DNA of 64,000 nt, from assembly GCA_963747705.1 (NCBI GenBank), contig CAVVGF010000076.1, forward strand, positions 4,642 to 68,641, read 5' to 3'. The notes below the pieces were generated by a model. That model had not been told where the DNA came from. It was given only the letters and a program-made list of their open reading frames with translations, and searched no databases. Source of the stretch: an uncultured Actinomycetes bacterium. GTDB taxonomy: Bacteria; Actinomycetota; Actinomycetes; Streptosporangiales; Streptosporangiaceae. A program made the translations under genes and the position numbers. Each line of letters starts with the position of its first letter. Positions within the stretch are counted from its first letter, which is position 1. Positions 1 to 64,000 of this stretch are shown here, piece after piece.

Positions 1-231
1 AACCACCCCGGGTTGGCCAGGCCGCTGTCCAGTGCCTGTGTCTGTCTCCGGTCGAGCCGATCAGACACTCCAGCCATGCTCTTGGCCCTGGCAGCCAAGC
101 TGATCGCTATGCCCGGGGGGCGAGCGATCCCGGCAGCATCCCCGCTGAGACGACACCCAGGGTACTGGGAATTCCAGTGGCTTTGCACGCAGATACGTTG
201 CCAGGCCCGGTAGCCATTCAGCGCAGGGAAG

Positions 232-456
232 TCAGAGGACGTAGGAGCCCCGCGTTGGCACGGTCTCAACTAGGCCACGCTCTCTGAGCACGGCTACGGC
301 ACGTCTGGCCGTGTTCCGGCCAATCTCGAACTCTTCGATTAGCTCACTTTCGGAGGGAAGCCGGGAGTCCTTCGGGTACTGGCCCGACTCGATCCGGCTC
401 TCAAGGATCTCAGCCACCTGCAAGTAAGGCGGCTTCCTTGCTGTCGGATCGATCAT
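232..456 (-). CDS. GntR-family winged-helix DNA-binding protein (stand-alone HTH, 74 aa)
   Basis: ORF 232..456. PSESELIEEFEIGRNTARRAVAVLRERGLV matches the GntR HTH signature. No effector domain follows. Confidence 0.65.
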   Translation of the reverse strand: MIDPTARKPPYLQVAEILESRIESGQYPKDSRLPSESELIEEFEIGRNTARRAVAVLRERGLVETVPTRGSYVL

Positions 457-492
457 GGGAATAACGGTAACCGTGCCGTGATCAGCGGGAAC

Positions 493-535
493 GTTCTAGC
501 ACTACCTAGAACAAGCTAGAACGAGCCGGCTAGAG
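493..535. promoter_or_regulatory. Putative operator repeats in divergent promoter
   Basis: GTTCTAG (493-499) and CTAGAAC (506-512) form an inverted pair, followed by CTAGAAC (516-522) and CTAGAG (530-535). All lie in the 120-bp spacer between the GntR gene and ORF 577..849. Confidence 0.3.
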
Positions 536-576
536 TGCGGGGATGACTCGATCGAGCAAGAGGTAGGGGGGAACTG

Positions 577-849
577 GTGTTAGAGCCCCGGCGGCCATAC
601 ACCCACGACCAGGTGAAGGTGCTCTACCCGGTGTTGACCGAGGTGGAGTGCCGCATCGTCGCCGAGATCGAGCAGCGATACCGGTTCTGGGAGGTCTGGC
701 CGCCTCTCGACTATCCGCAGACGCACGTCTGGTACGCCCGCCGCGCTTTCACCGCCATGCAGCCGTTAGTCGCTCAGCGGATCGGGGACCTGCCCGGTGA
801 GATCGTCAACTGGGTGAATGAGAATTCCAGCGCCCCGTCCCCCTGGTAG
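577..849 (+). CDS. Hypothetical small protein (90 aa)
   Basis: GTG-start ORF preceded by a purine-rich stretch. Shares an HVW...YARR motif with the 13541..13756 product. No domain recognised. Confidence 0.4.
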   Translation: MLEPRRPYTHDQVKVLYPVLTEVECRIVAEIEQRYRFWEVWPPLDYPQTHVWYARRAFTAMQPLVAQRIGDLPGEIVNWVNENSSAPSPW

Positions 850-902
850 GAGGTTGATCTCGACCCACGGGTCACAGTGGCACCAGCCCGCCGAGTGCGT
901 CC

Positions 903-1011
903 ATCAGCGCGGTGAGTTGCGGTCATCGGTGCGGTGACTTTCAACAGCGCGGTGGCTGGATGACTCATAGGTGCTAAAAGTCACCGCGCTGCCAAAAAGT
1001 ACCGCGCTGAT
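903..1011. repeat. Nested inverted repeats (structured element or bidirectional terminator region)
   Basis: CATCAGCGCGGT (903-914) pairs perfectly with ACCGCGCTGATG (1000-1011). Inner GCGGTGACTTT (931-941) pairs with AAAGTCACCGC (977-987). The element lies between convergent 3' ends. Confidence 0.4.
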
Positions 1012-1056
1012 GGGTGGGGGCAGGCCTGGCGCGCGGGGCAGGCCTGGCCCGCAGGG

Positions 1057-1515
1057 TCAGCTGGTGGGGATGAGCTTGCGGTGGTCCCAGGAGACGACGC
1101 GCTCCGGCTGGACGATGTAGCCGACCCGCTTGCGGGCGGCGTGCGCCACGTAGTCGTCCAGCGCGTCGCCCGGCACGCCGCTCAGCCCGCCCGCGATGCG
1201 GCGGCCGATGTCCAGCACTCCGGCCTGGTCCGCCACCACGCGCACCGTGCCGGTGACCTGGACGCCGCGCAGCTCGAAGTAGTCGTCGCCGTCCTCGATC
1301 AGGCAGGCCAGCCGCGGGTCGCGGTCCAGGTTGCGTGCCTTCTGCGAGGTCCGGTAGGTCCAGAACCCGATCCGCCCGTCGATCAGCGCGTAGAACATCG
1401 TGACCAGGTGCGGGGTGCCGTCCGGGTTGATCGTGGCCAGCTGGACCTTGCGCGCGGACCCCAGCAGGGCCCCCACCTCCGCGTCGGTCATCGTCACCAG
1501 GTCGCGCTGCTTCAT
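1057..1515 (-). CDS. Pyridoxamine 5'-phosphate oxidase family protein (PPOX-class, probably F420-dependent)
   Basis: 152 aa with a split-barrel PNPOx-like sequence (VQLATINPDGTPHLVTMFY ... GYIVQPERVVSWD). Confidence 0.75.
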   Translation of the reverse strand: MKQRDLVTMTDAEVGALLGSARKVQLATINPDGTPHLVTMFYALIDGRIGFWTYRTSQKARNLDRDPRLACLIEDGDDYFELRGVQVTGTVRVVADQAGVLDIGRRIAGGLSGVPGDALDDYVAHAARKRVGYIVQPERVVSWDHRKLIPTS

Positions 1516-2479
1516 CAGCTGAATCCGATCGTCTCGCTGGCCAGGGCGATCGTGTCCTCGCAGGCGAACCCCGGGCCGGCCCGTCCGTAGGTTCGCCTAC
1601 AGAAGCGCCGAACACCGGGCCCAGCGCGGCGTGCACCGTGTCCAGCGTCCACATCCCGTCCGCGGAACCGTGCTCGGCGGCCTGGAACGTAGCCCGGATC
1701 CGCGGCGGGGCCATGACCGCGGCCACCCCGCCGTGCACCACGAACACCTCGCCGTTGATCCCCGCCGCGGCCGGGCTGGCCAGGTAGGTGACCAGCGGCG
1801 CGACGTGTTCCGGGGCCATCGGGTCCACCTCGCCCGCGGGCGCGGAGCCCATCAGATCGGCGGTCATCGCGGTCCGGCCCCGCGGGCAGATCGCGTTGGC
1901 GCGCACCCCGTACCGGGCGCAACCCCGCGCGGTGGACAGGGTGAGCGCGGTGATCCCGGCCTTGGCCGCGGCGTAGTTGGGCTGGCCCGGCGAGCCGAGC
2001 AGGAACGCCTCGGACGACGTGTTGACGATCCGGGCGTACACCGGGCCGCCCGCTTCCTTGCTGGCCGCCCGCCAGTGCGCGGTGGCGAACCGGGTGGTCA
2101 CGAAGTGGCCGCGCAGGTGCACCCGGATGACCTGGTCCCACTCCTCGGCGGACATGGAGAACACCATCCGGTCCCGTACCAGCCCCGCGTTGTTGACCAG
2201 GATGTCCAGCTGCCCGTACGTGCCGAGCGCGGCCGCCACCAGGTCCTGGCCGGTCTGCCAGTCGCCGATGTCGCCCGGGCAGGCCACCGCCTCGCCGCCG
2301 CCGGCCCGGATCTCATCGGCGAGCGCCCGCAGTTCGCCGCCGGCCAGGTCGTTCAGCACCAGGCGGGCGCCGGCCTGGGCCAGCCCGCGGGCCTCGGCCC
2401 GGCCCAGGCCGTTCGCCGCGCCGGTGACGATGGCCACCCGGCCGTCCAGCGTGAGGGCGTCGTTCATCGCGGCCAACAC
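1515..2479 (-). CDS. SDR-family oxidoreductase, apparent frameshift near 1570-1580
   Basis: Motifs TGAANGLG, NNAG and YAAAK are present. The frame changes in a C/G run. The downstream frame ends ...EDTIALASETIGFS with a TGATG overlap onto the PPOX start. The 501-aa ORF in the track is read-through. Confidence 0.7.
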
Positions 2480-2485
2480 AGCTCC

Positions 2486-3253
2486 CTAGTAACCGGGTCC
2501 TGACAGCAGCCCGCCGTCGGCGGTGAACTCGCTGCCGGTCGAGTAGGACGACTCGTCCGAGGCCAGGAACATGACCAGCCGCGAGATCTCGGCCGGCTCG
2601 GCCATCCGGCCGATGGGCATCGACTTGAACAGCGCTTCCGGGTCAACATGCTCGAACGAGTCGGCCCGGGACAGCATCATGCTGGTCAGCACCCCGCCCG
2701 GGTGCACCGAGTTGACCCGGATGCCGAGCCGGCCCAGCTCCTGCGCGGCCGCCTTGGTCATCCCGCGCACCGCGAACTTGCTGGCGCTGTACGCGGACAG
2801 CCCGGCCGCGCCGGTGAACCCCTCGACCGAGGAGATGTTCACGATGGATCCGCCGCCCGCCGCGGTCATCGGCTCGATGACCGACTTCATGCCGAGCCAG
2901 CAGCCCACCGCGTTGATGTCCAGCACCCGCCGGAACTCCGCCAGCGGCATGTCCGCGATCGGCGCGAAGGTCAGCACCCCCGCATTGTTCACCAGCACAT
3001 CCAATTTTCCGAACGCCGTAAGCGCCGTACTCACCGCCGCAGCCCACTCGGCCTCGCTGGTAACGTCGTGGTGCACGTAGCGGCAAGAGCCTGCGGGCAG
3101 CTTGGCCGCGACGAACTCGCCCTTGTCGTCCAGCACGTCGCCGAACACGACCCGGGCGCCCTCGGCCACGAACTGCCGCACATGCGACTTGCCCATGCCG
3201 CGCGCGCCGCCGGTGATCAGCGCGACCTTCCCGTCCAGCCGCCCCACGCGCAC
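2486..3253 (-). CDS. SDR-family oxidoreductase (3-alpha/20-beta-hydroxysteroid dehydrogenase-like)
   Basis: 255 aa with TGGARGMG, NNAG and the S...YSASK catalytic motifs. Confidence 0.85.
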   Translation of the reverse strand: MRVGRLDGKVALITGGARGMGKSHVRQFVAEGARVVFGDVLDDKGEFVAAKLPAGSCRYVHHDVTSEAEWAAAVSTALTAFGKLDVLVNNAGVLTFAPIADMPLAEFRRVLDINAVGCWLGMKSVIEPMTAAGGGSIVNISSVEGFTGAAGLSAYSASKFAVRGMTKAAAQELGRLGIRVNSVHPGGVLTSMMLSRADSFEHVDPEALFKSMPIGRMAEPAEISRLVMFLASDESSYSTGSEFTADGGLLSGPGY

Positions 3254-3360
3254 CTCCAGGCACCAAACGCTTGCTTGGTACTGAGCTTAACAGCGGCTGT
3301 CGATTTGCCGGGGGCCCGTTCGTGTAGCCGGTAGACAAGCCCACGACACGAGGAGGCGTC

Positions 3361-4212
3361 ATGCCCGCACCAGAGGTCCTGATCAGCGGCCTGGGTATCC
3401 CCGAGTCACCCCGCTGGCACGACGGCCGGCTGTGGTTCGCCAACTGGGTCGGCCAGCAGATCGTGGCGCTCGGCCCGGACGGCACGGCCGAGTTCCTGCC
3501 CACCCCGGTCGAGCAGCCGATGGGCTGGTCCATCGACTGGCTGCCGGACGGCCGGCTGCTCACCACCGGCGACAAGCTGCGCCGCCGGGAGCCGGACGGC
3601 CACTGGGTCACGCTGGCCGGCCAGGCCGCCAACGAGATCGTCGTGGACGGGCGGGGCAACACCTACATCAACGGCGCGAAGCTCAACTTCGACCCGGTCA
3701 CGGGCTGGGCGCCCGAGCCGGGCTGGATCGAGCTGGTCACGCCGGACGGCCAGCGCCGCCAGGTGGCCGGTGAGATCCAGTTCCCGAACGGCATGGTCAT
3801 CACGCCGGACAACCGGACGCTGATCATCTCCGAGTCGTTCGCCGGCCAGCTGACCGCCTTCGACATCGACCCGGACGGCGGCCTGTCCGGCCGGCGGGTG
3901 TTCGCCGGAGGGATCGGGCCGGACGGCATCTGCCTGGACGCCGACGGCGCGGTCTGGGCTGGCAGTGGCGGGGCCGGGGTGGTCCGGGTCGCCTCTGATG
4001 GCCAGGTCCTGCAGCGCATCGAACTGGCCGAGAACCGGGCCCCGTTCGCGCTGGCGCTGGGCGGCGGCGACCGGCGGACGCTGTTCATCCTGACCGCCGA
4101 GTGGCGGCTGGAAGACGGCGCCGCCGGGAACCTGCCCCGGCTGGCCAACGGGCCGCGTACCGGGGAGGTTCTGGCCGTCCCGGTCTCAGTCCCCGGCGCT
4201 GGCCGTCCCTGA
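3361..4212 (+). CDS. SMP-30/gluconolactonase/LRE family protein
   Basis: 283 aa with beta-propeller motifs ESPRWHDGRLWF, FPNGMVITPD and PDGICLDADG. Confidence 0.8.
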   Translation: MPAPEVLISGLGIPESPRWHDGRLWFANWVGQQIVALGPDGTAEFLPTPVEQPMGWSIDWLPDGRLLTTGDKLRRREPDGHWVTLAGQAANEIVVDGRGNTYINGAKLNFDPVTGWAPEPGWIELVTPDGQRRQVAGEIQFPNGMVITPDNRTLIISESFAGQLTAFDIDPDGGLSGRRVFAGGIGPDGICLDADGAVWAGSGGAGVVRVASDGQVLQRIELAENRAPFALALGGGDRRTLFILTAEWRLEDGAAGNLPRLANGPRTGEVLAVPVSVPGAGRP

Positions 4213-4692
4213 CGGCACGTCCTGATCCAGCCACGGCGGCGGAACCCGCCAGAACCTGCGGCGGAACCGGCCGTGGAACGCGCCCCGGCCGAACATCACC
4301 AGCGCTCCGGCGGTAGACAGGCCCAGCAGGATGGTCATGGCCTGGCTGAGCCAGCCAATGTGGTGGGCCTCGGCCACGATGCCCACCGCCGTACTGGCGC
4401 CGAACAGGGCCAGGTAGCCCAGCACGAACAGGAAGTACTGCCCCCGGGGCCGGGGGCTGGTCCGCTTCGCCGCTCGCTCCACCGCATAACCGTGGCAGAT
4501 GAGAAGAACCATCAGGACAGCCACCAGGAGCAGGTACCGGCCCACCCGCCCGGCCTGATGAGTCCTGATGATCAGGGCCCCGGCCAGCAGGATGGCGGGC
4601 ACACCGATGACGAGAACGTAGCGCCAGGCACGCCGTACCTGCCGCTCACGGCGGCTCAGCGGCCCGGCGTGCGCACCGCCTCCGATACCCAT
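4186..4692 (-). CDS. Hypothetical integral membrane protein (about 168 aa, 4 TM)
   Basis: ATG at 4692 makes a TGATG overlap with the TetR stop. Four hydrophobic spans are present. The longer 203-aa ORF would overlap TetR. Confidence 0.5.
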   Translation of the reverse strand: MGIGGGAHAGPLSRRERQVRRAWRYVLVIGVPAILLAGALIIRTHQAGRVGRYLLLVAVLMVLLICHGYAVERAAKRTSPRPRGQYFLFVLGYLALFGASTAVGIVAEAHHIGWLSQAMTILLGLSTAGALVMFGRGAFHGRFRRRFWRVPPPWLDQDVPSGTASAGD

Positions 4693-5342
4693 CAGGGGTG
4701 CTGGGCGGCGATCCCGTCGAACAGGATCTGGAGGAACGCGTCCACCACCTGGTCGGTGCTGAAGCCGCCAGCCAGCCGCCACTGCGCCGGGATCCACAGC
4801 ACGTCGCGCAGCAGCCGGTAGGTCAGCCTGGCGTCCAGGTCGGCGCGGAAGTCGCCGCTCTCCTTGCCCCGTTCCAGCTGGGTGATCCAGGTCCGCTCGA
4901 TCTCCCGCACCGCCTTGAACAGGTAATTGAACCGGGGCTGGCCCGCGAAGTAGGTCCAGTCGTTCTGCAGCATGGCCAGCGCGGCCCGGTGCCGGGACAG
5001 GGTATGCGCCGTGGACCGGACGATCTGCTCCAGCACCGCGCGCGGGCGGCCCGCCGAGGCGGCCGCGGCGCGGTAGTCGGCGAGCACCTCGTTCAGGAAG
5101 CTGGACAGGATCTCGTCCGCGATCGACTCCTTGGAGTCGAAGTGGTGGTACAGGCTGCCGGACAGGATCCCGGCGGCGTCCGCGATCTCCCGTACCGTGG
5201 TGGCCCGGAACCCCTTCTCCGCGAACAGGTCACCGGCCAGCTCGACCATCTCAGTACGCCGCTCGGACCGGGGCGCCCCGTCCTGGGTCATCGCGGTGGC
5301 CACGCCGTTCCGGCTGCCGCCCTGGGCTTTCCTCGTGCTCAC
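4692..5342 (-). CDS. TetR/AcrR family transcriptional regulator
   Basis: 216 aa with HTH FRATTVREIADAAGILSGSLYHHFDSKE. GTGA overlap with the upstream ATPase stop. Confidence 0.85.
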   Translation of the reverse strand: MSTRKAQGGSRNGVATAMTQDGAPRSERRTEMVELAGDLFAEKGFRATTVREIADAAGILSGSLYHHFDSKESIADEILSSFLNEVLADYRAAAASAGRPRAVLEQIVRSTAHTLSRHRAALAMLQNDWTYFAGQPRFNYLFKAVREIERTWITQLERGKESGDFRADLDARLTYRLLRDVLWIPAQWRLAGGFSTDQVVDAFLQILFDGIAAQHP

Positions 5343-6373
5343 CTGCTCATTATCGCAGGAGTCTGCCTAGCGCTTGCTCGGTCAGGGCCGTCAAGACCGG
5401 ATAAGCCTCGGCGCAGCGCCCCACCCAGCACGTCCTCGGCCCGGTGACAGGCCACGAGCCGGCCCGGCGGCCCGGCCGCGCGCAGCGCCGGGATCTCGGT
5501 GCGGCACCGCGCCACGGCCAGCGGGCAGCGCGGGTGGAACACGCAACCCGGCGGCGGGCTGGCCGCGTTGGGTGGTTCGCCCGGCAGCACCAGCCGGGAC
5601 CGGCGGGCCACCGGGTCGATCTCCGGCACGGCCGAACGGAGCGCCTCGGTGTACGGGTGCGCCGGCGTCCGCAGGAGCTCGGCGGTCGGGCCGCTCTCGG
5701 CCACCCGGCCCAGGTAGAGCACGGCGGTCTGCTCGCACAGCTCACTCACGATGGCCACGTTGTGCGTGATCAGCAGGTAGCCGAGCGCGCGGTCGGCACG
5801 CAGCCGGCCGATCAACGCCAGGATCCGGGCCTGGGCCCGTACGTCCAGCGCGCTGGTCGGCTCGTCCAGCACCAGCAGCCGGGGCGCCGTGCTGAGCGCC
5901 CGCGCGATGGCCACTCGCTGCCGCTGCCCGCCGGAGAGCTGATGCGGGTACCGGGTGGCGAACTCAGGGTCCAGCCCGACCTCGGCCAGCAGGTCGCCGA
6001 CCCGGGCGGCAGCCTGCCGCCGCGGCACCAGATGATGCGCGGCCAGTGCCTCCCGGATCGAGGTGCCGACCCGCATCCGCGGGTCCAGGCTGTTGTCCGG
6101 ATCCTGGAACACGATCTGCGCAGCCCGCCGGTAGTCCTGCAGCGCCCGGCCGCGCAGCGCGGCGATGTCCGTGCCCTCGAACCGGATCCGCCCGCCGCTG
6201 AGCGAAGGCAGCAGCCGGACCACGGCCCGGCCGATGGTGGACTTGCCCGACCCGCTCTCCCCGACCAGGCCGAGCCCGGCCGGCCCCGCCGCGACCTGCA
6301 GGCTCACCCCGTCGACCGCGCGCACCGGCCCGAAGCGCACGCTCAGGTCCTCGATCTCCAGCAGCGCGCTCAT
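5339..6373 (-). CDS. Oligopeptide/dipeptide ABC transporter ATP-binding protein (OppF/DppF-like)
   Basis: Walker A GESGSGKST, signature LSGGQRQR and Walker B LLVLDEPTSALD. The C-terminal peptide-transporter extension (PHPYT, CVFHPRCP) is present. Confidence 0.9.
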   Translation of the reverse strand: MSALLEIEDLSVRFGPVRAVDGVSLQVAAGPAGLGLVGESGSGKSTIGRAVVRLLPSLSGGRIRFEGTDIAALRGRALQDYRRAAQIVFQDPDNSLDPRMRVGTSIREALAAHHLVPRRQAAARVGDLLAEVGLDPEFATRYPHQLSGGQRQRVAIARALSTAPRLLVLDEPTSALDVRAQARILALIGRLRADRALGYLLITHNVAIVSELCEQTAVLYLGRVAESGPTAELLRTPAHPYTEALRSAVPEIDPVARRSRLVLPGEPPNAASPPPGCVFHPRCPLAVARCRTEIPALRAAGPPGRLVACHRAEDVLGGALRRGLSGLDGPDRASARQTPAIMSR

Positions 6374-7257
6374 CCGGGCCCCTCGCCATCAGCCGGGGTG
6401 GGAGATGGTGGCGCATCGGGCGGAGGCGGCACCGCGGCGGGTGGCGCCGGGAGGATCGAAGCGGCCGGTGCCTGGCCGAGCCGGGGGACCGCGGCCAGCA
6501 GTTCGGCCGTGTACTCGTGCTGCGGCGCGGACAGCACCTGGCCGGCCGGGCCCTGCTCGACGATCGCGCCGCCCTGCATGATCGCCACCCGGTCGCACAG
6601 CTCGGCCACCACGGCCAGGTCGTGGCTGATCAGCAGCACCGACATGCCGTCGCGCTCGCGCAGCCCGCGTAGCAGGTCGAGCACCTCGGCCTGCACGGTC
6701 ACGTCCAGCGCGCTGGTCGGCTCGTCGGCCAGCAGCACCTCGGCCCGCAGCGCCAGCGCGAGCGCGATCGCGACCCGCTGCAGCTGCCCGCCGGACAGCT
6801 CCGCCGGGTACCGGTCCAGCAGGTCCGGTGCCAGCAGCACCTGGCGCATCGCCCGCGCCGCCGCGTCGGCCGCGTCCGCCCGGCTCAACCCGTGCAGCCG
6901 CAGCGCGCGCAGCACCACGCTGCCCACCTTGAACACCGGGCTGAACGCCATGGCCGGGCTCTGGAAGATGGCCGCGATCCGCCGTCCGCGGATATCTCGC
7001 AGCGCACGCTGGGACAGCCCGGTCAGCTCGGTACCGTCCAGCTGGATGCTGCCGCTGACCGTCGCGCCCACGGTGTGCGCCAGGCCCAGGATGGCCAGCG
7101 TGGTCAGGGACTTGCCGGAGCCGCTCTCCCCGGCCAGCCCGACGATTTCGGCGGCCCCCAGCCCGAACTCATTGATGTCCACGACCTGCCGGTCGCCGAA
7201 CCGCACCTGCACATCCGACAGATGCAGCCGGTACTTATCCGACATATGTAGTTTCAT
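6370..7257 (-). CDS. Oligopeptide/dipeptide ABC transporter ATP-binding protein (OppD/DppD-like)
   Basis: Motifs GESGSGKS, LSGGQLQR and LLADEPTSALD. ATG at 7257 forms an ATGA overlap with the permease stop. The 485-aa track ORF is N-terminal read-through. Confidence 0.85.
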   Translation of the reverse strand: MKLHMSDKYRLHLSDVQVRFGDRQVVDINEFGLGAAEIVGLAGESGSGKSLTTLAILGLAHTVGATVSGSIQLDGTELTGLSQRALRDIRGRRIAAIFQSPAMAFSPVFKVGSVVLRALRLHGLSRADAADAAARAMRQVLLAPDLLDRYPAELSGGQLQRVAIALALALRAEVLLADEPTSALDVTVQAEVLDLLRGLRERDGMSVLLISHDLAVVAELCDRVAIMQGGAIVEQGPAGQVLSAPQHEYTAELLAAVPRLGQAPAASILPAPPAAVPPPPDAPPSPTPADGEGPG

Positions 7258-8150
7258 GGCAGCAGGTTCCGCCGGGGGTCGAGCAGGTCGCGCAGCCCGT
7301 CGCCGAGCAGGTTGAACGCGAACGCGGTGACCATGATCGCGATACCCGGGAACGTCACCACCCACCAGGCGGTGGTGAAGTAGTTCTGCCCCTCGGCCAC
7401 CATCAGACCCCAGTCCGGGGTGGGGTCCTGGGCGCCGAGGCCGAGGAAGGACAGCGCCGAGGCGGTCAGGATGACCCCACCCACGTCCAGCGACACCTGC
7501 ACGATCAGCGGGGTGACCGAGTTGGGCAGGATGTGCCGGACGATGATCCGCCAGCGCGGGATGCCCAGGGCCCGGCAGCTGTCGATGTAGGGGCGGCCCG
7601 CCACCGAGGCCGCCTGGCCCCGGATCAGCCGGGTGTACCACGGCCACCAGGTCACCGCGATCGCGATGGTCAGGCTGGTCAGGCTGGCTGGCAGCACCGC
7701 GGCCAGGGCCAGCGCGAGCAGCAGTGACGGGAAGGCCAGGAAGACGTCGGTCACCCGCATGATCACTTCGTCCACCCAGCCGCCGAAGTAGCCGGCCGCG
7801 ATGCCCAGCGGGACGCCGATCAGGCACGCGATGACCAGCACGATGACCGCGATCAGCGGCGAGATCCGGGCGCCGTAGATGACCCGGGACAGCACGTCCC
7901 GGCCGACCTGGTCGGTGCCGAACCAGTGCGCCGCCGACGGCGGCTTGAGCACCGCGAACGGGTGGGTGGCGGTGCCCGCGTCGCCGGGGAACGGCGCCAG
8001 CAGCGGGGCCGCCGTCGCGACGACCACGATGAACAGCGCGGTCAGCGCGCCCGCCAGCAGCAGCGGGTTGGCCCGCAGGCCGCGGCGCAGCGCCTGGCCC
8101 CGTGGTAGCACGGCGGCCGGGATGTCAGCCGGTGTGGGCGCCTCGATCAT
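7254..8150 (-). CDS. ABC transporter permease (OppC/DppC-like)
   Basis: 298 aa multi-TM binding-protein-dependent permease, overlap-coupled on both sides. Confidence 0.9.
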   Translation of the reverse strand: MIEAPTPADIPAAVLPRGQALRRGLRANPLLLAGALTALFIVVVATAAPLLAPFPGDAGTATHPFAVLKPPSAAHWFGTDQVGRDVLSRVIYGARISPLIAVIVLVIACLIGVPLGIAAGYFGGWVDEVIMRVTDVFLAFPSLLLALALAAVLPASLTSLTIAIAVTWWPWYTRLIRGQAASVAGRPYIDSCRALGIPRWRIIVRHILPNSVTPLIVQVSLDVGGVILTASALSFLGLGAQDPTPDWGLMVAEGQNYFTTAWWVVTFPGIAIMVTAFAFNLLGDGLRDLLDPRRNLLP

Positions 8151-9163
8151 CGCAGCCGGATTCTCGGGTCCAGGGCGGCCTGCAGAATGTCCACGATCAG
8201 GTTCGCGGCCACGTACACCAGTGCGATGAACAGAGTCACCCCGAGGATGGCGGGGGTGTCCAGGGTGGCGATCGAGGCGGCCGCGTAGCTGCCCAGCCCG
8301 GGCCAGTCGAAGATCGCCTCGACCAGGAACGTGTTGACCAGCGAGTAGCCGAACACCAGGGCCACCGCGGCGGCCACCGGGTTCCAGGCCAGCTTCATCG
8401 CGAACCGGCCGAACACGGCGCGCTCACGGAAGCCCAGCGCACGGAGCATCTGGATGTGCGTCTCACCCACCGTGTCCAGCACCTGGGCGCGGACCATCCG
8501 GGCGATCAGCCCGGCCGGGTAGGCGGCGACGACCACCGCGGGCAGCACCAGGTGGGCCAGGATGCTGCCCAGCATCGGCCAGTTCCCGGTCAGCAGCGCG
8601 TCCACCAGGCTGAACCCGGTCACCCGGGCCAGCGGGTGGCTGAACAGCAGGTTGGGTGAGTACTCACCGGCCGCGGGCAGCCAGTGCAGCTGCTGGGAGA
8701 ACACCAGCTGCAGGATGAGCGCCATCCAGAAGATCGGCATCGACACGCCGAGGATCGACGCGGCCCGGATGGCCTGGTCGGCCACGCCGCCCGGCCAGCG
8801 CGCCGAGACCAGGCCGAGCGGTACCGCCACCACCAGCGCGATGATCAGCGCGGCGGTGACCAGTTCCAGCGAAGCCGGGGCGGCGGTGCCGATGTCGGAC
8901 AGCACCGGCTGGTGGGTGTGCACCGACAGCCCCCAGTTCCCGCTGAGGATGCCGCCGAAGTAGGTCAGCAACTGGACGGCGGGCGGCCGGTCCAGGCCGA
9001 GGAACCGCCGCGCCGCGGCGACCTGGGCGGCCGAGGCGTGGGGTCCGGCCCAGGTCGCCGCCGGGTCGCCCGGGACGACGCGGGCGATCACGAACGTGGC
9101 GATGATGACGCCCGCGACCACCAGCGCGGCCAGGGCGACCCGGCGCGCGACGTAAACGGTCAA
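8147..9163 (-). CDS. ABC transporter permease (OppB/DppB-like)
   Basis: 338 aa with 6 TM and typical DppB-type N- and C-termini. Confidence 0.9.
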   Translation of the reverse strand: MTVYVARRVALAALVVAGVIIATFVIARVVPGDPAATWAGPHASAAQVAAARRFLGLDRPPAVQLLTYFGGILSGNWGLSVHTHQPVLSDIGTAAPASLELVTAALIIALVVAVPLGLVSARWPGGVADQAIRAASILGVSMPIFWMALILQLVFSQQLHWLPAAGEYSPNLLFSHPLARVTGFSLVDALLTGNWPMLGSILAHLVLPAVVVAAYPAGLIARMVRAQVLDTVGETHIQMLRALGFRERAVFGRFAMKLAWNPVAAAVALVFGYSLVNTFLVEAIFDWPGLGSYAAASIATLDTPAILGVTLFIALVYVAANLIVDILQAALDPRIRLR

Positions 9164-10755
9164 CTGCCAGTCGGCCTGAGGTTGTAGATGAACACCACGT
9201 TGGCGTAGGCCGGGTCCGGCTGGAAGCCGGTGAACGACGTGCGCATCGCGTACTGGTAGTTCATGGTGTAGAGCACGTCCAGCGGCGCCTGCTGCAGCAC
9301 CTCGACCTGCATCGTGTGGTACATCTGCTCACCGGCGGTGCGGTTGGTCGCGAGCAGCGACTCGACCGAGTTGATCTGCTTGTCCAGCGTCGAGTTGGAG
9401 TAGTAGGAGAGGTTGAAGTACGGCTGCTTCTCGGTCAGCAGCAGGTTGTTGAACCAGGTGTACGGGTCGGCGTAATCCGGCCACCAGTACTCGAAGAAGA
9501 TGCTCTGGTGGCTGGCCGCGTTACTGGACTTGGCCTTGCCCCACTGCGTCGGCCAGGCCAGCGACTGGGTGGCCAGGTTGATGTTCAGCTTGGCCAGGCT
9601 GGACTTGAGCAACGTGGCCACCACCTGCTCGTTGGAGTCACCCTGGGTGTAGGTCAGGCTCAGGTTGAGCGCCTTCTTGCCCGGCCCGTACCCGGCCTGA
9701 TGCAGCAGCTGGGTCGCCTTGGCCGGGTCGTAGGTGTAGTTGGGCAGGTTGGTGTAGTGGCCCGGCAGGCCGGCCGGGACCAGGCCGCTGGGCTGGACGG
9801 CCGCGCCTTGCAGGGCCGCGACGATCCCGGGGTAGTTGATCCCGTAGGAGATGGCCTGCCGTACCTTCAGGTCCAGCGTCTTGGTGTTGAGCTGGCCGAG
9901 CAGGTTCTGGAACGACGGCACGCTCACCGTGTGGATGCCGGACTGGCCCTGGAATGACTTCCACAGCGACGGGCTGATCTGCTCCACGAACGAGACCTGC
10001 CCGGCCCGCAGGAGCTGGGCCGCCGTGGTGTCCTGCGGCACCACCCGGAACACGACCTTCTTGAAGTGCGGGCCCGACCAGCCGCCCCAGTAGCCGGGGA
10101 AGGCCTTGAGGATCACCTCGAACTCCTGGCCCTTGTTCCAGGTCTGCAGCTCGTACGGGCCGGTGCCCGCGTCATGCGGGGTGTTGAACCACTTGGTCAG
10201 CGCGCTGCTGCTGCTCGCCGCCTTGGTGTCGTAGATGTAGGCCGAGTAGGACGCCGACGCCTCCAGGTCCAGCGGCGACGGGTACTTGAGGTGGAACACC
10301 ATCGTGTACGTGCTCGGCGTGCTGATGCTCTTCACCGCGTCCCACACGTAGGCGGCCCCGCCGCCCAGCTTCTCGGTGCGCAGGATGGCCGCGGCCGCGG
10401 CCTGCGCGGTCATCAGCCGTCCGGTGTGGAAGTGCACTCCCTGACGCAGGTGGAACGTCCAGGTCAGCCCGTTGGCCGAAGAGGACCAGCTGGTCGCGAG
10501 CAGCGGCTTGAGGGTGTGCGTGGCGCTGTCGTAGCGGGTGAGCGTCTCATACATCTCGCTCATCGCGATGATGCCATCGGAGTACTCGGTCGCGGGGTCC
10601 CAGCCGTCAACCATCACCGGGGCAGTGGTGTCGTAAGTGAACACCTGGTTAGTGGCCTGCTGCTTGCTGGCCGAGGGGGACGAGCCGCCACAGGCGGCCA
10701 GCACCATCAGCAGCGCGCAGCCGGCGCCGATCAGCCCGGCGCGGTGCGCCTTCAT
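9160..10755 (-). CDS. ABC transporter substrate-binding lipoprotein, family 5 (peptide/nickel type)
   Basis: 531 aa with lipobox LMVLAAC-GG and family-5 SBP length and composition. Confidence 0.9.
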   Translation of the reverse strand: MKAHRAGLIGAGCALLMVLAACGGSSPSASKQQATNQVFTYDTTAPVMVDGWDPATEYSDGIIAMSEMYETLTRYDSATHTLKPLLATSWSSSANGLTWTFHLRQGVHFHTGRLMTAQAAAAAILRTEKLGGGAAYVWDAVKSISTPSTYTMVFHLKYPSPLDLEASASYSAYIYDTKAASSSSALTKWFNTPHDAGTGPYELQTWNKGQEFEVILKAFPGYWGGWSGPHFKKVVFRVVPQDTTAAQLLRAGQVSFVEQISPSLWKSFQGQSGIHTVSVPSFQNLLGQLNTKTLDLKVRQAISYGINYPGIVAALQGAAVQPSGLVPAGLPGHYTNLPNYTYDPAKATQLLHQAGYGPGKKALNLSLTYTQGDSNEQVVATLLKSSLAKLNINLATQSLAWPTQWGKAKSSNAASHQSIFFEYWWPDYADPYTWFNNLLLTEKQPYFNLSYYSNSTLDKQINSVESLLATNRTAGEQMYHTMQVEVLQQAPLDVLYTMNYQYAMRTSFTGFQPDPAYANVVFIYNLRPTGS

Positions 10756-12371
10756 GGATTCCTCCGTGCTCCTTGGGGTGTGTCTGCTAGCTCGCGATGC
10801 GGTCCGGGCAGGCCGCCGAGGGTGCCGGCCGCCTTGGCCCGGATGCGTACCGCGGGGGAGGTGAGGTAGGCGAGCGGGATCTCCTCCATCTCGACGATCC
10901 GCACCGTCCCGGGCTCGGCCCCGGCGGCTACCGCGCGCTCGCGTGCTTCACCGCACGCCTCGTCGAGCGCGGCCTGCCGGCCGTCGGCGCCGAGGTGGAA
11001 AATCCGGTCGATCTGGCCGCTGACCGAGGCGATCGCGGCGCCCACGGCGTTGGCCGTGTCGAAGTGCTCCGGCCGGATGACCTCGCTGACGCCAGGGATC
11101 CGGTCCGGGATCAGGATGCTGCCGCCGCCCACCGCGATCAGCGGACGGTCCTCGCGGGAGGTCTTCATCCGGTCGATCGCGTCGGCCAGCATCACGTCCG
11201 CCCGGGTCAGCGCCCCGGCCAGCAGCGACTGCTGGCCGCGGGCCAGCTCAGGGTCGCCCAGCTTGGCCCGGCCGGCCAGCACCGCACTGTCGGTCAGCGT
11301 GGCCGTGCCGCCGCCGAAGACCAGCGCGTCCTGCTGCAGCCGGTAGCCCACGCTGCGCGGCCCGATACGGACCCCCGGCGGGTCGGCCGTCACCACCGTC
11401 CCGCCGCCGAGTGCGATCGTGACCAGGTCGGGCATCCGGAAGTTGGTCCGGATGCCACCAATCTCGACCCCGTACGACGACTCCCGGGGGAAGCCATTGA
11501 CCAGCACTCCCACGTCGGTGGACGTGCCGCCAACGTCGATCACCAGCGAGTCGCCCGTCTGCGTGAGGAACGCCGCGCCGCGGACGCTGTTGGCCGGGCC
11601 GCTGCCGATGGTCAGCACCGGGTAGCGCAGGGCCTGATCCAGGGCCATCAGCGTGCCGTCGTTCTGCGCGAAGAACGTGACCGGCCGCAGCTCGTGCGCG
11701 GCCAGCGCCTCGTGCATGGCCAGGGCCACCTCGTTGGCCACCCCGGCCAGCGCCCCGTTGAGGATCGTCGCGTTCTCCCGCTCGATCAGGCCCAGCGAGC
11801 CGACCTCGTGGCTCAGCGACATGTGCCGTTCACCCAGCTCACGCTTGACGATCTCGGCCGCGGCCAGCTCATGCCGGGCCGAGACCGGAGCGAACACGCT
11901 GGTGATCGCGACGCCGTCGGCGGTGCTCGCCACCTCACCGAGGAACCGGGTGATGGCCTCGGTGTCCAGCGGGGACAAGTCGCGGCCGTCGAACTCGATG
12001 CCCCCGTCCACGATCACCGCGCCGGCCGAGATGGCCGCGGTCAGGTCGGCCGGCCAGCCAGACATCGGCCGGATGCTGTAGGTGGCCGGGCCGCCGATCC
12101 GGATCACCGCGATCTTGCGCAGGTGCTGCCGTTCCAGCACGGCGTTGGTGGCGTGGGTGGTGCCCAGCATGACATGCGTGATCCGCTCTGCCGCCGCCTC
12201 CGGGGCGCGCAGCACGGCGTCGATCGCGGTCACGATCCCGCCGGTGATGTCCGGCGTCCCGGGCACCTTGGCCTTGGCGATCACCCGGTCCGTGCCGTCC
12301 ATGATCACGGCATCCGTGTTGGTGCCGCCCACGTCGATGCCGAGGCGGCAGTCAGGAGCGGGCACCGGCAA
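10752..12371 (-). CDS. Hydantoinase/oxoprolinase family protein (HyuA-like)
   Basis: 539 aa with ASKHA-type motifs LGIDVGGTNTD and IDVGGTSTD. ATGA overlap onto the SBP start. Confidence 0.8.
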   Translation of the reverse strand: MPVPAPDCRLGIDVGGTNTDAVIMDGTDRVIAKAKVPGTPDITGGIVTAIDAVLRAPEAAAERITHVMLGTTHATNAVLERQHLRKIAVIRIGGPATYSIRPMSGWPADLTAAISAGAVIVDGGIEFDGRDLSPLDTEAITRFLGEVASTADGVAITSVFAPVSARHELAAAEIVKRELGERHMSLSHEVGSLGLIERENATILNGALAGVANEVALAMHEALAAHELRPVTFFAQNDGTLMALDQALRYPVLTIGSGPANSVRGAAFLTQTGDSLVIDVGGTSTDVGVLVNGFPRESSYGVEIGGIRTNFRMPDLVTIALGGGTVVTADPPGVRIGPRSVGYRLQQDALVFGGGTATLTDSAVLAGRAKLGDPELARGQQSLLAGALTRADVMLADAIDRMKTSREDRPLIAVGGGSILIPDRIPGVSEVIRPEHFDTANAVGAAIASVSGQIDRIFHLGADGRQAALDEACGEARERAVAAGAEPGTVRIVEMEEIPLAYLTSPAVRIRAKAAGTLGGLPGPHRELADTPQGARRNP

Positions 12372-13467
12372 GCTCCTCTACGGGCCGGTAGTCGAAGTCG
12401 TAGCCGAACGCCCGTGGCCCGGTGAGGTCGAGGCCGCCAGCGGTGCGCCAGATCGGGTCGCAGCCAAAGGCGATCACCACCACCCGCTGCCCGTACTTGA
12501 TCCGCTCGGTCGCGATCGCGTCCGCGGTCTCGCTGTCCAGCACCGAGATCAGGTCGGGCACCGAGGCGAGCACGTGACCACGCTCCAGCGCGACCAGGTT
12601 CTCGTTCTGCAGTTCCAGCCGGATAAGGCGGCCCGCGTCGGCGCCCAGCCCCTCGATCACCACCGAGCCGCGGACGAAGCCGCTGGTGGTGTGCCGTTCC
12701 ACGTCGGCCACCTTGCCGCCGACCAGCCGGAACGCGCCGATCTCGGTGATCAGCGCCTCGACCGGGCTGCCGGTGGCATTGAGCACCGCGGCGCCGATCC
12801 GGATGGCCAGCGACACCGAGTTCCGCACCGTGGCCGTGCGCGCCTGCGCCGCGGTCATGGTGAACTCGGTGGACGACGCGGCCCCGCCGAACTCGACCGC
12901 GGCGGCCCGCTCCAGCCGCTCGATCCAGTGCCCGGAAATGGCCTGGAACAGGACCAGGTTGCCGCGCTCGTCGGTCATCACCGCCGGGCTCGGCGAGATC
13001 CCGGCTAGCTGCATGGTGACCTGCGGGACCTCGGGAAAGGCCCGGCCCATGCCATCCGCGTCAACCACCGGCAGGCCCATCCGCGCCGCCCAGCAGATCG
13101 GCAGCACGCCGTTCCCGCCGCCAATCTCGCTGGACATCAGCGCGGCTACCGGGCGGCCGGTCAGGAACTGCAGGTGGTCACGCAGCCGGTCACCCTCATC
13201 GCCGTTTTCGATCTTCTCGATGCTGACCGTGGGGGCGCCGATCCCACCGCACGGCATGATTAGCGCGTCGTCCGGCAGTTCGTCCACGTCAATCAGGGTG
13301 ACCGGGCCGTAGTCCTCGGTCGCCTGCAGCGCCTGGAGCAGTGTCAGGTAGGTGTCGCCCCCGCCACCCGCACCCAGCACCGCGCAACCGCGCGCTAAGG
13401 CACGCAGCGCGTCTGGCTCGAGCAGTCGCTTCATCGGTAAGGCCGTCAGGTGAGTCAGGGCATGCAA
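12352..13467 (-). CDS. DUF917 family protein
   Basis: 371 aa with GAGGGGD and VDADGMGRAFPE motifs, as in DUF917 proteins that pair with hydantoinase-like genes. The start may be the internal Met near 13434. Confidence 0.75.
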   Translation of the reverse strand: MHALTHLTALPMKRLLEPDALRALARGCAVLGAGGGGDTYLTLLQALQATEDYGPVTLIDVDELPDDALIMPCGGIGAPTVSIEKIENGDEGDRLRDHLQFLTGRPVAALMSSEIGGGNGVLPICWAARMGLPVVDADGMGRAFPEVPQVTMQLAGISPSPAVMTDERGNLVLFQAISGHWIERLERAAAVEFGGAASSTEFTMTAAQARTATVRNSVSLAIRIGAAVLNATGSPVEALITEIGAFRLVGGKVADVERHTTSGFVRGSVVIEGLGADAGRLIRLELQNENLVALERGHVLASVPDLISVLDSETADAIATERIKYGQRVVVIAFGCDPIWRTAGGLDLTGPRAFGYDFDYRPVEELAGARS

Positions 13468-13540
13468 GGCGGATGGGGGCGTTAAGTAATATAGTTCCCG
13501 AACGGGCCGGGTCAGAGTACCTTTTCCGGCGAACGGGTAG

Positions 13541-13756
13541 CTATCGGTGCAGTTCCGCCTGCATGATCTGCTCGCGCAGCTCAGCCGGATCCTGGCTGCG
13601 CACCACCCGGGGCGGGCTGGACATCAGCCGCCGCGCGTAGAGCAGCCCGGCGATCCCCCGCCACACGTGCCAGTACGGGAACTCGTGGGCATAAGGCCAC
13701 CAGTCGGGGGCCTCTCCGTCGGCGGTCACTAAATCGATCGCGGATTCGTTGTCCAT
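13541..13756 (-). CDS. Hypothetical small protein (71 aa)
   Basis: Starts at ATG 13756 (MDNESAIDL...). Carries the HVW...YARR motif shared with 577..849. The upstream part of the 124-aa track ORF looks non-coding. Confidence 0.4.
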   Translation of the reverse strand: MDNESAIDLVTADGEAPDWWPYAHEFPYWHVWRGIAGLLYARRLMSSPPRVVRSQDPAELREQIMQAELHR

Positions 13757-13815
13757 CTGCTCTCCCTGGGAGCACCGGATACTGCGGGCCCGGGCCAGGC
13801 CGGTGCAGAAATCCG

Positions 13816-13837
13816 GATGCAATGCCATGCTTGCATC
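13816..13837. promoter_or_regulatory. Perfect 7-bp inverted repeat upstream of the PucR-type gene
   Basis: GATGCAA (13816-13822), 8-nt spacer, TTGCATC (13831-13837), about 100 bp upstream of ATG 13939. Confidence 0.3.
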
Positions 13838-13938
13838 TGGTGCAGGCCCGGGAGAATGGGCGGAATGCACTGTGATCGCGACTGAAGTGTGCGCGACGCA
13901 CCCGTGCACGGTCATTCGGGACAGACAGAGGGGGGCGG

Positions 13939-15547
13939 ATGCCGTCGGTGAACGAGCTCCTGGCCAGCTCGCCGCTGGCCGGGCTGCGCCGGGTCAGCCG
14001 CGGCGGCGGTGACCGGCCGGTCGCCCTGATCCGGCTGGCCGAGCGCTTCGCCGAACTGGACGAGGCGCCCGCGGGCAGCCTGGTGTTGCTATCACGGGCC
14101 GCGTCGGCTGAGGTCACCGACTACCGGCTGGACATGGCGCTGCGCTGGGCCACGGTGAACCGGGTCAGCGCGGTGGCGGCGTTCGCCGCCGAGCAGTGGG
14201 AGCCCACGGTCACCGCGATGGACATCGCCGGCCGGGCGGACATCGCGCTGGTTTCCATCCCGGCCAACGCCGACCTGGCCGGGCTGGTCCAGGCGCTGGT
14301 ACGGGAGATCGGCGGTGGCGCCGGCCGAGCGCTGGGCCGGGCCCAGCAGGGCCTGGACGCGGTCCTGCGGGCCGAGATCGCCGGGGCCAGCCTCGACCGG
14401 CTGCGCGACTCGGTCAGCCGGGCGCTGGGCACGCTGGTCGAGTTCCGGCCCCGGGCCCCAGCCAACGGCAGCGGGGCGGTGGCCGCGGACGGGAACGGGG
14501 TGCTGGCCGCGGACGGGAACCCGGCGCTGGCCGCGGCGGCCAGCACCGCGATGCCCGGCCCGGGCTCCGGCGCTCACCGAGGTGACCGTGCCGGTACTGG
14601 TCGGCGACACGCTCATCGGCCAGTTCGCCGCCCCGGAGGTGCACGGCGACCTGGCCATCGCGGCCCGGCTGGTGCTGCACAACGCGGCCGCGGCCGCCGG
14701 CCGGCTGCTCGACCTGGCCCGGCAGGCCCGAGAGGTGCCAGCCCGGTCGCGCAGTGAACTGCTCGCTGAGCTGCTGATGTCCGACTCGGCCATCAACGAG
14801 GACCTGCTCGACCGGGCCCGGCAGCTGAACATCGTGCTGGCCGGCTGGCACGTCGCGGTCCGCATCGAGGCTGATGACCTGGACGGCCCGAGCCGCGACG
14901 AGGTGCACCGGTTCGAGCTGCTGGAGTCGGCCGGGCAGATCGCGCTGCAGGCGGCCGCGGCGGCCGGCGGCACCTGGCACCTGTCCCGGGTGGCGCGGGC
15001 CATCGTGCTGATCCGGGTGACCGCGTCCGACCCGGGCCCGCAGGCCGGCGCGCAGGCCGCCCGGTCGGCCGCCCGGGCGTTGCAGGCGCTCGGCGGCCGG
15101 GTGCCCGCCGTGGCGTTCCGCGCCGGGGTGGGCGCGCCGCACGAAGGGCCGATGGGGCTGCGCGCCTCGGCGGCGGAAGCCCGGGCCGCGCTGTTCGCCG
15201 CCCGTGCCGCCCGCAAGCCGCCCGGCGTCACCACGCACGACGCGGTAGGCGTGCAGCGGATGCTGATGGAGTGGTACGCGTCCGACACGGCCCGCGCCTC
15301 GGTGCGCGACCAGCTCGCGCCGCTGGAGAACCTGGGCCAGACCCGGGCCGATACGGCCATCCGGACCCTGGCCGCCTACCTGGACCAGCAGGGGTCCATC
15401 ATCAAGACCGCCCAGCAGCTGCACCTGCACCGCAACGCGGTGGCCAACCGGATCCGCACCATCACCGATCTGCTGGAAATCGACCTGGAGGATTCGGATC
15501 AGCGGCTCGCACTCCAGCTGGCCTGCCGCGCTCGCCTCCTCGGCTGA
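13939..15547 (+). CDS. PucR-family transcriptional regulator, apparent frameshift about 14540-14570
   Basis: The N-terminal PucR-like domain is in one frame. The middle region and C-terminal PucR HTH (IIKTAQQLHLHRNAVANRIRTITDLL) are in the next frame. Confidence 0.75.
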
Positions 15548-15676
15548 CCATCAGCTCCCCTGACGATCAGCCGGGCTGACGATCAGCAGGCACTGACGAT
15601 CAGCAGGCACTGACGATCAGCGGTAGCTGACGATCAGCAGGCGCTGACGATCAGCTGGGACTGACCGTCAGCTACC
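15544..15676. repeat. Tandem array, 8 copies of a 16-17 bp unit CTGACGATCAGCnnnnn
   Basis: Units start at 15544, 15560, 15576, 15593, 15610, 15627, 15644 and 15661. The first unit overlaps the PucR stop and the last overlaps the desaturase stop. Confidence 0.9.
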
Positions 15677-16702
15677 GGCCGTGTGCAGGGCTCGTAGGAC
15701 CTGGGCGTAGCTGGCCACCAGGTTCAGCTCGGCGTACGGCAGCTCATGCTGGGCGCAGAACGCGCGCACCAGCGACCGGCAGCGGCGCAGGCTGGGCCGC
15801 GGCATGGACGGGAACAGGTGGTGCTCGATCTGGTAGTTGAGCCCGCCGAGCAGCGTCTCCACCAGCGGGCCGCCGCTCACGTTGCGCGAGGTGAGCACCT
15901 GGCGGCGGAGGTAGTCCAGGTTGTCCTGCTCGCCGAGCACCGGCATGCCCTTGTGGTTGGGCGCGAACGCGCAGCCCAGGTACACACCGAGCAGGCCCTG
16001 CTGCACCGCGAGGAACGCGATCGCCTGGGCCGGCGACATGACCAGAGCCACCACGGTCAGATACCCGGCGAAGTGCACCAGCAGCAGCGCGCCTTCCAGC
16101 CCGCGGCGGCCGGGGCGGCTGGTGCCGGCCAGCACGGATCCCATGCTGATCACGTGCATGCTGACCGCTTCCAGCAACAGCAGGGGGAAGAACAGGTACG
16201 CCTGGTAGCGGGCGAGCCGCCGGTGCAGCCCGCGGCGGCCCGCGGCCTGGCCCGCGGTGAAGGCGATCACCGGGATGTTCAGGTCGGGATCCTTGCCCAG
16301 CTGGTTAGGGTGCGCGTGGTGCCGGTTGTGCTTGCCGGTCCACCAGCCGAAGCTCAGCCCGATGAGCAGGTTGCCGAGGACCAGCCCGGCCGCGTCGTTG
16401 GCCCGCCGGGAGCGGAAGATCTGCCGGTGCCCGGCCTCGTGCCCGACGAAGCTGAGCTGGCCGAACACGGCGGCCAGGTACACCGCGGCCAGCAGCTGGT
16501 ACCAGGACGCGCCGAGCGCCACCACGGCCGCCCAGCCCCCGGCGTACAGCACCGCCATGATGGTGATCTTGGCCGCGTAGTACCGGGGCCGCCGGTTCAG
16601 CAAGCCGTCCTGGCGGATCAGCCGGGACAGCGCGGCGTAGTCGCTGCCCCGCCCGGTACGGGTGGTGCTGGTCGTGCTGGTGTCCGGCACACGGACGGTC
16701 AT
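15668..16702 (-). CDS. Membrane fatty-acid desaturase
   Basis: 344 aa from ATG 16702 (ATGA overlap). Histidine boxes HEAGH, HNRHH and QIEHH are present. The 591-aa track ORF is read-through. Confidence 0.85.
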   Translation of the reverse strand: MTVRVPDTSTTSTTRTGRGSDYAALSRLIRQDGLLNRRPRYYAAKITIMAVLYAGGWAAVVALGASWYQLLAAVYLAAVFGQLSFVGHEAGHRQIFRSRRANDAAGLVLGNLLIGLSFGWWTGKHNRHHAHPNQLGKDPDLNIPVIAFTAGQAAGRRGLHRRLARYQAYLFFPLLLLEAVSMHVISMGSVLAGTSRPGRRGLEGALLLVHFAGYLTVVALVMSPAQAIAFLAVQQGLLGVYLGCAFAPNHKGMPVLGEQDNLDYLRRQVLTSRNVSGGPLVETLLGGLNYQIEHHLFPSMPRPSLRRCRSLVRAFCAQHELPYAELNLVASYAQVLRALHTAGS

Positions 16703-17562
16703 CCTGGCTCCCCGGGGTCCAGCAGTAGTACGTCGTGGCCGAGTTCCTGGCCGCCGCGCCGGGCCTGCCACCATTCCCTCGCGGCCAGCTGGAGCAGCCG
16801 GGGGACCAGATCCCGGGAGCGCCGGACGATCCAGGTGGTGCCCTTGGTCGCCATCCAGTGCGCCTGGGCCCAGGCGCTGGGTTCCGGGTTGACCGGCTCC
16901 GGGTCCGGCATGGCGTGCACCGGCTGGCCGAGCTCGGCCAGCCGGGCGGCGAACAGCCGGGCCAGCAGCCGGTGCCCGCGCTCGCTGGGGTGCAGCCGGT
17001 CCACGCCCCACATCCGCTTGTCGTAGATGGCCGGCTGCGCGGCCACGTCCACGTGCACCACCTGGTAGCGCTCGGCCAGCCGGCCGAGTACCCCGTTGAT
17101 GGCGTGCGCCCGGCGGGCCAGCGGCAGGCGCAGCGACCCGGGGATGCGCAGCAGCAGCCCGGGGTCGGGCAGGCTGGCCGTGAGCACCAGCGCCCCGGTC
17201 CGTTCCAGCGTCGCGACGATCCGTTCCAGGTCGGTGGCGATCGTGCTGAGATCGAACGTGCCGCGCAGCGTGTCGTTCATGCCGACCAGCAGCGAGGCGT
17301 GGGTGGGGGCCAGGGATACCGCGTGGTCCAGCTGGTCGCCGGCCACGTCGCGGATGAGCGCTCCGGACAGGGCCAGGTTGCTCAGCTCGACCCGGTCCGG
17401 CGGGGCCAGCGAGCCGGCCAGCAGCGCGGCCCAGCCGCGCCACCCGCCGCTCGGCATCGGATCCCCCATCCCCAGCGTGACCGAGTCACCCAGCGCGGCG
17501 AACCGGGTCACCGGCCACGCCTGCGGCCCGGACCCCGGTTCCGCCTCGCAGGCGGGCATCAT
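16699..17562 (-). CDS. SGNH/GDSL hydrolase family protein
   Basis: 287 aa with block I GDSVTLG, block III GMND and block V DRLHPS. Confidence 0.8.
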   Translation of the reverse strand: MMPACEAEPGSGPQAWPVTRFAALGDSVTLGMGDPMPSGGWRGWAALLAGSLAPPDRVELSNLALSGALIRDVAGDQLDHAVSLAPTHASLLVGMNDTLRGTFDLSTIATDLERIVATLERTGALVLTASLPDPGLLLRIPGSLRLPLARRAHAINGVLGRLAERYQVVHVDVAAQPAIYDKRMWGVDRLHPSERGHRLLARLFAARLAELGQPVHAMPDPEPVNPEPSAWAQAHWMATKGTTWIVRRSRDLVPRLLQLAAREWWQARRGGQELGHDVLLLDPGEPG

Positions 17563-18725
17563 CGCGCACCACCGGCCCGGTACGGCGCGGCCGTGGCTGG
17601 GCTGGGTGGCTGCGCGGACGGCCCGAGCCCGTGCGCGGCCAGGAAACCGGACACGGCCGCGGGCCAGCCGAACCGTTCCGCGCGATCACGGGCCCGCGCC
17701 CGGCGCAGCTCCACGTCGCTGTCCAGCAGGCACTGGATGGCGTCGGCGAACGCCACGTCGTTGTCCCGGGCGGTCAGCCCGGCCTGGCCGATCACCTCGG
17801 GCAGGGCGCTGGTGTCGTTGACCACCACCGGGGTGCCGCTGGCCAGCGCCTCCAGGGCGGACAAGCCGAACGTCTCGGCTGGCCCGGGCGCGATCACCAC
17901 GTCCGCCGTGGCCAGCAGCCGGGCCAGCACCGCGCGGTCGGTGACGTAGCGCAGGAACCGCACCGGCAGGTCGCGGGCCTGGGCGCACAGCCCGGCCAGC
18001 CGGGGCCCGTCCCCGGCCACCACCAGCCGCGCGGGCACCCCGCGACGGCGCAGTTCGGCCAGCGCGCCGATGGCCCGTTCCGGCCGCTTCTCCCGAGAGA
18101 GCCGGCTGCAGTGCACCAGCAGCGGCTCGTCCGGCGCGGCGAACTGGGCGCGCAGCTGGGTGTCCCGGTTGCCCGGCTGGAAGCAGTCCAGGTCCACCCC
18201 CAGCGGCACCTGCCTCAGGTTCCGCACGTGCAGCCGGCGGAACTCGGCCGCCGCCCAGCTGGTGGTGCAGACCACCACGTCATACGAGGCGGCGGTGCTG
18301 GCGTTCAGCTGGTCAGACAGCCACTGCCCGGTCAGGCCGGGCGGCGCGAACATGCCGGCCAGTTTGGCCAGGCTGTCGTGCGAGACCATCATCGACCGGA
18401 CGCCGCGCTCACGGGCCCAGCGGCCGGTCCAGCGCAGCGTGGTGCGGTCGGAGACCTCCAGCCGGTCCGGGGCCAGGTCGTCGAGCAGCTGCCGGAGCGG
18501 ACGCCGCGTGGTGATGGCCCGGTAGCCGCCGGTGCCCGGCACGATCACCCCGGGCACCGTGATGACCAGGCCTTGCCTGGTGTATTCGCGGCCGGGCCGC
18601 GGGCCGGGGATGACCAGGACCGGCTCGTGGCCGGCGGCCAGGTAGCCGGCGCCCAGTTCGCGGAGCGCCGTGCGCAGGCCGCCCGAAGCCGGCGCGACAT
18701 AGTTGGCCAGCCGCACTATCCGCAC
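17559..18725 (-). CDS. Glycosyltransferase family 4 (GT-B fold)
   Basis: 388 aa with the C-terminal EX7E-type region PAETFGLSALEALASGTPVV. Confidence 0.85.
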   Translation of the reverse strand: MRIVRLANYVAPASGGLRTALRELGAGYLAAGHEPVLVIPGPRPGREYTRQGLVITVPGVIVPGTGGYRAITTRRPLRQLLDDLAPDRLEVSDRTTLRWTGRWARERGVRSMMVSHDSLAKLAGMFAPPGLTGQWLSDQLNASTAASYDVVVCTTSWAAAEFRRLHVRNLRQVPLGVDLDCFQPGNRDTQLRAQFAAPDEPLLVHCSRLSREKRPERAIGALAELRRRGVPARLVVAGDGPRLAGLCAQARDLPVRFLRYVTDRAVLARLLATADVVIAPGPAETFGLSALEALASGTPVVVNDTSALPEVIGQAGLTARDNDVAFADAIQCLLDSDVELRRARARDRAERFGWPAAVSGFLAAHGLGPSAQPPSPATAAPYRAGGAR

Positions 18726-18900
18726 GGCCAGATCATCACTGGCGCAGATTCATGGATCTGTAACTCAACGTGACAGCTACGCGAACCTTGGCCGACGACT
18801 GCCCTGACCCACCGCCAACACCCGGTGCCAACACACTGCAGGGCCACCCGCCCATGTCCGCTACAACGCCCACCCCACGCTTCGCGCCATCATCCGGATC

Positions 18901-18948
18901 GTGATCATGAGATTGGTGCTACTAGATTCGCACTGAAGTCATGATCAT
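18901..18948. repeat. 48-bp palindromic element, copy A (degenerate arms)
   Basis: GTGATCATGAGATTGGTGC, TACTAGATTC, GCACTGAAGTCATGATCAT. Lies in the divergent spacer between the GT4 and DUF4232 genes. Confidence 0.85.
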
Positions 18949-19086
18949 GACCCTCCGGCCGAGGTGGCTTCGGGGCTGGCGGACGTTCGGGTCCAACCGA
19001 TGCGGGTGGATTGGCGTCGTAGAGGACGCAATGGCTGAATTCCGGCGCGGTTGGGCGCCGGGCAGCGCGGACCGGAGGAGACCCCC

Positions 19087-19686
19087 ATGCAGTTCACTAC
19101 ACGCGCGGTACGCCGCGGCCTGGCCGCGTTCGCCATGACCAGCGCAGCCGTCCTGGTGCCCACCGTCGCGCTGGCCGCGCCCGGCGGGCGGGCCGCCGCC
19201 ACCCGGCCAGCGGCCGACGCCCAGGCCGCGACGGCCGCCGCGCCGCAGTGCGCCACCAGCGCGCTCACCGTGTGGCTCGGCATCCCCGGTGACGGCGCCG
19301 CCGGGAGCATCTCCTACCAGCTCGAAGTGTCCAACACCTCGGCCCGGACGTGCACGCTGTACGGCTTCCCCGGGGTGTCCGCGGTCGGCCCAAACGGCGG
19401 CCAGCTGGGCCGGGCGGCGTCCCGCGACTACACGGACCCGATCCGCCTGGTGACGCTGCGCCGAGGCGCGACCGCGCACGTCCTGCTGAAGGTCGTGGAC
19501 ATGGGCAACTTCCCGCCGGCGTCCTGCCACCCGGCCGCCGCGGTGGCGCTGCGCGTCTACCCGCCGAACGACCGCCGGTCGCTCGAGGTGCCCCTCTCGT
19601 TCCGGGCCTGCCGGAAGAGCGGGCCGGTGTTCCTCTACGTACGGACCACGGTCGGCGGGGCCGGGATCCCGGGCTTCAGCCACTGA
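19087..19686 (+). CDS. Secreted DUF4232 domain protein
   Basis: ATG 19087 follows GGAGGAG. Signal peptide present. The C...TVWLG...Y.L.V.N.S...C.L.G.PGV pattern is typical of DUF4232. Confidence 0.7.
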   Translation: MQFTTRAVRRGLAAFAMTSAAVLVPTVALAAPGGRAAATRPAADAQAATAAAPQCATSALTVWLGIPGDGAAGSISYQLEVSNTSARTCTLYGFPGVSAVGPNGGQLGRAASRDYTDPIRLVTLRRGATAHVLLKVVDMGNFPPASCHPAAAVALRVYPPNDRRSLEVPLSFRACRKSGPVFLYVRTTVGGAGIPGFSH

Positions 19687-19718
19687 CGCTGCGGAAGCCC
19701 TGACCATGACTCCGGGGG

Positions 19719-20318
19719 TTACCGCCTGCGCTGGGCGGTAACCCCCGGCTGGTAACGCAGCCCGTCCATGAGCAGGTCGAGCAGCCGCCCGGCCTGGTCG
19801 CGCTGGGCCGGCTCACCGGCGGTCAGCGATACCCCGCTGAGGCTGGCCAGCACGTCGGCCGGGGCGGTGTCGCCGCGCACCGTGCCCGCCGCCGCGGCCG
19901 CGGCCAGCAGCGTGCCGATCGCGCCCAGCAGCGCGTCCCGGCTGTGCGAATACGGGTTCCCGCCGGCCGCGATGACCGCACGCAGCGCGCCGGCCATGCC
20001 GCGCTTGGCCGTCATGTAGTCGACGAACAGATCCATCCAGGTCCGCAGGGCCTGGTCCGGTGGCAGCTCGGTGAGCAGGCCGGGCACCGCGTCGCAGAGC
20101 CGGGCCAGTTCGCTGCGGTAGGCCGCCTCGACCAGCGCCTCCCGGGTCGGGAAGTGCCGGTACAGGGTGCCGATGCCAACCCCGGCGTCCCGGGCGATGG
20201 CCTCCAGCGTCACCTCGGCGTCATCATCCCGGGAGAAGGCCCGCACCGCGGCGTCCAGCAACCGGGCCCGGTTGCGCTGGGCGTCCGCCCGCAGCGGCCG
20301 CGCGTCGGTGCCCGTCAC
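19719..20318 (-). CDS. TetR/AcrR family transcriptional regulator
   Basis: 199 aa with HTH VTLEAIARDAGVGIGTLYRHFPTRE. Confidence 0.85.
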   Translation of the reverse strand: MTGTDARPLRADAQRNRARLLDAAVRAFSRDDDAEVTLEAIARDAGVGIGTLYRHFPTREALVEAAYRSELARLCDAVPGLLTELPPDQALRTWMDLFVDYMTAKRGMAGALRAVIAAGGNPYSHSRDALLGAIGTLLAAAAAAGTVRGDTAPADVLASLSGVSLTAGEPAQRDQAGRLLDLLMDGLRYQPGVTAQRRR

Positions 20319-20407
20319 CGGCCCTCTCTCCGGAGCGGCTCCCAGCCCTGCGCTCCCACTGCCTCCAGCCCAGAGCGGCTCCCAGCCCAGGGCGGCGATT
20401 TGCTAAA

Positions 20408-20454
20408 CGGAGGTTCCTCCGGTTAATCTCGTAGCCGTACCGGAGGATCCTCCG
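20408..20454. promoter_or_regulatory. Two palindromic operators (TetR-type) in divergent promoter
   Basis: CGGAGGTTCCTCCG (20408-20421) and the perfect palindrome CGGAGGATCCTCCG (20441-20454), between the TetR gene and the SDR gene. Confidence 0.55.
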
Positions 20455-20526
20455 CTTTCATCGTACCGGGCGGTACGCCCGGACGGCAGTACCGGTTGAG
20501 GCAGTACCGATCAAGACTGGGGAATC

Positions 20527-21493
20527 ATGACCATGAGCACGCCCATCACCACCCCGTTCGGCGCCACGTCCACCGCCGCCGAGGTGCTGGACGGCGTCGA
20601 TCTGACCGGCCGCCGGGTCATCGTGACCGGCGGCGGGTCGGGCATCGGCACCGAGACGGCCCGGGCCCTGGCCGGTGCGGGCGCCGAGGTGACCCTGGCC
20701 GTCCGTGACCTGGCCGCCGGGGAGCGCGCCGCCGAAGACATCACCGCCAGCACCGGGAACAAGCAGGTCCTGGTGGGCCGGCTGGACCTGGCCGACCAGG
20801 CGTCGGTGGCCGGGTTCGCGGCGGCCTGGGACGGCCCGCTGCACATCCTGGTGAACAACGCCGGCATCATGGCGTCGCCGCTGCTGCGCACGCCGCAGGG
20901 CTGGGAGATGCAGTTCGCCACCAACCACCTGGGCCACTTCGCGCTGGCGAACCGGCTCCACCCGGCGCTGGCCGCCGCGGCGCGCCGGGGGCGGGGCGGG
21001 GGTGCGCGGATCGTCTCGGTCAGCTCGTCCGCGCACCTGCGCTCGCCGGTGGTCTTCGAGGACATCCACTTCCGGCGCCGGCGCTTACGACCCGTGGACC
21101 GCGTACGGCCAGGCCAAGACGGCCAACGTGCTGTTCGCGGTGGAGGCGTCGAAGCGCTGGGCGGCCGACGGCATCACCGTCAACGCGCTGCACCCGGGCG
21201 GGATCCGGACCCGGCTGCAGCGTTACGTCACCGATGAGGAACTCGACCGGCTGCGCCGCCAGTCCACCGCGGAGCCCACCGCGGCCTGGAAGACGCCGGA
21301 GCAGGGCGCCGCGACCTCGGTCCTGCTGGCGGCCTCGCCGCTGCTCGACGGGGTGAGCGGCCGCTACTTCGAGGACTGCAACCAGGCCGGCCCGAACCAG
21401 CCGGGCAGCCGGCGCGGGGTGGCCGCCTACGCCCTCGACCCAGCCGCCGCGGCCCAGCTCTGGCAGGTCTCGGTGGACACGCTGGCCAGCTAA
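20527..21493 (+). CDS. SDR-family oxidoreductase (retinol-dehydrogenase/WWOX-like), apparent frameshift about 21080
   Basis: TGGGSGIG, NNAG and YGQAKTAN motifs. The frame switches inside CCGGCGCCGGCGC between ...VVFEDIHF and AYDPWTAYGQAK. Confidence 0.8.
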
Positions 21494-21507
21494 CGGCCAG
21501 CGGCCGC

Positions 21508-22499
21508 TCAGGGGTTGGGGATCTTGGCGATCAGGTTCGCGGCGTTGTAGCCCTGGTTTATCAGGCCGAAGTTCACCATCAGCGTGATGACTCGCTGCAG
21601 CGGCCCGGCCTGGGTTTCGGTCGGGAAGCCGGGCGCCGGGCAGCACCGATGCGGCCAGCTTGGGGACCCCGGCGAACGCGGTCATCGACTTCTGCACCGC
21701 GTCGAGGTCGGTGGCCGCGACGGCCTGGGCCTTCTCCATCGCGATCTTGAACGCCTCGGCGGTGTGCGGGTACTTGTTCAGCCAGGACTGGGTCACCACG
21801 TAACCCTCGATGGGCAGGCTCTCGGCCGCGCCCTGGTTGGCGTCGGCCAGCGGCTCGACGCCGTACTTCTCCTCGTACATCGCTGATGAACGGCTCGGGC
21901 AGCCAGGCCGCGGTGATCTTGTGCTCGGCCAGCAGCTTGCCCATGGCCGGGAACGGCTGGACGTTGTAGCGGACGCCGCTGACCTTCACCGCGTTGTCCT
22001 GGAGCATCGACGAGACCAGCAGTTGGCCGATGTTCTTCTTCGCGTTGAGCGTGATCGTCTGACCGGCCAGCTGGGCCATCTTGGTGATCCCCGAGTTCGG
22101 GGGGACCACGATCTCCTGGACGTTCGGCGCCATGGTCAACCCGGCCACCAGCACCTTGAGGAGCTTGAGCTTATCGTGCTGCTGCTGGTCGGCCAGGATG
22201 TAGGACGGGTAGGCGCCGGCCGTGATGTCAACCTTGCCCGCCTCCTGCTCATTGATAACGTCGGCGCTGCTGATGGCGGGCACGATCTGGACGTGCAGGC
22301 CCTCCTGGGCGAAGTACCCGCGCTGCTGCGCGATGTACAGGCCGGCCGAGTCCTCCGCGGGCACCGCCGCGACGATCAGGTTGGTCTTCTCCAGGCCACC
22401 CACCGCGCCGGAGCCGCCGCTGCCGCTGCACCCCGCCGCCAGCAATGCGGCCGCCGCGGCCACGCACAGGACACGGATGCGACCGGGTAGACGAGGCAT
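21508..22499 (-). CDS. ABC transporter substrate-binding lipoprotein (NMT1/sulfonate-nitrate-taurine type), two apparent frameshifts
   Basis: Lipobox LLAAGC-SG. Three frame segments join at about 21881 (..EPFIS / MYEEKYG..) and about 21632 (..VLPGA / PGFPTETQ..). The reconstructed end is ...IAKIPNP. Confidence 0.65.
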
Positions 22500-22852
22500 G
22501 GGGGGGCTCCCTGATAACAGTGGGTAACAGAGGAAGACTAAGCGATGGACCGGCGCGCCTCTACCGATACGTGCATCTTCGTCCCAGAGCTAGCACACTT
22601 GACCGGATAAGGCAGGCCGGATCGGATGCCGTGCCGCGGCTGTCGGGTCGCCGCCTGGGCGGGCCGGCCCCGGCCGGTCGTGTTCCAGCTGCACGGCCCG
22701 GGCCGGTCCGCAGAGCCTTTCCGGGCGGGTCCCGGTGCGCTGCGGGCAAAAGAGCTACACGCCAGCAGGCGACCAAACGCGTCATTGCCAGCGCCGTATT
22801 GGGGTGATCTAATCAGTAGTGGACACTATCGATCCACTGTGCCGGGAGAAGG

Positions 22853-23461
22853 ATGCCTAAGAGGAGCGTGTTTGGTCGCGGCCGAGACTTTCCGAAAGCA
22901 ATAGCCGTGGCTTCGATCGCGGCATTGGCAGCATTACTGCCGGCTACGCCGGGAAGCGCGACTAGCCGGGCAACCCAGCTAAGTGCTATGCATCATGCGT
23001 CGTCCTCCCTGCGCGGGCGGACCGTGGTCCTGGCCGGTCCGGTTGCTGGCGATATCTACAAGCTGAAGGACCTGGCTGACGGGTTCTGCCTGGACACGAG
23101 CGGCCTCGGACTCGGTGAAGAGGCCGCGGACGACCAGTGTGTCCAGGGCTCAGACGCGCAGAAGTGGAAGCTGCAGAGCACTACCAACGCCGGCTACTAC
23201 AAACTCGTGAATCAGGCCTCTTATGGCGGCTGTCTCGAAGAGATCAACAGTCAGAGCGGGGATGATCATGCGTTCGACGATACCTGCGCGGCTGGCGACG
23301 GCGCTGAAGAATGGGCGCTGCAAAGTACGACGACCTCAGGCTACTATAAGCTGGTCAATTTTGCTTACGGCTATTGCGCCCAAGCTGACGGGGTGATAGA
23401 CACCGTGGCCTGCGGGCAGGGCGCTACAGCGCAAAAATGGGAGTTCCAGGCCGCCTCGTAA
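22853..23461 (+). CDS. Secreted ricin-type beta-trefoil lectin domain protein
   Basis: Signal peptide present. Three QxW-type repeats (AQKWKLQ, AEEWALQ, AQKWEFQ). GC content and codon usage are visibly lower than the surroundings. Confidence 0.75.
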   Translation: MPKRSVFGRGRDFPKAIAVASIAALAALLPATPGSATSRATQLSAMHHASSSLRGRTVVLAGPVAGDIYKLKDLADGFCLDTSGLGLGEEAADDQCVQGSDAQKWKLQSTTNAGYYKLVNQASYGGCLEEINSQSGDDHAFDDTCAAGDGAEEWALQSTTTSGYYKLVNFAYGYCAQADGVIDTVACGQGATAQKWEFQAAS

Positions 23462-23492
23462 TGCCGGTGGCAGGCAGCTAAATTAGCGTGAG

Positions 23493-24518
23493 TCAGCGGT
23501 ACCGGGCCGGCGGGGCGGTGCTGTCCCTGACCACCAGCGTGGTGGCCAGCTCGACGTGCTGCGGCTCGCCGGCCCGGCCGCCCGGCCCGCTGCGCAGCAT
23601 CCGGAACGCAGTGGCGGCCATCGCGGCCAGTGGCTGCCGGATGGTGGTCAGCGCCGGGGTGGCCCAGGTCGCCACCGGCACGTCATCGAAGCCGGTCACG
23701 CTCAGGTCGGCCGGCGCACGCAAGCCTCGCTCGGCCAGCGCCTGCAGCACGCCGAACGCCTGGCTGTCGTTGCCGGCCACGATCGCGGTGGGCGGCTGCG
23801 GCAGGTCGAGCAGGTGCCCGCCCTCGCGACGGCCCTCGTCGATGCAGAAGTCGTCAGACCCGCGGACCAGCTCGGCCGGTGCGGGCAGGCCGGCCGCCTG
23901 CAGCGCGGCCCGGTACCCGGCCAGCCGGGCCCGGCTGGACCAGAGCCGTTCCGGGCCGGCGATGATCCCGATCCGGCAGTGGCCGAGCTCGATCAGGTGC
24001 CGGGTGGCGGCCAGGCCGCCCTGCCAGTTGGTGGTGCCCACGGACCTGATGCCGGCCCCCGGCTCCTCGGGCGGGTCGATCACCACCAGCGGGATGCGGG
24101 CCGCGGCCAGCCGCTGCAGCTCGCTGCTGTCCGGCAGCTGCAGCACGCACAGCGCGCCGTCGGTGCCCCGGCCGGCCGCCCGGTCCAGCCACCGGGTGAA
24201 CCCGGCCGGTGAGTCCACCGTGCTGACCACCACGCTGGCCCCGGACTCGTCGGCCGCCTGCACCGTGCCCTGCAGCAGTTCCTCGGCCCACGGGCTGTGC
24301 AGGTTGGCGATCAGCAGGTCCACCACGCCGAACCCGAGCCGGGAGGCCACCTGGTAGCCGTTCTCCCGTAGCAGCGCGGAGATCCGGGCCCGGGTGGCCG
24401 CGGCCACATCGGTCCGGCCGTTGAGCACCTTGGACACCGCGGAGACCGAGACGCCCGCCTCGGCCGCGATGTCAACCAGCGTGCTGCGGCCGGTGTCACG
24501 CGCCACGGGCCACCTCAC
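23493..24518 (-). CDS. LacI family transcriptional regulator
   Basis: 341 aa with N-terminal HTH TLVDIAAEAGVSVSAVSKVLNG and a periplasmic-binding-protein-like core. Confidence 0.9.
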   Translation of the reverse strand: MRWPVARDTGRSTLVDIAAEAGVSVSAVSKVLNGRTDVAAATRARISALLRENGYQVASRLGFGVVDLLIANLHSPWAEELLQGTVQAADESGASVVVSTVDSPAGFTRWLDRAAGRGTDGALCVLQLPDSSELQRLAAARIPLVVIDPPEEPGAGIRSVGTTNWQGGLAATRHLIELGHCRIGIIAGPERLWSSRARLAGYRAALQAAGLPAPAELVRGSDDFCIDEGRREGGHLLDLPQPPTAIVAGNDSQAFGVLQALAERGLRAPADLSVTGFDDVPVATWATPALTTIRQPLAAMAATAFRMLRSGPGGRAGEPQHVELATTLVVRDSTAPPARYR

Positions 24519-24528
24519 TTTTCGAAAG
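24518..24528. promoter_or_regulatory. LacI-type operator half/core palindrome
   Basis: CTTTTCGAAAG contains the palindrome TTTCGAAA and abuts the LacI start codon. Confidence 0.4.
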
Positions 24529-24608
24529 GATCAGGCACCCATCGTAACTGCATACTGCCTATTGACCGGGCCGGAGGGCCAATCTAGCCTGAGGTGACAA
24601 GCGAATAA

Positions 24609-24618
24609 TTTTCGAAAA
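24609..24618. promoter_or_regulatory. LacI-type operator palindrome
   Basis: TTTTCGAAAA is a perfect 10-bp palindrome about 40 bp upstream of the isomerase gene start at 24657. Confidence 0.45.
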
Positions 24619-24656
24619 GACTGACTGACTGCCTGACGCCCGAGGAGCCGGTCCGC

Positions 24657-25427
24657 GTGACTACCAGTAACCCGCCCGCCGTCCAGCTGTACACCGTCCG
24701 CGACCAGCTGGCCGCCGACCGGAAAGGCGTCCTGGCCCGGATCGCGGCCTTCGGCTACGGCGCGGTCGAGCCGTTCAGCATCCTCGACGACCCGGCCGGG
24801 CTGGCCGCCGACCTGGCCGCCGCCGGGCTGGCCGTGTGCAGCGTGCACGCCATCCCCGCCGGTGACCAGGCCAGCGACGTGATCCAGGCGGCCCGCACGC
24901 TCGGTGCGGGCACGGTCATCGTGCCCTACCTGCCACCGGACCGGTTCGCCGACGCCGGCACCGTGCGCGAGGTGGCCGCCGACCTGAACGGCATGGCCGC
25001 GCGGCTGGCCAGCGAGGGACTGCGGCTCGGCTACCACAATCACGACCACGAGCTGTCCTCGCTCATCGGGGGCCGGCCAGCGCTCGAAGTGCTGACCGAC
25101 CGGCTGGACGACGCGGTCATCCTCGAAGTGGACACCTACTGGGCCGCGGTGGGCGGGCAGGACGTGCCCGCGCTGCTCGGCCGGCTCGGCGACCGGGTCC
25201 GCTATCTGCACGTGAAGGACGGCCCGGTGACCAAGGATGACCCGATGACCGCGGTCGGCGCCGGGCGGATGCCGGTGGCCGAGATCCTGGCCGCGGCCCA
25301 GTCGGCCGAATGGCAGGTGGTCGAGCTGGACCGGTGCGCGACCGACATGCTGACCGCGGTCGGCGACAGCCTGGCCTGGCTGGCCGCGCAGGGCCTGGCC
25401 CAGCCGGTGGTGCGCGATGGCCGGTGA
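24657..25427 (+). CDS. Sugar phosphate isomerase/epimerase (xylose isomerase-like TIM barrel)
   Basis: 256 aa with AP-endonuclease-2/TIM-barrel family features (YHNHDHE, LHVKDG). Confidence 0.85.
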   Translation: MTTSNPPAVQLYTVRDQLAADRKGVLARIAAFGYGAVEPFSILDDPAGLAADLAAAGLAVCSVHAIPAGDQASDVIQAARTLGAGTVIVPYLPPDRFADAGTVREVAADLNGMAARLASEGLRLGYHNHDHELSSLIGGRPALEVLTDRLDDAVILEVDTYWAAVGGQDVPALLGRLGDRVRYLHVKDGPVTKDDPMTAVGAGRMPVAEILAAAQSAEWQVVELDRCATDMLTAVGDSLAWLAAQGLAQPVVRDGR

Positions 25428-26523
25428 GCCGGTGGGCGTGGCCGTCGTCGGCTGCGGCATCATCAGCGACGCGTACCTCAGCAACCTGACGTCGTTCCCC
25501 GATCTGCGCGTGCTGTTCTGCGCCGATCTCGAGCTGGAGCGGGCCAAGGCCCAGGCGGACAAATACGGTGTGCCCGGCGCAGGCAGCACCGCGCAGGCGG
25601 TCGGGCACCCCGATGTGGAGCTGGTGGTCAACCTGACCGTCCCCGCCGCGCATGCCGACGTGACCCGCCAGGCAGTGGCGTTGGGAAAAAATGTCTGGAT
25701 TGAGAAGCCGCTCGCCCTGGACACGGGAGAGGGGCGGGCGCTGCTGGCCGCGGCGGCCGGGGCCGGGGTGCGGATCGGCTGCGCGCCGGACACGGTGCTG
25801 GGCGCCGGGCTGCAAACGGCGCGGCGGCTGATCGCCGAGGGCGCCATCGGCGAGCCGCAGACCGCGCTGGCCCTCATGCAGGACCCCGGCCCGGAACGCT
25901 GGCACCCGGCCCCGGAGTTCTTGTTCCAGCGGGGCGCGGGCCCGCTGTACGACATGGGGCCGTACTACCTGACCACGCTGGCCAGCGTGTTCGGGCCGGC
26001 CACCTCGGTGGCGGCGCTCGGCCGCCGCAGCCAGGACCACCGGGTCATCGGCCGCGGCCCGCGGGCCGGGACCAGCTTCCAGGTGGACGTGCCTACATAT
26101 GTAGCTTCGCTGCTCAGCTACGCGGGCGGCGGCGCCGCCTCGGTGCTGTTCAGCTTCGACTCGCCGCTGCGGCGGCACGGCTTCGTGGAGATCACCGGCA
26201 CCGAGGCCACGCTGGCCATGCCCGACCCTAACCGGTTCGACGGCAACGTCCGGATCCGCCGGGCCAGCGACGACGAGTGGACGGCCATCCCGGCCGCCGG
26301 GCCCACCGCGGGCCGCGGCATCGGCGCCCTGGACATGGCCCGTGCGCTGCGGGCCGGAGTCCCGCACCGGGCCTCGGGCGACCTGGCCCTGCATGTACTG
26401 GACATCCTGGAAGCCATGGCCAGTTCACTGGCCGGGGGTACGTTCGAGCCGGTGCGCACCACGATCACGGTGCCGGACGTGCTGCCCGCGGGCTGGGACC
26501 CGCACACAAGCACGCTGACTTGA
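25417..26523 (+). CDS. Gfo/Idh/MocA family oxidoreductase
   Basis: 368 aa with the N-terminal Rossmann motif VAVVGCGIIS and EKPLAL. Confidence 0.9.
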   Translation: MAGEPVGVAVVGCGIISDAYLSNLTSFPDLRVLFCADLELERAKAQADKYGVPGAGSTAQAVGHPDVELVVNLTVPAAHADVTRQAVALGKNVWIEKPLALDTGEGRALLAAAAGAGVRIGCAPDTVLGAGLQTARRLIAEGAIGEPQTALALMQDPGPERWHPAPEFLFQRGAGPLYDMGPYYLTTLASVFGPATSVAALGRRSQDHRVIGRGPRAGTSFQVDVPTYVASLLSYAGGGAASVLFSFDSPLRRHGFVEITGTEATLAMPDPNRFDGNVRIRRASDDEWTAIPAAGPTAGRGIGALDMARALRAGVPHRASGDLALHVLDILEAMASSLAGGTFEPVRTTITVPDVLPAGWDPHTSTLT

Positions 26524-26537
26524 CGCCTGGAGGTCAC

Positions 26538-27713
26538 GTGGATCAGCCGCCGGCCCTGGGCGTGGGCATGGTGGGGTACGCGTTCATGGGCGCGGCCCAC
26601 TCGCACGCCTGGCGCACCGCCCCGCACGTGTTCGACCTGCCGCGCCGGCCGGTGCTGGCCGTGCTGTGCGGCCGGGACGAGGCGGCCACGCGGGCCGCCG
26701 CCGGACGCTACGGCTTCGCCGGCGTGGCCACCGACTGGCGCGCCCTGCTGGACCGCGACGACGTGCAGCTCATCGACGTGTGCACGCCCGGTGATTCGCA
26801 CGCCGAGATCTCCATCGCCGCGCTGGACGCGGGCAAGCACGTGCTGTGCGAGAAGCCGCTGGCCAACACGGTGGCCGAGGCCGAGGCGATGGCCGCGGCG
26901 GCGCAGCGGGCCCAGGCCCGGGGCGCGGCGGCCATGGTCGGCTTCAACTACCGTCGCGTGCCGGCCATCGCGCTGGCCCGCCAGCTGGTCGCCGACGGCC
27001 GGATCGGCGCGATCCGCCACGTCCGGGCCAGCTACCTGCAGGATTGGCTGGCTGACCCGGCCTTCCCGCTGACCTGGCGGCTGCAGCGCGAGCACGCCGG
27101 CTCCGGCGCCCTGGGCGACCTGGGCAGCCACATCGTCAACCTGGCCCAGCACCTGACCGGCCAGCTGATCACCGGCGTCTCCGCCGCCAGCACAACCTTT
27201 ATTTCCGAACGCCAGCTGGCCTCGGGGCCGCCGGGCCGCACCGGGGCCGTCACCGTGGACGACGCGGTCACGTTCACCGCGCGGCTTGGCCCCGGGACGC
27301 TGGCCACGTTCGAGGCGACCCGGTTCGCGGCCGGCCGGAAGAACGCGCTGCGCATCGAGCTGAACGGCGACCGCGGCAGTCTCGCGTTCGACCTGGAGCG
27401 ACTGAACGAGCTGGAGTACTACGACCGGGGCGAGGACAGCGCGACGGCCGGGTTCCGGCGGGTCCTGGTCACCGAGCCCGGCCACCCGTACCTGTCGGCC
27501 TGGTGGCCGCCCGGGCACGTGCTGGGCTGGGAACACACGTTCGTGCACCAGGTGCGGGATCTGGTGGCGGCCATCGCGGCGGACGCGGACCCGGCGCCGT
27601 CGTTCGCCGACGGCCTGCAGGTGCAGCGGGTGCTGGCCGCGGTCGCGGACAGCGCCGCCAAAGACAGTCAGTGGACCCCGGTCGCCGCGGCCGGGCCAGC
27701 GGTGGCCGGGTAA
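26538..27713 (+). CDS. Gfo/Idh/MocA family oxidoreductase
   Basis: GTG 26538 follows GGAGG. Motifs [11 protein letters not shown] and CEKPLA. The upstream part of the 478-aa track ORF overlaps the previous gene. Confidence 0.85.
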
Positions 27714-27720
27714 GGAGCCG

Positions 27721-28731
27721 ATGATGTCCCGATCGTTCACGTTGTTCACCGGACAGTGGGCTGACCTGCCGCTGGAAGAGGTCTGCCGGCTGGCCCGCGA
27801 CTGGGGGTATGACGGCCTCGAACTGGCCTGCTGGGGCGACCATTTCGAGGTGGACCGGGCGCTGGCCGAGGACGGTTACCTGGCCAGCCGGCACGCGCTG
27901 CTGGCCAAGTACGAGCTGCGCTGCTGGGCGATCTCCAATCACCTGGCCGGCCAGGCGGTCTGCGACCACCCCATCGACCAGCGGCACCAGGCCATCCTGC
28001 CCGCCCGGATCTGGGGCGACGGCGAGCCGGAAGGCGTACGGCAGCGGGCCGCCGCCGAACTGGCCGACACCGCCCGGGCCGCGGCCGCGTTCGGCGTGCA
28101 GACCGTGGTCGGCTTCACCGGCTCGTCGATCTGGCACCTGGTGGCCATGTTCCCGCCGGTGCCGCCGGAGATGATCGAGCAGGGTTACGCGGACTTCGCC
28201 CGGCGGTGGAACCCGATCCTGGACGTGTTCGACGCGGAGGGCGTCCGGTTCGCGCACGAGGTGCACCCGAGCGAGATCGCCTACGACTTCTGGACCACCC
28301 GGCAGGCGCTGGACGCGGTCGGCAACCGGCCCGCGTTCGGGCTGAACTTCGACCCCAGCCATTTCGTCTGGCAGGACCTGGACCCACTGGCTTTCCTGGC
28401 CGCCTACCGGGACCGGATCTATCACGTGGACTGCAAGGAAGCCCGGAAGCGGCTGGACGGCCGTAATGGCCGGCTGGGCTCGCATCTGCCCTGGGGTGAT
28501 CCCCGCCGGGGCTGGGACTTCGTCTCGGCGGGCCGGGGGGACATCGACTGGGAGGACATCTTCCGTATGCTCAACTCCATCGGCTACGAGGGGCCGATCT
28601 CGGTGGAGTGGGAGGACGCCGGGATGGACCGGCTGACCGGCGCGCCCGAGGCGCTGAGCTATCTGCGCCGGTTCGACTTCGAGCCGCCGCAGGCCTCGTT
28701 CGACGCCGCGTTCAGCCGCGAGACGCCGTGA
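27721..28731 (+). CDS. Sugar phosphate isomerase/epimerase (TIM barrel)
   Basis: 336 aa of the xylose-isomerase-like family ([18 protein letters not shown]). Confidence 0.85.
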
Positions 28732-28917
28732 CGCAGTTCATCGAGAACACAGTGCATCGCGGCGCATGTGGCTTAAAAAGTCCTTAATAACACCAGGTAA
28801 ATGCACGCTGCGTGTTCGCTAAAAAGCACGCATTACCATCTCCGCACGCCCTGCCGCTAAAAATATTGTGCGCTGCAAGAGTTGTATCAGCACAAGCGCA
28901 CTTGCGGAGGGTAATTC

Positions 28918-29469
28918 ATGCGAAAAGCCATACGCCGGATTTCAGCCGGCTTCCTGGGTGCCGGGATGATCGTGGCCATGACGGCGGGCGTCACCGCCGG
29001 GGCGGCCGGCGCGGCCACCAGGCCGGCCGCCGTCAGGTCCGCCCCGCACGCCGCGGTGAGCTGGCCCATCGTCAGCCGCGGCGCCGCCGGGGAGCGGGTG
29101 GTGACCATCCAGTACCTGCTCGGCCAGCGCGGCTACCGGCTCGCGGTGGACGGCCTGTTCGGCCCGGCCACCCAGGCGGCCGTGATGTCGTTCCAGCGCC
29201 GGAACAAGATCGTGGTTAGCGGGATCGTCGGCAATATCACCTGGCCGAAGCTGGTGGTCACGCTCAAGCTGCACAGCCGGGGTGACGCGGTGCGTGCGCT
29301 GCAGCACCAGCTCCGGTTCGCCTACGGGCATAAGAGCGTCGTCGTCGACGGCTTTTTCGGCCAGAAGACGCTCGCTGCGGTGCGTATATTCCAGCGGAAC
29401 CACAAGCTCACCGCGGATGGAATTGTCGGCAACGCCACCTGGAAGGCCCTGGTCCGCGGCAACCGGTAA
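28918..29469 (+). CDS. Secreted protein with two peptidoglycan-binding (PG_binding_1) repeats
   Basis: Signal peptide present. Two copies of the V..LQ..L......VDG.FG..T..AV..FQ motif. Confidence 0.8.
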   Translation: MRKAIRRISAGFLGAGMIVAMTAGVTAGAAGAATRPAAVRSAPHAAVSWPIVSRGAAGERVVTIQYLLGQRGYRLAVDGLFGPATQAAVMSFQRRNKIVVSGIVGNITWPKLVVTLKLHSRGDAVRALQHQLRFAYGHKSVVVDGFFGQKTLAAVRIFQRNHKLTADGIVGNATWKALVRGNR

Positions 29470-29497
29470 CCGCTGGCCCGCAGGGCCACGCCCAGTC

Positions 29498-29545
29498 GTG
29501 ATCATGACTTTGGTGCGAATCTAGTAGCACCAAAGTCATGATCAC
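29498..29545. repeat. 48-bp palindromic element, copy B (perfect 19-bp arms)
   Basis: GTGATCATGACTTTGGTGC, GAATCTAGTA, GCACCAAAGTCATGATCAC. Lies between convergent stops at 29469 and 29550. Confidence 0.9.
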
Positions 29546-29549
29546 GTTG

Positions 29550-32013
29550 CTATTGATCGAGAATGCGCAGGCGCTGGGGGTCGTAGAGGGGGGCCAACTG
29601 CAGGCGGGCGGGGATGTCGCCGGCCGGGGTGCGCACCCGGAAGCCGCCGGCCTTCAGCCATTCCGCGGTCACCCCGTCCGGGCACTGCACCTGGGCCAGC
29701 CCGACCGGGCCGCCGACCGTGTACCCGTAGGCGGCGGCCCGCACGTAGCCGGCCCACTCATCGCCGAGGAACACCGGCTCGTTGCCGAACAGGTCCACCG
29801 CCGGGTCGTCCACGATCAGGCTCACCACCCGGTGCTCCGGCGGCCGGCCGCCCGCGCGGCCAGCAGCGCGTCCCGGCCGATGAACCCGCCAGGCTTGTCC
29901 CAGGCCACCGCGAAACCGAGCCCGGCCTGGATCGGGTTGTCGGTGTTGTCGATGTCCACGCCCATGTCCCGGTAGCCCTTTTCCAGCCGGAGGCTGGACA
30001 TGGCGGACAGGCCGGCCAGCCGGAAGCCGAGATCCGCGCCCGCCGCCACCAGGTCGTCGTACACCCCGGCCGCGTACTCCACCGGCACGTGCAGTTCCCA
30101 GCCCAGCTCGCCCACGTAGGTGACCCGGATGGCCAGCACCGGCGCGTACCCCACGTAGACCGGCCGGGCGGACAGGTACGGGAACGCTTCGTTGGACAGG
30201 TCGGCGTCGGTGAGCCGGCCGATCAGCTCGCGGGACGCCGGGCCCTGCACGGTCAGCAGGGTGGTGCCGGAGGTGACGTCGGCGACCGTCACCACCTCGC
30301 CCGGCCGGACCGCCCGCCGGATCAGCGGCTCGATCCGGCGGTGGATCAGGTCGCTGGCGATGACCAGGAACTTGTCCGGCTCCAGGCAGGTCACGGTGAC
30401 GTCGGCGACGATCCCGCCGGCCTGGTTCAGCCACTGCGTGTACACCAGCCGGCCCGGGCCCTGCAGCACGTCGTTGGCGGACAGCCGGCTGAGCACGGCG
30501 CCCGCGTCCGGGCCCTGCACCAGCAGCTTGGCCATCAGGCTCATGTCGATCATGCCGACCGCCTCGCGGATGGCGGCGTGCTCCCGCCCGACGATGGCGT
30601 GCGCGGCCGGGCGGCCGAAGTCCAGCCGGGGCGCCGCCGCCTCGCCCGCCGGGTCGAACCACTCGGTGAACTCCCAGCCCGCCGACGTGGCGAAGTGGCC
30701 GCCCGCCGCGGCCAGCCGGTCGTGCAGCACCGACCGGCGCACGTTCCGCGCGGTGGCCGGCTTCCACGACGGCCACACCGCGTCGCCGAACAGCACGCCA
30801 AGCTGCTCCACGGTCCGCTCGGCACGGAACCGCCGCGAGGACTCATACAGCGCGGTCCGGTCGATGGCCACCGGGGTGGCGTCCACCGGCGGCACGCCGT
30901 CGGCGATCCAGTGCGCCAGCATGCAGCCCACGCCGCCGCCGGACAGGATGCCGAGCGAGTTGAGCCCGGCGGCGACGAAGTAGCCGTCCAGTTCCGGGGC
31001 GGGCCCGAGCAGCGGCCGGACATCGGCGGTGAACGACTCCGGGCCGCAGAACAGCGTCCGCACCCCGGTCTCGGCCAGCACCGGTATCCGGGCCAGGGCC
31101 GCTCGAGGAACGCTGCCATCCGGTCCCAGTCCGGGCTGATCTTCCCGAACGAAAAATCATCGGGCACCCGGTCCACCGACCAGGGCGCGCCGACCGGCTC
31201 GAACAGGCCGACCAGCATGCCGTCCCCTTCGGGCCGGTAGTAGCCGTAGTTGTCCGGGTCCTCGATGACCGGCAGGTCCTGGTCCATCCCGGGCACCGTG
31301 TCGGTGAGCAGGTAGTAGTGCTCGGCGGCCTGCAGCGGGACGCTGACCCCGGCCAGCGCGCCGAACTGCCGGGCCCACATGCCCGCCGCGTTCACCACCA
31401 CCTCGGTCTCGATCCGGCCCTGGCCGGTCAGCACGGCGCGGACCCGGCGCCCGTCGAGCTCCACCCCGGTGGCGGCCACGCCTTCGATGATCCGCACGCC
31501 GCGCTGCTGGGCGCCCTTGGCCAGCGCGGTGGCCACGCCGACCGGGTCGGCCCGTCCCTCGTCGGCCACGTAGAACGCGGACAGCACGTCGTCGGTCCGG
31601 GCCAGCGGCCACATGCCCGCCAGTTCCCGCGCGGAGATCTCCACGTCCTCGACGCCGAACCCGTGCATCCAGGCGGCCTCCCGCCGGAGCGCCTCCTGCC
31701 GCTCCGGGCTGGTGGCCAGGGACAGGTGCCCGACCGGGCGGAACCCGGTGGAGTGCCCGGTCTCCGCCTCCAGCTTGGTGTACAGGTCCCGGGAGTACCG
31801 GCTGAAGAACAGTGCGGTCTCGTCGGTCATCCCGGCCGAGGTGATCAGCCCGGCCGCGTGCCAGGTCGTACCGGCGGTCAGCCGGTGCTGCTCCAGCAGC
31901 ACTACGTCCGTCCAGCCCAGCTGGGCCAGGTGGTAGGCGATGCTGCAGCCGGTCACCCCGCCGCCGACGATGACCACCTGAGCCCGGTCGGGCAGCCGCG
32001 GATCGCTCGTCAC
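29550..32013 (-). CDS. FAD-dependent oxidoreductase fused to GcvT-type folate-binding domains (dimethylglycine/sarcosine dehydrogenase family), two apparent frameshifts
   Basis: GTG 32013 follows GGGAG. Motif VVIVGGGVTGCS. Frame joins lie at about 31100 (..AAFLER / ALARIPVLAETG..) and about 29848 (..LLAARAAG / PPEHRVVSL..). Confidence 0.75.
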
Positions 32014-32050
32014 AGTTGCTCCCGTGAGTTTGACTGAACGATTAGTCAAA

Positions 32051-35000
32051 CTATGGCACGGTGACTCCCTGCAGGGCCACCCCCGACGGGTTGGCCGTGG
32101 GGTCCAGCTCGGTCTGCACGTTGACCGTGGCCGGCGGGATCGTGTCCATGACCAGCGGGACCGAACCCGGGTCGGCCGCGCACACCGCGGGCGGCGACGG
32201 CCCGCCCGCCACCGCCGCCGAACACACCCCGAACGTGTAGTCGCCCGGCGTGGCCGTGAACGTGCGGGCGTCGTCGTTGCCGAACCCGTCCTGCCCGGTC
32301 AGTGTGACCGTGAACGTCCAGCCCGAGCCGGGCGTGCCCAGCGTGGCCGTGGGCACGGTGATTGTCACCAGCCCCGGCGTGGCCGATCCGGACGCGCTGA
32401 GCTGGGCCACCGACACCTGCGGCGTGCCCAGGCTGGACGAGGAGGACAGCCCGGAACTGGCCGAGCCCGGGGTGACCCAGTCGTCGGTGCCGAACCCGTC
32501 CACCTCGATCAGCTGGTTCCACGCGTCCGCCGGGGCGATCGAGTAGTTCCACGCCCCGGCCGCCGCCGTCGACTGGGTCTCACCGGCGGGCACGCTGCCG
32601 GTAGGGGCATGAATGTACAGGTCGATGAGCTGCGCGCCGAGCAGCGAGCCGAACGTGGACTGCAGGTTCGCGATCCCGATCTGGAACGACGTGGTCGAGC
32701 CGGAGTTGATCACGGTGAGCCCGGTCAGCCGGAACGAGCCGGGCGCGAACACGGCCGACCCATCGGAGTTCGTCGCGGTCGGGTAGGCGTACGTGCCCGG
32801 CCCGTTGCCGCCACCCGGCGCGGCCGCCGCGCTGAGCACCACGGTGCCCGGGATGTGCAGGTCGGTCACGCTGAACAGCGCCTCGCTGGTCGCGCCGGCC
32901 CGGTCGTCGCCGTGACCTCCACCGAGTCCGTGCCCGGCTGCAGCGTGACCGGCACCGAGAACGCGCCGGACGAGTCCGCCACCGCCGCGGTGATCGTGGT
33001 GGCCGGCGCGGCCGCGCCGGGCGCGGTGCCGGTCGCCACCACCTGCACGGCCGCGCCGGGCGCGGTGGTACCGGTCACCGTGACCGAGGCGGCGTTCACC
33101 GTCACCGACGGGCGGGTCAGGTTGGCCAGCACGTTGCCGCCGCTGACCGTCAGCGGCGCGGTCACCGACAGCGGCGCGGCGGCCGGCGCCCGTCGGAGCA
33201 CGGGCAGGTACCGGTCCGCCACGATCGGCGGCTGCTCCAGCAGGCGGCCCGCCGCCCGGTCCGAGATCAGCCGGAGCAGCTGGGCCTGCGCCCAGGTCAG
33301 CGGGGCGGCCGAGCCGTCGGCCTGGCCGTCGGTGAAGCCGATCGACGCGGTGGCCGGGTCGGCCCCGTACGGCGACGCGGGCACGTCCGGGTAGTTCCAC
33401 ACCTGCTCGGGCACCAGGCCCACGCCGGACGCCGAGTTGAGCATGAAGCTGAGGTCGGCATCGGCCGCGGCCGAGTTGCCGGTGAGGATCTGCTCCTCGG
33501 CGTTCTCCCCGGACAGCACCGGCCACGGATGCCCGGTGCCCTGGTCGCTGGTCGCCCACGGCTGCCCGTTGACCTGGCAGTCCTGGAACACCGAGACTTC
33601 GCAGTCGCCGTACCCGTCGCCGTTGTAGCGCAGGATCCCGGTCCCGGACGGCGTAGCGGCGTCAATGGTGGCCCCGGTGACTTTCAGCGAGTTGGCTACC
33701 AGCGGGTCGCTGGCCGGCAGCTCGCCCAGCCGGACCAGCTCCAGGAAGCCCTGGTCCACCACCGACCGCTGGTCCTGGCTGGCCGTGTTCCCGTTGCCCA
33801 GCGTGTAGGAGAACGCCTGGTCCGGGTCGCCGGTCTTGCCCACCCGGATGAAGTACGGCTGGCTGGACAGCGGCCCGTCGCTGGTCACCGTGGTGGCCAG
33901 GATCAGCCGCCGGAAGTTGTCCGCGGTGGCCAGGAACAGCCGCTGCGACGCGGTGTCGCCCTGCACCCGGGCGATGGCCGCCGCCGCGACCAGGCCCGCC
34001 ACCTCGTCGGCCATGGTGGACGGGGAGAACCCGGTCTGCTCCTCCCAGCGTTCCACCCCGTCGGCCGGGCCGTTGGCCACCAGGAAATCGGCCGCGGGCC
34101 GGATGTGCTGGGTGTACAGCGCGCTGTCGCCGGAAAGCCCGGCCTGCCAGGCCATCAGGATCGGGTCCGCGGTCTCGTCCAATTGCAGCCCGCCGGTGTC
34201 CGGCGCGGCCTGGCCGTTGAGCAGCCCGTTGCGCGGGAACGAGCCGTCCGCCCGCTGCATGTCGTCGAACAGGAACCGGACGATCTGCCGCGCGGTGGTC
34301 AGGTCCCCGTCGGTCAGGAACCCGGTGAACGCCTCGTAGGTGTCCCGCGGGAACACCTCGCGGTAGGACCCGAAGTACGGCGCCAGCCCGTTGCTGGCCG
34401 GCTGCCCGGCCGGTACCGCCTGGCCCCACGGGCTGGACAGCGAGGCCGCGGTGGCACCCGGGAACGTCTTGTCCTCGCTGGCCTTGAGCACGTTGGCGCT
34501 CAGCCAGTACGCGCTGGCCTGGGCCGCGGTCGGCTGGACGCCGCGCCCGCGGGCCGCGCCGCCGGGCGGCAGCAGTTGCGCGTCATAGGCCCGCCAGCCC
34601 GCCTGGTAGGCGGCCAGGGTGGCGGCGAACGGGGCGGCCGACGCGGCCAGCGCGGTGCTGACCGCGGCGTCCTCGGTACCGCCGAAGCCCAGCGCGACCG
34701 TGACCGAGCTGCCCGCCTGGCCCGCGCCGCCGCTCAGCCCGAGCTTGACCGTCTGCACCACATTGCCGTCGTCCGCGTCTGGCGCGCCCGGGGTGAGCGT
34801 GCCGGAGGAGTCGAGCTGGGTCAGCCCGTCGCTGGCGCTGCCGGCGAACCCGGTCTCGACCGCGCCGAACCGGGTGCTGGCGGCCAGCGCCGCGTAGATC
34901 GGCGTGGCGTAACTCCGGTTCACCGCCTCGGTGAACGAGTTGGTCGAGTAGGACAGCGGGACCGGCCCGCGCGCAGTGTTAACAATGGTCGCCGACTCGC

Positions 35001-36139
35001 CGCCGGCGTTGGCTGAGCCACCACCGCCGTGCCCGTTCAGCAGCGGGTTGAACCGCAGGTACACGCTCAGCCCGGACGGCGCGCCGGCCAGCGGCACCAG
35101 GCTGACCTTGATGACCACCGCCTCCGCGGCCGGATCGGTGATGAAGTCGGTGACCAGCTGGAAGTGGTGCGCCGCGTCGGTCGCGGTGACCTGGCAGGCC
35201 ATACCGCTGCTGCCCAGCGAGGACACCGTGTAGGTCATGTCCCGTGGCTGCAGCGCGGTGAACCCGGGACCGGTCACGATCGGGTCCAGGCTCTTCACGT
35301 CGGTGTTGTCGATGGTCGGCGCGTAGGTGTCGGACAGCGTCCCGCCGGCCACCGTGTACCAGGCCTTGGACGCGCTGTCCGCGGCCGTGCCCACGCAGTC
35401 CTTGCGCGCCTCGTCGTAGTACGACATGGCGCCAGGCCCGCCCGCCGCGTCCGCCCCTGTCGTCCCGATGCTCAGGCTGAACACGTGCATGGCCGGCACG
35501 TTCTGGCCCACTGTGTTCGTCCAACCCCGCCGACCGTGGGCAGCGTCACCGAGGTCACCCGGGCGCCCGCGGTCAGCGGGATGGCCGCATAGAACAGGCT
35601 GACCGGGGTGGTCCCGCCCGGATTCCAGCCCGCGGTGGTGGCCAGCAGGTCGGTGCCGGAGGCGGCGCTGGTGTCCACCCAGTCGGCGAACGTGACGGTC
35701 GCGGTGCTGGTGCTGCCGTCCGCGTAGCCGATGGTGAACGTGCCGCTGGTGGACCCGTACGCGGACGCGCCGACCACGCCGAGCACGCTGCCGGTCCCGC
35801 TGACCGCGATCTGCTGGCCGTCGGCGACCACGTTGTCCGGCTGCCCCGGCGGCACGTCCGGCCAGCCGATGCGCAGCCCGTCGTGCAGCAGCGACTGGCC
35901 CGGGACCAGTGCGTCGCTGGCCAGGCCGGCCGCGGCGAACGAGTCACCGATCCCGTCGAAGTTCCCCGCGCCGGCCGTGGCCGCCGTGGTGATCCCGACG
36001 TTGTCGAAGGCCGCCTGCAGGGGCCGGCTGAGGCCGCCACCGCCGGGTTCCCACCGCCCCCCAGCGGGATCAGCATGCTTAACGCCAGAGCGCTGCTTAC
36101 TGCCGCCGCCAGCCGCGCGGTCGGAACGTGGATGCCCAT
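32051..36139 (-). CDS. Secreted GH15 glucodextranase/glucoamylase-like multidomain glycoside hydrolase, three apparent frameshifts
   Basis: ATG 36139 follows GGAGG. Signal peptide ends ..VAASA. GH15 catalytic motifs DPILMAWQ and ERWEEQTGFSPSTMA. C-terminal beta-sandwich domains. Frame joins at about 36021, 35508 and 32900. Confidence 0.75.
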
Positions 36140-36292
36140 GGCCACCTCCGCCGCACATGTTCCCCCCGCGCGGCGCCGGTGAGGAGAGCCGGGGCCAATT
36201 ATTTGCAGATATTTTCGGATCTTTCCCGGCATTGTGGACAACCCCGTCCGCAACACCCCCGGACCTGCGGCTTCGGGACTTATCATGCGGCC

Positions 36293-37668
36293 ATGGGGGT
36301 GCCTGGTTACTTAATGCGGCGCCCCCCATCCTGCGTGGGCCGGGTGGCCGATGGCTCAGCCGGGCCGGCCGCGGCCACGCTGCACACGGTGGCTCTGCAG
36401 ACCGCGGCCCTGGTCCGCTCGATCGGCCTCGGCTACGTGCTCGTCCAGGTGATCATCTGGCGGGAGTTCTTCTTCGCCCACCCGGCCCGGCTATCCGGCC
36501 CGCTGATCGCGATGCTCAGCGCGACTCTGATGGTGATCACCCTGTACCGCGCGGGGTTCACGGTCACCGGCAAATCTCACGGGCGAGGCGGGGCGCGCCG
36601 CAGGCGTGTGCCCGCCGAGCCCGCGTTCGGCGCGGAGCGGCGAGCGGCGGCCGGGGGCAGTCCCCCGGGCGAGCGGAGCGTGGGGTCGTCCCCCCGGATG
36701 ATTGCTGACTCAGCCATCTGTGTGCTGCTGGCGCTGGGGGCCGGGCGGTGTGTGCCGCCGGCCATGCGCGGCGACACCGCGAGCTGGCTGTACATCGCGC
36801 TGGTCGTGCAGGTGATATGCCGGCCTGGTTCGCGCCGGGCTGGCTGGCCGGGCTGGCCGGGCTGGCGTCGGCGGCCGCGTTCTGGGCTGGGGTCCAGCTG
36901 ACCGGGGCGGCCAGCGGCACGTCGCCCGCGGCGGCCGCCGCGTTCCTGCTCTCGGTGACGGTCGCGGTCTGGTGGGGCTACCAGGTGCTGTACCGCCGGG
37001 CCGCGCGGGCCGATGCCGAGCTGGCCCGGGCCGACCAGGAATCCCGGGAGCAGTTCGTGCTGCTGTCCCGCGGCGCGGAACGCCGGGAGCACGAGCGCGT
37101 GCTGCACGACACCGTGCTGAACACGCTGACCGCGCTGGCCCGGCTGGGCAGCGGCCCGGCCGCCGAGGTGGCCGGGCAGTGCAGGCACGACGTCGCGCTG
37201 GTGGAGGACATGCTGGGCGCGGCCGGCGGCCCGGCCGGGGCGGCCCGCCAGCCGCTGGATGGCCTGCGTCTCGCCCTGGACTCGGTGGCCAGCGAGATGC
37301 GCGGCCGCGGCCTGGTGGTGCACGTCGGGGCGCTGCCCGGCGGCACCGCCGGGTACGCGCTGCCGGTGCCGGTGCCGGTGTCCGCCGCCCTGGCGCAGGC
37401 GGTGCGCGAGGCGCTGGCCAACGTGCTCAGCCACGCCGGTACCGGCGAGGCGTGGGTAGACATCGCGGCCACTGAACCGGGGCCGCCGGGCGGCCTCCGG
37501 GTCACCGTGCGGGACGACGGCGCCGGCTTCGACCCGGACCGGGTCGATCCGTCCCGGCTCGGGCTGCGCCGGTCCATCGTCGAGCGCATCGCGGACTGCG
37601 GTGGCCAGGCCGTGGTGCGCTCCGCGCCCGGACAGGGGACCGTGGTGTCCCTGAGCTGGCCATGCTGA
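36293..37668 (+). pseudogene. NarL-type sensor histidine kinase, copy 1 (frame broken by an extra AT at 36815-36816)
   Basis: Multi-TM N-terminus. H-box ERREHERVLHDTVLNTL, N-box REALANVLSHAGTGEAW, G1 VRDDGAGFDP. V(36812) and M(36817) are separated by 2 nt. Confidence 0.7.
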
Positions 37669-38794
37669 GCCAGGACGGACTGGTCCAGCAGACCTATGCG
37701 GCCGGGCTGCCCCGGATGGCCGCCGGGGTGGCTCTGGTCTGGCAGTTCGCCATTCTCGTCCAGGTGCTGGCCTACCGGAACGACTTCCGCCAGCCCGCCA
37801 TCCCGGTGCTGGTCTGGCTGGGCCTGCTCGGGACGGCGGCCTGGCTGCTGCCCCGGGTCCGGGGCAGCAGCCAGCTCGGCCGGGCGGATGCTGCGCTGGC
37901 CATCGCGGTCGCGGTGGCCGCGGTCGCGGTGGTCGGCTGGGAGCGGCGGCTGCACGCCACTGGCGCGGTGGACTGGTCGGTGGCCGGGACCGGCTGGCTG
38001 CTCGCGCTGGTCGCGCTGAGCCGGCGGCCTGGGAATGGATCACTGGGGCGCTGCTGGTGTTCGCCACGCACGCCGCCGTCGCCTACCGGGTGCTCGGGGT
38101 GACCGCGCTCGGCCAGGCCCGGCTCGCGGCCACCGGTTACACGCTGCTGGTCATCCTGGCCGGGTTCGCCGCGCTGCGCCCGGCCATCCGCGCCCAGGCC
38201 CGGGTGGCGGCCAGGCGCGCCACCCTGGCCAGCCAGACCGCGGCGGAGCGGGCCGCGGCCACCGCGATCCAGCAGGACCGGCGCCGCCGGCTGGACGTGC
38301 TGGAGGAAGAGGTGCTGCCGTTGCTGCGCGGCATCGCGGACGGCACGGCCGACCCGGCCGACCCGGCCGTGCAGCGGCGCTGCGGCCAGCGCGCCGACGC
38401 GCTGCGCCGGGCCCTGGCCGACCGGGCCGAGCCGGACGGCGGGCTGCTGGCCGGCCTGGCCCCGGCCCTGAACGCGGCCCACGACCGCGGGCTGCCGGTC
38501 GAGGTCCAGGTCATCGGCGACCCCGGGATCCCGGCGCCCGAGGTGGCCGGCGCGACGCAGGCGGCAGTCAGCGACGTGGTCGGCGCGCTGCCACCGCACC
38601 CGGTGGTGCTTACCGTGCTGGCCTCCGAGGACGAGGTGGAGCTATACCTGACGTTCGAGCAGCCGCCGCCAGGCCCGCTGGACGTGGCCGGACTGCGGCG
38701 GCTGGTGCCGGCCACGGCGGACTGGCGGGCAACGATGGACATCGGTGACGCAGGTGCCGGATTCCTGGCCGTCCGGTGGCGTAAGGCCGCGTGA
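37662..38794 (+). pseudogene. Kinase-like membrane partner protein, copy 1 (frame break at 38028-38029)
   Basis: ATGCTGA overlap with the kinase-1 stop. It is a paralogue of 40228..41412. LSRR / WEWITGALLVFATH joins only if 1 nt is added. Confidence 0.6.
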
Positions 38795-38882
38795 CCGGAA
38801 ATTTGCGCTGCACATCTTTTGAATAAGACATTGTGCTGCAAACCACGCAGCGCGGCCAGGCTGAAGGCCTATCATCGAGCCC

Positions 38883-40234
38883 ATGCGGTCGGCCCGGTCC
38901 TTACCCCTGCACTCCGCGGCCCGGGAGGCCAGCGGGGTAACGGCGGCTGGCCCGGCCATGACCGTGCTCGGCACGATGCTCACCCGGATCGCCGCCATCA
39001 TCCGCGGCGGTGCCGCGGCTTATGTGCTCGTCCAGGTGTTCATCTGGCACGCCTTCTACCGGGCTGACCCGGTTCACTTGTGGGGCCCGGCGGTCGCGGT
39101 GACCTGGGCCGCCGCCGCGGTCTGGTACCTGCGCCACCGCCGCCCCCCGTGGCCGCTGGTCTGCCTGGACTGGGCGGTGTACGCCCTGCTCGCGGTGGCC
39201 GCGGGCGGCTGCGTGCCGGACTCCATCCGCGGCCAGCCGGGCGAGTGGCTGTTCATCGCGGTGGCCAGCGGCCTCATCGTGCAGGTCTGGTTCACCCCGG
39301 CCCGGCTGTCGATGCCGCTGTCGCTGGCTTCCGGGCTGGCGTTCTGGGGCGGCACCGTGCTGGCGCCGGGCAGCAGCACCGCTCGCGGTGCCCGGGCCGC
39401 CACGGTAGTGCTGCTGTTCGTCGTCGTCGTGGTGCACTGGTGCGGCCGCCAGTTGCTGTACCGCCGCGCGCAGCGGGCCGATGCCGCGCTGGACGCCGCC
39501 GACCGGGAAGCCCGGGACCAGTTCGTCATCCTGTCCCGGACCGTCGAACGGCGTGAGCACGACCGGCTGCTGCACGACACCGTGCTGAACACGCTGACCG
39601 CGGTAGCCCGGTCCGGCTCGGCTGGCGGGATCGTCAGCCGGTGCGGTCAGGACCTGACCCGGCTGGAGCGCGCGCTCAGCGAACCCGCTGACCCGGCCAG
39701 GGCGTTCAGCCGGAAGGTCGATGAGCTGGCCGCGGACCTGCACGCGATCGCCGGCGAGATGCGCGCACGGGGGCTGGCCGTGCAGGTGCGGCTGGAGCCA
39801 GGCCCAGTGCCGCCAGGCCCAGTGCCGCCAGGGCCAGTGCCGCCAGGGCCAGTGCCGCCAGGCCCAGTGCAGGCAGGCCCAGCCGTGCCGGTCCCGGTGG
39901 CGGCGGCTATCGCGCACGCCACCCGGGAGGCGCTGGCCAACGTGGCCGCGCACGCGGGCACCGGCGAGGCCTGGGTCACCGTCCGCCCACTGGCCGCGGC
40001 GCCCGGCGCCGAGCCGGGGGTCGAGGTGACGGTGCGGGACGAGGGCGCCGGGTTCGACCCGGCCCGGCTCGGCCCGGCCCGGCTGGGCGTCCGCCGGTCC
40101 ATCACCGAACGGGTCACCGACTGGGGTGGCTCGGCCGCGGTGAGCTCCGCCCCGGGCGCGGGCACGATGGTCCGGCTGTGCTGGCCCGCGCAGCCCGAGC
40201 CAGCGCCGGCGGGCCAGGGGCGGCCCCGTGCTGA
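38883..40234 (+). CDS. NarL-type sensor histidine kinase, copy 2
   Basis: H-box ERREHDRLLHDTVLNTL, N-box REALANVAAHAGTGEAW, G1 VRDEGAGFDP. There is no in-frame stop until 42074. Adding one C to the run at 40224-40227 gives ..GRPPC-stop at 40232-40234, mirroring copy 1 (WPC-stop). Confidence 0.7.
39798..39872. repeat. 15-bp tandem repeat, about 5 copies (CCAGGCCCAGTGCCG), encoding (PGPVP)n inside kinase 2
   Basis: Units at 39798, 39813, 39828, 39843 and 39858. Kinase copy 1 has only ..LPVPVPV.. at this position. Confidence 0.9.
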
Positions 40235-41412
40235 CCCAGGACCGGGCCGCGCTGGCCAGCCGGGCCACCACGGCCGGCGGGGCGGTCGAGGTCGGCACCG
40301 AGTCGGCCGCGCCGCTGTTCGTCGGGGCGCTGGCGGTGATCCTGCCCAGCGGGATGCTCCTCCAGGTGCTGACCACGTTCGGCGACTACCGGCAGCCGCT
40401 GGCCGCGGTGGCGGTGTGGCTGGCCATGCTGCTGGTCGTGGCCTGGCTGGTGCCGCGGTCGCTGGCCTGGGGGCTCACCCGGCCGGAGGCGGTGGCCGCG
40501 ATCCTGGTGGCGGTGGCCGCGCTGACCGCGATCGGCCTGGACCGGAAGGAGCACCTGGCCGCCGGGTCGCCGGACTGGTCGATCCTGGGCACCGTCTGGC
40601 TGCTCGCCCTGGTGGCGCTCAGCCGGTCGGCCTGGCTGTGGGTGCCGGGCGCGGCGCTCGTGTTCGCCGCGCACGCGTTCTTCGTCGTGGACCTGCTCGG
40701 CGCCACCCCGCTCGGGCTGGCCCGGGTGGCCGCGGGCGGCTACGCCATGGCCGTGGTGCTGGCCGTCTTCGCCGCGCTGCGGCCCACCCTGCGCACCCAC
40801 TCGGAGATCGCGGTGCGCCGGGCCGAGCTGAGCAGCGGGTCGGCCGCGGAACGGGCCGCGGTGGCCGCCATCCACAACGACCGCGCGGGCCGGATGGCGC
40901 TGCTGGAGGTGGAAGCGCTGCCACTGCTGCGCGGCATCGCCAATGGCTCGCTCGACCCGGCCGACCCGGCGGTACGGCGGAAGTGCGCCGAGCATGCCAC
41001 CACGCTGCGCCGGGCCCTGGTCCGGCGGACCGAGCAGGCCGACGGGATGCTGGCCGGGCTGGAGCCCGCACTGGGCACGGCCCGCGCCCGGGACATGCCG
41101 GTGGAGATCCAGGTCGTCGGGGACCCGGGCCAGCCCGGCCGCGAGGTGACCCAGGCCACCCTGGCCGCGGTGCAGGCGGTCCTGCAGGCGCTGCGGCTAC
41201 AGCCGGTCATCCTGACCATGCTGAGCGCCGGGGACGAAGTGGAGCTGTACCTGACCTTCCGGCTGACCCCGGCCGACCCGGGCCCGGTGCGGGCCAGCCT
41301 GGCCGGGCTGGGCCAGCCGGTCCCGGCCGCCGCGGCGTGGCGGGTCACGCTGGACGCCGAGCCGGCCAGTTCGGGCTGCCTGGAGGTCAGCTGGCGGAAG
41401 GTGGCCCGGTGA
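40228..41412 (+). CDS. Kinase-like membrane partner protein, copy 2 (no H/N/G boxes)
   Basis: 394 aa starting at GTG, with several TM spans. The cytoplasmic part aligns to the kinase DHp/CA region but reads MALLEVEALPLL where the kinase reads RLLHDTVLNTL. GTGA overlap onto the response-regulator start. Confidence 0.65.
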   Translation: MLTQDRAALASRATTAGGAVEVGTESAAPLFVGALAVILPSGMLLQVLTTFGDYRQPLAAVAVWLAMLLVVAWLVPRSLAWGLTRPEAVAAILVAVAALTAIGLDRKEHLAAGSPDWSILGTVWLLALVALSRSAWLWVPGAALVFAAHAFFVVDLLGATPLGLARVAAGGYAMAVVLAVFAALRPTLRTHSEIAVRRAELSSGSAAERAAVAAIHNDRAGRMALLEVEALPLLRGIANGSLDPADPAVRRKCAEHATTLRRALVRRTEQADGMLAGLEPALGTARARDMPVEIQVVGDPGQPGREVTQATLAAVQAVLQALRLQPVILTMLSAGDEVELYLTFRLTPADPGPVRASLAGLGQPVPAAAAWRVTLDAEPASSGCLEVSWRKVAR

Positions 41413-42074
41413 CCGAACCGGCCGGCCCGCCGCCGGTCATCGACGTGGCCGCGGTGGATGACCACCCGGTCATCCTGGACGGCCTGCCCGGCTGGGTGGC
41501 CGCGCCGGACAGCGGCATCCGGGTCATCGGCACCGCGGTGACGGTGGCCGGGCTGCTGGCCGGGCCCGGCCGGGCGGCGAATGTGGTGCTGCTCGACCTG
41601 GACCTGGGCGACGGCAGCACGGCGCAGCAGAACGTGGCGCAGATCCGGGCGGCCGGCCCGGCCGTCCTGGTGCTGTCCGCGTCGGACCGTCCCGGCACGG
41701 TCCGCGACGCGATCCGGGCCGGTGCGCTCGGCTATGTGCTCAAGAACGAGGAGACGGCCGAGGTCCGTGCGGCTATTAAGGCGGTGGCCGCCGGAAAGGA
41801 CTGGATCTCGCCCCGGCTGGCCTACATCTTCGCCACCGACGACGCGCCGGACCGGCCTGCGCTAAGCGCCCAGGAAACGCGCGCGCTGCGGCTTTACGCC
41901 ACCGGTATGCCGATGAAGCTGGTCGCCCGGCGAATGTGCATTAGTGAAGAGACGGCCAAACAGTACGTAGGCCGGGTGCGGGAGAAGTACGCTCGCGCCG
42001 GACGGGCGGCACCCACTAAATTGGACCTGTACTATCGAGCCGTCGAGGACGGGCATCTCCCCCCTCACCCCTAA
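41409..42074 (+). CDS. NarL/LuxR-family response regulator
   Basis: Receiver residues VDDH, LLDLDL, LVLSAS and GYVLK. C-terminal LuxR HTH LSAQETRALRLYATGMPMKLVARRMCISEETAKQYV. Confidence 0.85.
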   Translation: MTEPAGPPPVIDVAAVDDHPVILDGLPGWVAAPDSGIRVIGTAVTVAGLLAGPGRAANVVLLDLDLGDGSTAQQNVAQIRAAGPAVLVLSASDRPGTVRDAIRAGALGYVLKNEETAEVRAAIKAVAAGKDWISPRLAYIFATDDAPDRPALSAQETRALRLYATGMPMKLVARRMCISEETAKQYVGRVREKYARAGRAAPTKLDLYYRAVEDGHLPPHP

Positions 42075-42137
42075 CCGCGGACCCCCCCTCCCGGCGACAG
42101 GGGCAACAGGAGATACCCGTCCTCGACCTTTTCTTAC

Positions 42138-42198
42138 GTGACGAGATCCTAAGCGGGTCATCTCGGTCACGTCATGACCCCATCTCGGGGGTCATGAC
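42138..42198 (+). terminator. Twin hairpins downstream of the response regulator
   Basis: GTGACGAGAT (42138-42147) pairs with ATCTCGGTCAC (42160-42170). GTCATGACCCC (42171-42181) pairs with GGGGTCATGAC (42188-42198), a perfect 11-bp stem. No T-tract follows. Confidence 0.4.
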
Positions 42199-42441
42199 CG
42201 ACTGCTAGCAGCCTGGCCATTCAGCCGAGCCTTTAGGCAAGCATACTCTTACCGTCCGACTATAAGTCCAGCTCAGCGCGGGCGCTACCGATAGTTTCGG
42301 CGGACGGATGACCGGTTTAGCAGGAAAAGTTCAGCTTGCCGCCACCGGCTGCCTCTGGCGGCCCGGGCCGCCAGGCCGGCACCATTCTGCTGGCCAGTAC
42401 GCTCTGCCCCGTTCGAGCCGATCTCGTGAGGTGCCAGCCAG

Positions 42442-43419
42442 ATGCGAGCGCTCCCCGGATTACCCGCCATCCGCCACCCCCGGCGCGCCATTGTGCGCAC
42501 GCTGACCACGGCCGTGGGCCTGGCGCTCGGCCTGGCCCTGGCGGCACCCTGGCCGGCCAGCGCTGCCCCCTTGCCCGGCCAGTCAGCGCTCAGCCAGTCA
42601 GCGCTCAGCCAGTCTGTGCTCAGCCCGGAGTCGGCCACCGGGATCGCGGGCTGGACCCAGACCCGCAGCTACCTGGAGAGCAGCCTGACCGCCGACGAAG
42701 GGGTGGCCACCGTCACGCCGGCCAGCGGCAGCCCGTACGAGCTGTACCGGGGGGTGACCTCGATCCCGGCCAGCCTGCTCGCCGAGGGCTGGACGCATAT
42801 CGGCGACCCGGACTCGGCTGGCGGCTACATCATCGACGCCTACCAGGGCGCGAGCAGCGGGGACAGCAAGATGTTCCGGGTGACCACCCCGTCCGGGGCC
42901 AGCTACCAGTACGTGCACACGCTGGTGTCCGGCGAGCTGTACAACAACTCGTTCGACGCGATCTCGCCGGATACCCAGTGGATGGTGGCGGGCGAGTGGG
43001 GCACGATGACGCACCTGCAGATCTACCCGGCGCCGCTGCTGAACAGCAGCACCCCCGCGACCGGCGGCGCACTGAACCTGGCCGGGTACATCGAACTGGA
43101 CCACCCGGTGAACGACGTCCAGGGCTGTGACTTCGTTACTGCGACCGAGCTGATCTGCGCGTCCGACGATTCCAGCGAGACCCTGTTCAGCAACGCCAAG
43201 CCGCTGCTCGAGGTCCAGCTGTCCGCCGCGCTGACCGGCGGCGACGTGACCGGGCACGTCATCGACCTCGGCTCGATCCCACAGCAGAGCATCTGTTCCG
43301 GCACGTTCGAGGCCGAGGGTGTGGACTACGACGTGGCCACCGGGGTGCTCCGGGTGGAGATCATCCAGCCCGGAGTGTGCGAAGTAGCCACCACGGTCTA
43401 CGAATACCAGCCCAGCTGA
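42442..43419 (+). CDS. Secreted hypothetical protein (325 aa)
   Basis: Arg-rich n-region, hydrophobic core and ..PASA signal peptide. No domain recognised. Cys-containing C-terminal half. Confidence 0.6.
   Translation: MRALPGLPAIRHPRRAIVRTLTTAVGLALGLALAAPWPASAAPLPGQSALSQSALSQSVLSPESATGIAGWTQTRSYLESSLTADEGVATVTPASGSPYELYRGVTSIPASLLAEGWTHIGDPDSAGGYIIDAYQGASSGDSKMFRVTTPSGASYQYVHTLVSGELYNNSFDAISPDTQWMVAGEWGTMTHLQIYPAPLLNSSTPATGGALNLAGYIELDHPVNDVQGCDFVTATELICASDDSSETLFSNAKPLLEVQLSAALTGGDVTGHVIDLGSIPQQSICSGTFEAEGVDYDVATGVLRVEIIQPGVCEVATTVYEYQPS
42580..42624. repeat. 15-bp tandem repeat x3 encoding QSALS-QSALS-QSVLS
   Basis: CAGTCAGCGCTCAGC twice, then CAGTCTGTGCTCAGC, immediately after the predicted signal peptide. 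Confidence 0.9.
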
Positions 43420-43433
43420 CCCCGTCCGGCCGC

Positions 43434-43478
43434 CCCGCGCCACCCCCGCCCCCGCCCCCCCCGCCCCCGTGGCGCGGG
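43434..43478. terminator. 10-bp stem enclosing a C5-G-C5-G-C8-G-C5 tract (G-quadruplex motif on the minus strand)
   Basis: CCCGCGCCAC (43434-43443) pairs with GTGGCGCGGG (43469-43478). The loop at 43444-43468 is four C-runs of at least 5 separated by single G residues. Confidence 0.5.
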
Positions 43479-43500
43479 CGTCACGCCACCGCCCGGCATC

Positions 43501-43772
43501 GTGATCTTGACTTCAGTGCTATTAGATGCCAACGCCGCTGATTTAACGCCGCGGAGATGACGCCCTACCGCAGCTCAACCACACCGATGTTTCACTCACA
43601 GCCCTGCACCAGCCTCTGGCACCGCATCGGTGAAAGTCTGGTGCAGTCCTGACTACAGCAAAATTCCACCCACGCGCTGGACCGGGGTGGAACACCGCGC
43701 CACCAGGCCGCCAGCCACGGGCTGGCTTAAATCAGCGGCGTTGTATTAGATGCGCACTGAAGTCATGATCAC
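43501..43772. repeat. 48-bp palindromic element, copy C, interrupted by a nested insertion
   Basis: Arms GTGATCTTGACTTCAGTGC (43501-43519) and GCACTGAAGTCATGATCAC (43754-43772). The loop TATTAGATGC is present twice (43520-43529 and 43744-43753). Confidence 0.85.
43530..43743. mobile_element. 214-bp non-autonomous MITE-like insertion
   Basis: Perfect 17-bp terminal inverted repeats CAACGCCGCTGATTTAA / TTAAATCAGCGGCGTTG, flanked by a 10-bp direct duplication TATTAGATGC. No ORF inside. Confidence 0.7.
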
Positions 43773-44498
43773 GGAGGGGTGTCGGCAGGCAGGAAGCCGT
43801 CGATCAGGCGGGTGATGACGGCGTCGAAGATCTCGTCCGCATCGGGTGCGGCTGGGGCTGGCGCGGCCAGCGCGGCGGTCAGGTTCGGGTAGCGGCCGGT
43901 GGCGGCGGCCGTTACCAGCTGGCTGACCTGCGCGGCGGCTTGCTGCTCGGCGGTGACGCCGGTGCGCGCGCGCTCTTCGGCCAGCGCCGCCTGCATTCCC
44001 CCGTAGCTGATCGCGAAGCCGTTGACCATCGCGAGCATCTCCATCTTGCTCGCAGTGTCCAGGCGCGTGCCGTTGAGCAGACCGAGGAAGTAGTCGAGGT
44101 AGACGCAGCGCGGCCGGGCCCATAAGCGGCGGGCGGCTGGTGATCACCCGTGGCAGCCAGGGGTGGCGCTGAGTGATGTCCCGGCCCTGGCGGGCCAGCT
44201 CCACGATGGCCTGACGGATGTCGCGGGGTGGCCCGGCTGGGAAGTGGTACTCCTCGCTCACCTCGTCGATCATCAGCTGGACCAGGTGGTCCTTGGTCGG
44301 CACGTAGTTGTACAGCGACATGGTGCCCAGGCCGAGTTCGGCCGCCATCCGCCGCATGGTGACCGCGTCCAGGCCCTCGGCGTCGGCCAGGGCCACCGCG
44401 GCGGCGGCGATCGCGTCCCGGCTGTACCGCGCCTTGGGCCCGCGCTCACCATGCTCGGGCAGCTCCCAGATGGACGGCGGCACGCCGGCGTTGGCCAT
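43769..44498 (-). CDS. TetR/AcrR family transcriptional regulator, apparent frameshift about 44115
   Basis: HTH VTMRRMAAELGLGTMSLYNYVPTKD. The frame join is ..ITSRPPLMGP / PRCVYLDYFLG... The stop codon (43769-43771) lies inside the palindromic-element arm. Confidence 0.75.
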
Positions 44499-44539
44499 CG
44501 GTAACACCTCCCCCCGGGGGTCGAGCTTATCGGCGTGCA

Positions 44540-44586
44540 CCGTACGTAGTATGCTGCGGCTAACAACACGGTACAACGTACGTAGT
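44540..44586. promoter_or_regulatory. Direct repeat of ACGTACGTAGT-type boxes in TetR/hydrolase divergent spacer
   Basis: CCGTACGTAGT (44540-44550) and AACGTACGTAGT (44575-44586). Each contains the palindrome TACGTA. Confidence 0.4.
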
Positions 44587-44592
44587 TAGGGG

Positions 44593-46438
44593 ATGGTCAT
44601 GTCAACTCCGATCGGGGACCGCACCGCCGGGGCCGACGCCGCCCGGGCTGATGCCGCCCGGGAAGACGCCGGCCGGGCTGATATCGCCCGGGAAGACGCC
44701 GGCCGGGCTGATATCGCCCGGGAAGACGCCGGCCGGGCCGGCGACGCCCGTGATAACTCGCCGCCGCCCGCTGGCCGGCGGCTGCCCTGGCCGGTCCGGC
44801 TGTTCACCCGGCTGTCCCGGCGCGGCCTGCCGCCGCCGGTGTGCGCGGTACGGGTCGCGGCCGGGATCGAGGTGCCTGCCGCCGACGGGGTGCCGCTGCG
44901 CACCGACCACTACATCCCGCAGCTCACCGGGCCCCGGCCGACGCTGCTGGTGCGCAGCCTTATGGCCGCGGGCTTCCCGTGGGCGTTCCTGTTCGGCGGC
45001 CTGTTCGCCGAGCGCGGCTATCACGTGGTCATCCAGAGCTGCCGCGGCACCGGCGGGTCGGGTGGCGAGCAGTACCCGCTGCGGCACGAGCGGGCCGATG
45101 GCCAGGCCGCGGTGGCCTGGCTCCGCCAGCAGGACTGGTTCACCGGCGAACTGGCCACCATCGGGCCGAGCTACCTCGGGTACACCCAGTGGGCGCTGGC
45201 CGGCGACGCGCCGCCCGAGCTGCGCGCCATGATGGTGCAGAACGGCGTATCGGTGCCGCACCCGCTGCTGTATCCCGGGTGGCGCGTTCGCGCTGGAGAA
45301 CATCCTCGTCCGCACCGCGTTCACGCTGAGCTGGCACCGTGGGCTGCGCGCAGTGCTGCGGAGCCGTGCTGCGGATGCAGCGGCGGTTGCGCCGGGTGGC
45401 CCGGACGCTGCCACTGATCGACGCCTACCGGAAGCCCTGGGCGGCCGGGTCGGCTACTTCGAGGACTGGCTGACTCACCCGGACTCCGCCGACCCGTACT
45501 GGACCTCACTCGACCGGGCGGCCGATGCCCCGGTGCCCACGGTGCCGGTCAGCCTGCTCTCCGGCTGGTCAGGACATCTGCCTGGACCCGACCCTGGCCG
45601 AATACCAGCGGCTGCGGGCAGCGGGCCGCACGCCACGGCTGGTGGTCGGCCCGTGGACGCATGCCTCGGCGTTCAACGACGACCTGCCCGTCGTCGTCGG
45701 CGAGGCGCTCGACTGGCTGACTGCGTACTGCAGCCACGACCCGGCCGGCTGGACCGAAGCCCCCGGTACGGGTGCACGTCGGCGGTGGCCGCCGGGAATG
45801 GCGCGACCTGCCGGACTGGCCGCCGCCGCAGGCCGCCGTCCAGACCTGGCGGCTGGCCGTGGACGGCACGCTCGCACCAGCCAGGCGGCCGGGGCGGGGG
45901 TGTCGTCGCTGCGCTACGACCCGGCCGACCCCACCCCGTCGGTGGGCGGGCAACTGGTCAGCGACAGGGCCGGGGCGCGGGACAACCGGCCCTGGAGGCC
46001 CGGCCCGACGTTCTGGTCTTCACCAGCGCGCCGCTGCCCGCCGATCATTGAGGTGATCGGCCCGGTCAGCGCGCGGCTGCGAGTACGGGCCAGCGGCCCG
46101 CACTTCGACGTATTCGCCCGGCTGTGCGACGTGGACCCGCGGGGGCGTTCACGTAACGTCTGCGACGGGCTGATCCGGCACGACCCCGGCGCCCCGGCCG
46201 AGCCCGGGCCGAGCCCGGCGGTACGGCGATCACCGTGCCGATGAGTGCGACGGCCTACCGGTTCCGGGCCGGGCACCGGCTGCGGCTGCAGGTGTCCGGC
46301 GGCGCGCACCCCCGGTTCGCCCGTAATACCGGCACCGGCGAGCCGTGGGCCACCACGACCCGGCTGGCCGCGGTGGACCTGGAGATCGTGCACGACGCGC
46401 CAGATCCGGCCGGGCTGTCGCTGCCGGTCCTGGGCTGA
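44593..46438 (+). pseudogene. CocE/NonD (X-Pro dipeptidyl-peptidase S15) family hydrolase, about 9 frame breaks
   Basis: Family-typical segments (GTGGSGG, SLLSGW/QDICLD, GPWTHAS, YDPADPTPSVGG, DVLVFTSAPL, GHRLRLQVSGG) are recoverable only by switching frames near 45285, 45365, 45440, 45570, 45765, 45880, 45985, 46048 and 46215. Confidence 0.7.
44626..44745. repeat. 30-bp tandem repeat, about 4 copies, encoding (AREDAGRADI)n
   Basis: GCCCGGGAAGACGCCGGCCGGGCTGATATC at 44656 and 44686, with diverged copies at 44626 and 44716. Confidence 0.85.
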
Positions 46439-46516
46439 ATTCCCAGCACGAGTCCCAACCCAGTGCCGCCGGCCACCCGTCTGGGTAGGTGACCGGCGGC
46501 ACGTCTGTGGGCTGGC

Positions 46517-49376
46517 CTAACAGCTGCCGACGCCCTCCCAGGCCGCGACGGTGTCGCTCGCGGTGTTGCTGCTATCGGCGGTATCGAAGCCGAACGTGCG
46601 GTTGGCCACGAACGCGCAGCTGCTGCTCTCCTCCACGTTGTTCCAGCTGCCCAGCGTGAACTTGTACTGGAACGCGGCCGTTGGCACGCCGGTGATGGTC
46701 AGCGTCCAGGTGTCCGTGCCGGTCTTGATCATCGGGTAGTCGGTGGCGATCCAGTCGTCGGATGACGGGATGCCGGTGCCCAGCACGTCGTAGTTGCCGG
46801 ACAGGTACACGGTGTCCCCGCTCGGGGTGTCCGAGGGCACCGTGACGTTGATGACGGCGGTGGCGCTCCCGCAGGCGGACGGGCCGCCCCAGTTGGCCAC
46901 GGTGTCGTTCACCGTGCCGCCGTTCACGCTCATGCTGCGGTTGCTGATGTCCGCGCAGTCGGCGTTCTTCTCCACGTTGCTCCAGCTGCCGCCCAGGTCG
47001 TACTTGTACGACAGCGTGGCGTCCGCGGCTGCCTGGATGGTCGCGGTCCAGGTACTGGCGTTAAGCCGGGTCATCGGGATGCCGTTGGCAGCCCAGTCGG
47101 ACTGGCCCAAGCCGAGCACGGACAGATTGCCGGCCAGATACACGGTGTCCCCCGAGGCGTCGGTGTTCACCGGCACGGTCACGTTGACCGTCTCCTTGAC
47201 CGACCCGCTGACCGGGCAGGTGCTGTCCTGCACGCACTGGGTCACCACGCTCGGCGTGTCCACGTCCTTGCCCGCCGAGATGTCGATGGCCAGCCGCACG
47301 TACTGGGCCATCGCCCACATCAGCGGGGTGGACGAGTTGTCCGGCTGGCCGAACGTGAACCCGCCGGTGCCGGTGCTGCCGCCCCAGACCTGCTCGGAGA
47401 TCTGGTCGCCGGCGTTGGCCGCGCCGGCCATGGTCTGCAGCATGCGACTGGGCGCCGGTCAGGTTGCCGTCGGCCACGTCGTACTCGCCGCGCTCGCCGG
47501 TCAGCACCGGCCACGGGTTGCCCACCCCGGACCCGGTGTAGTCGCCGCCCGAGGAGGTCTCGCCGTAGCCGTCGAAGTTGTACCGGTGCCAGATCGGCCC
47601 CTCCGGGGTGTTGACCTCGAGCTCGGAGTCCACCACCGACAGCGTGTTGGTGATGTCGGTGGCGCTGGCCGACTTGATGCCGAGCCGGACCAGTTCCAGG
47701 AAGCTCGGGTCGACCACGGTGCGGTCGTCGTGGCTGCCGCCGCCGTTGGCGATGGAGATGGACGAGCCGGAGTTGGGGTTGCCATCCGGGGTGATCCGCA
47801 GGAAGTAGTCGCCGTTGCCGTACGGGCCGGTGGTGGTGTACGTCATGCTGTCCACCTCTGCTGCCCAGGACAGCGCCGTCGACTGGTAGGTAGCGGCCAG
47901 GCTGGTCGCTCCGTTGGTCTCGGCGATGGACGCGGCGCAGATCAGGCCGGCGATCTCGGCCGCCATGGTGGCCGGCGAGTAGCCGCCGTTCTCCTCCCAG
48001 CGCTCCTGCGGCGTGTACGGGCCGTTGGCCACCAGGTAGTTGGCCAGCAGCTCGATGTGCCCCCAGTCGGTCGAGTTGGTCGCGCCCAGCTGCTAGGCCA
48101 GGATGATCGGATCGGCGACCTCGTCCATCTGCAGCGAGCCGAACACGGTGTTGCCGTTCAGGAACGTGTTCTGCTTGACCGCGCCGCTGGATTCCTCCTC
48201 GTACGTGAAGATGTACTGCAGCGCCGCGTTGGCGTCGGTACTGTCCCCGGCGGCCAGCAGCGCGGAGGCCATCTCGTACTCGTCCCGGGTCCACACCACG
48301 TGGTAGCCGTGATCGCCGGCGCTGTTCGCGCTCACGCTGGTGCCCCACGGGATCGGTCGGCGCGGCGACGAACCCGCCGACGTAGGTCTTGTCCTCGTCG
48401 GCCTTGAGCTCCATCAGCGAGACGTAGTACTGCTGCTCCAGCGCGCTGCTGCCGGTCACCGACGCGGGCGGGCGTTCAGCCCGCTGACCCAGGTGTGCCA
48501 GCCGGACTCGAACGAGCTCTCCAGCGAGCTGAACCCGGTGGCCAGCGAGGCCGCCGCGTCGGAGATCGCGGCCGACTGGCTGGAATCGAAGGCCAGCGCC
48601 AGGGTGAACGTGGTCGACCCGCTGGCCGCCACCGGGATCTGCGCGACCTGGACGATGTGCCCGGCCGTGGATGCCGAGCTGTACGTGGAGGTCAGGCCGT
48701 AGCTGCTGGTGAGCATGCTGCTGCCGTCGCTGGAGGTGCCGACGTAGCCGGTGCTGGTCTGGCTGAACCCGGTCGACGCGGTCAGCGCGCTGGACACGGT
48801 GCCGTTGCTGGCCACCAGGTCACCGCTGGTGCTGTCGGTGCCGCCGGTGTTGCCCATGCCGTCGTTGTTCAGCTGCGGCAGGTAGTCGGCGTACAGCTGG
48901 AGCGAGCTGGAGCTGAGGTTGTCGAACGTGGTCTGGATCAGGATCACCGACCGCGACGGGTCGGCGACGTACGTCTTGGTGATCTTGAAGTCGCCGTTGG
49001 TGGCGGTGTTGACCTGCTGCCAGACCAGCGAGGTCGGGTCGACCAGGGAGATCGTGTGGGTGGTGTTGGCCGTCTCGGTGCTGGCGAACGACGACCCGTC
49101 GGTGACGATGTACTGCAGGCCGAACGTGTCCGGGGTGTCCGTCTCCGGGTAGAAGACGTTCTCCAGCTCGCCGTCGCCGAGCGTGTACCAGACCTTCGAG
49201 GCCGAGCCGAGCGAGTCGGCGAAGCCGGTCACGTTCGACTCGTTCCAGGTGGCGTTGGCCCCGGGCGCGCCCGGGGCGGTGGCGGCCAGCGCCGGGGTGG
49301 CCATGGTGACGCTGCCCGCCACGACCAGGGCCGCGGCGGTGAGTAAGCTCGCGCCGCGTCGTTTCCTTGTGCGCAT
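46517..49376 (-). pseudogene. Secreted GH15 glucoamylase with two C-terminal starch-binding-type modules, disrupted
   Basis: Signal peptide MRTRKRRGASLL... GH15 N-domain and catalytic motifs (HVVWTRDEY, ERWEENGGYSP). Frame joins at about 48462, 48354 and 47445, plus an in-frame TAG at 48090-48092 where GH15 has Trp (..DPIILA-stop-QLG..). Confidence 0.75.
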
Positions 49377-49733
49377 TGCGTCCTCCCTCGCGCCGCTCAT
49401 CCGGCCGGTGCGGTCGGCCCGGAAAGAGCCCGGGATCGCCTGCTGTCCGGTTTTGCGGCGGGACAATGGTTTCCCGCACAACATAGGATTGGCGGAAACA
49501 GCGGGCCAGAACCTAGCCCTGAAATAATTTAGAAATAAAGTGTCAAAGTTTCCGTAACATGCTCGTCATAGCCCGGATTGCCATTGACCTGTCTCGCCGG
49601 GCCGCGTGATACTCATTCCGCGGCGGGACCACCGGTCCACGCCGCGCTGACCAGTCTGGGTGCGGCCAACCGCCGCAAGGTCGCCGATGCACCGGCATCG
49701 AGTTGATCGCCGCCATGCCCGGAAGGTCGTCCC

Positions 49734-51604
49734 GTGTTCGCACTCCGCGCCGCCACCGCCGCGTTCAGCACCGTCGTCACCCTGGCCGTGCCGTCCGCCT
49801 TACCCGCCGCCCCGGCGGCCGCCGCCGAGGCCCGGGCGGCCGCGATCCGCCCCGCGGTCGCGGTCGCTGCCGCTGCCGCGCCGGCGGCGGCGCCGTCGGC
49901 GGCCAGCACCGGGGCCACCGGGGTCATCGTGCAGATGTTTGACTGGCCCTGGCCGGCCATCGGTGCGGAGTGCACCAGCGTGCTCGGCCCGGACGGGTAC
50001 GGCGCGGTGCAGATCTCCCCGCCCGAGGAGGCCGTGGTGCTGGCCGCCGACGGCTACCCGTGGTGGCAGGCCTACCAGCCGGTCAGCTACAGCCTGAACT
50101 CGCGGTTCGGCACCGAGACCCAGCTCGCGTCGATGATCTCGGCCTGCCACGCCGCCGGCGTCAAGGTGTACGCCGACGTGGTGCTGAACCACATGACCGG
50201 CCAGGTCAACGGCGGGGTCGGAGACGACGGCACCACGTTCCCTGACAACTTCGACTACCCGCCGCTGTACAGCGAATCCGACTTCCACAGCTGCCACACC
50301 TCGATCACTGACTGGGACGACGAGTCCCAGGTGTGGAACTGCGAGCTGAGCGGCCTGGCCGACCTGGACACCGGGTCGAGCTACGTGCAGCAGCAGGAGG
50401 CTGGCTACCTGAACAGCCTGATCGCGCTGGGCGTGGACGGCTTCCGCTGGGACTCGGCCAAGGAGATGGACCCGGCCGACATCGCCGCGATCGAGGCGCT
50501 GCTGACCAAGCCGGTGTTCATCTACCAGGACGTCGAGTACGGGGCCGGGCAGCCGGTCACCCCGGACCTGTACGAGGGCACTGGGTCGCTGGAGGAGTAC
50601 CGGTACGGCTGGGACCTGTACGACGCGTTCACCTCGGGCACGCTGGCCTCGCTGAGTGACTTCGGCCCGTCCTGGAACTCGGCGGGCATGGTGCCGAGCG
50701 CGGACGCGGTCGCGTTCGTGGACACCCAGGACACCGAACGGGCCGGCGGGGCGCTGACCTACGCCAACGGCGCGCAGTACATCCTGGCCAACGTGTTCTT
50801 GCTGGCCTGGGACTACGGCACCCCCAGGGTGCTGTCCGACTACGCGTTCAGCAGCTACGACCAGGGCCCGCCGAGCGCGGGGGGCAACGCGATCGCCACC
50901 CCGTGCTGCGGCAATGGAACCTGGGAGTGCGAGCAGCGCTGGCCGGCCATCGCCGGCATGGTGGGCTGGCACAACGCGGCGGGCACCGCGGCGGTGGCGA
51001 ACTGGTGGAGCGATGGCAGCAACGTGATCGCGTTCAGCCGCGGGTCGGCCGCCTGGGTGGCCATCAACGCGGAGAGCGCGCCCGGTCACCGAGACGTTCA
51101 GCCACCGGGCTGCCGGCCGGCGCCTACTGCGACGTGATCAGCGGGTCGGCCGCCGCCGGGGGCTGCACCGGCACCACGGTGGTGGTGAACGCGGCGGGCC
51201 AGGCCACGGTGACCGTGCCGGCCATGGGCGCGGTCGGCATCGACGTGGCCGCCGAGGACAGCGCTGCGGCCGTGGCCGAGACCGTCACCGTGACCGTGCC
51301 GGCCGATACCGACGCGTCGGGCGACACGGTGTACCTGGCCGGGAACCTGTCCGTGCTCGGCGTGGGCCAGTCCGACTGGGCGCCCAACGGCATCCCGATG
51401 ACCCGTCTTAACGCCAGTACCTGGACCGCGACCGTCCAGGCAGCCGCGGACGCCACGCTGTCGTACAAGTACGACCTGGGTGGCAGCTGGAGCAACGTGG
51501 AGGAGACGGCCAGTTGCGGTTACGTGGCCAACCGGAGCATGGCGGTAAACGGTGGCACGGTCAGCGACACCGTTGCCGCCTGGGCCGGTCTCGGTGGCTG
51601 CTGA
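49734..51604 (+). CDS. Secreted GH13 alpha-amylase with C-terminal starch-binding-type module, apparent frameshift(s) about 51080-51110
   Basis: Motifs DVVLNH, GFRWDSAKE and FVDTQD. The C-terminal module follows after ..TGLPAGAYCDVISG.. in another frame. Confidence 0.8.
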
Positions 51605-51828
51605 AAATTTTCAGCCGGACGTATTCTGGCCGGATTCCGGTATTCCTTTCGCGCCGCCAGAGAAATAAGCAGTCCCATTCCCGGGCCGGCCGCAAGGAAC
51701 CCTGCCGCAAGGAACCTCGGCGCATGGAATCTTGGCCCAGGGTGTCACAGCCGGCCTAGCTGCTCCGTCTCAGAGAACGCCCGGCCCGCAATACCGGCGG
51801 GCAGGCACGCTTTCGGAGGGAGCAGGAC

Positions 51829-52794
51829 ATGCGTATCTTCGTCGCCGGTGCGACCGGTGTCATCGGGCAGCAACTGCTGCCGCTGCTGGTGGCCCAGGGA
51901 CACCAGGTCACCGGCACCACCCGGAGCCCGGCCAAGCTGGACCGGCTGCGCGCGCTCGGTGCCGAGCCGGTGATCCTGGACGGCCTGGACGGGGCGGCCG
52001 TCGGTGAGACGGTGGCCCGGGCCGAGCCGGAGGTGGTCATTCACCAGATGACCACGCTGGCCGGGGCCAACCTCGGAAACCTGCGCCGTTTCGACCGCGA
52101 GTTCGCCGTCACCAACCAGCTGCGCACCGTGGGCACCGACCATTTGCTGGCCGCGGCCCAGGCGGCCGGCGCCCGGCGGTTCATCGCGCAGGGCTACGCC
52201 GGCTGGCCCGGCGACCGGAGCGGCCCGCCGGTGCAGTCCGAGGATGACCCGCTGGACCCGGACCCGCCTGCGGGCCAGCGCGAGACGCTGGCCGCGTTCC
52301 GCCACCTGGAGCAGGCGGTCCCCGCGGCGGCTGGACTGGACGGGCTGGTACTGCGCTATGGATCGCTGTACGGCTACGGGGCCAGCGACGAGTTCTTCGA
52401 CCTGGCCCGCAAGCGCAAGGTGCCGGTCATCGGCAGCGCCGCGGGTATCTGGTCGTTCCTGCACGTGGCCGACGCGGCCACGGCCACCGCGGCCGCCATC
52501 GAGCACGGTAGCCCGGGGCTGTACAACGTGGTCGATGATGAGCCAGCTACCGTGGCGGAATGGTTGCCTTTCCTGGCCCAGGCAGTGGGCGGCAAGCCGC
52601 CGTACCACATCCCGGCCTGGCTGGGACGGCTGGCCGCGGGCGAGGTCGGCATCTCGATGATGACCCAGGTCCGCGGCTGCACGAACGCCAAGGCCAAGCG
52701 GGAGCTGGGCTGGCAGCTGCAGTTTCCGAGCTGGCGGCTGGGGTTCACCCGCGGGCTGGCCGCCCCGGCCAGGTCCACCGCCGCCGATGCCTAG
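51829..52794 (+). CDS. NAD(P)-dependent epimerase/dehydratase family protein
   Basis: 321 aa with MRIFVAGATGVIGQ Rossmann motif. RBS GGAGGGAG. Confidence 0.85.
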   Translation: MRIFVAGATGVIGQQLLPLLVAQGHQVTGTTRSPAKLDRLRALGAEPVILDGLDGAAVGETVARAEPEVVIHQMTTLAGANLGNLRRFDREFAVTNQLRTVGTDHLLAAAQAAGARRFIAQGYAGWPGDRSGPPVQSEDDPLDPDPPAGQRETLAAFRHLEQAVPAAAGLDGLVLRYGSLYGYGASDEFFDLARKRKVPVIGSAAGIWSFLHVADAATATAAAIEHGSPGLYNVVDDEPATVAEWLPFLAQAVGGKPPYHIPAWLGRLAAGEVGISMMTQVRGCTNAKAKRELGWQLQFPSWRLGFTRGLAAPARSTAADA

Positions 52795-53764
52795 CCGGAC
52801 GGCGGTGCCCACGGTGACCAGCGGTACCGCCTACCAGCAGTACCGGCCGCTGCTGTTCGCCATCGCGTACCGGATGCTGGGCAGCGTCACCGAGGCCGAG
52901 GACGTGCTGCAGGAAGCGTTCCTGCGCTACCACCGCGCCGAATCGGCCGGGACCGGCATCGAATCGCCCAAGGCGTACTTGTCCGCGGTGACCACCCGGC
53001 TGTGCATCGACGAGCTGCGCTCGGCCCGTGCGCGCCGCGAGGCCTACCCGGGTGAGTGGCTGCCGGAGCCGCTGCTGACCGCGGACAACGCCACGGCGAC
53101 CGGGCCGGCGCCGGAGGACCCGGCCGCCGCGGCCGAGCGGGCGGACACCCTGTCCATGGCCTTCCTGCTGCTGCTGGAGCGGCTGACCCCGGTCGAGCGG
53201 GCCGTGTTCCTGCTGCATGACGTGTTCAGCTACGGCTACGACGAGGTCGCGTCGATCGTGGGCAAGACCGAGGACAATTGCCGCCAGCTGGCGCTGCGCG
53301 CGCGGCGGCACGTGGCCGACGGAAAGCCGCGCTTCGAGGCGTCCCGCGGCAAGCGGGACGAGCTGGCCGCGACGTTCTTCCGCGCGGTGCAGGACGGGGA
53401 CCTGGATGGACTGGTCGGCATGCTGGCCGCGGACATCGTCGTGGTGGGCGACAACGCGGGCGTCCAGCCGAGCTGGCCGCGTCCGATCACCGGCCGGGAC
53501 CGGGTCGGCCGGCTGCTGGTCGGGCTGGGCCAGCAGATCCAGGAGGCGGGCATCCTGATCCGCCCCACCGAGGTGAACGGCCAGCCCGGCGCGCTGTGCC
53601 TGGATTCTGGCGGCCGCATCGCCAACGTGTTCGTGCTGGACATCGCGGGCGGGCGGGTGCAGGCCATCCGCTCCGTCATCAGCCCGGGCAAGCTGCGCCA
53701 CCTTGGCCCGCTGGCCGACCTGGAGCAGCTCCGCGACCAGCGCCGGGCAAACCGCGGGCATTGA
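52787..53764 (+). CDS. ECF sigma factor with SnoaL-like C-terminal extension (ECF41/SigJ-like)
   Basis: 325 aa with sigma regions 2 and 4 plus a roughly 110-aa C-terminal extension. Overlaps the epimerase gene by 8 nt. Confidence 0.8.
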   Translation: MPSRTAVPTVTSGTAYQQYRPLLFAIAYRMLGSVTEAEDVLQEAFLRYHRAESAGTGIESPKAYLSAVTTRLCIDELRSARARREAYPGEWLPEPLLTADNATATGPAPEDPAAAAERADTLSMAFLLLLERLTPVERAVFLLHDVFSYGYDEVASIVGKTEDNCRQLALRARRHVADGKPRFEASRGKRDELAATFFRAVQDGDLDGLVGMLAADIVVVGDNAGVQPSWPRPITGRDRVGRLLVGLGQQIQEAGILIRPTEVNGQPGALCLDSGGRIANVFVLDIAGGRVQAIRSVISPGKLRHLGPLADLEQLRDQRRANRGH

Positions 53765-53831
53765 CCTTGAACCGGCCTGCCCGCCCGGCTGCGCGGCTTA
53801 TGCTCATATCCCAGAGCGCGCGGAGGCTTGG

Positions 53832-54170
53832 GTGAGCGATTTCGACGAGATCCTGAAGCGGCTGGAAGTCCTGGAGACCCAGGTGGCCGCGCTGGCCGAG
53901 GCGCAGCACGAGGGGCGCCGGGCGGCCGACCTGTTCGCCATGGTGGACCGGGACGTGGCCGACCTGAACACCGCGTTCGGCTCCCAGCGCAAGCTGATGC
54001 AGGCGCTGCGCGATGAGCAGGCCGGCCAGGGGAGCAGCCTGGCCGAGCACGGCCAGGCCCTGGACGGGATCATCGCCACCCTGCGCGTCATCCATGACAC
54101 CCAGCTCAAGCAGGGCCGGCACCTGGCCGAGCAGGGCCGCGTGCTGGCCCGGCTCGATCCCGGCCACTGA
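53832..54170 (+). CDS. Hypothetical coiled-coil protein (112 aa)
   Basis: GTG 53832 follows GGAGG. The sequence is heptad-like (LKRLEVLETQVAALAEAQ...). Confidence 0.4.
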   Translation: MSDFDEILKRLEVLETQVAALAEAQHEGRRAADLFAMVDRDVADLNTAFGSQRKLMQALRDEQAGQGSSLAEHGQALDGIIATLRVIHDTQLKQGRHLAEQGRVLARLDPGH

Positions 54171-54224
54171 GCCGCCTGCACTGATCTGCTGATACTGAGT
54201 TTCCGGTTACGGGGGGATATCCAG

Positions 54225-54600
54225 ATGCTCGATCACGTCTCGATCCAGTGCCAAGACCCGGCCGCGAGCGCGCGCGTTCTATGACGCCGTGCTGCCCACC
54301 GTCGGTGGCGGCCGGGTCATGGACTTCGGAACAGTCGTCGGCTATGGGATCGGCGGCAAGCCGGATTTCTGGATCGGCCCACACAATACCGGCGAGGGCT
54401 TCCGCGAGTCCCACCTGGCGTTCGAGGCGCCCAGCCGGGCCGCGGTACGGGACTTCTTCGCGGCCGCGGTCGGCACCGGCGCCGAAGTGCTGTACGAGCC
54501 ACGGCTCTGGCCGGAGTATCACGCCAGCTACTACGGTGCGTTCGTCCGCGACCCCGACGGCAACAACGTCGAGGCCGTCTGCCACCTCCCCGGGGCCTGA
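54225..54600 (+). CDS. VOC/glyoxalase family protein, apparent frameshift about 54272
   Basis: MLDHVSIQCQDPAASAR / FYDAVLPTVGG joins only if 1 nt is removed from the GCGCGCGCG run. The C-terminal motif is FVRDPDGNNVEAV. Confidence 0.7.
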
Positions 54601-54816
54601 GCCCGGACTTAGCCCGGAGACTGAGCCGGGGCCTTCGCCAGGGACTTGCCGGCCAGCTGGCCCAGGCCACCCTGCTGGCCACCGCGGACGACGCCAGCGT
54701 GGCCCAGGGATTCTTCGCCGTCACGGTGCGCCCCTGGCACGTGATGATGCAGGCCTAAGACTGTCGTTAGCGGATTGCCCACTGTGGCCCCTGTTGCAAC
54801 CGGGACCACTGCGGTT

Positions 54817-54839
54817 GCACAATGTAATGTCATGATCAC
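54817..54839. repeat. Half copy of the palindromic element arm
   Basis: GCACAATGTAATGTCATGATCAC ends with the same GTCATGATCAC 11-mer as copies B and C. It overlaps ATG 54832. Confidence 0.5.
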
Positions 54840-56027
54840 ACATGGTCTCTGTGCGTCCCGGCTGCGAGCCGCCACCGCGGTCCTGGCCGGCCCAGCTCTG
54901 GCCCTGGCCCTGCTGGCCCAGCCAGCCAGTGCCCAGCCAGCCAGTGCCCAGCCAGCCACGCCCAGGCGGCATCGGCCCGGGCGGGCAGCGTGGCCGCGCC
55001 CGGCGCCTCCGCCCGGGCCCACATCCTGGCGCTGGCCCGGGCCGAGCTGAAACGCAACGACCTCAACTCGGTCATCCTCAGCGTCCGGGAGGGGCGGCGC
55101 AACATCGTCACGACCGCGCTGGGCAAGTCGATGACCGCGGTGCCCGCCACCACCGCCATGCACTTCCGGATCGGCTCGGTGGCCTTCGCCTACCTCAGCA
55201 CGCTGCTGCTGCGCCTGCGGGCCGAGCACCGGATCAGCCTGAACGACCGGCTCTCCCGCTGGTTCCCGAAGCTGCCGCACAGTTCCCAGGTCACCCTGGC
55301 CATGCTGATCGAGACCCGGTCCGGGTACGCCGACTACGTGGCCCAGCCGGCCTTCCTGCGCAAGCTGGAGGCCAACCCGTTCCGGCAGTGGACCCAGCGG
55401 GAGCTGATCGCCTACGGCATCAACCCGAAGCTGTTCGGGACGCCGGGCAAGTTCCGCTACGCGCACACCAACTTCGTCCTGCTCGGCATGGCGCTGTCCC
55501 GGGCGACCGGCGAGCCGCTGGCCCGGCTGATGCGCCGCCAGGTGCTGGGCCCGCTCGGCCTGGCGGGCACGGACATCAGCAGCACCCCGAAGATCCCGTC
55601 CCCGGTACTGCACGCGTTCACCTCGGAACGCGGTAAGTACGAGGAGTCCACGTTCTGGAGCCCGTCCTGGAGCTGCGGCACCGGTGAGATCATGACCTCA
55701 AACCTCACCGACCTGGCCCGCACCGCGCAGGACATCGGCACCGGGGCGCTGCTGTCCAGGAGCGCCTACCGGATGCAGACCGCGCATATCTCGCGGCTCA
55801 AGCCCGGCGTCTACTACGGGATGGGCCTGTTCCTCGATCACGGCTGGATCATCCAGAACCCCAGCCTGAACGGCTTCAACGCGGTATTTGCCTACCTGCC
55901 GCCGCGGCATATCGCGATCGCCATCACCACCACGCTGGGCCCGCGGAGCATCTCCGGCCACAACTACAGCACCGACCTGACCCGGCAGATCGCCCGCTAC
56001 CTGGCCCCCGGCCACCCGATCAGCTAG
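54832..56027 (+). CDS. Secreted serine hydrolase (beta-lactamase / D-Ala-D-Ala carboxypeptidase family), apparent frameshift about 54960
   Basis: The signal peptide MITHGLCASRLRAATAVLAGPALALALLAQPASA is in one frame. The mature enzyme (IGSVAFAY.., YAHTNFVLLG) is in the next. Confidence 0.75.
54916..54960. repeat. 15-bp tandem repeat, about 3 copies, encoding AQPAS-AQPAS-AQPA
   Basis: GCCCAGCCAGCCAGT at 54916 and 54931, with a partial copy at 54946. It lies at the signal-peptide cleavage region. Confidence 0.85.
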
Positions 56028-56871
56028 CGGCCAGCCCGGCGATCAGGTCGCGGGACGGGCCGGGGCCGAGCGCCTCGGCGCGCAGCCGCTCGAACACCGC
56101 CGTATAGGCCTGCACCTCGCCGGGATCGTCCAGCACCAGGCCGCCGGTCAGGTACTCGGTGTACACCACCGGAGGGTCGGCCGGGTCGGCGAAGTCGAGG
56201 ATGGTGAACGGGCTGACCGGGTACGCCTGGGCCGCCGCGCCGGCCGGCAGCACCTGCAGCGTGACCCGGCCCTGGCCGGCCATCTCGGCCAGCTTCCGCA
56301 GCTGGGCCCGCAGCACGCCGGGCCCGCCCAGCTGCACCCGCAGCGCGCCCTCGCTCAGCACCAGGCACAGCTCCGGAGGCGGGGTGCCGCCGAGCACCAC
56401 CTGTCTTTCCATCCGCAACGCCACCTGCCGCTCGATGCCGTCGGCCAGCCCGGCGCCGGGCGCGGTGCGCAACATCGCCCGGGCGTAGTCCTCGGTCTGC
56501 ACCAGGCCCGGTAGCACCATCGGCTGAAAATCTCGCAGCCTGGCGGCCTCGGCTTCCAGCCCCAGATACGGCTCCAGCCAGCTCGGCGTGACCGGGCCGA
56601 ACCGGTGCCACCAGCCCTTCCGCCGGGCCTCTCGGGCCAGCTCGACGAGCGCGTCGGCGGCTGCCCCGGTGACGCCGTAGACCTCAAGCAGTTCCCGCAC
56701 GTCGCCGGGCCGCGGGTTGATCCGCCCAGTTTCCATCCGGCTGATCCGGGTGCCCGAGCAATCCAGCCGCTGGCCCACGCCCTCGCAGGTTAAGCGGGCC
56801 TGCTCACGCAGGCGGCGCAGCTCGGTGCCGAGACGCTTGCGCCGGACGGTAGGGCTGGGGGTAACGGCCAT
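56020..56871 (-). CDS. XRE-family HTH regulator with DUF5753-type C-terminal domain (WhiJ-like)
   Basis: 283 aa from ATG 56871. HTH LGTELRRLREQARLTCEGVGQRLDCSGTRISRMETG. Confidence 0.85.
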   Translation of the reverse strand: MAVTPSPTVRRKRLGTELRRLREQARLTCEGVGQRLDCSGTRISRMETGRINPRPGDVRELLEVYGVTGAAADALVELAREARRKGWWHRFGPVTPSWLEPYLGLEAEAARLRDFQPMVLPGLVQTEDYARAMLRTAPGAGLADGIERQVALRMERQVVLGGTPPPELCLVLSEGALRVQLGGPGVLRAQLRKLAEMAGQGRVTLQVLPAGAAAQAYPVSPFTILDFADPADPPVVYTEYLTGGLVLDDPGEVQAYTAVFERLRAEALGPGPSRDLIAGLAAS

Positions 56872-57077
56872 ATCGTCTCCGTGCTCATACGAAACAGGAC
56901 CATGGACCCTACATGAGCAGGGCAAAAGGCGCATAATGCCGGTAAGTGCCGCGCGTGTTGCTGCCGAGGTGTGGCCAGCGCACGCACGATACTGAGACGT
57001 ATGATACGTCGTCGCATTTGCCGGGTCCGGAACCGGCACGCGCGAGGTACCCGAACTCCGGGGAGGTGATCCCCGCG

Positions 57078-57629
57078 ATGCACCGGTTCAGCACCGGCCC
57101 GTATTCCGTGCTTGCCGCCGAAGATCCGGGGCCGGCCCGCCCGGATACTGGCTGGCTGCTGCGATCTGAGCTGGTGTTCGGCGCGCTGTCTGGCGCGGTG
57201 CCCTGCGCCCGGCTGCACGCCCGGCTGGTGCTGTTCGAGTGGGGCCAGGGTGGCCTGGCCGACTCGGTGGAACTGGTCGTCTCGGAGCTGATGACCAACG
57301 CGCTGCGCGCGGCCGCCCCGGCCAGCCGCGGCTGGGCTGGCAGCCAGGGCATCCTGGCCGGCCCGTCCGGCGGGCTGCCCCCCATCGGGTTCCGTATGGC
57401 CTCGGACGAGCGGCAGGTGCTGGTCGAGGTGTGGGACGGCAACCCGGCCCCGCCGCTGCAGGGCGCGGGGCCGGTCAGCGAGGACAGCGAGAGCGGCCGC
57501 GGCCTATTAATGGTGCAGCAGGTCAGCCGCCAGTGGGGGTACTACTACCCGGCCGCCGAGCCGGGTCAGGCCGGGCCCGGCGAGTTCCCGGTCAAGGTGG
57601 TCTGGGCGCTGGTCGCCGCCGTGCGCTGA
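57078..57629 (+). CDS. ATP-binding protein (HATPase_c_2, anti-sigma-factor-kinase-like)
   Basis: ATG 57078 follows GGGAGG. Motifs ELMTNALRAA and ESGRGLLMV. Divergent from the XRE gene. Confidence 0.7.
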   Translation: MHRFSTGPYSVLAAEDPGPARPDTGWLLRSELVFGALSGAVPCARLHARLVLFEWGQGGLADSVELVVSELMTNALRAAAPASRGWAGSQGILAGPSGGLPPIGFRMASDERQVLVEVWDGNPAPPLQGAGPVSEDSESGRGLLMVQQVSRQWGYYYPAAEPGQAGPGEFPVKVVWALVAAVR

Positions 57630-57643
57630 GCCGCTACCCAGAT

Positions 57644-58657
57644 TCAGCTGGCGGGAGCCCGGCCGGTGCTGCCCCGCACGGTCAGCTCCGGCGGCAGCAG
57701 CGCCACCTCGGTGGCCGCGCCGTCGGCCAGCCGGCGGGTCAGCATTTCCACGGCCCGGCGGCCCATGTCCTCGGCCGGGATGGCTACCGACGTCAGGTGC
57801 GGCGCCGTCCGCTCGGCCACCTCGTCCGGGCAGATGGCCACCACCGACATGTCCTCGGGCACCGTCCGGCCGGCCGTGCGCAGCACGCTGAGCAGCGGCG
57901 AGATGATCGCCTCGTTCTGCACCACGAGACCGGTGGTGCCCGGCCGGTCCTGCAGGATCCGGGTGATCGCCCCGGCCGCCGCCTCGTGGCTGGCCTCGCA
58001 GGGCCGGTGCACCAGCCGGAGGCCGCGCGCCGCCGCGTGCTCGGCCGCGCCGCACAGCGTCCGCTCCGCGAACCCGCTGCGCCGCTGGTACACCGCGGGC
58101 GCCTCGCCGATGAACGCGACCTCCCGGTGACCGAGCCCGGCCAGGTGCTCGACGCATAGCCCGCCGGCCGCGGCGAAGTCGAGGTCGACGCAGGCCAGCC
58201 CGGCCGTGTCAGCGGGCACCCCGATCAGCACCGCGTCGATGCCGGTCTCCCGCAGCATCGGGATGCGCTCGTCGGCCATGCCCACGTCCATCAGGATCAT
58301 GGCGTCGGCCCGGGCGCTGACCGCGACCCGGCGGATGCCCTCCGGGCCCTCCTCGTTGGTCAGCAGCAGGACGTCGTAGCCGAACCGCCGCGCCGTGGTG
58401 GTCACGGCGATGGCGATCTCCATCATCACCGGCATGTACAGGTCCCCGCGCAGCGGCACGACCAGCGCGATGATGTTCGACCGGTTGCTGGCCAGGGCCC
58501 GGGCGCCCGCGTGCGGGTGGTAGTCGAGCAGTTCAATGCTGCGCTCGACCCGGCGCCGGGTGGCCGCGGATACCGAGCGCTTCCCGCTGAGCACGTAGGA
58601 CACCGTGCTGGCGGCCACCCCCGCGTGACGGGCCACGTCGGCGAGTGTCGCCGCCAT
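57644..58657 (-). CDS. LacI family transcriptional regulator
   Basis: 337 aa with HTH TLADVARHAGVAASTVSYVLSG. Confidence 0.9.
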   Translation of the reverse strand: MAATLADVARHAGVAASTVSYVLSGKRSVSAATRRRVERSIELLDYHPHAGARALASNRSNIIALVVPLRGDLYMPVMMEIAIAVTTTARRFGYDVLLLTNEEGPEGIRRVAVSARADAMILMDVGMADERIPMLRETGIDAVLIGVPADTAGLACVDLDFAAAGGLCVEHLAGLGHREVAFIGEAPAVYQRRSGFAERTLCGAAEHAAARGLRLVHRPCEASHEAAAGAITRILQDRPGTTGLVVQNEAIISPLLSVLRTAGRTVPEDMSVVAICPDEVAERTAPHLTSVAIPAEDMGRRAVEMLTRRLADGAATEVALLPPELTVRGSTGRAPAS

Positions 58658-58682
58658 CTGCGCCCTCCCCAGGTGACCGAAA

Positions 58683-58696
58683 TCGAAGCGCTTCGA
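58683..58696. promoter_or_regulatory. Perfect 14-bp palindrome TCGAAGCGCTTCGA (LacI-type operator)
   Basis: Lies 26 bp upstream of the LacI start. Shares the 12-bp core CGAAGCGCTTCG with 58862-58875. Confidence 0.55.
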
Positions 58697-58861
58697 CCTC
58701 GGCTTACCTCATCGCCCCGAGGTGACTAATGTCCACAATATCATCGCCCCTCGTTCCGGCCGTCCGCTTTTTGCCCAGCTTGCAGCCCGTTTCGGCACCG
58801 TTCGGCGGGACCGAACACTGCCGCCCGCCCGCGCCGCCACCAGCCCAAGACACTGCCCCGA

Positions 58862-58875
58862 GCGAAGCGCTTCGC
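58862..58875. promoter_or_regulatory. Perfect 14-bp palindrome GCGAAGCGCTTCGC (LacI-type operator)
   Basis: Second copy of the CGAAGCGCTTCG core in the same 385-bp spacer. Confidence 0.5.
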
Positions 58876-59044
58876 CCGCCCGCCTATGGCCTGCCCGCCA
58901 CCTCCGCCCCCCGGATACCCGCCGCGGCCCGGCACCCCGCCACCGCGCCGCGACCCGGCCACCCGCAGCCCGGCCACCCGCCGCCACCCCATAACCCGGA
59001 CCGCGTGATTGAAACAGTCATGCGGTCCGGTGTGACTGAATGAT

Positions 59045-61373
59045 TCATTCATGTGGTGCGGTCTCGGTGGCGGGCGTCCAGGCCAGGGTGATTTGTACGG
59101 GTTTGGCGGCCGTCAGGTCGAGCTCCCAGGTACCCGGCCATAGCAGGCGGGTGGGCACGGTGGCCGTGCATTGCGCGTCTGCCGGGGCGGCCGGGCAGGT
59201 CAGCTCGATGGGCTGGCTGACCAGGCCGGTCAGTTCGGCCGCGGCGCTTCCCTCCCGCAGGTCCCAGGCCAGGTCGAGCCGGCCAGGGAGCAGCGTGCGG
59301 GCGCCGCGCAGCCGGCCAGCGGGCAGGAAGCCGGGCACCGCGGGCAGCAGCACCAGCCGGGCCTGCCGCCCGGGCCGGGCCGGCACCGAGTCGGCCAGCA
59401 ACTCGGTGAGCAGGCCGGGCAGCGCGCAGGCCGCGTCCGCGTTGTACACCTGCCGCCCCGGGTAATGGCTGCTCATCAGCGAGCGGAAGAAGAAGTCCTG
59501 GCCGGTCAGCCCGGCCAGCCGGGCGCCGGCCAGCCCGGGCTGGTGCAGCCGGGCGGCGGCCAGCGCCTGGTGCAGCCAGCCGTGGGCCGAACCGTTCTCC
59601 GCGCCGCGCAGCCGCAGCGCCTGCACCGCCGCGGCGGCCAGTTCCGGGGTGTCCGCCGGGGTGATCTCGTGCAGCGGCCAGACCGGGTACAGGTGGCTGA
59701 CGTGCCGGTGGTCGTAGCGGTCCGGCAGTGGCGGGCCACCCGGCGGCCAGGCCCATTCGGCCAGCGCCTGGTCCGGGTTGATCTGGTACGGCGGCAGCAG
59801 GCCGGCCAGCTCGCGCCAGTCCCGCGGCCGGCCGTCACCCGGTACGCAACGGTCCACCGCCAGCGCGGCTTCGGTCAGCGCGTGCCGGGCGGCGGCGATG
59901 TCCATGGTCGCGTTCACCGCCGCGGCGGTCCAGCCAGGCGGCCAGTTCTCCGGCGAGTACGACGGGGCGAACACCACCCGCCCGGCCGCATCGCGCACGG
60001 TCAGGAAGTCCTGGTAGAAGCGGGCCAGCTCGGTCAGTGCGGGCAGCACCGCGGTGCGCAGGAACTCGGCATCCCCGGTGGCATCGGCGTAGTCGAGCAG
60101 CGGGGCCAGCAGCCAGTCCGCCCCGGCCGTCCACATCTGGTGCGGCCATCCGGGGGCGAAGAGACGGAGCAGCCCGTCGGTCCCGTCGCCCTGAGCCGGG
60201 GCCAGGATGCCCTCGCAGCCGAAGATCCGCCGCGCGTTGACCCGCCAGTCATCGAGCTGGGCCGCGACCAGCCCGGCCAGCGCGTGCACCGCGGCAGGCA
60301 CGTCCGTGGTCACCGCCCCGGCCAGCTGCAGGTTGAGGTTGGCGTTGCCGCTCAGGCAGTTGCCCCAGGCCGCGTGCCAGTCGCCCTGCCACAGTCCGGT
60401 CAGCCGGGGCGGCAGCAGCCCGCTGGCCGCCAGCAGCAGGTACCGGCCGGAGTCGAACAGCTTCTCCAGCAGCGCGGGCAGCGGCCGGCCCGGGCTGGCC
60501 GCCTGCTCGGCCAGCAGCTCGCCCACCGGGCGGGCCCGGTCCGCCGGGCTGGCCCCAAGGTCCAGGCGGACCTGGCCGTAGGCGGCCCGGTGCAGATCGG
60601 TGTGCTCGGCCAGCAGGGTCTGGTAGTCCGCCGCCCCGGTCAGCCCCGGCCCGTTCACCTGGGTCAGCAGCAGCACCTCGGCCGCGCCGGTCACCCGCAC
60701 CGCGTCCGCCTCGGCGGTGCACCGGCCGCCTTCGCCGGCGATGACCCGGGTGGTGCCCGAATACCCTCCGGATTCCGGCGCCGGGTAGCCCACCTGCACG
60801 TCCAGCACCGCGCCGCGGCCGGCGGCCCGTACGCGCGGCCGGGCGCGGAGCCCGGCGGGCGCGCCCGGCAGCGCCGCCTCATGCCGCACCACCAGGTCCA
60901 GCCGCCCGGCCGTCACGTGCTGGACCACCACGTCCCGTGCCCGGGACACGAAGCAGGTGCGCCGCCCGGCCGCCCTGTCCGGCCCGGACCACCCCGCGGT
61001 GATCAGGCCGTCCGCGAAGTCCACCGCGCGCCGGTACCCGGTCACTGGGCCCAGGTCAGGCAGCGCCGACCGGACCGCGAACGCGGGGTGGAACGGCTGC
61101 GGCGGATGCTCCGGCCAGCCCGCGCAGAACCGGTCCAGCGCGGCCGCCGACTCCCCGGCCAGCAGCAGCGCCCGCACCTCGGCCAGCGCCGGCCAGCTCC
61201 GGTGGCGGCTGGCCCGCGGTGCCGTTCGGCTGGACCAGGCGGTGCTGCGTGACGATCACCGTCTCGTCCCGCGGCTGGCCGAAAGCCAGCGCACCGTGCC
61301 GGCCGTTGCCCGCGACGAACGCGTCCTCCCAGGCCGCGGCCGGCTGGCCGTCCCAGATGCCCGGCCCGCTCAC
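59045..61373 (-). CDS. GH95-like glycoside hydrolase (alpha-L-fucosidase family), apparent frameshift about 61190
   Basis: GTG 61373 makes a GTGA overlap with the GH74 stop. Motifs LWQGDWH..NANLNLQ and HRHVSHLYP. The frame join is ..PPELA / ALAEVRALLLAG... Confidence 0.7.
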
Positions 61374-63571
61374 CGCCTGCCGGCCGGGTCGCCGTACAGG
61401 ATGCCGCGCCCGTTCGTGCCCAGGTATACCCGGCCGAACACCCGCGGGTCGCCGGTGATGGTCTGCCCAATCCAGGCCCACTGCTGCGCGCCGGTGTTGA
61501 TCCGCAGCCAGCTTCCGGCCCCGTCGGTGGACCGGAAGATGCCCTGCACGCCGCCGACGATCCCGGCCAGGTAGATGGCCGGATATCCGGCTCCCGGCGC
61601 GGCCCGCCCGAAGCCCAGCGTGGCCACCGTGCCCACGCTGCTTACTTTGCTGAACGCCAGTGCCCCGTCGGTGGAGTGGTAGAGCGCGCCGTCGCCCGCG
61701 GTCAGCCACAGATCACCGGCCCGGCCGGGCACGGTGTGCAGTTGCGGGGCGCTGCTGGACTGCTCGGACCCGACGCCGCCGGGCAGCCCGGTGGCCGCGG
61801 CGGTGAACGTGGCCCCGCCGTCGGTGGACTTCAGCACCGTGCCGTCGGCCGGGTCGAACGCGTAGAACACCCCGGGCTGGACCGGGTCGGCCACCGGCAT
61901 CAGGCCCTGGGCCAGCCCGGTCACCGGCGTCCAGGTCTGCCCGCCGTCCGTGCTGTACGCCGGTGGTGCGTCCACCGGTGCCCAGACGATGCGCGACCCG
62001 TCGGCCGACACCGCCACCACGCCGGCCCCGGCCGAGCTGCCCGGCGGCAGCGTCATCGCGGTCCAGGACGCGCCGCCGTCGGTGGACCAGTCGCCGCCGG
62101 AGTAGCCGGCCTCGGCCACGTCCAGCGGGGCCGCGCCAGCCTCGCCGATGCTCTCGCCGCTGCCCAGGATGGGCTGGATCATCCCGGTGGATGGTGAGCT
62201 GGCCAGGCTGGTGTGGCAGAACCCGCCCAGGTCGCCGACCGCGGACAGCAGCGTGCACGGGCCGGTGGGCGGCGCGACCAGGTCGTTGACCGCGGTCTCC
62301 TCGATGCCCTCGGCGGCCGCCGAGGACCAGGTGGTGGGCTGGCCGTGATCGGCGGCGGTGACGTCATCCGAGCCGAACACGGTGGCCCCGGTGCCGAACA
62401 GCACATGGTTCGGGTTGAACGGGTCGATCGCGACCGATGCGATCCACCAGCCGAACTTGGGCGTGCCTCCCCAGGCCAGGAACGGCGACGCCGAGATGTC
62501 CAGCTTGGCGTTGGCGCCGATGTCTGCCCAGGTCGCCCCGCCGTCAGTTGACCGGTAGATGGTGTTGACCGGCGACCAGCGGTCGTTGGTGGCCACCATG
62601 ACCGTCCCAGGGTGCTCCGGGTCCACGGCCAGCCCGGCATAGCCGAAGGCCGGGTTGCCGTCCGCGCCCGGCACCTCCGGGGTGATGTTGGTCCACGTCC
62701 CGGTGCCCGTGCCGTACTTCCACACGCTGCCGTTGGTCATCCCGTTCGGCCCGGGCTGGTTGGCGTAGTCCACGTAGAGCGTGCCGTCGCTGGCCAGCAC
62801 CCCGTGCTGCGGCATCATCCCGGTGGGCTGGCCGGGCACCAGCTGCCAGCTGGCCCCGGCGTCGGTGCTCTCGTACAGGCCGGTGCCGCTGGCATCTCCG
62901 ACGAAGATGGTCCGGGTCGGCTGGCCGCGATGCCCACCCACGGCGTCGAACGTGACGAACGACAGGCCGATGTCGTCCGGCGTGCTGGTCACCGGGAAGC
63001 TGGCCACCTGCGCCCAGGTCACCCCGCCATCGGTGCTGCGCCACAGCCCGTTCGCGGGCGAGGCCAGGTACAGGATGCGGTCGTCGTCCGGGTCCACGGC
63101 CAGCCGTTCGCCCATATTCCGGCCGTCCTGGTTGGACGCGAGCTGGATCGGCAGGTCGGTGACCTGCCAGCTGCGGCCCTGGTCGTCCGACCGGAGGATC
63201 TCCCCGTCCAGCGGCACCGCCCAGGGCTGGGTGTACTCGCCAGCCGCCACCCAGACCCGCGCCGGGTTGACCGGGTCGGTGGCGATGGACTCCACCCCGA
63301 GCTCGTTCCAGTCATCGAAGCCGGTGGAGTCCATCAGCGGTACCCACCGCCGCGCGGCGGGGTCCCAGCGGTAGGCGCCGCCGATGTCGGTCCGGGCGTA
63401 GGCCAGCCCGGGCTCGGTGGGGTTGAACACGATGCCATCCACGAACCCGCCCCCGACGATCTGCACGTTCCGCCAGGTGTACGCCGTGGTTGTGGTGCTG
63501 GCAGCGCTGGCCGGTGCGGCCAGGCCGGCCAGCAGCAGGACGCTGGCCGCTAACGGGGCAACGATGCGCAT
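61370..63571 (-). CDS. Secreted GH74-type xyloglucanase (BNR/Asp-box repeat protein)
   Basis: 733 aa with a signal peptide. Repeated S.DGG.TW Asp-boxes and the N-terminal motif VQIVGGGFVDGIVFNP. Confidence 0.85.
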   Translation of the reverse strand: MRIVAPLAASVLLLAGLAAPASAASTTTTAYTWRNVQIVGGGFVDGIVFNPTEPGLAYARTDIGGAYRWDPAARRWVPLMDSTGFDDWNELGVESIATDPVNPARVWVAAGEYTQPWAVPLDGEILRSDDQGRSWQVTDLPIQLASNQDGRNMGERLAVDPDDDRILYLASPANGLWRSTDGGVTWAQVASFPVTSTPDDIGLSFVTFDAVGGHRGQPTRTIFVGDASGTGLYESTDAGASWQLVPGQPTGMMPQHGVLASDGTLYVDYANQPGPNGMTNGSVWKYGTGTGTWTNITPEVPGADGNPAFGYAGLAVDPEHPGTVMVATNDRWSPVNTIYRSTDGGATWADIGANAKLDISASPFLAWGGTPKFGWWIASVAIDPFNPNHVLFGTGATVFGSDDVTAADHGQPTTWSSAAAEGIEETAVNDLVAPPTGPCTLLSAVGDLGGFCHTSLASSPSTGMIQPILGSGESIGEAGAAPLDVAEAGYSGGDWSTDGGASWTAMTLPPGSSAGAGVVAVSADGSRIVWAPVDAPPAYSTDGGQTWTPVTGLAQGLMPVADPVQPGVFYAFDPADGTVLKSTDGGATFTAAATGLPGGVGSEQSSSAPQLHTVPGRAGDLWLTAGDGALYHSTDGALAFSKVSSVGTVATLGFGRAAPGAGYPAIYLAGIVGGVQGIFRSTDGAGSWLRINTGAQQWAWIGQTITGDPRVFGRVYLGTNGRGILYGDPAGRR

Positions 63572-63604
63572 CGGTCGGGGTCCTCTCCGGACGGGACGCG
63601 GTTG

Positions 63605-64000
63605 CTAGCCCTTGATCGCGCCGAGCAGCACGCCCTTGGTGAAGTGCTTCTGCACGAACGGGTAGGCGATCAGCACCGGGACGACGGTGAGCGCGACCAC
63701 CGCCATCTGCAGCGACAGCGGCGCGATCTGCTGGCTGCCGAGCACCGAGCCGATCCCGGTGGTGCCGCTGCCCGGCATGGTCATGCCCATCGTGACGTAG
63801 TCGTACATGACCATCTGCAACGGCCAGCGCACGCTGTCGGCCGGCATGAACAGCAGCACGTTGAACCAGGAGTTCCAGTAGCCCACGGCGTAGAACAGCG
63901 CGATCACCGCGGTGACCGCCTTGGACATGGGCAGCACGATGCGGCGCAGGATGGTCCAGTCGCTGGCCCCGTCGATCCGGGCGCTCTCGATCACGTCGCT
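63605..64000 (-). CDS. Carbohydrate ABC transporter permease (partial, 5' end beyond the window)
   Basis: C-terminal 130 aa with the EAA-region ESARIDGASDWTILRRIVLP and terminal TM helices. Confidence 0.8.
   Translation of the reverse strand, partial: SDVIESARIDGASDWTILRRIVLPMSKAVTAVIALFYAVGYWNSWFNVLLFMPADSVRWPLQMVMYDYVTMGMTMPGSGTTGIGSVLGSQQIAPLSLQMAVVALTVVPVLIAYPFVQKHFTKGVLLGAIKG

Follow-up and report, generated by a model that had tools for sequence, protein, structure and literature searches.

The window, by which we mean the whole 64 kb stretch of DNA analysed, carries at 36.2–42.1 kb two modules in the gene order leader1-K1-P1 and then leader2-K2-P2-RR. We consider it probable that these five genes form one unit, in which two heteromeric sensors, each made of a histidine kinase (K) and a pseudokinase (P), converge on one NarL-type response regulator (RR), and that the breaks in the reading frames are assembly errors. 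The family of the predicted dead-kinase partner is absent from curated databases, so the locus is an unstudied variant of bacterial signalling and not a routine two-component system.

Organisation of the locus

The features of the locus are listed in Table 1. The initial annotation had described two consecutive units of about 2.6 kb, and this was borne out by direct-repeat blocks that lie 2468–2603 nt apart with 70–82% identity. A global alignment of unit 1 with unit 2 gave 65% identity over 2472 columns, and the proteins of the two units are 51% (K1/K2) and 52.5% (P1/P2) identical. As also described, a regulator gene with Response_reg and GerE domains follows unit 2 only, with a GTGA overlap. 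No further regulator, kinase or partner gene was found in the rest of the 64 kb window. The GTGACCG behind unit 1, taken initially for a remnant of a regulator start, is present at 38791–38797, but the match is not significant on its own; because GTGA includes the stop codon of P1 itself, only about three extra bases match.

Table 1. Features of the two modules and the regulator gene in the window.
Feature	Position	Strand	Remarks
Leader 1, module 1 (probable promoter region)	36196..36292	+	TATCAT 36281-36286, six nt 5' of K1 ATG
K1, MacS-like multi-TM histidine kinase	36293..37668	+	Pfam HATPase_c 8.7e-14; about 458 aa once corrected
K1 H box	37087-37128
K1 N box	37405-37443
K1 G1 box	37507-37536
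P1, predicted pseudokinase partner of K1	37662..38794	+	about 377 aa once corrected; ATGCTGA overlap with K1
Leader 2 (putative operator and promoter)	38795..38882	+	TATCAT 38870-38875, seven nt 5' of K2 ATG
K2, MacS-like multi-TM histidine kinase	38883..40234	+	Pfam HATPase_c 7.9e-09; 450 aa, one G restored
K2 H box	39555-39596
15-nt tandem repeat, (PGPVP)n, inside K2	39798..39869	+	between DHp-CA linker and N box
K2 N box	39924-39962
K2 G1 box	40032-40061
P2, predicted pseudokinase partner of K2	40228..41412	+	intact, 394 aa
RR, NarL/LuxR-type, 221 aa	41409..42074	+	Pfam Response_reg 5.9e-09, GerE 3.1e-06; GTGA overlap with P2
RR phospho-Asp region LLDLDLGD	41589-41612
RR HTH	41913-41969

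Kinases K1 and K2

Both units encode a multi-TM histidine kinase, as initially annotated. Each kinase is embedded in the membrane by about six TM helices with short loops and has an intact ATP-binding domain. HATPase_c was matched in both products, the H, N and G1 boxes were located, and a G2 box was likewise found in each. The NCBIfam MacS model aligned with K2 over its full length (model positions 6–366 of 367, K2 residues 33–434). K2 scored 90 bits where the cutoff is 300, and is therefore not a MacS equivalog. The intact kinases of the related loci L001 and L020 are 78–80% identical to K2. K1 contains a lineage-specific, Arg-rich loop insertion (about 36548–36694), which is also found in its orthologue in L020; that orthologue is intact, with a length of 449 aa (425 aa as called). 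The (PGPVP)n repeat of K2 is missing from the K2 orthologues of L020, L001 and L004.

The TM regions of the two sensors have diverged, and DHp helix 1, which faces the regulator, is almost identical in K1 (HDTVLNTLTALAR) and K2 (HDTVLNTLTAVAR), with one conservative difference after the His. This helix is nearly invariant across the family and is thus a poor discriminator of the regulator partner. We infer from the near-identical helix and from the lack of a second regulator within 64 kb that K1 may share RR, which would make one regulator common to both modules.

Pseudokinase partners P1 and P2

P2 comprises six TM helices, a DHp-like hairpin and a degenerate CA domain. The initial annotation had not recognised the partner as a named family, and P1 and P2 indeed had no Pfam or NCBIfam match. 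Pfam gave no consistent match for 31 diverse members of the partner family, and a PDB sequence search gave no credible relative. Stand-alone partner matches were labelled 'hypothetical protein', except two labelled 'UPF0136 family membrane protein'. The partner family is large and actinobacterial, and is described by no curated database searched.

The profile of the partner family aligned with that of the kinase family in hhalign with a probability of 99.9% (E 3.3e-31, 384 columns). In phmmer, P2 also matched fusion proteins in their kinase halves (1e-6 to 1e-8). P2 was modelled by AF2 with a mean pLDDT of 85, and the best PDB matches of the model in Foldseek include DesK, BceS, HK853, the VanS CA domain (TM-score 0.64 on target) and DivL. 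Judged by profile and model, P1 and P2 are full-length ancient paralogues of their kinases. Proper alignment to the kinases agreed with the earlier observation that the partners have no kinase motifs: the H, N and G boxes are missing, with the N-box Asn and the G1 and G2 boxes absent. Glu227 of P2 (inside 40897–40917) aligns with the kinase phospho-His, and His occupies this column in 0/31 aligned family members. Given Glu for His and no N, G1 or G2 boxes, the partner would lack both ATP binding and phosphorylation at the canonical site; it is predicted to be catalytically dead.

The K and P genes share a 7-nt start/stop overlap in the window and in L001, L004, L018, L020 and L021. Single-chain K-to-P fusions make up about 24/150 of the best 150 family representatives, with HATPase_c in the N-terminal half. 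RefSeq proteins of Nonomuraea are among these fusions, and no regulator adjoins the Nonomuraea fusion.

Within P, conservation is highest in the DHp hairpin, with LPLLRGIANGSLDPADPAVRRKC (40918–40986) as the top motif of P2. The most conserved stretch, LPLL.G.A.G.LDP.DP.VR..C..A..LRR, runs from the end of DHp helix 1 through the loop into the start of helix 2, which together form the receiver-docking surface of canonical kinases. P might accordingly act on RR, as a phospho-independent sink, scaffold or anti-regulator, or silence K in a dominant-negative DHp heterodimer, as RetS does with GacS. The Glu at the phospho-His position, which is phosphomimetic-like in the close subfamily, and the finding that chains of the DesK-DesR complex are the best structural matches of P2 point the same way. 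We nevertheless hold this to be quite unlikely: the natural fusions and the translational coupling favour a 1:1 K-P assembly over a free factor, and the Nonomuraea fusion has no regulator beside it on which to act.

Frame breaks and conservation in related loci

Compared with intact orthologues, three of the four K/P frames in the sequence as given (K1, P1 and K2) are broken by single-base deletions. The break in K1, placed against L018, L020 and L021, lies near 36816, and the N-terminal TM part is therefore in another frame. The break near 38024 splits P1 into ORFs 37662–38102 and 38057–38794. In K2, one G is missing from the run at 40218–40221, and the raw ORF continues to 42074; the TGA (40232–40234) of GTGCTGA is consequently out of frame. 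Of the two start/stop overlaps annotated initially, ATGCTGA lies at K1/P1, and GTGCTGA at K2/P2 therefore holds only with a 1-nt correction. With the G restored, K2 ends in QGAAPC, compared with QGAGPC in L001. Frame switches are also seen in genes that flank the locus (GH15, TetR and S15 peptidase). The P1 protein is identical in L019 and L020, yet of these two loci only L019 has breaks in K2 and P2. These comparisons suggest that the three frame breaks are most likely assembly errors. If those in K1 and P1 were real, module 1 would be a pseudogene in this genome.

The K-P-RR triad was found in L001, L004, L007–L016 and L022–L024, with differing neighbours; L017 has K and P with no regulator match. 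The doubled layout recurs in L018–L021, four further loci from other assemblies. The pentad is collinear in L018–L020 (88–90% nt identity) and also in L021, from which the GH15 gene and the 5' end of K1 have been lost. L020 is the only one of these four loci with five intact ORFs; L018, L019 and L021 have an intact P1 and a K1 in a single frame (without its 5' end in L021). RR is 92–95% identical in L001, L007 and L018–L021, with a dN/dS of 0.18. Overall, the initial annotation was partly confirmed in its observations. Its interpretation is supported: no characterised family was matched by the partner, no intact boxes appeared on alignment, and the triad is conserved in relatives.

Module 1 has been deleted in two close relatives. 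In L001 the deletion is clean, and at its scar the 5' part of leader 1 runs directly into the final ~45 nt of P1. In L007, a 5.4 kb deletion removed GH15 and K1 and extends ~74 codons into the start of P1. Some lineages can therefore do without module 1. Taken with the frameshifts in both K1 and P1 of the window and the lack of a regulator of its own, these deletions could mean that module 1 is a relic being lost, that only K2-P2-RR works, and that the doubling has no design significance. We regard this as unlikely, in view of the intact or single-frame K1 and P1 in the collinear loci. Intact P1 orthologues form fourteen clusters of 375–377 aa (376 aa in L020) that are 81–97% identical. The dN/dS of P1 (0.22, against the L007 remnant) is lower than that of P2 (0.58) and indicates that purifying selection acts on P1. 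Frameshifts are as dense in module 1 (2 in 2.6 kb) as in the genes around it, the assembly being rich in indels.

In the trees, K2/P2 group with single-copy systems of the L004 type, and K1/P1 fall outside (bootstrap 83–89%). The distance from K1/P1 to K2/P2 is about that of single-copy systems of other genera. By this measure the two modules are old paralogues; the term 'tandemly duplicated' does not apply in the sense of a recent duplication. In relatives, K-P is also found in a second context, between an AI-2E transporter and SerRS. K1-P1 might therefore be neighbours of module 2 by history only, for instance as an inserted xenologous or paralogous K-P pair, and signal to an unlinked orphan regulator; fused K-P proteins can also be orphans. 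We give this little probability, because DHp helix 1 of K1 and K2 differs after the His by one conservative residue, module 1 ends exactly at the position of the regulator start with leader 2 directly after, the pentad stays collinear in L018–L021, and the window holds no other regulator.

Leader regions

The leader is duplicated, as was noted initially: the two copies are homologous, each is kept in orthologues, and both carry TATCAT-N6/7-ATG. Leader 1 is conserved in L018, L020 and L001, and its TATCAT-N6-ATG core is also found in L021. Leader 2 contains an AT-rich block, CTTTTGAATAAGACATTGTG (38816–38835), with dyad-like arms (TTTG..CACA / TGTG..AAA). Six genomes share this block without any change, against 86–90% DNA identity across the locus. 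A promoter scan with the sigma-70 consensus found nothing.

Proposed signalling scheme

In the five-gene unit that we favour, translational coupling would yield K and P in stoichiometric amounts. The homologous DHp and/or TM regions of the two proteins would hold them together in the membrane as a heteromeric sensor. P could set the kinase/phosphatase balance of K or form part of the sensing surface. Both sensors would control the phosphorylation level of the single RR, a many-to-one design. Each module would be expressed under its own conserved leader, probably from a leaderless promoter, and the conserved upstream AT-rich element may be an autoregulatory site of RR.

Comparison with known systems

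The initial annotation had called the arrangement non-standard for a two-component system. It is unusual, but it has precedents in FasBCA and AbrC1/C2/C3, and by analogy it is best read as a new variant of their type. FasBCA of Streptococcus pyogenes likewise has two adjacent membrane sensor-kinase-like genes 5' of one response regulator. The pair was reported to form heterodimers, not homodimers, and to act together on the regulator, and one of the two was proposed to be a pseudokinase with a dispensable kinase domain (PMC12675982). FasC keeps a phosphorylatable His (H246), whereas P1 and P2 have Glu there and no ATP-binding motifs. FasBCA belongs to another phylum with no detected sequence relationship to the window locus, in which the regulator is of the NarL/LuxR type and the pair is present twice and often fused in other lineages. 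AbrC1/AbrC2/AbrC3 of Streptomyces coelicolor (HK-HK-RR) is also actinobacterial, atypical and many-to-one, with both kinases acting on the neighbouring NarL-type regulator (PMC9739842). Its kinases are both active and directly adjacent, with no pseudokinase partner described, whereas those of the window each have a dead paralogue.

DivL-CckA (PMC4211667), RetS-GacS, ChrS-HrrS, RedE and RcsD resemble P in that a kinase-fold protein without kinase activity steers the signalling of a true kinase. Heterodimers of an evolved ChrS pseudokinase with HrrS were reported in an actinobacterium (PMC9491836), and RedE of RedCDEF is a histidine-kinase-modulating pseudokinase (PMC2755868). Unlike P, however, the ChrS pseudokinase is a mutant evolved in the laboratory, and DivL, although structurally matched by P2, is a soluble or polar protein with Tyr in place of His. 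The HPt domain of RcsD and the hybrid nature of the kinase RcsC (RcsD/RcsC/RcsB) have no counterpart in the window locus. None of DivL, RetS, ChrS, RedE and RcsD is known to be a full-length paralogue directly 3' of, and translationally coupled to, its kinase.

MacRS (NCBIfam NF047322) is like K2 in pairing a multi-TM kinase with a NarL-type regulator. The triad also resembles LiaFSR and VraTSR, three-gene operons for a membrane accessory protein, a kinase of the intramembrane-sensing HisKA_3 type and a NarL-type regulator. MacRS is not known to have a pseudokinase partner. LiaF and VraT, which are encoded upstream of the kinase, are not known to have the kinase fold. P differs from both, being a kinase paralogue that is encoded downstream.

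Organization of the Locus

The region has a G+C content of approximately 75%. It consists of two modules followed by one NarL/LuxR-type regulator (RR), each module comprising a leader, a MacS-like multi-TM histidine kinase (K1 or K2) and its partner (P1 or P2). The nearest relatives among the matches listed were soil MAGs (MFD bins) labelled Streptosporangiaceae, Trebonia or "uncultured Actinomycetota". The two consecutive units described in the initial annotation are homologous from end to end. Their repeat blocks are 70–82% identical with a spacing of 2468–2603 nt, and global alignment gave 65% identity over 2472 aligned columns. At the protein level, identity between the modules is 51% for K1/K2 and 52.5% for P1/P2. 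The regulator contains a receiver domain (PF00072, 36.5 bits) and a C-terminal GerE/LuxR HTH domain (PF00196, 27.2 bits), both above cutoffs. No further kinase, partner or regulator of these kinds was found within the 64 kb window, in agreement with the earlier claim of a single LuxR-type regulator. The initial observation is real and its interpretation is largely right. Two kinase–pseudokinase pairs with one regulator are a conserved feature of a clade, yet dispensable in some relatives.

Coordinates of the two modules, the regulator and the frame-switched flanking genes
Feature	Position	Strand	Basis or remark
Leader 1	36196–36292	+	Six-frame ORFs and orthologue comparison
K1	36293–37668	+	Six-frame ORFs and orthologue comparison
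P1	37662–38794	+	Six-frame ORFs and orthologue comparison
Leader 2	38795–38882	+	Six-frame ORFs and orthologue comparison
K2	38883–40234	+	Six-frame ORFs and orthologue comparison
P2	40228–41412	+	Six-frame ORFs and orthologue comparison
Regulator (RR)	41409–42074	+	Six-frame ORFs and orthologue comparison
1361-aa GH15 glucodextranase	32051–36139		Frame-switched vs close orthologues
TetR gene	43790–44495		Frame-switched vs close orthologues
S15 peptidase	44779–46429		Frame-switched vs close orthologues
Second GH15 gene	46520–49367		Frame-switched vs close orthologues

Frame Breaks and Assembly Quality

The reading frame switches near 36816 in K1 and near 38024 in P1, and K2 as given lacks a stop in its own frame, with the TGA of the GTGCTGA overlap lying out of frame. 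The initial annotation had missed these three breaks. The raw K2 ORF (38883–42074, 1063 codons) ends at the regulator stop. Each of the three breaks corresponds to one missing base relative to intact orthologues. When one G was restored in the run at 40218–40221, the K2 C-terminus became ...QGAAPC-stop, homologous to ...QGAGPC-stop in the related locus L001. A real kinase–junk–regulator fusion of 1063 aa was considered and rejected; the 400 codons in its middle read P2 in the −1 frame, where stop-free runs are expected at 77% GC.

The four flanking genes in the table also switch frame relative to orthologous proteins that are mostly 74–95% identical, with at least eight breaks (near 32899, 35520, 36017, 44102 and 47444, and several more in 45270–45920). 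The related loci are "contig_N" assemblies of the same project. Two of them, L019 and L020, have identical P1 proteins, and breaks in K2 and P2 are present in L019 but not in L020. The window assembly appears to be indel-rich, like these long-read MAG assemblies. Because of the flanking-gene breaks and the breaks confined to L019 despite its identical P1, the K1, P1 and K2 breaks are probably assembly errors. The kinases and partners described in the initial annotation all have intact frames in L020, and K1, P1 and K2 do not in the window sequence as given.

Kinases K1 and K2

The H, N and G1 boxes previously noted in both kinases were all located, together with the G2 box. The H boxes with the phospho-acceptor His are EHERVLHDTVLNTL (37087–37128) in K1 and EHDRLLHDTVLNTL (39555–39596) in K2, and this His is invariant across all aligned kinase orthologues. 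HATPase_c (PF02518) matched K1 with 52.4 bits and K2 with 36.4 bits, above the gathering score of 26.4. The Pfam HisKA_3 model matched neither kinase at E ≤ 1. The earlier "NarL-type" label, and with it the tentative assignment to the HisKA_3 class, draws only on an H-D motif, on weak matches in NCBIfam (NarX, NarQ, UhpB and LiaS) and on the type of the regulator. MacS is the nearest named kinase family to K2. K2 aligned over its full length with the MacS equivalog NF047322 at 90.2 bits, below the curated cutoff of 300 bits, so the family is related to, but distinct from, MacS.

The TM regions of K1-P1 have diverged from those of K2-P2, and DHp helix 1 is nearly identical between K1 and K2. 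In the K1 lineage, the loop following TM2 is extended by approximately 45 aa rich in Arg (...GRGGARRRRVPAEPAFGAERRA..., ~36548–36694), an insertion that is in frame in L020 and missing in all K2-type kinases. A 15-nt tandem repeat in K2 (39798–39869) encodes approximately five copies of PGPVP between the DHp–CA linker strand and the N box. This repeat is missing in the L020 and L001 orthologues, and the distant locus L004 holds an unrelated insertion there. Expansion in this strain or an artefact of the assembly may explain the repeat.

Partners P1 and P2

P2 matched nothing in Pfam or NCBIfam, no consistent Pfam match was found among 31 diverse members of the partner family, and no credible PDB sequence relative of the family profile was found. 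In line with the initial annotation, which recognised no named family in the partner, the product of P2 matches no characterised family in these sequence databases. The family is invisible to such searches despite comprising 838 clusters at 90% identity (E ≤ 1e-3, scored candidates) and 327 clusters at 50% identity. The source names seen for stand-alone matches were all "hypothetical protein", except for two "uncharacterized membrane protein (UPF0136 family)".

The AF2 model of P2 (mean pLDDT 85) showed six TM helices joined by short loops, a long helix leaving TM6 (161–238), a return helix (247–269) and a small alpha/beta domain (292–390). A Foldseek search of this model against the PDB returned almost only histidine kinases. 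DesK was the top match, followed by BceS, HK853, AdeS, the VanS CA domain (TM-score 0.64 on the target), AgrC, CpxA and the pseudokinase DivL; the E values for DesK, HK853, VanS CA and DivL were 1e-5 to 1e-4. In a sequence search, P2 matched fusion proteins within their kinase halves at 1e-6 to 1e-8. A direct BLASTP comparison aligned P2 with K2 over just 52 residues (E 0.05), which is insufficient alone, so the relationship was assessed by profile–profile comparison and structure. The hhalign comparison of a 56-partner profile with a 24-cognate-kinase profile covered 384 columns with a probability of 99.9% and E 3.3e-31.

The profile–profile alignment placed the phospho-His of the kinases (LLHDTV) opposite Glu227 of P2. 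In the close subfamily the residue in this column is Glu or Asp; elsewhere it varies, and His occurs in none of the 31 partner members. The N-box Asn of the kinases is aligned to Ala in the partners, and the G1/lid region is absent, with a shorter segment in its place. HATPase_c matched none of the 31 members, and the glycine motifs of the G1 and G2 boxes are lacking. These replacements bear out the statement that the partner lacks kinase motifs. The profile alignment, the AF2/Foldseek matches and the lost His, Asn and G1 together indicate that P1 and P2 are full-length, catalytically dead paralogues of their own kinases. Members of the P1/P2 type would combine six TM helices, a DHp hairpin, a dead CA domain and, in the close subfamily, Glu at the phospho-His site. 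The DHp hairpin is the best-conserved partner segment (LPLL.G.A.G.LDP.DP.VR..C..A..LRR).

A distant partner subfamily (P0232–P0269 in the diverse alignment A1) has a nearly invariant His in the motif (L/V)H.DR..R(Y/F). This His lies approximately 10 residues N-terminal of the position aligned to the kinase phospho-His; it is kept in P2 (IHNDR) and not in P1 (IQQDR).

Coupling of Kinase and Partner and Conservation of the Triad

The partner is always positioned directly downstream of, or fused to, a paralogous true kinase. The reported 7-nt start/stop overlap between K and P (ATGCTGA or GTGCTGA) recurs in relatives; in the window, the TGA of GTGCTGA comes into frame only with the restored G. 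Among the 150 best representatives of the family, approximately 24 are K-P fusions of 750–930 aa, with the kinase always N-terminal and the partner C-terminal. One fusion cluster is made up of RefSeq entries from cultured Nonomuraea, one of them in a 10.6 Mb assembly, so the fusions are not gene-calling artefacts. WP_379482780.1 of Nonomuraea salmonea is one such natural fusion. The locus L025 of Nonomuraea salmonea (5001–7244) encodes a fused kinase–pseudokinase of 747 aa, with MOSC, GyrI-like/MerR and TetR genes as neighbours. No response regulator is adjacent to it, which shows that fused K-P forms can be orphans.

A pattern search with the closer alignment A2 yielded at least 11 GTDB loci. 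The K-P-RR triad was found in 10 of 11 among the matches listed, and also in L001, L004 and L022–L024. The eleventh, L017 (Frankia), has K and P, and no regulator was matched there. Every full locus examined except L017 carries the triad. As alternatives, P may act on the regulator, or purely as an inhibitor of K. The natural K-P fusions and the start/stop overlap speak for a K-P assembly over a free regulator-binding factor, and we regard these alternatives as unlikely.

Conservation, Loss and Origin of the Doubled Module

The pentad K1-P1-K2-P2-RR is collinear with the window in L018, L019 and L020 at 88–90% nucleotide identity. All five genes are intact in L020 (425, 376, 427, 396 and 220 aa). 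Collinearity extends to L021, where GH15 and the 5′ part of K1 have been lost. The P1 orthologue clusters include 14 intact ones, 81–97% identical.

Module 1 was lost twice among relatives. The scar in L001 (6540–6640) joins the initial ~45 nt of leader 1 to the final ~45 nt of P1 (...GFLAVRWRKAA-stop), followed by leader 2, so the ancestor of L001 had module 1 and lost approximately 2.5 kb. In L007 (4660–5583), 5.4 kb are deleted; the equivalent segment of the window, 32484–37884, spans GH15, K1 and the P1 N-terminus. The P1 remnant of L007 (residues ~92–377) is 89.5% identical, and the open frame continues upstream into antisense GH15.

The dN/dS values between the window and L007 were 0.22 for the P1 remnant, 0.58 for P2, 0.43 for K2 and 0.18 for the regulator. 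By this comparison of coding sequences, purifying selection has acted on P1. Decay of module 1 as a relic would fit the two losses and the broken frames of K1 and P1; the selection on P1 and the intact pentad of L020 speak against it, and we consider it unlikely. Against L001 and L007, the K2/P2 values were 0.40–0.58, markedly exceeding P1 at 0.22 and the regulator at 0.18. On these estimates, the resident module is evolving faster than the "extra" module. The between-module dN/dS (0.7–0.8) was rejected as uninformative, since extreme GC3 constrains synonymous sites and the divergence is deep.

Neighbour-joining trees, a distance method, clustered K2/P2 with single-copy systems of the L004 type (bootstrap 83–89%) and placed K1/P1 outside, loosely with other genera; the deep nodes had low bootstrap. 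The tandem copies proposed at first are thus not recent ones. The position of K1/P1 outside the clade of K2/P2 and L004 points to module 1 being an old paralogue, or else a xenologue set beside the resident operon. The GTGACCG after copy 1, read earlier as a remnant of the regulator start, is present; it is the stop codon of P1 itself plus approximately three further bases, and thus says nothing about the origin of the module.

Leader Regions

TATCAT followed after 6–7 nt by ATG occurs in both leaders and in all orthologues, including the distant L004, and the duplicated leader noted at first is real in this respect. Leaderless mRNAs are common in Actinomycetota. On this ground, we infer that TATCAT is the −10 box for a leaderless transcript of each module. 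A sigma-70 promoter and terminator scan, which uses an E. coli-type consensus, gave nothing useful. In leader 2, the block CTTTTGAATAAGACATTGTG (38816–38835) does not vary among six genomes, and dyad-like arms TTTG..CACA / TGTG..AAA lie on either side of it (38800–38845). This block is a candidate operator, and we speculate that the regulator binds to it.

Proposed Mechanism and Known Systems

The protein architectures, the catalytic-residue loss in P, the genetic coupling and fusion, and the triad and pentad conservation are the observations on which a mechanism can be built. K and P would pair by way of their homologous DHp regions, TM regions or both, giving a heteromeric sensor in the membrane, and P would modulate the kinase/phosphatase output of K or contribute to sensing. 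Translational coupling and the natural fusions lend indirect support to a physical K-P heterodimer. K1-P1 and K2-P2 may both act on the single NarL-type regulator, and we infer that both heteromeric sensors converge on it. Signalling of K1 to an unlinked regulator would be compatible with the placement of K1/P1 outside the clade of K2/P2 and L004; the nearly identical DHp helix 1 of the two kinases favours convergence, and an unlinked target seems improbable. Taken jointly, our tentative reading, put at somewhat less than even probability, is that P1 and P2 belong to a large family of actinobacterial membrane pseudo-histidine kinases that has escaped annotation, forming obligate heteromers with their MacS-like sisters and fused to them in many lineages, and that in a Streptosporangiales-like clade two such heteromers integrate two membrane signals onto one regulator, which autoregulates both modules through the leader element.

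FasBCA of S. pyogenes comprises an adjacent kinase-like pair that is reported to form a heterodimer, one of them a proposed pseudokinase, with one regulator (PMC12675982). It is the closest system in logic, with adjacent kinase and kinase-like genes and one regulator. However, FasC keeps the phosphorylated His (H246), whereas P has no His at the homologous position, and no sequence relationship to FasBCA was detected. AbrC1/C2/C3 is the closest in layout, with two kinases and one regulator, and both of its kinases are active (PMC9739842). In comparison, K1 and K2 have intact motifs and nearly identical DHp helix 1, and the window holds no second regulator. Unlike RcsC/RcsD/RcsB, K has no receiver domain and P has no HPt or other Pfam domain. 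DivL, RetS, RedE, RcsD and an evolved ChrS pseudokinase are precedents for the regulation of kinases by dead kinase folds. None of them is known to be a full-length paralogue encoded downstream of its kinase and translationally coupled to it. The present layout is a variant of a known category, two-component systems with a pseudokinase accessory, and not a new category. A literature search on DUF5931 found no papers.

To our knowledge, few bacterial pseudo-histidine kinases have been studied. DivL, RcsD, RedE, FasC and PsmA are studied examples, and each altered the understanding of its own pathway. If the heteromer is real, it would provide a natural, genetically tractable model for asymmetric kinase dimers and a general annotation rule for hundreds of "hypothetical membrane proteins" beside actinobacterial two-component systems. 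The doubled modules with one regulator, repeatedly lost in close relatives, are a natural experiment on signal integration versus redundancy.

Flanking Genes

The locus is flanked by the GH15 glucodextranase/glucoamylase paralogues and an alpha-amylase gene (49908–51083). This linkage was rejected as a functional clue. The more distant loci have different neighbours, so it is the triad that is conserved as a unit, with the GH15/amylase genes a local feature. The linkage held only in the close relatives L001, L004 and L018–L020.
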